A stretch of DNA of 35,290 bases from an uncultured Myxococcales bacterium (GTDB taxonomy: Bacteria > Myxococcota_A > Polyangia > Polyangiales > Houyiibacteriaceae), in the NCBI GenBank assembly GCA_965365555.1, contig CBDUCC010000001.1, positions 1 through 35,290 on the forward strand, read 5' to 3'. Numbering within the stretch: position 1 is the first letter of the stretch; every line of letters begins with the position of its first letter. Position numbers and translations under genes: made by a program. The notes under the pieces were generated by a model, which had not been told where the DNA came from, did not search any database, and saw only the letters and a list, made by a program, of their open reading frames with translations. Positions 1-35,290 of this stretch are shown piece after piece.

Positions 1-1010
1 GTCTACGTGTCTTCGCCGGGATGTTTCGCACGCATCCGCCGCTCGACGAGCGCATCCGTAGGCTCGAACCGCAATGGAACGGTCGGTTTCCCGAGGTCGA
101 CATGCCGTCCATCGCCGACGGGATGAGCACCCCGCCAGGGCCGCCCGCCGGTGACCTCCTCGCGTTTGCGGAGGCGCCCTCCGAGGAGGCCGTCAACGAT
201 GCGATTCTGCACATCGGCAGCCCGAGGCCGGAGCAGATCAATTTTGCCCGTTCACTCCATGCCGCACTTCCCGAGATCTGGCGTCATGCGGTTCATCAGG
301 AGCCAATGGCCCAGGCCATCGTGTTCGGGCTTCTCCTATCAGCGGACGAGATCCGTCGAGGCACCGAGCTCGTTGCACTTGCCGAGCTCACCGATCCGCC
401 GACCGCCGATCTCGCACTTCGGTTTCATGCCGAGTCGCGAGAGCTTTCTTCTGCGCACAAGATTGCTCTCGTCGACATCATGATGCCCACACTTCGAGGG
501 CTTTCTGTGGAGGAGTGGGACCGATTTCGAGTAGCCATCGATGCCCTGATGCGAAGTGACCGCCGCATCGACCTCTTCGAGTATACGCTGAGCCGGATGA
601 TCCAGCGCCATCTGACGAGGTTTTTCGAGGAGAGGGGACCTACTGCCGTGCAGCATCGATCTCTCAAGCGCCTGCAACCCGATGCGCGCGTACTTCTATC
701 CACGCTCGCACGCACCGGGAGCCGCAACGAGGAGGAGGCTACCATCGCATTTCGACACGGCGTGCACGCACTGCCACTTCGCGGTGAGGCCGCCAGGTTG
801 CTGCCCAGCAGCCGCTGCACGCTCGCGGCCGTCGACGAGGCACTCGCTCGCTACGATGCCGCCACTCCGGCGCTCAAGCGAAGTCTCATGCTGGCGTGTG
901 CAGCGGCCGTCATGGCGGACGACCGAGTGACCGATCCCGAGGCGGAGCTCCTGCGGGCCATCGGTGACGGGCTCGATTGTCCAGTTCCTCCTTTTGTGCA
1001 ATCTCGCTAG
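1..1010 (+). CDS. M48-family (HtpX-like) metallopeptidase, C-terminal part; the 5' end lies outside the window
   Basis: The frame is open back to base 3 (LRVFAGMFRTHPPLDERIRRLE). THPPLxERI is the conserved C-terminal motif of M48/HtpX peptidases. A ~300-aa helical domain follows, ending in a TerB-like stretch (DDRVTDPEAELLRAIGDGL). GC3 is high. Stop TAG at 1008-1010. Confidence 0.7.
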   Translation, partial: LRVFAGMFRTHPPLDERIRRLEPQWNGRFPEVDMPSIADGMSTPPGPPAGDLLAFAEAPSEEAVNDAILHIGSPRPEQINFARSLHAALPEIWRHAVHQEPMAQAIVFGLLLSADEIRRGTELVALAELTDPPTADLALRFHAESRELSSAHKIALVDIMMPTLRGLSVEEWDRFRVAIDALMRSDRRIDLFEYTLSRMIQRHLTRFFEERGPTAVQHRSLKRLQPDARVLLSTLARTGSRNEEEATIAFRHGVHALPLRGEAARLLPSSRCTLAAVDEALARYDAATPALKRSLMLACAAAVMADDRVTDPEAELLRAIGDGLDCPVPPFVQSR

Positions 1011-1025
1011 CGTCGAGGGAGAGGT

Positions 1026-1382
1026 ATGGACACACACAACGTATATGAGACGGACGACGAGGTTCAGGCGCTGGCGCTCCAGGAAGCGCTAGAGTCCGCC
1101 GGAATCGCTGCTGTCCTCGTCAATCATCGTGACACCGCCTACCCCGGAATCACCGACCGGCTCCGGCATGGCACCGAGATTCGAGTCGAGGCCGACCAGG
1201 TCGGCGCGGCGACCCAGCTGATCGAGGAGTTTCTGGCCGCTCAACCCGTGGAAGGGCCTCCCATTGCCCCTCCGCCGAGCGCGGGACCGGCGCCCGGTGT
1301 GAAGGGACCGGGGTGGCTCGTCATCAGCCTGATATTACTCGGTTTATTGGGAGCGGCAGCTTATTTACTAAATGGCAATTAA
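1026..1382 (+). CDS. Small protein with a DUF2007-like N-terminal domain, a Pro-rich linker and a C-terminal TM helix
   Basis: ATG at 1026 is preceded by GGGAGAGG. The N-terminus (YETDDEVQALALQEALESAGIAAVLVN) resembles the DUF2007 'putative signal transducing' fold. A PPIAPPPSAGPAPG linker and the hydrophobic tail WLVISLILLGLLGAAAYLL follow. It starts 15 nt after the M48 gene, so it is probably co-transcribed. Confidence 0.55.
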   Translation: MDTHNVYETDDEVQALALQEALESAGIAAVLVNHRDTAYPGITDRLRHGTEIRVEADQVGAATQLIEEFLAAQPVEGPPIAPPPSAGPAPGVKGPGWLVISLILLGLLGAAAYLLNGN

Positions 1383-1385
1383 GTC

Positions 1386-1427
1386 TTGGATCTCATCCGG
1401 ATCTGCGCTACTAATTAACGATTAGTA
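1386..1427 (+). promoter_or_regulatory. Candidate promoter/operator in an AT-rich gap: TTGGAT-N17-TACTAA, with the -10 inside the inverted repeat TACTAAT-N5-ATTAGTA (1409-1427)
   Basis: Read directly. TTGGAT lies at 1386-1391 and TACTAA at 1409-1414. The perfect 7-bp inverted-repeat arms lie at 1409-1415 and 1421-1427. The element sits immediately upstream of the small ORF at 1442. Each hexamer matches the sigma-70 consensus at only 3 of 6 positions. Confidence 0.25.
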
Positions 1428-1441
1428 AAGGACGCGCACCG

Positions 1442-1621
1442 ATGGATGTGATGCAGACATACGAACTCCGGGAGCTGGCCAAGCTCCTCAACTGGAACCC
1501 CGCCCACTGCAAGGTGATCCTGCGCCAGTTGGGTGCGGATCCGACGCAGCCGATCGACGAAGATACGGCCGCCAAGGTCGCCCAGAAGATTCGCCGCGCC
1601 TGGCCGCCGGTCGCTGCCTAA
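1442..1621 (+). CDS. Small hypothetical protein, 59 aa (below the ORF-track cutoff)
   Basis: ATG at 1442 has an SD-like AAGGA 9 nt upstream. Translation: MDVMQTYELRELAKLLNWNPAHCKVILRQLGADPTQPIDEDTAAKVAQKIRRAWPPVAA. Codons are strongly G/C-ending, like the real genes here. Stop TAA at 1619-1621 overlaps the stop of the convergent GMC gene. I recognise no family. Confidence 0.4.
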   Translation: MDVMQTYELRELAKLLNWNPAHCKVILRQLGADPTQPIDEDTAAKVAQKIRRAWPPVAA

Positions 1622-3276
1622 ACGGCGTCCTCCCGGATCAGCGCGGCGGCTCGTTCGCCGATCATCATGCTGGGCGCGTTCGTGTTGCCGCCCGTCACCA
1701 TCGGCATGATCGACGCATCCGCCACACGCAGTCCGTCCACACCCCGTACACGCAGCCTTGGGTCCACGACGGCGCTGCCATCGACACCCATCTTACACGT
1801 TCCCACGGGGTGATAGACTGTTGTCGCTCGGAGCTTGATCTCTTCGACGAGCGCTTCGTCACTCGAACGTTCCGGTCCCGGCGTGAGCTCTTGTCGAAGG
1901 TGCACCGACATCGCGGGGTGCGCGCATATCGCCCGGCATATTCGGATGGCGCGCAATAGGAGTTGCAGATCTTCGGGCTCTTCGAGGAACGCTGGGTCGA
2001 TCTGCGGTGCATCTCCCGGCCGACTGGAGCTCAACAGAAGCTGGCCTCGGCTCTTTGGGTAGATGAGGGTTGCCATCACCGTGAGACAATGACCGGTATC
2101 GATCTCCGGTGGCTCCGGCCCGTCTTGGTTCGGACTCGGATACCCCCAAGGTAGGGTGTGGATCTGAACGTCCGGGATTCGGGCGGCCTCGTGACTCTTG
2201 ATGAACGCCCCGGCTTCGAACACGGTGCGACCGAACCATCCATTGCCGGCCAGGTACTCCTTCATCATCCCGCCGAAGAAGTGGAAAGCGGTGCCGCGAT
2301 GGAGGCTCGTTGGTGCGCGATACACGAGCGGCACGAACAGGTGATCGTGCAGGTTCCCGCCGACCCCCGGCGAGTCTACAACCACTTCGATGCCATGGGA
2401 GCGGAGGTGTGCGGCGGGCCCGATTCCAGAGAGCATGAGGAGCTGTGGGGAACCGATTGCGCCTCCCGAAACGACCACTTCTCGCGTGGCGCGAGCTCGA
2501 TGCATCCCGTCCGGCTGCTCGTAATCAACGCCGACCGCACGTCCGTCTTCGATCACGAGACGATGAGCGAAAGCACGCATCTCGACGCGAAAGTTCGGTC
2601 GCTCGAGTGCCGGCTGCACGTAGCACTCGCCAACGCCACTTCGAACACCATCCGCCGCCGACATCTGGAACATCGAGGCGCACTCCTGGTTCTCTGCGTT
2701 GAAATCGTCTCCGATGGGTACACCGCACACGGACGAGGTTGCCTCGATGAAGGCGTTCGACACGGGGCTGATCTGGGTGGCGGGATGGCGCGAGATTCGG
2801 ACGGGGCCGTCTCCGCCATGGTATTCACTTTCGCCGTCTTGGTGCGACTCGAGCTTCTTGTAGAAGGGAAGGACGTCGTCGTAGCTCCACCCCTCGCAGC
2901 CTGCAGCCGCCCAGTCATCGTAGTTCTGCCGATGACCTCGAAGGTACAGCATTCCGTTGACCGAGCTCGAGCCGCCGATGACTTTGCCGCGCGTGTATGG
3001 AAGTCGGCGTCCATTGAGGTGCGCTTGCGGCACCGTGGTGAAGCCCCAGTCGTACTTCTTCTTCAGTTGCTTCACCTGTTGGACCAGGCTGATCATCCCG
3101 GGCTTGCGAACGAAGGTGGTTCGATCCGAGCCACCTGCCTCGAGCAGTAGGACCCGCAGAGCCGGATCCTCCGAGAGCCGGCTCGCGATGATCCCGCCGG
3201 CCGATCCCGAGCCTACGACGATGTAGTCGTACTCGTCCGAGTGGTTCGGGTTCCGAGGCAGAGTGAATTTTCGCAT
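1618..3276 (-). CDS. GMC-family FAD oxidoreductase (choline dehydrogenase-like)
   Basis: N-terminal FAD fold YDYIVVGSGSAGGIIASRLSED. GMC signature GKVIGGSSSVNGMLYLRG. C-terminal active-site region TTVYHPVGTCKMG...VVDPRLRVRGVDGLRVADASIMP. The 552-aa length is typical of the family. Confidence 0.9.
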   Translation of the reverse strand: MRKFTLPRNPNHSDEYDYIVVGSGSAGGIIASRLSEDPALRVLLLEAGGSDRTTFVRKPGMISLVQQVKQLKKKYDWGFTTVPQAHLNGRRLPYTRGKVIGGSSSVNGMLYLRGHRQNYDDWAAAGCEGWSYDDVLPFYKKLESHQDGESEYHGGDGPVRISRHPATQISPVSNAFIEATSSVCGVPIGDDFNAENQECASMFQMSAADGVRSGVGECYVQPALERPNFRVEMRAFAHRLVIEDGRAVGVDYEQPDGMHRARATREVVVSGGAIGSPQLLMLSGIGPAAHLRSHGIEVVVDSPGVGGNLHDHLFVPLVYRAPTSLHRGTAFHFFGGMMKEYLAGNGWFGRTVFEAGAFIKSHEAARIPDVQIHTLPWGYPSPNQDGPEPPEIDTGHCLTVMATLIYPKSRGQLLLSSSRPGDAPQIDPAFLEEPEDLQLLLRAIRICRAICAHPAMSVHLRQELTPGPERSSDEALVEEIKLRATTVYHPVGTCKMGVDGSAVVDPRLRVRGVDGLRVADASIMPMVTGGNTNAPSMMIGERAAALIREDAV

Positions 3277-3298
3277 TCCGATCCGTAAGTTCCTGAAA

Positions 3299-5017
3299 TC
3301 AAGTTTGTTTTGGGGGGGCTGCGTGTCCCAGGGCGGGGATGAGGCCGGAGTGGCGCCGGGCTCGACGGGCGAGGGCGCTGAGCAGCACCTCTTTGGGGCC
3401 CACGATGCGCACGCGCTGCCGGGCGCGGCTCAAGGCGGTGTAGAGCAGCTCGCGGGTGAGAAGTGGTGCGTCCTCCTCCGGCAGAATCAGCAGGACTTCA
3501 TCGAACTCGGAGCCTTGCGCTTTGTGAACGCTGAGCGCGTACGCATCCGAATAGCGCGGAAGACGGGCCTCCGCGATCGCGCGCGCCTTTCCTTCCTCGC
3601 CCTGGATATACCCTATGCGCAGCTCGCCTTCTCGGATCATCGCGAAGTCACCATTGTACACTCGCAGCTCGTTGCTGTTCTCCTCGATCAGGATCGGATG
3701 CGCGGGCGCGAAGCTCGAGCCTCGCACGGTCAGGCGTTCTTGGATCGCGGCACTGAGGCGACGCGTCCCTCTTGGGCCCTTGCGAAACGGAGTCAGCACC
3801 ACGTACTCCTCGCGCTTTTTGAAATGCTCTTCGACGTCGGTCGTCTCCACGATGGACGTCCATCGTTTCGCCGACCGGTCGAGCTCCTCCGACAGATTCT
3901 CGCCCGGCGACCAGACGATGTCCTCCTGCCCCGATCCCTCGACAAGCCCCTCCACGCGTTCGCGATCGCCAGCTCGAACCGCCTCGATCATCTTGCCTAG
4001 GGGCCGGGTTGCGTCGTAGCGGTACGTCTTGGTGAGAGTGGTCATTCGGTTCTTCCACCAGGTCTCAGAGCCTGCGGTCACCAGGTCTTGGAGAACCGAG
4101 CCCGCTTCGACTGAGGTCAACTGGTTCGGATCGCCGACGACGATCAGTCTTGCATCCGGTCTCGTCGCTTGGAGAAGCTGGTGCATCAGCGCCAGGTCGA
4201 TCATCGAGGCTTCGTCGACTACGATGACGTCGGCCTCGAGTGGCCGCTCGGCGTTTCGGGAAAACCGCATCCCCGAGCTCCGCATCCCTAGTGCGCGCTG
4301 CACTGTCGACGCCTCGGTCGGAATGGCATCGAGCACCGTCATGGGGACGTCGATCCTGGACTTCGCGCGTCGTACCGCATCTCCCAGACGCGCCGCGGCC
4401 TTGCCGGTCGGGGCGAGCAGTAGGATGCTCGGTGCTGGCTCACCCCGCGCGCCCGCCTCTTCGATCAGCCCGGCCAGGATGGCCGAGACGGTCGTAGTCT
4501 TTCCGGTCCCGGGGCCGCCGCAGAGCAGCGAGATGCGATGCGCGAGCGCCGTCCGTGCGGCATGAGCTCCGGGCGAGGTCGGACCGTCCGGGAACAGTCG
4601 CCCAAGTCGTTCATCCCGCACGTCCTCGGGAGAGTGATCGAGCGACAGGCCCTCCGAGCGCGCCGCGAGCGTGCTGGCGATCTTCTGCTCGAGCTCCCAG
4701 TAGCGCCGAAGGTAGAGACGGCCGTCCGAGTCCAGCACGAGAGGGCCGCGTTCGCAGAGCGGGCTTGCAGCGAGTCTCCGGATCCAGCTGGTGCGCTCCG
4801 GCAGCGCTCCGGAGAGCAACCTCTCGGTCGGCCAGACCTGGTCGTCGCTCAACCGCATCGGAAAGCAACTATGGCCTTGGCGAACGCTTCGGCTCGTCAA
4901 CGCGATCGCCAGGGCCGTGTCTTCGTCGTCGGTGTTGGCGATGCGACAGAGCGCCCGAGCCAACTCGAGGTCGAGTAGCTCCAGCAGGCCTCGGGCGCGG
5001 AGCTCAGCCAAGGTCAT
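3299..5017 (-). CDS. recD: Exodeoxyribonuclease V alpha subunit RecD
   Basis: SF1 helicase motifs are present: Walker A CGGPGTGKTTTV, Walker B VIVVDEASMIDL, VVGDPNQLTSVEAG, and C-terminal ALSVHKAQGSEFDEV. The gene follows recC-recB and overlaps the recB stop by 14 nt. Confidence 0.9.
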   Translation of the reverse strand: MTLAELRARGLLELLDLELARALCRIANTDDEDTALAIALTSRSVRQGHSCFPMRLSDDQVWPTERLLSGALPERTSWIRRLAASPLCERGPLVLDSDGRLYLRRYWELEQKIASTLAARSEGLSLDHSPEDVRDERLGRLFPDGPTSPGAHAARTALAHRISLLCGGPGTGKTTTVSAILAGLIEEAGARGEPAPSILLLAPTGKAAARLGDAVRRAKSRIDVPMTVLDAIPTEASTVQRALGMRSSGMRFSRNAERPLEADVIVVDEASMIDLALMHQLLQATRPDARLIVVGDPNQLTSVEAGSVLQDLVTAGSETWWKNRMTTLTKTYRYDATRPLGKMIEAVRAGDRERVEGLVEGSGQEDIVWSPGENLSEELDRSAKRWTSIVETTDVEEHFKKREEYVVLTPFRKGPRGTRRLSAAIQERLTVRGSSFAPAHPILIEENSNELRVYNGDFAMIREGELRIGYIQGEEGKARAIAEARLPRYSDAYALSVHKAQGSEFDEVLLILPEEDAPLLTRELLYTALSRARQRVRIVGPKEVLLSALARRARRHSGLIPALGHAAPPKQT

Positions 5018-7133
5018 TGCTACCTCCGAGCCAGTCGTCGATCGCCATGAGGAGCTCGGGCGTTTGTCGGTCGAAGAACACGCTTGCTCCCGGCATGTCG
5101 GGGCCCTTCATGCCCCGCAGGAACAAGAAGAGCGCACCCCCCCAGTGCTCGCGTGGGTCGTATGCCGGCACACGCTGGCGAAGGTATCGCTGCGCCGCTG
5201 CGGAGTAGAGCAGGCCTTGCAAGACGTAGTGCTCTCGCTGAACGGCTTCTCGGATTTCCCGGGGTCCGTAGCTCGGGAGCGTATTCGACTTGTAGTCGGC
5301 CACGTACCATCGACCGTTCCACTCGAACATGAGGTCGATGTAGCCGCGCAAGAACGATTGCAGCGATTGCGCCCCGAGCCCCGCGAGCCGATCGACGTAC
5401 TCGGGAGCTGAGGACGGAGCGCGGTGCTCTCGCAGCACCTCGGCGAGATCGTCCAGACGCGAACGGGAGGCGCTCAGTGTGAACTCGAGCTCACGGAGCT
5501 GTCGATCCGAAGCGAGGTCCGCAAGGCCCGGACAATCCGGCGTCTCGAAGAGCGGCATCGAGCTCGCCGTGAGCAGGTCGCTCTGTACCTGCTCGGCCAG
5601 GGCGTCACTGAATCCGTGCGTGCGCAGCTCGCGTTCGATCTGCGCCCTCGCCAGGTCGCCTCCGACCGAGTCCATACGGACCTTTTCCAGGATCGAGTGC
5701 AGAAGCAGACCGGTCCGCGTGCCCCCGGGCAGGAAGGAGAAGAGCTCGGAGCGTGGCTCATCGTCGGAGGACGCACGCGGGCCCGGCGTCTTCTCCTGCT
5801 GACCGGTGAGGCTCGTGAAGCTTGCGATCCGGGGCGAGAGATCGAACCCCCGAGTTTGCTTGCGTGCAGCCAGCGTGGTGACGGGCCGGACCTGCTCGAA
5901 CGGCTGCGAGGTCTCGGGCCCGGGCACGCGCCAGCCGATCGTGCCCTCCGACCGCTTCGCCAACGCCTCGACCGCCGCCAACATCTCCTCCTCCGAGGTC
6001 TTCGCCGAAGGGGTCTCTCCGTGGAGCAGGTAGCCAAGCGCCGATTTGCGCCAATTGGCTCGGCGACCCCAGAAGAGCGTGCAGCGGTGTTTGGCGCGCG
6101 TCACCGCCACGTAGAGCACCCGCAAGGCCTCCGAGAGGGCCTCATGCTCTGCCTTGTCGCGGTGCGCCGCGTGCTCCGCGGAGCCCAGATCCACCCGAAT
6201 CGAACCATCGTCATCGTGATACTTGAGTATCGAGCTGTCGCTTCCCCGCAGGCCTGCATCGCCCCAGGGAAACGGACAGAAGACGAAGCCATACTCGAGC
6301 CCCTTGCTCTTGTGAATCGTCGTGACCCGCACCGCTCCGGACTCGGCATCCGGGCGCTGCTGAAGCTGCTCGGAGCCGCCGAGGCCGTCGCCCGAGCCGC
6401 CTTGCCCGAGCCTTCGATACCATTGCATCAGCGCCACCGGGTCCCGGTGCCGCTCTCGCTCGCCGCGCATGAGCAGCTCCTCCAGGTGAAGCAGGTCCGT
6501 CAGCTCGCGGCGTGGCGCCGGTCCCGCTGCAAGCCGTCCTGCGGCCCCGCTCTCGTGAAGCGCTCCTTCGAGCAAGCGGGCCACGCCCTGGCTTTTCCAG
6601 GTATCGTGCCAGCCCTGGAAGCGGGAGACCCACAGGGTCCATTCGTCATCCGGCATCGAGGCGAGCTCGTTCGCACGGACGCCGAGCAGTGGCGTGAGAA
6701 GCGCACGGCGAACGGTCCGCGCATCACCCGGCATCAAGGCGGCCTCGAGCACGGCTTGCAGGCTGGCTGCGACTTCGGTCCTCAGAACGCTGGAATCCCC
6801 GTCGAGCGACGCCGGTATTCTGAGTGCTCGAAGCGCTTCGGTGACCAGGCGCGCCTTCTCATTGCTGCGACAAAGAACCGCGACATCGTCCGGTGCGATC
6901 GCCCGATTCTCGATCGTCGTACCCGAGCGAAGTAGCCGAGCCACTTCCTGTGCCACGAGCTCCGGAACCGAGCGCCGATCTTCGCCATCCTTCCCGACGA
7001 ACAGCACTTCCATCGCCGGCTCGATTGTGGCCCGGTTGTCGGCGTGGTGTGCCTTTGCCGGCTGGAAGCGAATCGCATCCAGCCCAAACGCAGGCTCTCG
7101 GGTCTCTAACAGAGGGTTGACCGCGCTCACCAT
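5004..7133 (-). CDS. recB: RecB C-terminal fragment (helicase 2A/2B plus nuclease domain); the frame is actually open upstream to about 7174
   Basis: Upstream of the listed Met the same frame reads RYSLDTNRRSDPSMVSAVN, the block that follows FRGAD in RecB. It contains VTTIHKSKGLEY and LLYVAVTRAK (UvrD-like motifs V/VI). It also contains the RecB-family nuclease motif GYIDLMFEWNGRWYVADYKSN. Confidence 0.85.
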   Translation of the reverse strand: MVSAVNPLLETREPAFGLDAIRFQPAKAHHADNRATIEPAMEVLFVGKDGEDRRSVPELVAQEVARLLRSGTTIENRAIAPDDVAVLCRSNEKARLVTEALRALRIPASLDGDSSVLRTEVAASLQAVLEAALMPGDARTVRRALLTPLLGVRANELASMPDDEWTLWVSRFQGWHDTWKSQGVARLLEGALHESGAAGRLAAGPAPRRELTDLLHLEELLMRGERERHRDPVALMQWYRRLGQGGSGDGLGGSEQLQQRPDAESGAVRVTTIHKSKGLEYGFVFCPFPWGDAGLRGSDSSILKYHDDDGSIRVDLGSAEHAAHRDKAEHEALSEALRVLYVAVTRAKHRCTLFWGRRANWRKSALGYLLHGETPSAKTSEEEMLAAVEALAKRSEGTIGWRVPGPETSQPFEQVRPVTTLAARKQTRGFDLSPRIASFTSLTGQQEKTPGPRASSDDEPRSELFSFLPGGTRTGLLLHSILEKVRMDSVGGDLARAQIERELRTHGFSDALAEQVQSDLLTASSMPLFETPDCPGLADLASDRQLRELEFTLSASRSRLDDLAEVLREHRAPSSAPEYVDRLAGLGAQSLQSFLRGYIDLMFEWNGRWYVADYKSNTLPSYGPREIREAVQREHYVLQGLLYSAAAQRYLRQRVPAYDPREHWGGALFLFLRGMKGPDMPGASVFFDRQTPELLMAIDDWLGGSNDLG

Positions 7134-8473
7134 CGAAGGATCCGAGCGCCGGTTCGTGTCGAGGCTGTATCGGGGTCCGCTACGTCGTTCGCTGCGGCGA
7201 TGTACGAGAACACGTCCGCCCCGCGGAACGAGTAGATCGCCTGCTTCGGGTCACCGACGTAGACCGCAGAGCCTTCGCCGTAGATGCTTCGAAAGATCGC
7301 ATACTGAACCGAATCGGTATCCTGGAACTCGTCGACCAGCGCCAACGGATACCCGCTGGCGATCGTCATGGCCGCCGACTCGCGCGCAGCGGCCGAACGG
7401 TCTGTCAACGAGCGGTGGACCGCGCTCAGGAGGTCGTCGTAGGAGAGTGTCCCGGTCCTTGCGGTGCGCGCCACGCGTTCGGATTCGACGTAGGAGAGGA
7501 AGCGCGTCTTGAAGGCGAAGACGGCGTAGTCGAGCATCGGTTGCACCTGCCTCGTCGCTTCGACGAGCGTTGCGCACGCGTCGAAGAACTGATGCTCCGG
7601 CTCCGCATGGCCGTTCTTCAGGCTCATCTCACCAGCGGCCAACTTCGGCAGGAAATCGGGCGAATCGTCGATGCCATCCTTGGCGAAATAGTCGTCGAGC
7701 TGTCTGCCCCAGGTCTCCATGCTCTTCTTCGGATACCGATTCCGGTGGAGACCCGGTTCGTCCCGAAGGATCTCGATTACCTGATCGCGCTGCTCGAACC
7801 AAGCAGAGGCCGCCGACCGCTTCGCCTCCAGGGCTCGGTCCATCGACCCGTCGTCCATCTCGATCGGCTCCGGTCCGACAACTCCGACTCCGGGCATCGC
7901 GCACTTGTTGGCGATCTCGGTAAGGTGCTTGGGAGTCACCTTCTCGTCGGCCAGGGCGCGCACCAGCCACTCGGGTTGCCTGTGCAGGTCCGACGCCCAG
8001 AAGTCGTTGGCGAGCGCCGCGTGAAGCGCGGATAGGTCTTCGGCGACTTCGAAATCGAAGTCGATTCCGAAGACCAGGGGATGGTCTTGAAGCAGGCGCT
8101 GGCAGAAGCCGTGGATGGTGAAGATGGCCGCCTGATCCATCGAACCCAACGCGGTTCGAAGCCGGCGCTCCAGTTCCGCCCGTCCGTGGTGCTCGCTTGC
8201 CTGCGAGAGAATGTCATCCAAGACGTCCGGTTCGCCGCCGCGCCCCTCGAGCCGAGCCAGAGCGTCGACGATGCGCTCTCGAGCGCGCGTGCGAAGCTCC
8301 GAGGTGGCCGCCCGCGTGTACGTCACGACCAGGATGTCCTTCGGACTAAGACCCTGTTCCACGATTCCGCGCACGAAGTACGTCGTGATCGTATAGGTCT
8401 TGCCCGTTCCAGCGCTGGCTTCCACCAGCGTTGGCGCATCGAGTGGAGCGAAGGCCGGGTGGGCGAGCGTCAC
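7127..8473 (-). CDS. recB: RecB N-terminal fragment (helicase 1A/1B), truncated by a frameshift
   Basis: GTG start overlaps the recC stop (GTGA). Walker A EASAGTGKTYTI, LALVDEFQDTD and VGDPKQAIYSFRGADVF are present. After ...AAANDVADP the frame runs 15 unrelated residues to a stop. Confidence 0.85.
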   Translation of the reverse strand: MTLAHPAFAPLDAPTLVEASAGTGKTYTITTYFVRGIVEQGLSPKDILVVTYTRAATSELRTRARERIVDALARLEGRGGEPDVLDDILSQASEHHGRAELERRLRTALGSMDQAAIFTIHGFCQRLLQDHPLVFGIDFDFEVAEDLSALHAALANDFWASDLHRQPEWLVRALADEKVTPKHLTEIANKCAMPGVGVVGPEPIEMDDGSMDRALEAKRSAASAWFEQRDQVIEILRDEPGLHRNRYPKKSMETWGRQLDDYFAKDGIDDSPDFLPKLAAGEMSLKNGHAEPEHQFFDACATLVEATRQVQPMLDYAVFAFKTRFLSYVESERVARTARTGTLSYDDLLSAVHRSLTDRSAAARESAAMTIASGYPLALVDEFQDTDSVQYAIFRSIYGEGSAVYVGDPKQAIYSFRGADVFSYIAAANDVADPDTASTRTGARILRW

Positions 8474-11400
8474 GACTCGCTCCGGTGCTCGAATAGCGGC
8501 CCATACACGGTCCGTGACGCCTCCGCGAATGCATCCAACCAGTCGCGGTCCTCAAAGGGGTCGTCTTCACCGAATCGGTACCGCAGCCGAGCGTCCCACT
8601 TCCGTCGCTCCCGATAGGCGTTCCTGGCCGCCGACAGAGCTTGGTCGGCGCCTTCGTCTAGCGATGCCGCGTACTCGAGCGATGCGCGCTCGATGAGCGG
8701 AACCGGTACCCGGAGGCTCTGCCAGTAGAGCTCGAGCAGTTTCGTAAGGTGCTCTCGCGGGCGCGAAACCTCTCGGTACGAGACCACCGACGGGCCTGTT
8801 TCCGATCCGCGGAGGACCAGGCAGGTTTCCCTCGGAAGCTCTGGGCTCTGTGCGGCGTTCATCAGCAGGTGTTCGACCCAGCTCGCAAGCTCCGCCTTGC
8901 GACGAGTGCGGGTGAAGCGGTCGAGGACTCGGGCACCTGGGTGGAGACCGTGGAGACGTGCTTCGACGACGCTCTGTGCCAGCCGGACGCTCAGCAGAGC
9001 ATGACCTGGCTCGGGGCCTGCTCGGAGCTCCGATGCGCGGTTGGCGACCGCCTCGATCTCGCGGCCGAGTCGCCGGCGCTCAATCCGTCCTGGCGTTCCA
9101 TCCGGAAACTCCGGTGCTGCCCGCAGGTACTCCTCCAGACGCTCTCCTCTCAGATTCGCGCGAAGAGCCGCGTTGCCCACGTTCGCCTGCTCGAGGCTAC
9201 CGATCTGGGTCAGTGCATCGCTCGGCTCGTGGAGTGCCGATTCCTCGAAGCTCGCGCGGACGACGCGATCCAAAAACTCCCCGATCGGGTTCCAGAGCCA
9301 GTTCGTCAGCTCGAATGCGCTGATCGTTTCGGGCTCCTCCTCCACCGTCGCGACGAGCTCGACCCGGGATCGCTGCCCCGGTCCTCGCTGAAGCGTCTCC
9401 GCGAGCTCGAGGTTTCGCTCCGAAAAGCTGCGAGGCAGAGACTCTCCGGCAAAGTAGCCCGGATCGAACGCGTGCAGGGGGTGTGATGTCCAACCGAGCA
9501 CGTCCTCGTCGTTCGCCTCCGACCGATAGTAGCGGTTGACCGTCTCGCAGAGCTCCCAAACCACCGGCGATGGGTTCGACATCCGCGAACGACTTCTGTC
9601 CGCGCCGCCAAAGGTGATGAGCAGACGGTCGCGCGCGCAGAGCAAGGCCTGCAGAAAGGAATGACGATCGTCGCTGCGCCGATTCCGGTCGCCGGGCTGA
9701 TACGTGCCCCGTCTGAGGTCGAAGCTCGGGCGCGTGTCCGGTCGTGGAAAAGCGTCCTCGCTCATGCCGAGGAGACAAACGACGCGGAACGGGACCGAGC
9801 GGAGCGGCACCAGCTCCGTCAGCGTGACGCCGCGGCGAAGAAAGCCGATCGCCGGCGTCCTGTCGATCAGCAGACGGGTCAGCTCCCGTCGCACCGTTGC
9901 CAGCGACAGGGGCGCCTCGAACCCGGTTCTGACTGCCGAGTCGCGAACGTCTGCGATCGAAGTGCGAAGCACGTACAAGGCAGCGCTGCTCTCGTCGTCG
10001 TCGGAGAAAAGTCGCTCGCACAGCTCGTCGAGCTCGTCTGCCCAACGTCCGATGGAGAGTCGTCCGCGGGTGCGGGCATGGAACGCGAACAGGACCTCCA
10101 AGAGGGCGGAGAGACGTGCCACGAGGCCGATGTCGTCGAGCGTCGGGGCACCTCGGGGCAGCACTCCGCCGAAGACCGTGCTCGCGTCCGGCTCGGAGGC
10201 GAATCCGAGAAACAGTCGGGCAATCCCTTCGCGCCAGGTGTGAAGGCCCTCCGCCGGAAAACCTTCCTGGTCGCGATGTCGTCCGTCGATTCCCCAGCGA
10301 ACTCCTGCGGCAGCCGTCAAATCCGTGAGTCGCACCCGCTCATCCGGGCTGAAACGGAACTCGGTCCGAAGGGACTTCCCGTCCATCAAACGGACGAGAT
10401 CCAGCACGGAGAAACGCGAATCGAGGAGCTCGAGCACGACCAGGAGATCGTCGTAGAACGACGCGTCCTCTCGCGAGCGCCGATCGTGGACGTCGAACGG
10501 AATCGGGTGCTCGGATTGCTGGCCGAAGACCGCGCGGAAGAGCGGCGCGTAGGTCTCGAGATCCGGCGCCATGACGACGATGTCCTCGGGTCGAAGCGTC
10601 GAGTCCTCCTCCAGGGCTCTACGAATCTCATCGTACAGCACTTGCACTTCGCGCAGTGGGTCCGGGCATTCATGCAACGAGATCGAGTCGTCGGTCCCCT
10701 GGACGATGGAGCGCTCGGCCTGTGGTGGAGGTGCCGCGAACTCCAGGATGTCCCTCTGAACTGCGCTCAACAGGGTGGAGCGGCCTGGGGTCACGAACGC
10801 TTCGCGCTCGACCTCGAAGGGAACCGCCTCGCTGGCATCCAGCAGGAGCTTTTGGAAGTCGCGCGAGAGCCCGCCTGCGCCGGCTAGCAACGGGTGACCG
10901 TCCGCCGCCGCATCGCTCATTTGGAACGAGAGCTGGGCGTCCGCTCGAACGCCTGCGTCGCCACGATACTCCGAGGACGGCTCGAGCACGTACAGCGTCG
11001 TGGGGACCTTTCTCGAAAGCTCGCCGAAAAACCGAACGAACGAAGGAGGAAGGGTCTCCAAAGAGAACAGATGGAGTCGCCGAAAGGGGACTCTGGCGGC
11101 AACGTCCTCGGAACGAAGCCGAGGAAGAGCGCGCTCGATGCGGGAGCTCAAATCGTGGGGGCCAAGCACCTCGGTGACACGGCGCCAGAGCTCGGCCTGC
11201 CAGCCATTGCGCTTGCCTTTCTGCCATGCCGCGAGGAGATCGGGTCGATAGACGGCGTAGTCGTCGAATGCGTTCGCGACGCTGAGCGCGAGTCGGAGAA
11301 CCCGATCCGGGTCCGCCGGGCTGCCGAGGTAGCCCTCCAGCCCCGCAGGAGGAGATTCGTCGAGTAAGCGGGCGATCGTCCATCGCAAGCGCTCGCGACC

Positions 11401-11655
11401 GTAGGCCTTCGCGTTCTCGTCGGCCTCCTCATCGAGTCCGGCGAGAGCCTGGTCGACCGCCGCGCGGGGAAATGGAAACGCCGGGTTCGCCCAAACGCCG
11501 AGACGCATGGCGAGCTGCAGGGAGAGCCAGTGTTCGATCCCTTTGCTCTGGACGACGATCGTTTCCTTCGCGAACGGCGGAAGTGGTTCTTCGCGAACCT
11601 TGAAAGCAAGGGCGTCCGCCAGGGTTTCCGTACGGTTGCTGCGGATGAGCTCCAT
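8470..11655 (-). CDS. recC: Exodeoxyribonuclease V gamma subunit RecC
   Basis: The 1061-aa length, the N-terminus MELIRSNRTETLADALA (E. coli RecC starts with a similar SNR-containing block) and the position directly upstream of recB with a 4-nt overlap all fit. The call rests on size, synteny and remembered similarity, not on a catalytic motif. Confidence 0.85.
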   Translation of the reverse strand: MELIRSNRTETLADALAFKVREEPLPPFAKETIVVQSKGIEHWLSLQLAMRLGVWANPAFPFPRAAVDQALAGLDEEADENAKAYGRERLRWTIARLLDESPPAGLEGYLGSPADPDRVLRLALSVANAFDDYAVYRPDLLAAWQKGKRNGWQAELWRRVTEVLGPHDLSSRIERALPRLRSEDVAARVPFRRLHLFSLETLPPSFVRFFGELSRKVPTTLYVLEPSSEYRGDAGVRADAQLSFQMSDAAADGHPLLAGAGGLSRDFQKLLLDASEAVPFEVEREAFVTPGRSTLLSAVQRDILEFAAPPPQAERSIVQGTDDSISLHECPDPLREVQVLYDEIRRALEEDSTLRPEDIVVMAPDLETYAPLFRAVFGQQSEHPIPFDVHDRRSREDASFYDDLLVVLELLDSRFSVLDLVRLMDGKSLRTEFRFSPDERVRLTDLTAAAGVRWGIDGRHRDQEGFPAEGLHTWREGIARLFLGFASEPDASTVFGGVLPRGAPTLDDIGLVARLSALLEVLFAFHARTRGRLSIGRWADELDELCERLFSDDDESSAALYVLRTSIADVRDSAVRTGFEAPLSLATVRRELTRLLIDRTPAIGFLRRGVTLTELVPLRSVPFRVVCLLGMSEDAFPRPDTRPSFDLRRGTYQPGDRNRRSDDRHSFLQALLCARDRLLITFGGADRSRSRMSNPSPVVWELCETVNRYYRSEANDEDVLGWTSHPLHAFDPGYFAGESLPRSFSERNLELAETLQRGPGQRSRVELVATVEEEPETISAFELTNWLWNPIGEFLDRVVRASFEESALHEPSDALTQIGSLEQANVGNAALRANLRGERLEEYLRAAPEFPDGTPGRIERRRLGREIEAVANRASELRAGPEPGHALLSVRLAQSVVEARLHGLHPGARVLDRFTRTRRKAELASWVEHLLMNAAQSPELPRETCLVLRGSETGPSVVSYREVSRPREHLTKLLELYWQSLRVPVPLIERASLEYAASLDEGADQALSAARNAYRERRKWDARLRYRFGEDDPFEDRDWLDAFAEASRTVYGPLFEHRSES

Positions 11656-11659
11656 GCAC

Positions 11660-12172
11660 TCAGCGAGTCGGGAACTTGCGCTCCAAGCTCTTCATACCGT
11701 TGGTGAGCGCCACTTGGAACAGCTTTTTGCCTGCCCATGCCTTGCCCGGATTCCGGGCGAGCCGCCCGTACGCTTGCCAACACACGATCGTGCCCCCGGT
11801 GGGGTGCGGTTCGCAGGTAAGCACCCCGAGGTGCTCGGTGCAGAGTCCTAGAAGCGCGCCGTCGTTGGCCGAGTATGCGAGCATCCGAGGCGCCTCGTAG
11901 GCCTTCACGACCTCGCGGACCGGCTCTCCGAACGCTCCTTGAATCATGCGGACCGAGCCGACCTGGCCTGGCGCCTCGGCGTTGCTGTCATCCGCCCAGC
12001 TCTTCTTGGAGGCCCAGATCCACTCGCTCAGCCGATCGAAGTCGGTCACGTACGCGAAGATCTCTTCCCGCGGAACGTCGAAGTGACGGGTGATCTCGAA
12101 GAGCCTCGGTTGGTCGCTGAAGCGAGCCCCCGTTTCGTCTGCGTACTGGATGAAGTCGGCAAACTCGCGCAT
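11660..12172 (-). CDS. SRPBCC (START/polyketide-cyclase-like) superfamily protein
   Basis: A 170-aa protein whose pattern (ITRHFDVPREEIFAYVTDFDRLSEWIW... then a beta-rich middle and a C-terminal helix) is typical of SRPBCC ligand-binding folds. GC3 is high. It stops 4 nt before the recC start. Confidence 0.5.
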   Translation of the reverse strand: MREFADFIQYADETGARFSDQPRLFEITRHFDVPREEIFAYVTDFDRLSEWIWASKKSWADDSNAEAPGQVGSVRMIQGAFGEPVREVVKAYEAPRMLAYSANDGALLGLCTEHLGVLTCEPHPTGGTIVCWQAYGRLARNPGKAWAGKKLFQVALTNGMKSLERKFPTR

Positions 12173-12209
12173 TGCGGCAGTTTTACCTCTTCGGTTCGGA
12201 ATTCAAGGC

Positions 12210-13361
12210 TCAAGAAAGCCGATCTCGGTAGTCTTCGTACCTGAACTCGCGTTGAACTCGGTACGAGTCGTCGCGCGGGTCGTACAGGGCGATCGACGGC
12301 AGTCGCACGCCGTTGAAGGTGGTGGTCTTGACCATCGTGTAGTGCCCCATGTCCTCGAACACGAGCTTATCACCCACTCGGAGCGGCGCGTCGAAGGAGT
12401 AGCTTCCGATCATGTCACCGGCGAGGCAGGAGAGACCGCCAAGCGCATAGCGGTTGGGACGTTCGCCGGGCATCCCTGCGCCGCGGACTTCGGGTCGGTA
12501 CGGCATCTCCAGCACATCTGGCATGTGGGCGGTCGCGGAGGTGTCGAGGATCGCGATCGGTCCGTCGTTGTCGACGATGTCGAGCACCGTGGCGATCAGG
12601 ACGCCAGCGTGCAGACCGATCGCCTCGCCCGGTTCGAGAAACACGTCGACCCTGTGCTCACGCCGGAATGCTCGAATCAGATCGATCAGCAACCCGACGT
12701 CGTAACCAGGCTTGGTGATGTGGTGGCCGCCGCCGAAGTTGACCCACTTCGCATTCTCGAGCCAGGGCGCGAACCGCTCCTCGATCGCCGCCAGCGTTCG
12801 TTCGAGCGCGTCGGCTCCGAGCTCACAGAGGGTATGGAAGTGCAGGCCGTCGATGCCGCGTAAATCGGCATCTCTCAACTGCTCCCGCGTCGCTCCGAGT
12901 CGGGAGCCCGGGGCACAGGGATCGTAGATCGCGACATCGACTTCGGAGTGCTCCGGATTGATTCGGAGCCCGAAGCTCACCTGGCCCGCGTGCTCCTCGA
13001 TCAGCGAACGGAATCGTGCGATCTGGGAAGGGGAGTTGAAGACGACATGGTCCGAGTAGCGAATGCTTTCCCGGAGAGATCTCTCCGAGAATGCCGGGCA
13101 ATACGTGTGGACCTGCTTGCCGAGCTCCTCGCGGCCGAGGCGAGCCTCGTCGGGGCCGCTCGCCGACACTCCGTCTAGATATCGCCCGACCAGTGGAAAC
13201 GTAGACCAGGTCGCAAAGCCCTTGAGCGCAACCAAGATCGTGCAGCCGCTCGCGGCCTGCGCGTGCGCCAGGGTCGCGAGATTGCGCTCGAGCGCCGCTA
13301 GGTCGATCACGTAGGCCGGTGACTCGACGCGGCTCAGATCGAGCTCAGCACAGGGGAGCAT
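12210..13361 (-). CDS. nspC: Carboxynorspermidine/carboxyspermidine decarboxylase
   Basis: SPAYVIDLAALERNLATLAHAQAASGCTILVALKGFATWSTFPLVGRYLDGVSASGPDEARLG matches the NspC N-terminal PLP-barrel region as I remember it from Vibrio NspC. Length is 383 aa. The start overlaps the stop of the upstream dehydrogenase (TAATG). Confidence 0.9.
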   Translation of the reverse strand: MLPCAELDLSRVESPAYVIDLAALERNLATLAHAQAASGCTILVALKGFATWSTFPLVGRYLDGVSASGPDEARLGREELGKQVHTYCPAFSERSLRESIRYSDHVVFNSPSQIARFRSLIEEHAGQVSFGLRINPEHSEVDVAIYDPCAPGSRLGATREQLRDADLRGIDGLHFHTLCELGADALERTLAAIEERFAPWLENAKWVNFGGGHHITKPGYDVGLLIDLIRAFRREHRVDVFLEPGEAIGLHAGVLIATVLDIVDNDGPIAILDTSATAHMPDVLEMPYRPEVRGAGMPGERPNRYALGGLSCLAGDMIGSYSFDAPLRVGDKLVFEDMGHYTMVKTTTFNGVRLPSIALYDPRDDSYRVQREFRYEDYRDRLS

Positions 13362-14548
13362 TACATCTCCTTCACGTGCCAGGGCAGACCGCGAACGGCG
13401 AGCTCATCGAGGAATGGCTGGGGATCGAATTGCTCGACGTTGAACACTCCTTTGCCTCGCCAGGTTCCGCTAAGCATCATTTTGGATCCAACCATGGTGG
13501 GTACGCCGGTCGTGTAAGAAACCGCCTGCGCGCGCACTTCTTTCCACGACTCTTCGTGGTCGCAGATGTTGTAGATGAACACCTTGCGGGGTTGACCGTC
13601 TTTGCGACCTTCCACCAAGCAACCGATGCTGGTCTGCCCGGTGTAGTTCTCCCCCAGGGTAGAGGGGTCCGGGAGCAGCGCTTTCAAGAATTGAATCGGC
13701 ACGATCGCGCGGCCTTCGTAGTCGATCGGTTCGATGCTGGTGAGCCCGACATTCTGCAAGACACGAAGGTGGGTGAGGTACTCCTCGCCAAAGGTCATCC
13801 AGAACCGAATGCGCTTCAATCCGCGGATGTTCTTCGAGAGAGACTCGAGCTCCTCGTGGTAGAGCAGGAATGCCCTTCGTTCTCCGACGCCCGGGAAGTC
13901 GAACATCATCGACTCCGACATCGGGTCGATTTCCTTCCACTCGCCCTCTTCCCAGTAGCGACCGCGTTGGGTGATCTCCCGGATGTTGATCTCCGGGTTG
14001 AAATTCGTTGCGAATGGGTGCCCGTGGTCGCCGCCGTTGCAGTCGAGGATGTCGATCGTGTCGATCTCGTCGAAGAGCTCTTTTTGGGCGTAGGCACAGA
14101 AAACGTTGGTGACGCCGGGATCGAACCCCGAGCCGAGAAGGGCCATGATTCCCGCCGACTCGAACCGCTCCTGGTACGCCCACTGCCATTTGTACTCGAA
14201 CTTCGCCTCGTCCGGCGGCTCGTAGTTCGCCGTGTCGAGATAGTCGACGCCCGTTTCCAAGCAGGCATCCATCAGCGAAAGATCTTGGTACGGCAGCGCG
14301 ACGTTGATCAGCAGCTCCGGCTTCACCCTTTGGATCAGCTCCACGGTCTGTCGGACGTCGTCCGCATCGACTTGTGCGATCTCGATTTCCCGGCCGCGTA
14401 GATCGCGCACTTGTTGCTGGATCTTCTCGCAGCGCGACAGCGTGCGACTTGCGAGGGTGATCTCCGTGAAGGTCTCGGCATCTGCCGCGCACTTGTGGGC
14501 GACCACGCCGCCGACGCCTCCCGCGCCAATGATCAGAACCTTGCTCAT
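13361..14548 (-). CDS. Carboxynorspermidine synthase/dehydrogenase (saccharopine dehydrogenase family)
   Basis: Rossmann N-terminus MSKVLIIGAGGVGGVVAHKCA. ITLASRTLSRCEKI and GSGFDPGVTNVF are characteristic of CANSDH. It is paired with nspC, as in the alternative (nor)spermidine pathway. Confidence 0.88.
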   Translation of the reverse strand: MSKVLIIGAGGVGGVVAHKCAADAETFTEITLASRTLSRCEKIQQQVRDLRGREIEIAQVDADDVRQTVELIQRVKPELLINVALPYQDLSLMDACLETGVDYLDTANYEPPDEAKFEYKWQWAYQERFESAGIMALLGSGFDPGVTNVFCAYAQKELFDEIDTIDILDCNGGDHGHPFATNFNPEINIREITQRGRYWEEGEWKEIDPMSESMMFDFPGVGERRAFLLYHEELESLSKNIRGLKRIRFWMTFGEEYLTHLRVLQNVGLTSIEPIDYEGRAIVPIQFLKALLPDPSTLGENYTGQTSIGCLVEGRKDGQPRKVFIYNICDHEESWKEVRAQAVSYTTGVPTMVGSKMMLSGTWRGKGVFNVEQFDPQPFLDELAVRGLPWHVKEM

Positions 14549-14626
14549 TCAACCCTCTGCGACTTGGCCTCCCTGGCTGCCGCTCGTTGCCCGCGTTGTG
14601 ACTTCGACGTGCTCCATTTGCAACCC

Positions 14627-14640
14627 AAGTCACGTGACTT
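14627..14640. promoter_or_regulatory. Perfect 14-bp palindrome AAGTCACGTGACTT in the divergent control region (candidate operator)
   Basis: Read directly. It lies 79 nt from the CANSDH start and 58 nt from the ATG at 14698. A half-site copy GTGACTT (14598-14604) followed by ACGTG (14607-11) lies about 25 nt upstream. Confidence 0.3.
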
Positions 14641-14697
14641 TGCCCGGTCCATGTGGTTACCTGCCTCACCTCGGGTAGGAAGAGGGCGACCGACGGG

Positions 14698-17600
14698 ATG
14701 AAGAAAGCGATTGTTGGGTTGGACGTAGGGTCCACGACCGTGAAAGCGGTCATCGTCGACCCAGAGACGAAGGACATCGTCTGGAGCGACTATCAGCGCC
14801 ACCATACGAAGCAGGCCGAGTGCGTGCTGGACTTCATGGAGCGCATCGAAGCCATCGTCGCGGAGGAAGGCTGCGACGACATCCGTGTCTTTGCGACCGG
14901 CTCTGGAGCGAAACCGCTCGAAGGTCCTCTCGGAGCCAAGTTCGTGCAGGAGGTCAACTCGGTCACTCTCGCCGTCGAAACCTTGCATCCGGATGCTGGC
15001 TCGGTGGTCGAGCTCGGCGGTCAGGATGCCAAGATCATCGTCTTCAAGGAGAACGAGAACACCGGCGACAAGACCGCCATCGCATCGATGAACGACAAGT
15101 GCGCGTCGGGTACCGGAGCGACGATCGACAAGTGCATGATCAAGGCCGGCATGCCACCGGAAGAGACCCTCGAGCTTCACTTCGACGACCAACACTTGCA
15201 TCACGTCGCCGCCAAATGTGGCGTCTTCGCCGAGACGGACATCGTGAACTTGGTGAAGACGGGTATTCCGTCGAACGAGATCATGTGCTCGCTCGCCGAT
15301 GCGATCGTGATGCAGAACCTCTCCGTGCTCACGCGTGGCAACACGCTCCGGCACAAGGTCTTGTTGCTCGGCGGTCCCAATACCTTCTTGCCATTCCTCC
15401 AAGAGTGTTGGCGCAAACGCATTCCCGAAACCTGGGACGAGCGGGGCTACGACTACCCGAAAGACGTTCCCATCGAGGAGCTGATTCCGGTTCCCGACAA
15501 TGCCGCGCTCTATGCGGCCTACGGCGCGGTGATGTACGGGATGCACGAGCCGCCTCAGGTCGGTGTGTTCGACGGCCTCGAGGGACTACGCCGTTACATT
15601 ACCGAGGGTCGCAAGGAACGGCTCGGAGAGAGCGCCGGGCCGCCGCTTGCCGAGGACGAAGCCGAGCTGGAGCAGTTCCTCGGGGCTTATCGGATTCCGA
15701 TGTTCATCGAGCCCGAGATCACGAGCGATAGCGTCCGGGCCGTGATTGGTCTCGATGGTGGAAGCACCTCGTCCAAGGCGGTTTTGCTTAGCGAGGAGGG
15801 CGAGGTCCTGATGAAGGCGTATGCCCTCTCGAAGGGCAACCCCATTCAGGACACCAAGGAGCTCTTGGCCGAGCTTCGCGGACGAATGCACGCCAAGGGC
15901 GTCGAGATCGAGGTGCTCGGCTTCGGCGCCACCGGATATGCGGCCGACGTATTGGAAGAGTGCGTGCGTGCCGACGTCAACATCGTCGAGACCGTGGCGC
16001 ACATGATGAGCGCGACACACTATTTCGGCGACGTCGACGTGATCTGCGACATCGGTGGACAGGACATCAAGGTTCTGTTCATGGAGAACGGGGACATCAA
16101 GACGTTCAAGCTGTCGAACCAGTGTTCGGCCGGCAACGGAATGCTACTCCAGGCGATGGCCGACCAGTTTGGGCTTCCTGTGACCGAGTATGCCGACAAC
16201 GCGTTCAAGGCCGATCTTGCTCCGAAGTTCAGCTATGGCTGCGCAGTCTTCCTCGACACGGATCGAGTGAACTTCCAGAAGGAGGGCTTCAGCAAGGAGG
16301 AGTTGCTCGCCGGGCTGGCTCAGGTGCTCCCAAAAAACGTTTGGCAATACGTGGTCGGCGTTCCGCGTATGGCTGCGCTCGGACGCAAGTTCGTCTTGCA
16401 GGGTGGCACTCAGTACAACCTCGCCGCCGTGAAAGCCCAGGTCGACTACATCAAGCAGCGGGTTCCGAACGCGGAAGTGTTCGTGCATCCACATTCGGGC
16501 GAAGCGGGTGCAATCGGGGCGGCGATGGAAACTCTTCGAGTCGTGAAGCGGCGAGGGCATTCGACGTTCATCGGTCTCGATGCAGCGATCGATCTCGAGT
16601 ACCAGACCAAGAACGACGCGAGCACGACCTGCCATTTCTGTGCGAACGAGTGCTCTCGGACCTTCATCGATGCCTTCCGTCCCGACGGCACGACGAGCCG
16701 GTACATCAGCGGATTCTCCTGCGAGAAGGGGATGGTCGAGTCGAAGGATGCGATGGAGTCGCTGGTCAAAGAACGTCGCAAGATCATGAAGGAATTTCCG
16801 AATCTCGTGACCTACGAGGGGCTGAAGGCCTTCAAGCGAATCGCCGGCGTTCAGCCGCTACCCGAGGCCGGCACGCCGGTCGAGGACGTGAAGGTCGACC
16901 GTAAGTTTTTCGGCGAGATCGAGCGCACGAAGTTCACGCGTGGCTTCGAGCGCTCGTCCGATCAGGCCGCGACGAAGCGCGCCCAGTGGCGAGTTGGCAT
17001 TCCTCGCGTCCTCAACATGTACTCGACCGCGCCGTTCTTCCGAACCTATTTCGAGGTGCTCGGCGTCCGTCCCAAGAACATCGTCTTCAGCGATCCGAGC
17101 TCCGAGGAGATGTTTGCAGAGGGAGGCAAGTACGGGTCGGTCGATCCCTGCTACCCCTCCAAGGTCGCTCAGGCGCACTTCCATCAGCTGTTCTTCCACA
17201 AGCACCAGCAGTCTCCGTTCGATGCGATCTTCTTTCCGATCCTCACGCACGTGCCGAACTTCGTCACGGGCACCGTCGACGATACAAGCTGCCCGATCGT
17301 CGCGGGCACTCCGGATGTCATGAAGGCTGCATTCACGAAGGAGCAAGACTACTTCGGCAATCGCGGCATCGAGTATCTGGCGCCGGCGTTCAGCTTCTCC
17401 GAACCGACCCTACTCCGGCGCGCGATGTTCGAGGCGTTTCAAAACGTCCTCGGCATCACCGAGGACGAGAGCGATTTTGCCGTTCGAGAGGGGCTCACTG
17501 CGCTCGAGCGGTTCGATCAAGACCTTCAAGACAAAGGCCGCGCGATCCTCGATCAGGTCGAGTACGAGAACAAGGTGGCGATCTTGGTCCTCGGGCGTCC

Positions 17601-18291
17601 GTACCACCTCGACCCCGGGCTTCACCATGGAATTCCAGATGAATTCCAAGTGCTTGGGTATCCGATTCTGAGCATTCGATCGATACCGAAAGACCCGGAA
17701 TGGCTCCGACGGTTCTACGGCGACGAAGAGGAAGACGTTCTTGGCGTCAACGACGTCTGGCCGGAGAACTACTCCGCCAACTCGGCCCAGAAGGTCTGGG
17801 CTGCGAAGTTCGCGTCCCGGCATCCGAATGTCGCCATCCTCGACCTCAGCAGCTTCAAGTGTGGCCACGATGCTCCCACCTACGGAATCATCGACAGCAT
17901 CGTTGCAACGAGCGGTGTTCCTGCTTCCTCACTTCACGACATCGACGCGAACAAGCCCGGTGGCTCGATCAAGATTCGCGTGAAGACTTACGCACACTCG
18001 CTAAAGCTACGCGAGGAGCACCTCGAGGACGTCGCTGCACGCAAGCATGAGCTTCAGCGCCGCATCGACGAGAAGAGACTCGAGCTGCTGCGGATGAAGC
18101 AGCAACAACTGGCAGCGCAGCGGCGCGCCGACCTCGGGCTCGAACGGCAGATCCACGAGCTCGCCGACAAAGTGAACCAGTACCGTATCGCAGCGCGTGC
18201 CGAGGAGGACGGCCTCGCATCGGATTCGGTATCGGAAGGATTGATTCGACTCGGTAGGAAGACGAAGGACGGGAAGCTCGTCCGGGTGTGA
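14698..18291 (+). CDS. Fusion protein with two BcrAD/BadFG (HgdC-like) activase ATPase repeats plus a DUF2229-like domain and a coiled-coil tail
   Basis: The ORF opens at 14653, but ATG 14698 (MKKAIVGLDVGSTTVKA) follows GGAAGAGGG and coincides with the start of the ASKHA phosphate-1 motif. Repeat 1: GLDVGSTTVKA, ATGSGA, GGQDAKII, NDKCASGTG. Repeat 2: GLDGGSTSSKA, GFGATGY, GGQDIKVL, SNQCSAGNG, HSGEAGAIGAA. The C-terminal half carries WRVGIPRVLNMYSTAPFFRTYFEVLG, DPCYPSK, SCPIVAG and FKCGHD, which I associate with DUF2229/COG3580. Confidence 0.85.
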   Translation: MKKAIVGLDVGSTTVKAVIVDPETKDIVWSDYQRHHTKQAECVLDFMERIEAIVAEEGCDDIRVFATGSGAKPLEGPLGAKFVQEVNSVTLAVETLHPDAGSVVELGGQDAKIIVFKENENTGDKTAIASMNDKCASGTGATIDKCMIKAGMPPEETLELHFDDQHLHHVAAKCGVFAETDIVNLVKTGIPSNEIMCSLADAIVMQNLSVLTRGNTLRHKVLLLGGPNTFLPFLQECWRKRIPETWDERGYDYPKDVPIEELIPVPDNAALYAAYGAVMYGMHEPPQVGVFDGLEGLRRYITEGRKERLGESAGPPLAEDEAELEQFLGAYRIPMFIEPEITSDSVRAVIGLDGGSTSSKAVLLSEEGEVLMKAYALSKGNPIQDTKELLAELRGRMHAKGVEIEVLGFGATGYAADVLEECVRADVNIVETVAHMMSATHYFGDVDVICDIGGQDIKVLFMENGDIKTFKLSNQCSAGNGMLLQAMADQFGLPVTEYADNAFKADLAPKFSYGCAVFLDTDRVNFQKEGFSKEELLAGLAQVLPKNVWQYVVGVPRMAALGRKFVLQGGTQYNLAAVKAQVDYIKQRVPNAEVFVHPHSGEAGAIGAAMETLRVVKRRGHSTFIGLDAAIDLEYQTKNDASTTCHFCANECSRTFIDAFRPDGTTSRYISGFSCEKGMVESKDAMESLVKERRKIMKEFPNLVTYEGLKAFKRIAGVQPLPEAGTPVEDVKVDRKFFGEIERTKFTRGFERSSDQAATKRAQWRVGIPRVLNMYSTAPFFRTYFEVLGVRPKNIVFSDPSSEEMFAEGGKYGSVDPCYPSKVAQAHFHQLFFHKHQQSPFDAIFFPILTHVPNFVTGTVDDTSCPIVAGTPDVMKAAFTKEQDYFGNRGIEYLAPAFSFSEPTLLRRAMFEAFQNVLGITEDESDFAVREGLTALERFDQDLQDKGRAILDQVEYENKVAILVLGRPYHLDPGLHHGIPDEFQVLGYPILSIRSIPKDPEWLRRFYGDEEEDVLGVNDVWPENYSANSAQKVWAAKFASRHPNVAILDLSSFKCGHDAPTYGIIDSIVATSGVPASSLHDIDANKPGGSIKIRVKTYAHSLKLREEHLEDVAARKHELQRRIDEKRLELLRMKQQQLAAQRRADLGLERQIHELADKVNQYRIAARAEEDGLASDSVSEGLIRLGRKTKDGKLVRV

Positions 18292-18302
18292 AGGGGCTGA
18301 AC

Positions 18303-20198
18303 ATGGCTGACGGATTCGAAATCGACATCGAGAAGGAGCTCGCCGCTTTCGAAGCAGAAGAGCGGGCGAAGCTGGGTCTCCAAGAAGACCGCGAACAATG
18401 GACGGATTCGATGGTCAATCCGTTCTTTTCGGCGAAGGAGCGCCCCACCACGACGATTCTCAACGGAGGCCTCACCATGGCCCACGACGAGTTCGTCGCC
18501 TCGGCGCTCAAGGGCATCGGCTACAACACACGCCCGATGGACTGTGCCGACGTCGCGTCCCTCCGCTTCGGCAAGGAGTTCGGCAACAAAGCGCAATGCA
18601 ACCCGACCTACTTCACCGTGGGCAACCTCGTCAAAGAGCTCTGCCGGCTTCGCGACGAGGAGGGCCTGAGCCCCGAAGAGATCATCCAGAACTACGTCTT
18701 CCTGACGGCTGGGGCCTGCGGTCCATGTCGCTTCGGGATGTACGTCACCGAGTACCGCAAGGCGCTTCGGGACGCGGGCTTCGACGGCTTTCGCGTCGTT
18801 CTCTTTCAGCAGCAGGCGGGTTTCAAGCAGGCGACCGGTGAAGAAATTGGGTTGGTCCTCAACCCGCAATTCTTCATGGCGCTCGCGCGCGGGTTGTTCG
18901 CAGGAGATGTCCTCAACGTGCTGAGCTATCGAATCCGTCCGTACGAGGTCGAGGAAGGTGCGACCGATCGTGCGATCGCCGAGGCGAAGCGCGAAGTGCG
19001 TGAGGCCCTCGAAAGGAACGATAGCGTCCTGCGAGCTCTATGGCGCGGGCGGAAGTACCTCGAGGCGGTCGAAGTCGATCGTCTTCAGGCCAAACCCAAG
19101 GTCGCCATCATCGGCGAGTTCTGGGCCATGACGACCGAGGGCGACGGCAACTATCACCTTCAGCGTTTCGTGGAGCAGGAGGGCGGCGAAAACGACATCC
19201 AGACGCTCGTGAACTGGCTGCTCTACACGCTCTGGGAGATGCGCCACGACACCGAGCGACGCATGACCCTGCGCGACACCGACGAGTCGTACTACGGCCT
19301 GGAAGGCTCGGACGTGGGCTACAAGATGGCCGGCGTCTGGTTGGGTGAGCTCGCCCTTCGGGCGACGTTCGCAGCGTTCTGTAAGGTCTCCGGCCTCACG
19401 GGGAACAAGCTCCCCGACATGGATGAGATCGCGAAGGTTGGACACAGCTTTTACAACAACGAGCTTCGTGGCGGCGAAGGCCATATGGAGGTCGCGAAGC
19501 TGGTTCTCAACGTGGCCAAGCAGAAGGCCCACATGACGCTCAGCGTGAAGCCGTTTGGTTGCATGCCGAGCTCCGGCGTGTCCGACGGGATTCAGACGGT
19601 TATCACCGAGCTGCACCCGGACGCGATCTACTGCCCGGTCGAGACGAGCGGGGATGGTGCCGTCAACTTCTACTCGCGCGTCCAGATGTACATGTTCAAG
19701 GCGCGCGAGCGCGCGCGGGCCGAGTATCGGGATGCGCTGGCTCACTACGGAATTTCCGAAGAGCAAGCGCGCGAGTTCTTGAAAGACAACCCGCGCTATA
19801 CGAGAACCTTCTACAAGGCACCGCACGTCGTTGCCGGGACCGGGGCTGACCTCATTCACGAGATCGGCCCGCTGGTCGGAAAGAGTCGCGCCCAGCGAGC
19901 CAAGGTTCATGCGGCACGGGCGCTTGCTCGAGGCAGGGGCCTGTTCACCGAGGACCTGCGCGCGGCGAAGGCGACCTACGACAAGATGGCTCCGTATCTC
20001 CCGTCGCTCGGACGATTGGTCTACGTCGAGCTCAAGGAGAAGGTGCCGGCCCCGAAGCAGGCCTGGGCGACCTTGATGCGGCGTGCCGTTCCGAAGGCAG
20101 AGGACGAGGCCAACCTACCGAGCGCGCACGAGTATATTGATGCGCCGACTCCACGGTCGGAACCCGAAGCGTCGCAACGGCTCGACGTATTGGGCTGA
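18303..20198 (+). CDS. Cys-motif partner protein, 2-hydroxyacyl-CoA dehydratase D-component-like (COG3581-type)
   Basis: ATG 18303 is preceded by GAAGGGG. Alternatively, GTG 18288 overlaps the upstream stop as GTGA. Motifs: QCNPTYF, LTAGACGPCRFGMY, SVKPFGCMPSSG and CPVETSGDG. It is tightly coupled to the activase fusion. Family assignment is from memory of these motifs. Confidence 0.65.
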   Translation: MADGFEIDIEKELAAFEAEERAKLGLQEDREQWTDSMVNPFFSAKERPTTTILNGGLTMAHDEFVASALKGIGYNTRPMDCADVASLRFGKEFGNKAQCNPTYFTVGNLVKELCRLRDEEGLSPEEIIQNYVFLTAGACGPCRFGMYVTEYRKALRDAGFDGFRVVLFQQQAGFKQATGEEIGLVLNPQFFMALARGLFAGDVLNVLSYRIRPYEVEEGATDRAIAEAKREVREALERNDSVLRALWRGRKYLEAVEVDRLQAKPKVAIIGEFWAMTTEGDGNYHLQRFVEQEGGENDIQTLVNWLLYTLWEMRHDTERRMTLRDTDESYYGLEGSDVGYKMAGVWLGELALRATFAAFCKVSGLTGNKLPDMDEIAKVGHSFYNNELRGGEGHMEVAKLVLNVAKQKAHMTLSVKPFGCMPSSGVSDGIQTVITELHPDAIYCPVETSGDGAVNFYSRVQMYMFKARERARAEYRDALAHYGISEEQAREFLKDNPRYTRTFYKAPHVVAGTGADLIHEIGPLVGKSRAQRAKVHAARALARGRGLFTEDLRAAKATYDKMAPYLPSLGRLVYVELKEKVPAPKQAWATLMRRAVPKAEDEANLPSAHEYIDAPTPRSEPEASQRLDVLG

Positions 20199-20212
20199 GG
20201 CGGGCTCAGCCC
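20192..20212. terminator. Hairpin GGGCTGAG-gcggg-CTCAGCCC spanning both convergent stop codons (possible bidirectional terminator)
   Basis: An 8-bp perfect G/C-rich stem with a 5-nt loop, read directly. TGA of the + gene (20196-98) lies in the left arm and TGA of the - gene (20206-08) in the right arm. There is no U-tract. Confidence 0.3.
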
Positions 20213-21231
20213 TGGGGCTTGGCGTGCGCTGGCAGCTCGCCAGTGAGGCTCTTCAGGAAGGTCACGATGCTGTTGACTTGCGCGTCGCTGAGGTCACGTC
20301 CGAGTTGATAGCTGCCCATGATCTTGACCGTCTCCTCGAGCGTTGCCTGCGATCCGTCGTGTAGATAGGGAGCTGTGAGCTCGATGTTGCGCAGCGTGGG
20401 CACCTTGAAGAAGTGCTTGTCTTGGTCCTTCTTCGTGACGTTGTAGCGCCCGCTGTCAGCCTCGGTGAGCGGCGTGCCGCGGTCCTTGAAGTAGTCCTTC
20501 ACGAGGCCCAGTTTCTGGAACATCGTGCCGCCGACGATGATTCCCGTGTGGCAGGAGGTGCAGCCGACCTCCTTGAACGTCTCGTAGCCCTTCTTTTCCG
20601 CTTCGGTGATCGCGGTCATGTCGCCTTTGAGATACTTGTCGAAGCGGGACGGGGTGATCAGAGAGGTCTCGTACTCGGCGATCGCATCGGTGACGTTGGA
20701 CTTGGTGATCCCGTCCGGGTAGAGCTTCGCGAACGAGGCCACGTACTGCTTGTTCTTCGACAGGCGCTCGATGACGCCGTCCCAGGTCGCGCCCATCTCT
20801 CCGGGATTGGCGACCGGTCCCTCGGCCTGCTCTCTTAGATCCTTGGCTCGGCCATCCCAGAACTGAACGAAGTTGTACGATGAGTTCAGGACGGTCGGCG
20901 AGTTGATGGGGCCGACGTGACCATTGATGCCAATCGAGGTCTTGCGCGGCTCCGCCCCGCCGTGGTCGAGCGAGTGGCACGTTGCACAAGAAATCGTTCC
21001 GTCGCCGGACAACGCCGTGTCGAAGTAAAGACTTCGACCGAGGAGAACCTTGTCCATGTCGACATCCGCCGCGTCGGGAAGCGGTAGGATCGGTTCGCTT
21101 GGCGCGGCGGGTTTGTCCTCTTCGAGCGCGGCAACCTTCTCGTCGGCAGCCGGTGCCGGTTCTTCCTTCTTGGTGCAGCCCACGACCGCGAAGACGGCTA
21201 CCATCAGCGTGATCCACTTCATCTGCTTCAT
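20206..21231 (-). CDS. Di-haem cytochrome c peroxidase (CcpA/MauG family), lipoprotein
   Basis: Two CxxCH haem motifs (CATCHSLDHGG and CTSCHTG). The signal peptide with lipobox is MKQMKWITLMVAVFAVVGC. The ORF-track start at 21252 is a TTG in non-coding-looking sequence, so ATG 21231 is preferred. Confidence 0.9.
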   Translation of the reverse strand: MKQMKWITLMVAVFAVVGCTKKEEPAPAADEKVAALEEDKPAAPSEPILPLPDAADVDMDKVLLGRSLYFDTALSGDGTISCATCHSLDHGGAEPRKTSIGINGHVGPINSPTVLNSSYNFVQFWDGRAKDLREQAEGPVANPGEMGATWDGVIERLSKNKQYVASFAKLYPDGITKSNVTDAIAEYETSLITPSRFDKYLKGDMTAITEAEKKGYETFKEVGCTSCHTGIIVGGTMFQKLGLVKDYFKDRGTPLTEADSGRYNVTKKDQDKHFFKVPTLRNIELTAPYLHDGSQATLEETVKIMGSYQLGRDLSDAQVNSIVTFLKSLTGELPAHAKPQG

Positions 21232-21288
21232 ACGAAAAACCCTAGCACCCAAAGCGCGAGTGGGTAGCCACTGCTAACCTATCGGCCC

Positions 21289-21984
21289 GTGAGTCATCGA
21301 CGACGAGTCTACTTGGCACGGCACGGCGCCGTGTCCTACTTCGAGCCCGGACAAGACCTCGGGGGCGACGATCCTCCCCTCAACCCGACCGGCGTGGCGC
21401 AAGCGGAGGCCCTCGGCACGTTGCTCCGGGATGTGCCCCTCGACCTCGCGGTCTACACGGGAATGGAACGGACGCGTCAGACGGCGACCCTCGCAACCGC
21501 GCCGCGAACCATCGAGCTCGTCGCTATGGAGGGCCTCAGTGAGGCGAAAACCGGCTCATTCGAGGAGATCGAGACCGAAGCCGAGATGCGGGCTACCGTG
21601 GTGGGAGCGTTCGACCGTGCCGAGGCCCCGGACGCCCGATTCCTGACCGGCGAGTCCTACGGCGACCTCTGGACCCGTGTCGACCAAGCCTGGCGCGAGC
21701 TGCTGGCCGGCGACTGGCATCAGGCCTTCGTTGCAGGACACGGGGTCGTGAACCGTACGATTCTCGCGCAGGCCCTCGGCGCCGGCCCCGAGATCTACCG
21801 TCGGCTCGAGCAGGATACCGGCTGCCTCAATGTCTTGGACATCGAGGGCGAGGGCGCGAACGCCAGGGTCGCATACGTCCGCCTCGTGAACTTCACGCCG
21901 TACAACGCCACGAAAGCCGGAATGCACCAGACCACGCTCGAGATGCTCTGGCAGCAGTTCGTCGGAGTTCAGTCTTCGCAGTGA
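21289..21984 (+). CDS. Histidine phosphatase family protein (phosphoglycerate mutase-like)
   Basis: GTG start. The catalytic motif RVYLARHGAV (RHG) is present, as is the downstream second His in FVAGHGVVNRTIL. Length is 231 aa. Confidence 0.8.
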   Translation: MSHRRRVYLARHGAVSYFEPGQDLGGDDPPLNPTGVAQAEALGTLLRDVPLDLAVYTGMERTRQTATLATAPRTIELVAMEGLSEAKTGSFEEIETEAEMRATVVGAFDRAEAPDARFLTGESYGDLWTRVDQAWRELLAGDWHQAFVAGHGVVNRTILAQALGAGPEIYRRLEQDTGCLNVLDIEGEGANARVAYVRLVNFTPYNATKAGMHQTTLEMLWQQFVGVQSSQ

Positions 21985-22547
21985 AGAGAGCGATACCCGC
22001 CCTGATAATAGAGTAGCGGCGTTGCGTCGCTGGTTCGAACGGCCTGCACCTCCCCGATGTAGATCGTGTGGCTACCCTCGCGGTGGGCGCGGTGGACCTT
22101 GCATTCAATGGTGGCAAGAGCCTCGTCGATCAGCGGAGCGCCGGTCTCCCCCTCGGTCCAGGGGACGCGTTCGAGCCGCGAGCTCTCGTTCTTCGACGAG
22201 GCGAAGAGATTCGAGACGTCTTGCTGATGCTCCGCCAGGATGTTCACGGCGAAGATTCCGCCCTCTTCGATGACCGAGTGGGTCATCGATCCCTGGTTCG
22301 CGCATACCAGCACCAGTGGGGGATCGACGGAGACACTGGAAAACGCCGACACGGTCATCCCGTGAACCTTGTCGCCAGCTCGCGAGGTCACCACGGTCAC
22401 ACCGCTCGCCCAGCCACGCAGCGCTCGTTTGAATGCATCTTGGTCGATCGACACTGTCTTCGTTCCTCGAATTTGCCGGACGGAGTGGCCTCCGATCGAT
22501 GTTGGCAAAAATAGAACGTGTTTCAAGTCGCCAGTCGACTTCCCCAT
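21969..22547 (-). CDS. Flavin reductase family protein (NAD(P)H:FMN oxidoreductase, RutF/HpaC-like)
   Basis: FKRALRGWASGVTVVTSRAGDKVHGMTVSAFSSVSVDPPLVLVCANQGSMTH is the classic flavin_reduct domain core. The first ~31 codons use A/T-ending codons (cta ttt ttg cca aca). The true start may therefore be GTG 22454 (VSIDQDAFK). Confidence 0.85.
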   Translation of the reverse strand: MGKSTGDLKHVLFLPTSIGGHSVRQIRGTKTVSIDQDAFKRALRGWASGVTVVTSRAGDKVHGMTVSAFSSVSVDPPLVLVCANQGSMTHSVIEEGGIFAVNILAEHQQDVSNLFASSKNESSRLERVPWTEGETGAPLIDEALATIECKVHRAHREGSHTIYIGEVQAVRTSDATPLLYYQGGYRSLHCED

Positions 22548-22576
22548 TCGCCAAATTGGGCTAGTTTCCGCGCTCT

Positions 22577-23782
22577 ATGCCCCAACAGGCGTTTCTCAAG
22601 GGAATCCAAGAGTACTGGACGGCCCTCGGCCAACCCGGCGAGCCACCCGAGCTCGGTGAGTCCCGGCTCGATGCATTCATCGATCTCCTACACGTCACTG
22701 AAGAGGCCGAACACGCGTTCGCTCTTCTCAACGTTTTGGAGTCACCCTACGCCGGTATCGCCGTCGGTGACGCGAGCCGTCCGTGGCGGCTGCATTGGGC
22801 GATCCAGGTTGGAGAGGTCGAGCCGTTCGTAGCGCCAGACCTCGACGGCTTGATCTTCCTCGCGGACACGATCGCCGATCATGAAGGTCGCCATCGTGTC
22901 TACACATTGAAGGACGGAATGCGTGGCGACTTCGAGTTCGCCGATCTTTCCGGTGTCTTGCAATGGATGGCGGCGCAGGTTCGACACGCCAAGGGCGAGC
23001 TCGACGACGCGGCGCTTCAGGAGGTCCAGAGCGAGGCATCTGCTCTGCTCGACGACGCCTGGGAAGAGGGTCCTACGTCGGCGATTTTCATCGTCGAGGA
23101 GCTGCTCGAAACGCCGCTCTTCGAGGCATGGGATGCGATCTCCCGCGGACAGTGGCCGTTGGTGGAGTCGGACGGCAGCGATGCACCGGTCGATCGCGAA
23201 GATGGCTGGCAGCGACGCCTCTCGCTCTGGCTGACTCGCCGTTTCCTGGCGAACCGAAGCCTCGAGCTTCCGCAGGACATTGCCGTCTCGGATATGGACG
23301 CGGTCCACCGGGCCCTGGTCGATCATCTGATCGATTTCGAGCAGGCAATTCACGGCGGAGACGTGCCGAAGATCATCGACGAGGCCGCCGCCGGCGGCGA
23401 TTCGCGTGTTGCAGCGCTGGCGGCCGAGTGGACCGAACGTCACGACGCGTGGCGGACGGCAGCCAACGTTCCGGCTCCAGACGAGGAAAACCTGTTCGAG
23501 GAAGAGCCCCCGCCTTTTCAGCACACCCCCTTCACCCGCAAGCTGATGCATGCGCTCTCCCAGTCGCTCGACGGGATGGTCGCCCGCGGGGAGCTCGAGC
23601 TCGACCCAGATCGCAAGGAGGCCCTCCTGATCGAGCTCGTGACGGCAGGATCCGACGCGCGCTCCATCAAGCACATGCTCAAGAAGCTCACCGCGACGCT
23701 CGTCGACAGTGAGCACGTCGAGGAAATCTACCCGAGCGACGACAAGATCCAGGACCAGCTCAAGACCGATCTTGGCGGTTAG
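22577..23782 (+). CDS. Hypothetical acidic protein, 401 aa, no family recognised
   Basis: A long ORF with high GC3 and normal amino-acid composition (Asp/Glu/Leu/Ala-rich). There is no TM segment or signal peptide. The antisense ORF 22742-23794 is Arg/Leu/Val-biased and is judged a shadow. Confidence 0.6.
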   Translation: MPQQAFLKGIQEYWTALGQPGEPPELGESRLDAFIDLLHVTEEAEHAFALLNVLESPYAGIAVGDASRPWRLHWAIQVGEVEPFVAPDLDGLIFLADTIADHEGRHRVYTLKDGMRGDFEFADLSGVLQWMAAQVRHAKGELDDAALQEVQSEASALLDDAWEEGPTSAIFIVEELLETPLFEAWDAISRGQWPLVESDGSDAPVDREDGWQRRLSLWLTRRFLANRSLELPQDIAVSDMDAVHRALVDHLIDFEQAIHGGDVPKIIDEAAAGGDSRVAALAAEWTERHDAWRTAANVPAPDEENLFEEEPPPFQHTPFTRKLMHALSQSLDGMVARGELELDPDRKEALLIELVTAGSDARSIKHMLKKLTATLVDSEHVEEIYPSDDKIQDQLKTDLGG

Positions 23783-24765
23783 GCGTCGCCCCAAACGGAT
23801 GGCGATGGGCGAAGCAGCCCCGAATCGCGCTCATGCTGAGCACCGGTCCGGTCGGACTCCAGGAGCATGGGGCCGTCGAGATCGACATACCTCGCAAAGA
23901 CCGTGAGCAAGAGCGCCGGCTCGATGGCGAGCGAGGTGCTGACCATGCAGCCGACCATCAGGTCGATGCCGAGCTGCCGAGCTCGTCGCACGCAGGCCAG
24001 CGCCTCGCTGATCCCTCCGGCTTTGTCGAGCTTGACATTCACCATTTCGTAGCGCCCCTGCACCTCTCCGAACGAGCTGCGATCGTGAAACGACTCGTCC
24101 GCGCAGATCGGGACCGAGTGTTCGATTGCTTCGAGGGCCGAATCCGCTCCTTCGGGAAGAGGCTGTTCGAGCACCCCGACCCCGAATCGGGGTAGTTCTG
24201 GAAGCCAGGCGCGCGTCTGATCAGGCGACCATGACTCGTTTGGGTCCACGACGAGCTCGGCCTGCGGGGCGGCGGCGTGCACGGCCTCGATCCGCTCGAG
24301 ATCGGCGCCGCCGCCGACCTTGACCTTGATCACCTTCGCGTGCGCGAATGCCTTGGCCGCTTCGTGCATCGCCGTGGGTGTCCCGAGGCTGACCGTCCGC
24401 ATCGTCGTTACCGGCTCCGGCGGCTCGTCCCACCCGAGCAGCGACCAGGCGGGCTTGCCTGCGAGCTTCGCCTCGAGATCCCAGAGCGCGCAGTCGAGCG
24501 CGTTGCGGGCCGCGCCCCGGGCCATTCGCGAAAGCACTGCTCGGGCCGTGGCGACGTCCGTCCAGCCTCGGGCGGCCCGCTCGATCGCTTCCGTAACCGA
24601 GCCGGTCGACTCGCCATAGCGGGCATAGGGCACGCACTCTCCGCGTCCGACCTCGCGCTCGTGCTGCAGCTCCACCACCAGCACGCGCGCGTCCGTTCGG
24701 GACCCGCGCGCGATTCGGAAGCCTCCCCGAATCGGCCAGGTTTCTGCCCGGACGACAGCCTTCAT
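23779..24765 (-). CDS. Dipeptide epimerase (L-Ala-D/L-Glu epimerase-like), enolase superfamily
   Basis: MR/MLE-subgroup hallmarks are present: capping domain WPIRGGFRIARGS, KxK motif VIKVKVGG, and metal ligands in VVDPNESW, LEQPL and CADES. The second catalytic Lys lies in VNVKLDKAGG. Confidence 0.85.
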   Translation of the reverse strand: MKAVVRAETWPIRGGFRIARGSRTDARVLVVELQHEREVGRGECVPYARYGESTGSVTEAIERAARGWTDVATARAVLSRMARGAARNALDCALWDLEAKLAGKPAWSLLGWDEPPEPVTTMRTVSLGTPTAMHEAAKAFAHAKVIKVKVGGGADLERIEAVHAAAPQAELVVDPNESWSPDQTRAWLPELPRFGVGVLEQPLPEGADSALEAIEHSVPICADESFHDRSSFGEVQGRYEMVNVKLDKAGGISEALACVRRARQLGIDLMVGCMVSTSLAIEPALLLTVFARYVDLDGPMLLESDRTGAQHERDSGLLRPSPSVWGDA

Positions 24766-24774
24766 GGCATCGCC

Positions 24775-25740
24775 CTAGTCCTCGACGCCGGTTGCCTCTT
24801 TGATCGCCTTCGGGCTCAGCGTCTTGCAAACGAACGTGTGAACATCCCAGAGGTCGCGCGGGCGCTGCCCGGCTTCCTGCAAGAGCTCCATCGTCTTCTT
24901 TGCGGCCTGATTGAACTGCTCGTACGTCGTTGCATTCGGCGTCGTGTCGTACTTCGGGTCGATGTCGAGGATCAGCGCCTGCTTCTTGAAGAAGGTCGGC
25001 TTCACGAACACGTGATCGGCCGGGTAGACGAGTGCTGGAAGCAGCGTCGCCAGCGGCCAGGTCGCGCCCCCTTCGATATCCAGTGCCGCCACGAGCGAAT
25101 CGAAGCGGATCGGATAGGTCCGCTCGCCGTAGAGCAGCTCGTAGAGCGACTGCGCAAAAGTCTCTCGCATGTCCTCAGGCATGTTCTTGAAGCGCGTGGC
25201 TTCGGCCTTCTGCGTGGTGCTCTTCGTGCTTGTCAGAAACTCGAAGATCATCTGGTGGAAGTCCTCGTAGTTGCCAGCATCGATCAGCTCCTGCAGGTTC
25301 TTCTGCGAAAGGAGATCTTCGGCCCGTTCGAGGGCGGCTTCCTTGAGCTTCTCCGCTCCCTTGGTGCCGGGCACGCCGCGCTCGGCCTTGATGTAGCTCT
25401 CGTCTTCGAAGCCGACGGGGTAGAGCTTCATGAAGTAGGCGACCTGCTGTGCGAAGGAGATGTCCGGTTTCTTCGGGGGCGCCTTCGACTTGCGGCTGGA
25501 GCCCGGCGGGGGCGCCTGGTTCCGGCGGGCGAGCCGATCGATGCGGACGGCCTCGTTGGTCTGCACCTCGATGATCTCCATCTTGTGCCAGTAATCGGGG
25601 CGGAAGCTGCGCTCTGCTCCATCTTCGAAGAGGAAAGTGCGCATGTCCGGGATCTCCAACACCAGCACCGAGCGCCCCCAGTCCTTGCGGCTGACGTGCT
25701 CGAAAATTCGCGGTGGGACGGAAGGATTAGTCTCTGCCAT
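24775..25740 (-). CDS. Hypothetical protein, 321 aa, no family recognised
   Basis: High-GC3 ORF ending 9 nt upstream of the epimerase start. It has an N-terminal beta-like region, a basic Pro-rich linker (RRNQAPPPGSSRKSKAPPKKPD) and a helical C-terminal domain (YELLYGERTYPIRFDSLVAAL...WPLATLLPALVYPADHVFVKP). Confidence 0.6.
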   Translation of the reverse strand: MAETNPSVPPRIFEHVSRKDWGRSVLVLEIPDMRTFLFEDGAERSFRPDYWHKMEIIEVQTNEAVRIDRLARRNQAPPPGSSRKSKAPPKKPDISFAQQVAYFMKLYPVGFEDESYIKAERGVPGTKGAEKLKEAALERAEDLLSQKNLQELIDAGNYEDFHQMIFEFLTSTKSTTQKAEATRFKNMPEDMRETFAQSLYELLYGERTYPIRFDSLVAALDIEGGATWPLATLLPALVYPADHVFVKPTFFKKQALILDIDPKYDTTPNATTYEQFNQAAKKTMELLQEAGQRPRDLWDVHTFVCKTLSPKAIKEATGVED

Positions 25741-25907
25741 CGATTACAGTTCCTCGAGAATCGGGTGGAAGCGGGCCTCGGAGCCGCGAAAAACGAGCCG
25801 GTCGTGTATCACGGACCCGACGCTCTTGCATCCGCTTGCGGTCGCCAGGGTGTAGCCGTACGAGCACTGTCCTGCAAGGTCCCGTTCTCATTGACGTTTG
25901 AGGAGCT

Positions 25908-28307
25908 ATGACATCGTACGATGCTGCGCGAGTTGGGCTCGCGGCCATGATCCTCTGGTGGGCGGTCTTCGGTTCCGCCTGTGATCGGCCGACGGCACCG
26001 GAATCGAACGGCTTGCCGGAGGCGACCGTCGCTTCGGCCAGCAACCCCAAGCTCCCCGGGTTCGATCGGGTGGATGCCGAGCTTCAGGCCCGGCTCGAGG
26101 CCGCGGTTCGAGCGAAGGGCCCAGACTACCGGCCGCGTACCGAGCATCTGCGGTCGGATGGAAGCCCCGAGTTCACCAATCGTCTGATCGAGCAGTCGAG
26201 CCCGTACCTATTGCAGCATGCTCACAATCCGGTGAGCTGGTACCCATGGTCCGACGAGGCGTTTGAGCGCGCCAGGCGCGAAAACAAGCCGGTGTTTCTC
26301 TCGGTGGGATACTCGACCTGTCATTGGTGCCACGTCATGGAACGCGAGTCGTTCGAAGACGAGGAGATCGCCGCCCTTCTCAACCGGCACTTCATCGCGA
26401 TCAAGGTCGACCGCGAGGAGCGGCCCGACGTCGACAGTGTCTACATGACGGCGGTCAATCTCCTCACGGGTCGAGGTGGCTGGCCCATGACGGTGATCAT
26501 GACCCCCGACAAGGAGCCCTTCTTCGGCGGAACCTACTTCCCGCCGCGCCCTGGCGTCCGAGGCGCTCGGACGGGTTTGATCGACATCTTGAACGAGATG
26601 CAGGCCCGGTATCGAGATGACCCTGGCTCCGTCGCTGCCCGTGCGCAGGAGATCAGTCAGCAGGTCGAGCGCGCCTCCTTCCTTCAGCCTGGCCCTGGTG
26701 TGCCGAGCGACACGACGATCGTGGTCGCGACGAACCAGCTCGCCGCTCGGTTCGATCGCGTCGATGGCGGATTCACCGGGGCGCCGAAGTTCCCCCAGCC
26801 TGCTCGGCTCACCCTCCTACTCCGCTATGCGCGCCGGAGCGGCGATCGGGGCGCAGCGGCGATGGTCATGACCACACTCGACCGTATGGCTGCAGGCGGA
26901 ATCTACGACCATGTGGGCGGCGGCTTCCACCGGTACTCGACCGATGCCAAGTGGCTCGTGCCTCACTTCGAGAAGATGCTCTACGACAACGCACAGCTCG
27001 CGGCACTGTACATCGAGGCCTGGCAATGGAGCGGAGACCCACGTCACGCGCGCGTGGCGAGGGAGATTCTCGACTACGTCCTCCGCGAAATGACCTCGGC
27101 CGACGACGCGTTCTTCTCGGCGACGGACGCGGACAGCCCCACACCAAGAGGTGATGAAGAGGAGGGCTGGTTCTTCACCTGGACGCCAGACGAGCTCCTG
27201 CGCGCGCTAGGGCCAGAAGAGGCCGATTTAGTCTCCGATGCCTATGGCGTGAGCCCTCAGGGAAACTTCGAGGGACGAAACATCCTCCATCGCGTCAAGA
27301 GCGATCAAGAGCTCGCCAAGCAGCGCCGCACATCCGCCGGTGCGGTCGCCGAGCGACTCTCCGGCGCGCGGGCTCGTCTCTACAAAGCGCGCTCCAAGCG
27401 GCTTCCACCCCTTCGCGACGACAAGATCATTGCGGCATGGAACGGGCTCATGATTTCAGCGTTGGCTCGGGCCGGGTGGGCGCTTGCCGAGGATCGATAC
27501 GTCGATGCCGCCTCCCGTGCGGCACACTTCGTGCTCGACAGAATGCGTGACCCGTCGGATCGGCTCGTTCGAACCTCCCGGGATGGCGCGCACTCCGGCC
27601 TGGCGTTCCTCGATGATCATGCCTTCATGGTTGCCGCCTGCCTCGACCTCTACGAGACGACCGGTGATCCTGCATGGCTCGAGTCCGCGCTGGCTCTTCA
27701 GCGGGATCAGGACGAGTGGTTCTCCGACCCGAGTGGCGGCTATTTTCTCGCGGCAAGCGACGCTGAGGATCTGCTGGTACGCGAGAAGCCGATCTACGAC
27801 GGAGCGGTACCCTCCGGCAATTCGGCGGCGGCTGGCAACCTGCTTCGCCTCCACGACCTCACCGCTCAGACCGAGTGGCGAACCCGGGCAGAGCGCTTGT
27901 TCGCCTCGGTCTCTCTGCGGCTCACTCGCGCGCCAACCGGATCGCCCCTCCTGCTCGCAGCGCTCGACCGCTATTACGACGCGCCGCTCGAGGTCGCGAT
28001 CATCGCTCCGAAAGGCGAGCGTGACGGACTGGGATTGGCGCAAACGCTTCGCGCCAGCTACGTGCCCAACAAGGTGTTCGTGGTCCTCGATGAACCGGCA
28101 GCACTATCCCAGTCGACCCTGGTGCCCTGGCTCGAGGCGAAGCGTTCGATCGATGGACGCGCGACCGCCTACGTGTGCGAACGCGGCCGATGCGAGCTGC
28201 CGACTTCGGATCCGAACCGATTCGAAAAGCAGCTCGCAAAGCGCACGCCCTACCCGAGCTTCAGCGAAAGTGCGCCGCCCCGCTTGCCGTTCGAGAGGCC
28301 ACGATGA
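25908..28307 (+). CDS. Thioredoxin-domain protein of the DUF255/YyaL (SPATA20-like) family, with a C-terminal six-hairpin glycosidase-like domain
   Basis: [54 protein letters not shown] is the DUF255 signature, including CHWCH. The protein is about 800 aa. The N-terminal hydrophobic segment with FGSAC suggests a lipoprotein or anchored form. SD GAGGAG lies upstream. Confidence 0.9.
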
Positions 28308-28921
28308 GCCAGGACGAGCGCTGGGTACTCGCCTCCCACAACGCCGGCAAGGTGCGCGAGCTCGAGGACCTTTTCAGGGGGCTCCCCGTCGACCTCAGGC
28401 CGGCGAGCGAGCTCGATCTGCCCGAGCCCGAGGAGACGGGGTCCACCTTCGAAGCGAACGCGGAGCTCAAAGCCAAAGCGGCCGCGCGCGTCTCGGGCAC
28501 CATTGCGTTGGCGGACGATTCCGGGGTCGAAGTTCATGCGCTCGGCGGAGAGCCTGGCATTCACACTGGGCGATGGGCCGGGCCCGAGCGAGATTTCGCC
28601 GTTGCACGGCAACAAGTCGAAGAGCGACTCGCGGCGCTCGGTCCCGGCACGAGCCGACGCGCGACGTACGTCTGCGTCCTCTGCGTCGGCTGGCCCGATG
28701 GACGGACGCAATGCTTTCGTGGGGACACGCAAGGGATCCTCGTCTGGCCGATCCGCGGGACTCTCGGCGCCGGCTTCGAGCCGATGTTCCTTCCCGACGG
28801 CTACGCGATCACTTACGCGGAGATGACTCCGGAGCACCGCGCCCGCGTCAATGCGCGCGCTCAGGCTTTCCGCAAGCTTCGGACTCAGCTCTTTGGTCCC
28901 GACGCTACGGCCGGCACTTGA
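28304..28921 (+). CDS. rdgB: Non-canonical purine NTP pyrophosphatase (RdgB/HAM1 family)
   Basis: The start ATG overlaps the upstream stop (ATGA at 28304-28307). Motifs: [46 protein letters not shown] and GAGFEPMF. Confidence 0.9.
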
Positions 28922-30197
28922 GGTCGGAGTAGGGACACACGAAACGAACATGAAGATGGTCTTCGTGGTTCGGGAAGTGTCGGATGATTCCGCGCGGCTC
29001 GTACTTGCCGCGTGGATACTGGATCCAGCGGTCGAGCTTCGACTTGCTGACGCCTTTGCGTTTCGCGTACTTGTAGAGCTTTGCCTGCAAGCGATAGTCG
29101 ATGAAGATCATCTCGGCTTGCCCGTTGCGGAGCCAGTGTTCGAGGAGTGCCCACTGCCGCGCTACGTCGAGCTCCGAGGATCGAAACTCCGCGAAACGAC
29201 AGCCGTTGACGCCGCAGGTCTCCTGGTAGTAGCTGATGTCGGCGTCCCGACCGTTTTGGTGGCTTTTGTGATCCCGTAGCGGGCCGCCGTCACGGTCGCT
29301 GATGTCGTGCACCCGGACGACTTTGGTGTGTCGGAACTTGCGATCGACAGCGTCGAACGCATCGATGATCCAGCGGATGGTCTCTTCGGTGCCGTAGGCC
29401 CGCGCCGGAGTCCGAATCACGTAGCCACGATGGGCCGGGAGTCTCTCCGGACTCTCCAGTCGGCCGCGGTTGGTCGGGCCTATCGCCTCGGAGGCGCTGA
29501 CCGGCGCCCGGCTGTAGATTCGAATCGCCGTGCCGGAGCGCGGATTCTGAGTTCCGAGGCGTTCGTTCCAGCGCAGCACGTCCTTGGTGCTGACACCGTA
29601 GCGGCGTGCCGCCGATGCAAGACTGTCGCCTCGCTCCAGTCGAAAAACGACCTGCGGTCTGGGTGAGCCCACGTCGATGGTCTGGCCGGGATAGATTCGG
29701 GTCGGTCGAAGGCCGGGGTTCGCCTTGGTGAGCTCCTCGACGGTCGTATCGTGCCGCAGAGCGATGCCGGTCAGCGTGTCGCCCTTCTGCACGGTGTACC
29801 TGCGGCCCTGCTTCTTCGACGGCTGCTTGGCTTCGGCTCTCACCGCGACTGCAGTGCTTGGATCACGAGCGGCGACGGTTTTGGGGCGCGACTCTTCGAG
29901 CGGCCGAGAGCTCTCTCCGTAGTCGAACGGAGGTGTCCAATCGATCCCATCCTCGGAACCAATTCTCTTCCGTTGCACCGGTTTCGCATCCTCGACGATC
30001 AGTCTCTGTCCGACCCGAATGAAGTCGCTCTCGAGCCCATTCCATGTCTTGATCTCTGCGACGGTCACGCCCTCGCGCTTCGCGATCGTTCCGAGCACAT
30101 CTCCGGACTGAACCACGACGCTGCGCGCATCGGCGCCCACTCGGGTCGGGGCCAGCGCGACAAGGCATAGAAGTGCCATCCCGAAAGCGCGAGACAT
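28905..30197 (-). CDS. Secreted LysM-repeat protein fused to a penicillin-insensitive murein endopeptidase (MepA/M74-like) domain
   Basis: The probable start is ATG 30197 (MSRAFGMALLCLVALAPTRVGA signal peptide), and the upstream ORF extension is Arg/Ser-rich junk. There are three LysM repeats (VVQSGDVLGTIAKREGV..., YTVQKGDTLTGIALRHDT..., RLERGDSLASAARRYGV...). M74 zinc motifs are HKSHQNGRDADISYY and NHEDHLHVRF. Confidence 0.85.
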   Translation of the reverse strand: MSRAFGMALLCLVALAPTRVGADARSVVVQSGDVLGTIAKREGVTVAEIKTWNGLESDFIRVGQRLIVEDAKPVQRKRIGSEDGIDWTPPFDYGESSRPLEESRPKTVAARDPSTAVAVRAEAKQPSKKQGRRYTVQKGDTLTGIALRHDTTVEELTKANPGLRPTRIYPGQTIDVGSPRPQVVFRLERGDSLASAARRYGVSTKDVLRWNERLGTQNPRSGTAIRIYSRAPVSASEAIGPTNRGRLESPERLPAHRGYVIRTPARAYGTEETIRWIIDAFDAVDRKFRHTKVVRVHDISDRDGGPLRDHKSHQNGRDADISYYQETCGVNGCRFAEFRSSELDVARQWALLEHWLRNGQAEMIFIDYRLQAKLYKYAKRKGVSKSKLDRWIQYPRGKYEPRGIIRHFPNHEDHLHVRFVCPYSDLKCRP

Positions 30198-30292
30198 TCC
30201 GATCCGGTGTATCGAAAATCCCTCATCAGGCCAAAAAAGCCGATGAAATGCGCGATTATGACTCCGAGCAGGAGCCTTGGTACCTTGATGCG

Positions 30293-31060
30293 ATGCGCTC
30301 GATGAACAACGTCGCGCTCCTCTTGTCGATCGGGACACTCGTCTCATTGACGTCTTGTCAGAGGGCTTCTTCACCGAGCGTAGAGTATGTTCATCCGGGA
30401 CCGCCACGCTACGAGATCGAATGTGCAGTGAGCACAGCCTGTGATGAATCCGTTGCACTACTGGTCGGACTGTCAGCGCCCGAGGAGCCGATGCGGTGTA
30501 CTGCGGCCTTGATCGGAAAGCGCGCTGCGATCACGGCCGGTCATTGCGTGGCCTCAGAGCTCTCGGCCGGCGGAAGTTGCACTGGCGTTTGGCTCGGCTT
30601 CGCCGGCCGTGAGGGTCGCCCCACGCAATGGGTCGCGTGCCGACGAATCGCAACGGCGATGACCAGTTCGCCCGCCCTCCTCTCGCCCGACTATGCGATC
30701 GTCGAGCTCGACCATGAGGTCGATCGAGCCCCCTATCCAATCGCTCGCGAGCCGGTTTCTTCCGGGCAAGTCGTTCGCATGGTGTCGGTCACGGCCGATC
30801 GCTTCTACGATCGGCTGCATCAGGTGCGCAGTCGGCGGTGCGTAGTCGACGACAACGGAAGCCTCGCGCCATGGAGTCCGAACGCGCCCCCGTCGATTCG
30901 CGTGCTCTCGTCCTGTCCGGTCGGCGCTGGCAGCTCTGGAGCGCCTGTGCTGGACCATGAGGGGCGCATGCACGGGCTGATTCACGGAGGCGGCCCCCGT
31001 TACTTCGCCTTCGGTTTGATGACTCCTCTACCGGAACCAGTCGATCGCGACGACGGCTAA
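30293..31060 (+). CDS. Trypsin-like (S1 family) serine protease, probable lipoprotein
   Basis: The catalytic triad context is present: AAITAGHCV (His), SPDYAIVELD (Asp) and GAGSSGAPVLD (Ser). The start is taken at MRSMNNVALLLSIGTLVSLTSC (lipobox-like LTSC), and the ORF-track start at 30173 precedes it. Confidence 0.7.
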   Translation: MRSMNNVALLLSIGTLVSLTSCQRASSPSVEYVHPGPPRYEIECAVSTACDESVALLVGLSAPEEPMRCTAALIGKRAAITAGHCVASELSAGGSCTGVWLGFAGREGRPTQWVACRRIATAMTSSPALLSPDYAIVELDHEVDRAPYPIAREPVSSGQVVRMVSVTADRFYDRLHQVRSRRCVVDDNGSLAPWSPNAPPSIRVLSSCPVGAGSSGAPVLDHEGRMHGLIHGGGPRYFAFGLMTPLPEPVDRDDG

Positions 31061-32275
31061 GACGGCGGCCACCCCGATCATCATCACGAGCAGACTCGCG
31101 GGCAGCGGCGGTGCCTGTGGAACCGCCCTTCGGCCTTTCGTCGTCGGGATCGCGAGGCGGTGGCGGGCGCTCGAGGCCATCGCATCGCGATGTTGTGTCG
31201 CGTCGACGAGGGCTTCGCCGCTCTGGGCGATCTCCATGAGCCTGCGTTTTCGGGATTCGCCCTCGGGGAAGAGTTCCGCCATCCACTCGGCGAGCTCCGC
31301 CGGACCGATGGGCGTGTCCTGCCTCGACAGCATGCGCCGAAGCGCCCTCCCCATCTCTCGCGCGCTCTGCCATCGCTCAGCCGGATTTCGCCGAAGAGCC
31401 TTCAGCACGATCTCGTCGAGCTCCTCAGGAATCTCGGGTCGAAACACCGATGGCGGCTGAATCTCGCTCGAGAGAACCGCGTACATCGTGTTCACGTCGC
31501 TGTCTTGGAGGAACAAGCGGCGAAGGGTGAGCAACTCCCAGAGCACGACGCCGAGCGCCCAGATGTCCACACGTCGATCGACAGCGGCTGCGGTCATCTG
31601 CTCGGGGGCCATATAGGGGAACGTACCCTTTACCTGACCCGCTTCGGTCTGATGCAGCCTCCGACGCGCATGGGCGATTCCGAAGTCCACCACCTGGGCC
31701 GTCCCGTCGTAGGTCACGAAGAGGTTCTCCGTCGAGACATCCCGATGGACCACGTGCAGTGACTCTCCTCGAGCATCCTTGAGCTCATGCGCGGCATGGA
31801 GGCCTTCGCAGGCTTGCGCGATGATGGTCGCCACCCGCGCTGGCAATTCGGGCGCGGTCCGCTGATCCAGGTTCACCATCACGCGGCGCTGCACGCGGGA
31901 GAGCGGCTCGCCTTTCAGGTACTCCATGGCGATGAAGTACTCCCCGTCGGCCTCGCCGAAATCGAAGACGCTGCAGACGTTCGGATGGGTGATGCTCGAG
32001 GCGATGCGGGCCTCGTCCAGGAACATGTCGACGTACTCCTTCTCGGAGGCCAGGTGAGGATGGATTCTCTTCAGAGCGACGAGTTTCTGAAAGTCCTGCG
32101 ACCCCTCGGTCCGCGCCAGGTAGACGCTGGCCATGCCCCCCGAGGCGAGTTGGAAGCAGAGGCGGTAGCGCCCGATGGTCGCCGGGGCCCCCCGGCGGGG
32201 CTCGACCGAGCGCCATGCCGACTTTGGGCGCACATCGAGATGCGGCGATTTCCTATTTCCGGCCACTTTCAACAT
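31028..32275 (-). CDS. Hanks-type Ser/Thr protein kinase with a C-terminal TM anchor
   Basis: Motifs: GGMASVYLA (G-loop), VALKRI (Lys), HRDVSTENL (catalytic loop), DFGIA and PYMAPEQ. The C-terminal TM segment LLVMMIGVAAVLAVVAIDWF lies 1 residue before the stop. Codons upstream of ATG 32275 are AT-rich (tta aaa tat aga tgt aat aat), so the TTG start at 32317 is rejected. Confidence 0.9.
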   Translation of the reverse strand: MLKVAGNRKSPHLDVRPKSAWRSVEPRRGAPATIGRYRLCFQLASGGMASVYLARTEGSQDFQKLVALKRIHPHLASEKEYVDMFLDEARIASSITHPNVCSVFDFGEADGEYFIAMEYLKGEPLSRVQRRVMVNLDQRTAPELPARVATIIAQACEGLHAAHELKDARGESLHVVHRDVSTENLFVTYDGTAQVVDFGIAHARRRLHQTEAGQVKGTFPYMAPEQMTAAAVDRRVDIWALGVVLWELLTLRRLFLQDSDVNTMYAVLSSEIQPPSVFRPEIPEELDEIVLKALRRNPAERWQSAREMGRALRRMLSRQDTPIGPAELAEWMAELFPEGESRKRRLMEIAQSGEALVDATQHRDAMASSARHRLAIPTTKGRRAVPQAPPLPASLLVMMIGVAAVLAVVAIDWFR

Positions 32276-32384
32276 ATTATTACATCTATATTTTAATTCC
32301 CAAGTCGATTTTACCAACTCGAAAGACAGGTTGACTCCCCTGTAGGTATACCCTATCCATTAGGGTTTCGACGGGTTCGACCTA
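32276..32384. promoter_or_regulatory. AT-rich divergent control region with sigma-70-like hexamers for both flanking genes
   Basis: For the minus-strand kinase: TTGGTA (32317-32312), N16, TAAAAT (32295-32290). For plus-strand lrp: TTGACT (32331-36), N17, TATCCA (32354-59). A tandem GGGTTTCGAC/GGGTTCGAC (32363-32381) abuts the lrp ATG. Hexamers were matched by eye only. Confidence 0.3.
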
Positions 32385-32954
32385 ATGAAGTTAGGAGAAA
32401 CATACGACCTCGATGGAATTGATCGGCAGCTCCTCAACGAGCTCCAGAGCGATTCCAAGCGCTCGCTAAAGGATATTGGCGCGGCGGTGGGCTTGAGTGC
32501 GCCTTCGGTAATGGAGCGCGTTCGCAAGCTGGAAAACGCTGGAATCATCAAGGGTTACCATGCCTTGCTCGATGCGCGGAAGGTGGGTCTGGACATCTCG
32601 GCATTCATCGGGGTCTCGATCAGCAATCCGCCCCAACTCGCGGCCTTCGAAACCTGGGTCGAGGCGATCCCCCAGATCCTCGAATGCCACCACGTCACGG
32701 GTGGCCACACTCTGCTTCTCAAGGTAAAGACGCGAAACACCGCGGATCTGGAGAAGCTGATCAGTCGCATCCGGTCCATGGAAGGGGTCGCGAGCACCGA
32801 GACCATGGTGGTGCTCTCGACCCATACCGAACGGGTAGAAGTGGCCCTACCCCCTGATGACTCCGCTCCCGATGCGCGGCGGCGCAAGCGTGCCCGCCGC
32901 AAATCCGATAAGCCCCGAACCCTCAAAGCCCCCCCAACCCTCGAAGAAGCATGA
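32385..32954 (+). CDS. Lrp/AsnC-family transcriptional regulator with a basic C-terminal extension
   Basis: The HTH region is LDGIDRQLLNELQSDSKRSLKDIGAAVGLSAPSVMERVRKLENAGIIKGY. A RAM/AsnC_trans_reg domain follows (GLDISAFIGV...GHTLLLKV...MEGVASTETMVVL). A ~35-aa tail PPDDSAPDARRRKRARRKSDKPRT lies beyond the usual end. Confidence 0.9.
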   Translation: MKLGETYDLDGIDRQLLNELQSDSKRSLKDIGAAVGLSAPSVMERVRKLENAGIIKGYHALLDARKVGLDISAFIGVSISNPPQLAAFETWVEAIPQILECHHVTGGHTLLLKVKTRNTADLEKLISRIRSMEGVASTETMVVLSTHTERVEVALPPDDSAPDARRRKRARRKSDKPRTLKAPPTLEEA

Positions 32955-35290
32955 ACTACGGATTCCCTGAAAAGCATGGCCTCTACGACCCGGAGAACGA
33001 GAAAGACGCCTGCGGCGTCGGCTTCGTAGCTCAGATCAGGGGCGTCGCGTCGCATCAGATCGTGAAGGACGCCAACCGCATCCTCTGCAACATGGACCAT
33101 CGCGGGGCGCGTGGCTCGGAGACGAACACGGGCGACGGTGCGGGGATGCTCACCGCGCTACCCGACAAGCTGCTGCGCCGCGAAGCGAAGGCGCTGCTGG
33201 ACATCGACCTCCCAGAAGCCGGGCGCTTCGGCACGGGGAACATCTTTCTGCCGACCGATGAAGAGGAGCGCGACTACTGCAAGGCCGCATTCGTCAGGAT
33301 GATCGAGAACCAGGGGCAACGGTTCCTCGGTTGGCGTCCTGTGCCGACCGATCCCGATGGTGCGAACCTGGGGCCGACCGCCCTCGCGAGCATGCCTCAC
33401 ATCGAGCAGCTTCTGGTGGGCGCAGCAGACGGACTCGATCAAGAGGCTTTCGAGCGCCAGCTCTACATCATCCGCAAGAGCGCAGCGACCTCGCTCCGTC
33501 GAGACGAGCGGCTCAAGCAGCGCGGCATGCTCTACGCATGCTCCCTTTCGAGTAAGACGATCATCTACAAGGGAATGCTTGCTTGCGAGCAGGTGCTTCC
33601 TTTTTACGGAGACCTCACCGACCCCGACTTCCAGACGCACCTCGCGATGGTTCACTCTCGCTTTGCAACCAATACGTTTCCGAGTTGGGAGCGAGCCCAG
33701 CCGCTTCGTTGCCTGAGCCACAACGGCGAGATCAACACGCTTCGTGGCAACAAGAACGCCATGCAGTCACGTCAGGGTGTCGTCGAGAGCGAGCTGTTTG
33801 GCGAAGAGATCCGCAAGCTCTTCCCCATCGCAGAGGAGGGGCTTTCCGACTCCGGCACCTTCGATAACGTACTGGAATTCCTGTACATGAGCGGCCGGTC
33901 GATGCCCGAGGCCGCGATGATGATGATCCCCGAGGCCTGGCAGAAGCATGCGCACATGCCGCAGGTCAAAAAGGACTTCTACGAGTACCACTCCTGCCTG
34001 ATGGAGCCCTGGGACGGACCGGCGTCGATCGCCTTTACCGACGGAACCGTGATCGGAGCCGTGCTCGATCGAAACGGCTTGCGTCCTAGCCGCTATTACC
34101 TGACGCACGACGATCGGGTGATCATGGCGTCCGAGGTCGGAGTCTTGCCGGTGCCGCCCGAGACGGTCGCAGAGAAGGGCCGGCTCAAGCCCGGACGCAT
34201 GTTCCTGATCGACTTCGCGACCGGACGAATGATTCCCGACGCGGAGCTCAAGAACGACATCGCATCGCGGCGGCCGTACGGCCAGTGGCTGCAGGAGCAG
34301 CGCCTCAAGCTCACCAAGCTGCCGGTAAACGGCGACGCGAAGGGTTTCGAGCCTGACACGCTCATGCCCCGGATGCAGGCATTTGGTTACACCACCGAGA
34401 CCATGCAGTTCATGCTGCGACCGATGATCGAGCAGAAGCGCGACCCCGTCGGCTCGATGGGGAACGACGCCTCGCTCGCCGTGCTCAGCGATCAACCTCG
34501 CCTCAGCTACGACTACTTCAAACAACTCTTCGCGCAGGTCACCAACCCGCCGATCGACTCGATCCGTGAGGAGGTCATCATGGCGGTCGAGTGCTACGTC
34601 GGACCCGAGAAGAACCTGCTCGACACCACGGCTGAGCAGGCAAATCGGCTCCGAGTACCGCATCCCATCCTCACCAACGAGGAAGTCGCGGCGCTCAAGA
34701 CCATCGACGAACGCGGCTGGCGCAGCAAGCTCATCGACATCACCTGGCCCCGCGCCGAGGGGCCCGAGGGTCTGGAGCCGGCCCTACGGCGAATTCGGCA
34801 AGAGGCCGAGGCGGCTGTGGACGAGGGTTACAGCCTCATCATTCTCAGCGATCGCAAGGCTGGGCAGGACCGGGTTCCCGTCAGCGCGTTGCTGGCGACC
34901 GGCGCAGTTCACCATCACCTCGTACGGGCAGAGAAGCGCACGCGGCTCGGAGTCATCGTGGAAACGGGTGAAGCTCGGGAGGTCCACCACCACTGCTGCC
35001 TGCTCGGTTATGGCGCAGACGCGATCAACCCCTACCTCGCCTTCGAATCTCTGTGGCAGGAGCGTCGGCTGGGCACGCTCGATCCCGACACCTTCCCCGA
35101 TGACGAGAGCATCGTTGTCGGCTACCGGAAGGCTGTCGCGAAAGGAATGCTCAAGGTCTTCGCCAAGATGGGCATCTCGACGCTCCAGTCGTACAAGGGC
35201 GCGCAGATCTTCGAGGCGGTCGGGCTCAACAGCACGGTCATCGATTTCTGTTTCGCGGGCACTGCGAGCCGCATTCAGGGTGTCGGCTTC
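32951..35290 (+). CDS. gltB: Glutamate synthase large subunit (GltB), N-terminal 780 codons; the 3' end lies outside the window
   Basis: My translation is [31 protein letters not shown] (Ntn-amidotransferase Cys). It continues through [33 protein letters not shown] and is open to the last base. It is absent from the ORF track because no stop is reached. The ATG overlaps the lrp stop (ATGA). Confidence 0.95.
   Translation, partial: [780 protein letters not shown]

Follow-up and report, generated by a model that had tools for sequence, protein, structure and literature searches.

The window, the whole 35,290-nucleotide stretch of DNA analysed here, comes from a myxobacterium, as had been considered, and carries two intact, adjacent genes on its forward strand. 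Their span, 14698-20198, is exactly that given by the original prediction. The reading frame around gene 1 is uninterrupted over 14653-18291, with the conserved ATG at 14698 (MKKAIVGLDVGS...); gene 2 starts at a conserved ATG at 18303 (MADGFEIDIEK, common to its homologues), 11 nt past the TGA of gene 1 and preceded by AAGGGG. The flanking genes, too, are those originally described.

Upstream flank, opposite strand: saccharopine-dehydrogenase-like and Orn/DAP/Arg-decarboxylase-like genes (polyamine pair)
14698..18291, + strand: gene 1, fused activase and first catalytic module (B-B-Cys4-Red1-tail), intact ORF, 1197 aa
14698..15597, + strand: ATPase module B1 (ASKHA fold), putative cluster cysteines C135 and C174
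15742..16536, + strand: ATPase module B2, putative cluster cysteines C476 and C515
16630..16722, + strand: Cys4 motif C645-x2-C648-x3-C652 ... C675, putative metal or Fe-S site
16990..17997, + strand: Red1, DUF2229 catalytic-type module, cysteines C818, C865 and C1055
17998..18288, + strand: gene 1 tail, subfamily-specific, helical and coiled-coil-like (heptad-like, E/K/R/L/Q-rich)
18292..18302, + strand: spacer of 11 nt between the genes, carrying AAGGGG as ribosome-binding site for gene 2, read from the sequence
18303..20198, + strand: gene 2, second catalytic module (Red2, PlsR-equivalent), intact ORF, 631 aa
18414..19742, + strand: Red2 core, residues 38-480, with C99, C139, C142 and C420 (AF2 model and Foldseek)
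19743..20195, + strand: C-terminal helical extension of gene 2, last ~90 aa variable
Downstream flank, opposite strand: di-haem cytochrome c peroxidase

Gene 1 combines two ATPase repeats with a DUF2229 region, as claimed: Pfam recovers PF01869 (BcrAD_BadFG) twice (E 7.7e-70; the best stretch is B2, residues 350-610) and PF09989 (DUF2229) at residues 765-994 (E 6.4e-50), and the NCBIfam acyl-CoA dehydratase activase model TIGR00241 matches as well (E 6e-54). Its sequence matches in the PDB are HgdC (1hux), MbdQ/MbdP (9gai), HadI (4eht) and DCCP-R (7yyl_E), with MbdP (9gai_C) aligning to B1 over residues 6-226 and HgdC to B2 over residues 349-613 (E 1.8e-25). B1 carries the motifs GLDVGSTTVKA, ELGGQDAK, MNDKCASGTG and AAKCGVFAETD. 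Across the 60 orthologues on which cysteine conservation was scored, C135 and C174 in B1, C476 and C515 in B2, the Cys4 motif, and C818, C865 and C1055 in Red1 are unchanged. The B1 pair and the Cys4 motif are also common to the Listeria, Fusobacterium, Collinsella and Haliovirga proteins discussed below, and the Red1 cysteines align with those of pls-type proteins. The tail is found in Brevibacillus, not in the proteins of these four genera.

Gene 2 contains all four motifs attributed to it (QCNPTYF, GACGPCRFGMY, KPFGCMPS and ETSGDG). No Pfam or NCBIfam model matches it, even at E=10, and a sequence search of the PDB returned no match, DCCP included. At the level of fold, an AF2 model of the Red2 core (pLDDT 76.3, pTM 0.79), trimmed for Foldseek, has only DCCP, HadBC, MbdON or BzdNO chains in its top 20 (E 1.3e-5 to 1.3e-2), the best being DCCP (7yzm, 7yyl, 6eno; E 1.3e-5, TM 0.42-0.44). 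Gene 2 thus appears to be kin to HAD/BCR-type catalytic subunits, a relationship visible solely in the predicted fold and in BLASTP to the C-terminal half of a Listeria protein. The proposed COG3581/HGD-D-like assignment is at best half supported, since no profile recovers HGD-D or COG3581: of the models suggested for searching, BcrAD_BadFG and DUF2229 are found in gene 1 and HGD-D in neither gene. We regard the missing HGD-D profile as a weak criterion, because the Fusobacterium PlsR-type gene also lacks it and has only a DUF2229 fragment below threshold.

A profile-profile comparison of Red1 with Red2 gives a weak match (hhalign, probability 60%, E 8.6e-5) in which cysteine motifs 1 and 2 line up. 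C99, C142 and C420 of Red2 are unchanged across relatives down to 28% identity, and C139 is ~90% conserved over the same range; pls-type proteins have equivalents of the first three only. Helices are predicted in gene 2 at residues 450-482, 529-580 and 584-595. Blocks APH..AGT..DL.H and APYLPAL of the extension are kept in Myxococcota homologues, and the extension is far shorter or missing in the Fusobacterium, Collinsella and Haliovirga proteins.

Relation to PlsA/PlsR-type proteins

The nearest analogue of the pair is PlsA/PlsR, as originally proposed, and alongside it Ger. Over its whole length the pair is colinear with a single-gene pls-type protein of 1475 aa from Listeria: gene 1 aligns with residues 5-983 (29% identity, E 8e-123), and gene 2 matches residues 997-1256 and 1346-1402 by BLASTP (26% identity, E 7e-23). 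Only one such locus is present in the L. monocytogenes records, and Listeria has been reported to carry pls orthologues and to produce plasmalogens anaerobically (PMC9702350). The order B-B-Cys4-Red1(DUF2229)-Red2 is that of PlsA/PlsR, with the split at the same point as in the two-gene form, and every cysteine motif of the ATPase modules, Cys4, Red1 and Red2 recurs in our comparison set, the fused or split proteins of Listeria, Fusobacterium, Collinsella and Haliovirga. This split had been thought unusual; that view did not survive, as Fusobacterium animalis divides its genes alike, with a 975-aa gene (two PF01869 and PF09989) and, 1 nt further on, a second gene of 404 aa. According to a preprint, the plsA portion likewise consists of two PF01869 and PF09989. 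The likeness to the PlsA/PlsR of C. perfringens (CPE1194-1195) and the single-gene PlsA of E. faecalis, L. cremoris and B. longum is seen through the Listeria and Fusobacterium homologues; the tested proteins of C. perfringens (Q8XL48/Q8XL47), E. faecalis (Q835P9), T. maritima (AGL49404) and D. alkenivorans (SHJ90043) lay outside the comparison.

Measured against the pls-type proteins compared here, the ATPase modules are 32-35% identical, Red1 26-29% and Red2 20-25%; among themselves, those proteins are 26-53% identical. Because they are closer to each other, we place the window module in a divergent subfamily of its own, with 20-35% sequence identity to the types of Listeria, Fusobacterium and Collinsella, rather than among their orthologues. 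It differs from them further in the CGPCRFG of Red2, which has an extra cysteine relative to their GGGCR, in the lack of any Pfam match for Red2, and in length: the pair is ~450 residues longer, owing to an insertion after Cys4, the coiled-coil-like tail of gene 1, and added stretches at both ends of gene 2.

Distribution and gene neighbourhood

Relatives are encoded in at least 587 GTDB species-genome stretches. The best 80 of these are nearly all from Polyangia (Sorangium, Polyangium, Kofleriaceae), with some from Brevibacillus and Paenibacillus; here gene 1 orthologues are 61-89% identical, and in 74 of the 80 loci the two genes share a strand, with gene 1 immediately before gene 2. Conservation of the module thus extends over a large group of myxobacteria that breathe oxygen and reaches some Bacilli; the cultured members have been described as obligate aerobes (PMC9131029). 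This sets it apart from PlsA/PlsR and counts against a lipid role, the known enzymes being mostly oxygen-sensitive, although one PlsA functions aerobically.

As noted originally, the window is free of CoA-transferase, acyl-CoA and aromatic-degradation genes, and among 251 neighbour ORFs at the 80 orthologous loci no CoA-ester, aromatic-degradation or lipid-specific gene recurs. Only a TetR regulator does, lying within 1 kb upstream in 19 of the 52 loci with sufficient upstream DNA and divergently oriented in 18 of these 19. This parallels the TetR/AcrR gene adjoining E. faecalis pls, a TetR association reported for facultative anaerobes, and the TetR next to the Collinsella pls-type gene. The Polyangia and Collinsella TetRs have only the HTH in common, and TetR regulators are very common in general.

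Lipid-related neighbours, which may favour a lipid role, are anecdotal: a DAG-kinase-like gene, an MGDG synthase and a lysophospholipase-type hydrolase in Brevibacillus laterosporus, a cardiolipin synthase in Paenibacillus tyrfis, and a PI-PLC, a GDSL lipase and a hydrolase in a 9-Mb Myxococcota genome. In Kofleriaceae, glutaredoxin-fold genes come after the module.

Proposed function and alternatives

In keeping with the original reading, the domains follow the series seen in enzymes that inject low-potential electrons at the expense of ATP. The ATPase family, the fold class of the catalytic subunits and the principle of electron injection are shared with HgdAB/HgdC, HadBC/HadI, BzdNOPQ and MbdONPQ. 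In the proposed mechanism, the two ATPase modules of gene 1 would form an intramolecular pseudo-dimer holding a [4Fe-4S] cluster on C135/C174 and C476/C515. This cluster would be reduced by a ferredoxin- or flavodoxin-type donor, and ATP hydrolysis would drive a very-low-potential electron into a pseudo-heterodimer of Red1 (the DUF2229 part of gene 1, with C818, C865 and C1055) and Red2 (gene 2, with C99, C139, C142 and C420), where a carbonyl may be reduced via a ketyl-type intermediate. The extra cysteine in the CGPC of Red2 could mean a different cluster arrangement.

What, then, would such an enzyme reduce? In E. coli, plasmalogens are formed by both PlsA/PlsR and single-gene PlsA (PMC12838417), and Ger, described as homologous to PlsA, produces an alkyl ether by reduction of the sn-1 ester (PMC13159169). 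By analogy, the enzyme would most likely act on a membrane glycerolipid at its sn-1 acyl ester, giving a vinyl ether (plasmalogen) by reduction and dehydration, or an alkyl ether by further reduction. That the pair is one BCR/HAD/DCCP-class enzyme of PlsA/PlsR-Ger architecture which makes a vinyl or alkyl ether by reducing an ester of a membrane lipid is the reading we favour, at roughly even odds. If true, a relative of the Fe-S enzyme with which anaerobes turn ester into ether lipids would be at work in aerobic Polyangia and Bacilli.

A plausible competitor, to which we give about one chance in three, keeps class and mechanism and changes the substrate to something other than a glycerolipid: a small molecule, carbonyl, unsaturated or aromatic, handled by a DCCP-like or new radical reductase or dehydratase, with TetR sensing the compound. 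The separate subfamily, the fourth conserved cysteine of Red2 (pls-type proteins have three), the aerobic hosts, the glutaredoxin-fold genes of Kofleriaceae and the recurrence of a TetR regulator with nothing lipid-specific all point this way, as does the rank of DCCP, whose physiological substrate is unknown, as best structural match of gene 2. However, the resemblance to DCCP is one of fold: DCCP-R matches the ATPase modules of gene 1 in sequence, but gene 2 has no such match to DCCP, and the Foldseek scores of DCCP, HadBC, MbdON and BzdNO lie near one another. The organisation differs too: in DCCP, a homodimer, the ATPase is a separate protein, whereas this module has it fused to a Red1/Red2 pair. 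Moreover, among the proteins found, B-B-Cys4-Red1 plus Red2 with these cysteine motifs is shared solely with pls-type proteins, and the characterised members of that architecture are described as acting on glycerolipid esters (PMC12838417, PMC13159169).

As a special case of the lipid-ester reading, a Ger-like enzyme yielding a saturated alkyl ether rather than a PlsA-like one seems rather unlikely. Compared by description, Ger (T. maritima Tmari_0479; D. alkenivorans SHJ90043) shares the BBD architecture and a Pfam-poor C-terminal half, but is a single polypeptide with small PF09989/PF06050 fragments C-terminally, neither of which gene 2 has. It would suit myxobacteria, in which alkyl ether lipids are believed to be frequent across suborders and elbD-type genes for such ethers are present in each of the three. 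In addition, BBD-only matches in MAGs of non-anaerobes have been read as Ger homologues in a preprint, and one group ties two activation modules (BB) to alkyl-ether producers (PMC13274423). Yet BB also occurs in the Listeria, Fusobacterium and Collinsella proteins, and according to the same specialists sequence does not separate PlsA from Ger (PMC13274423).

The NCBI name of the homologues ('2-hydroxyglutaryl-CoA dehydratase') and the matches of the ATPase modules to HgdC, HadI and MbdQ would speak for an enzyme of the classical kind, either a 2-hydroxyacyl-CoA dehydratase or a benzoyl-CoA reductase, together with its activator. We hold this to be very improbable, since PF06050 (HGD-D) is found in neither gene, NCBIfam BCR subunit scores fall far under their cut-offs, CoA-transferase, ligase and acyl-CoA genes are absent from the window and not recurrent at the 80 loci, and the activase, unlike in HgdC/HgdAB or BcrABCD, is a tandem fusion attached to a catalytic module.

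Domains and folds of the two genes

The module consists of two intact genes in tandem, an observation that is confirmed far beyond chance. The ORF ends and the conserved ATG codons agree with the interval originally predicted, 14698-20198, which is therefore exact:

14698-18291 (+): gene 1, intact ORF of 1197 aa from a conserved ATG at 14698 to a stop codon at 18289-18291
Within the 11-nt spacer between gene 1 and gene 2: Shine-Dalgarno AAGGGG, read from the sequence
18303-20198 (+): gene 2, from an ATG at 18303, 631 aa, with an N-terminus (MADGFEIDIEK) common to its homologues

Gene 1 carries BcrAD_BadFG (PF01869) in two stretches (Pfam, E 7.7e-70), DUF2229 (PF09989) at residues 765-994 (Pfam, E 6.4e-50) and the acyl-CoA dehydratase activase domain TIGR00241 (NCBIfam), and its sequence matches in the PDB are HgdC, HadI, MbdQ/MbdP and DCCP-R. 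These matches bear out the enzyme class proposed at the outset, that of ATP-driven electron injection, while the NCBIfam models of benzoyl-CoA reductase (BCR) subunits scored far under their cut-offs. Both ATPase modules (B1 and B2, together BB) keep intact nucleotide-binding motifs. Cysteine conservation was scored in 60 full-length orthologues: C135, C174, C476 and C515, which give each ATPase module a pair at MNxxC(A/S)xG and xxC(G/A)VF, are invariant, as are the Cys4 motif C645, C648, C652 and C675 and, in the DUF2229 part (Red1), C818, C865 and C1055. Gene 1 has the ASKHA-type activator ATPase with two cysteines per module that marks the class formed by BCR, the 2-hydroxyacyl-CoA dehydratases (HAD) and the double-cubane cluster proteins (DCCP).

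Gene 2 contains all four motifs originally quoted for it; no model of Pfam or NCBIfam, PF06050 (HGD-D) included, matches it even at E=10. Compared with PDB sequences, gene 2 by itself and a profile of its family returned only a chance match to RbfA and a non-significant match to the NuoF CGxCxPCR motif; residues 131-147 (window about 18693-18743), YVFLTAGACGPCRFGMY, resemble the NuoF [4Fe-4S] motif ETCGQCTPCRVG at an E-value of 0.57, which is not significant. Because no model or PDB sequence is matched, the COG3581/HGD-D-like label once attached to gene 2 was not recovered. The profile searches proposed as a check thus came out in part: BcrAD_BadFG and DUF2229 were found in gene 1, and HGD-D in neither gene (E limit 0.01 for gene 1). 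The HGD-D result does not discriminate, because the second catalytic module (Red2) of the Fusobacterium, Listeria, Collinsella and Haliovirga proteins is also without an HGD-D match.

A full-length AF2 model of gene 2 was mediocre (pLDDT 67.8) and gave weak Foldseek matches (E 0.026). A model trimmed to residues 38-480 and built with 50 homologues reached a pLDDT of 76.3 and a pTM of 0.79; its top 20 Foldseek matches in the PDB are all catalytic chains of DCCP, HadBC, MbdON and BzdNO, with probabilities of 0.96-1.00 and then a gap to below 0.35, at TM scores of only 0.34-0.47. DCCP (7yzm, 7yyl, 6eno) is the top fold match (E 1.3e-5, TM 0.42-0.44) yet gives no sequence match; the others are HadBC 3o3m (2-hydroxyisocaproyl-CoA dehydratase), MbdON 9gai/9g87 (3-methylbenzoyl-CoA reductase) and BzdNO 8s02. 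In relatives down to 28% identity, C99, C142 and C420 are invariant and C139 is about 90% conserved; C444 is conserved in close Myxococcota homologues only. Gene 2 is thus predicted from its model to have the catalytic-subunit fold of HAD, BCR and DCCP with a three-cysteine cluster site. A profile-profile alignment of Red1 with Red2 is weak (hhalign probability 60%, E 8.6e-5), though in it the first two Cys motifs coincide, and the PlsR-type gene of Fusobacterium gives a sub-threshold match to a DUF2229 fragment; both would be compatible with a pseudo-heterodimer like HgdA/HgdB.

Relation to the pls-type proteins

The plasmalogen synthase PlsA/PlsR had been named as the best analogue, and comparison with Listeria monocytogenes upholds this choice. 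The species encodes a pls-type protein of 1475 aa as a single polypeptide (locus L003:3013-7440), which we treat as the pls orthologue on the strength of the literature, where the Listeria polypeptide type is so named (PMC9702350), and as the sole such locus in the L. monocytogenes records searched. Alignment places gene 1 on residues 5-983 of this protein (29% identity, E 8e-123) and gene 2 on residues 997-1256 and 1346-1402 (26% identity, E 7e-23); both genes are therefore colinear with one pls-type polypeptide. [quoted passage not shown] The proteins of Collinsella aerofaciens (1479 aa, with a TetR gene adjoining) and Haliovirga abyssi (1449 aa) are similar to that of Listeria, and a protein search seeded with the latter returned Listeria, Paenibacillus and Bacillus relatives only, with no Enterococcus.

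Several records matched by tblastn in the 'plasmids' collection (PLSDB) are mislabelled chromosomes. NZ_CP030101.1, NZ_CP084075.1, NZ_CP154629.1 and NZ_LR134399.1 are among the records that represent whole chromosomes or large chromosome pieces, and pls-type genes were found through such chromosome-sized records (L. monocytogenes, 2.9 Mb; F. vincentii, 2.1 Mb; Acetoanaerobium, 2.6 Mb).

The attachment of DUF2229 to the activase had been considered an unusual split. This claim is unsupported, because the same layout occurs in Fusobacterium animalis, where a 975-aa gene (two PF01869 plus PF09989) is followed after 1 nt by a 404-aa gene, and in the plsA part of Ger, described as two PF01869 plus PF09989 (preprint). 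The length of the Clostridium perfringens plsA-plsR region, 4.2-4.3 kb (PMC12838417), is compatible with the layout of the Fusobacterium split.

How close is the kinship? An identity matrix (no tree) of few sequences, those of the window, Brevibacillus, Listeria, Fusobacterium, Collinsella and Haliovirga, sets the window module outside the pls-type clade, at 20-35% identity to the pls-type against 60-74% to Brevibacillus.

Table. Amino acid identity by module
Module; window vs Brevibacillus; window vs pls-type; pls-type among themselves
ATPase modules (BB); 74%; 32-35%; 41-53%
Red1; 66%; 26-29%; 33-47%
Red2; 60%; 20-25%; 26-40%

Judged by sequence, the module has the PlsA/PlsR-Ger architecture but belongs to a separate, uncharacterised subfamily, and we therefore file it as working like PlsA/PlsR-Ger and not as an orthologue. 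All invariant cysteines of gene 1 line up with cysteines of the Listeria, Fusobacterium, Collinsella and Haliovirga proteins, and pls-type Red2 has counterparts of C99, C142 and C420 but none of C139 (GGGCR versus CGPCR in gene 2). In addition to this CGPC motif in Red2, the window and Brevibacillus proteins differ from the pls-type by a 14-aa insertion in B1, an insertion of 50-60 aa behind the Cys4 motif, a gene 1 tail of about 90 aa that resembles a coiled coil, and a helix at the N-terminus of gene 2; also specific to the subfamily is the long helical extension at the C-terminus of gene 2, which is much shorter in Brevibacillus. The two genes total 1828 aa, compared with 1379 aa in Fusobacterium. 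DCCP differs in another way: it is a homodimer with a separate DCCP-R, whereas the window module combines fused ATPases with a Red1/Red2 pair.

An exhaustive search of cluster representatives (clusters at 50% identity) with gene 2 matched 1825 at E<=1e-3 and about 296 at E<=1e-30, most of them stand-alone proteins of 420-640 aa. The window subfamily also has a fused BB-Red1-Red2 form (protein P0124, 1579 aa) and a circularly permuted Red2-BB-Red1 form (P0181, 1623 aa), and gene 1 of Myxococcota shares about 68% identity with that of Bacilli. Both subfamilies are present in the genus Paenibacillus: a Listeria-type fused protein, about 60% identical, occurs in many species (P0291-P0390), and P. 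tyrfis (locus L080) has the window-type split module.

Hosts and genomic neighbourhood

The nearest homologues of gene 2, up to 90% identical, come from MAGs labelled Polyangiales, Myxococcales or Myxococcota, in agreement with the myxobacterial host suspected earlier. Scanning one genome for each GTDB species gave at least 587 relatives. The best 80 of these are almost all from Polyangia (Polyangiaceae, Sandaracinaceae, Kofleriaceae, Haliangiales, Labilithrix), a class that corresponds to the former Sorangiineae and Nannocystineae. Cultured hosts in this set of the best 80 include Sorangium cellulosum So0157-2, Polyangium jinanense and Polyangium sp. 6x1, its Bacilli are Brevibacillus borstelensis, Paenibacillus tyrfis and an Anaerobacillus MAG, and it includes no named Myxococcus, Corallococcus, Stigmatella or Anaeromyxobacter genome. 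The Brevibacillus laterosporus locus came from the plasmid collection. Two MAG labels are likely wrong through binning contamination: contig L009 (CAXMND010000080.1, 'uncultured Coxiellaceae') has the synteny of the window at 81% identity, and contig L081 (CAMBIK010000032.1), in a 'Klebsiella pneumoniae' MAG, has the module at 56% identity.

In 74 of these 80 loci, gene 2 is immediately preceded by gene 1 on its own strand; four of the other six have no upstream DNA and two differ. When all neighbouring ORFs of the 80 loci were clustered, a TetR/AcrR regulator was the sole recurrent partner. Among the 52 loci with enough upstream DNA, it lies less than 1 kb upstream in 19 (divergent in 18 of them) and within 8 kb in 29; it is absent from the window and from its closest relatives among the matches listed. 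The TetR proteins of Polyangia and Collinsella have the HTH alone in common. In nine Kofleriaceae/Haliangiales loci, gene 2 is immediately followed on its strand by one or two glutaredoxin-fold genes without CxxC, as lineage-specific third and fourth operon genes:

L079:11890-12363: glutaredoxin-fold gene
L070:3574-4035 and 4058-4717: two glutaredoxin-fold genes
Seven more Kofleriaceae/Haliangiales loci: glutaredoxin-fold genes

A Pfam census of 122 + 129 neighbouring ORFs at orthologous loci found no recurrent CoA-transferase, ligase or acyl-CoA genes, and only one acyl-CoA dehydrogenase and one carboxyltransferase occur among these 251. The orthologues therefore do not sit consistently inside a CoA-ester pathway, and the context is orphan, as predicted; the window itself contains no CoA-transferase or acyl-CoA fermentation genes. 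Lipid-related neighbours are anecdotal: in B. laterosporus, a DAG-kinase-like gene, an MGDG synthase and a hydrolase of the lysophospholipase type that follow the module on its strand; a cardiolipin synthase in P. tyrfis; a phospholipase/carboxylesterase-family gene in Sorangium; and PI-PLC, a GDSL lipase and a hydrolase upstream of the module in a 9-Mb Myxococcota genome. The B. laterosporus locus also has, before the module on the same strand (L004:731-4125), split lanthipeptide/thiopeptide-type dehydratase genes (Lant_dehydr_N, Lant_dehydr_C) and an M50-like peptidase. We rejected a link to these genes because, among the loci examined, they were confined to this one and the neighbour analyses showed no recurrence; the cluster is probably unrelated to the module.

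In the window, the flanking genes are as first described. Upstream, on the opposite strand, lie a recBCD cluster, an SRPBCC protein and a polyamine-type pair like carboxy(nor)spermidine dehydrogenase/decarboxylase; downstream, a convergent di-haem cytochrome c peroxidase comes first, with a histidine phosphatase and a flavin reductase beyond it. Nothing relevant emerged when the window was scanned for Rfam families, tRNAs and promoters/terminators. The ORFs at 22577-23782 (+), 24775-25740 (-), 24277-25911 (+), 21-1010 (+) and 33767-34663 (-) have no Pfam match; the first of these is conserved beside the module in its four closest relatives among the matches listed. Between recC (8470-11655) and recD (3299-5017), recB (5004-8473, -) appears as two separate ORFs with a 7-nt overlap; a frameshift, an error in sequencing or a true division of the gene could be the cause:

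7127-8473 (-): recB ORF 1, UvrD-helicase N part, 448 aa
5004-7133 (-): recB ORF 2, UvrD_C and PD-(D/E)XK nuclease, 709 aa

Chemistry, substrate and oxygen

The module is very likely an ATP-driven Fe-S reductase/dehydratase of this architecture, and no new mechanism is needed to account for it. Given the conserved cysteines and nucleotide-binding motifs, and following established knowledge of HgdC/HgdAB, BCR and DCCP, a reduced [4Fe-4S] cluster bridging the two ATPase modules would deliver one very-low-potential electron on ATP hydrolysis. The electron would pass to the cluster(s) of the Red1/Red2 pair, where a carbonyl would be reduced via a ketyl radical. The electron source of the system may be indicated by one metagenome contig, on which a Red2 53% identical to gene 2 is joined to a GltD-like NAD(P)H oxidoreductase (Fer4_20 and Pyr_redox_2) and a 2x[4Fe-4S] ferredoxin (P0122, L089:3436-7251), with a gene 1 homologue directly upstream (L089:1-3417). 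A classical HAD or BCR identity is rejected, as neither gene matches PF06050 and the gene context, in the window and among the 251 neighbouring ORFs, is not that of a CoA pathway.

And what is reduced? To our knowledge, all enzymes of this architecture that have been characterised synthesise bacterial plasmalogens or alkyl ether lipids, and they are regarded as typical of anaerobes. In E. coli, plasmalogens are made by C. perfringens PlsA/PlsR and by the single-gene PlsA of E. faecalis, L. cremoris and B. longum; that of L. cremoris works even aerobically, which the authors tie to a longer C-terminal helix (PMC12838417). The Ger enzymes of T. maritima and D. alkenivorans ('modified PlsA') form sn-1 alkyl ethers anaerobically (PMC13159169), and specialists hold PlsA and Ger to be indistinguishable from sequence (PMC13274423). 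By analogy with these enzymes, a membrane-lipid ester may be the substrate of the module, a reading that we put at an even chance. Some other substrate is a serious, if minority, prospect; the subfamily would then represent a new reaction for ATP-driven radical Fe-S chemistry in aerobes.

What makes the lipid-ester reading of interest is the occurrence of a conserved relative of 'anaerobic-type' ether-lipid enzymes in aerobic Polyangia and Bacilli, the cultured hosts of the subfamily (Sorangium, Polyangium, Brevibacillus, Paenibacillus) being aerobic. Quite tentatively, the module might be an oxygen-tolerant or micro-oxically used reductive ether-lipid synthase in obligately aerobic Polyangia and some aerobic Bacilli, a proposal that we consider possible and on balance doubtful. 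If true, many aerobes would have the 'anaerobic' route to vinyl/alkyl ether lipids, and the two known ether-lipid routes would both be present in myxobacteria, in complementary lineages. CarF is an O2-dependent desaturase. According to a review, it is confined to Cystobacterineae, so that plasmalogens are probably restricted to this suborder; elbD-type genes occur in all three myxobacterial suborders, and all myxobacteria except Anaeromyxobacter are obligate aerobes (PMC9131029). The module bears on this claim of restriction. Our literature search found no paper linking myxobacteria to plsA-type genes and nothing specific on ether or vinyl-ether lipids in Sorangium or Polyangiaceae. The subfamily likewise bears on surveys in which matches in non-anaerobe MAGs comprising BB and DUF2229 alone ('BBD-only') are interpreted as Ger homologues without the second reduction domain (preprint): in the window subfamily, by contrast, this domain is not missing but sits, invisible to Pfam, in the next gene.
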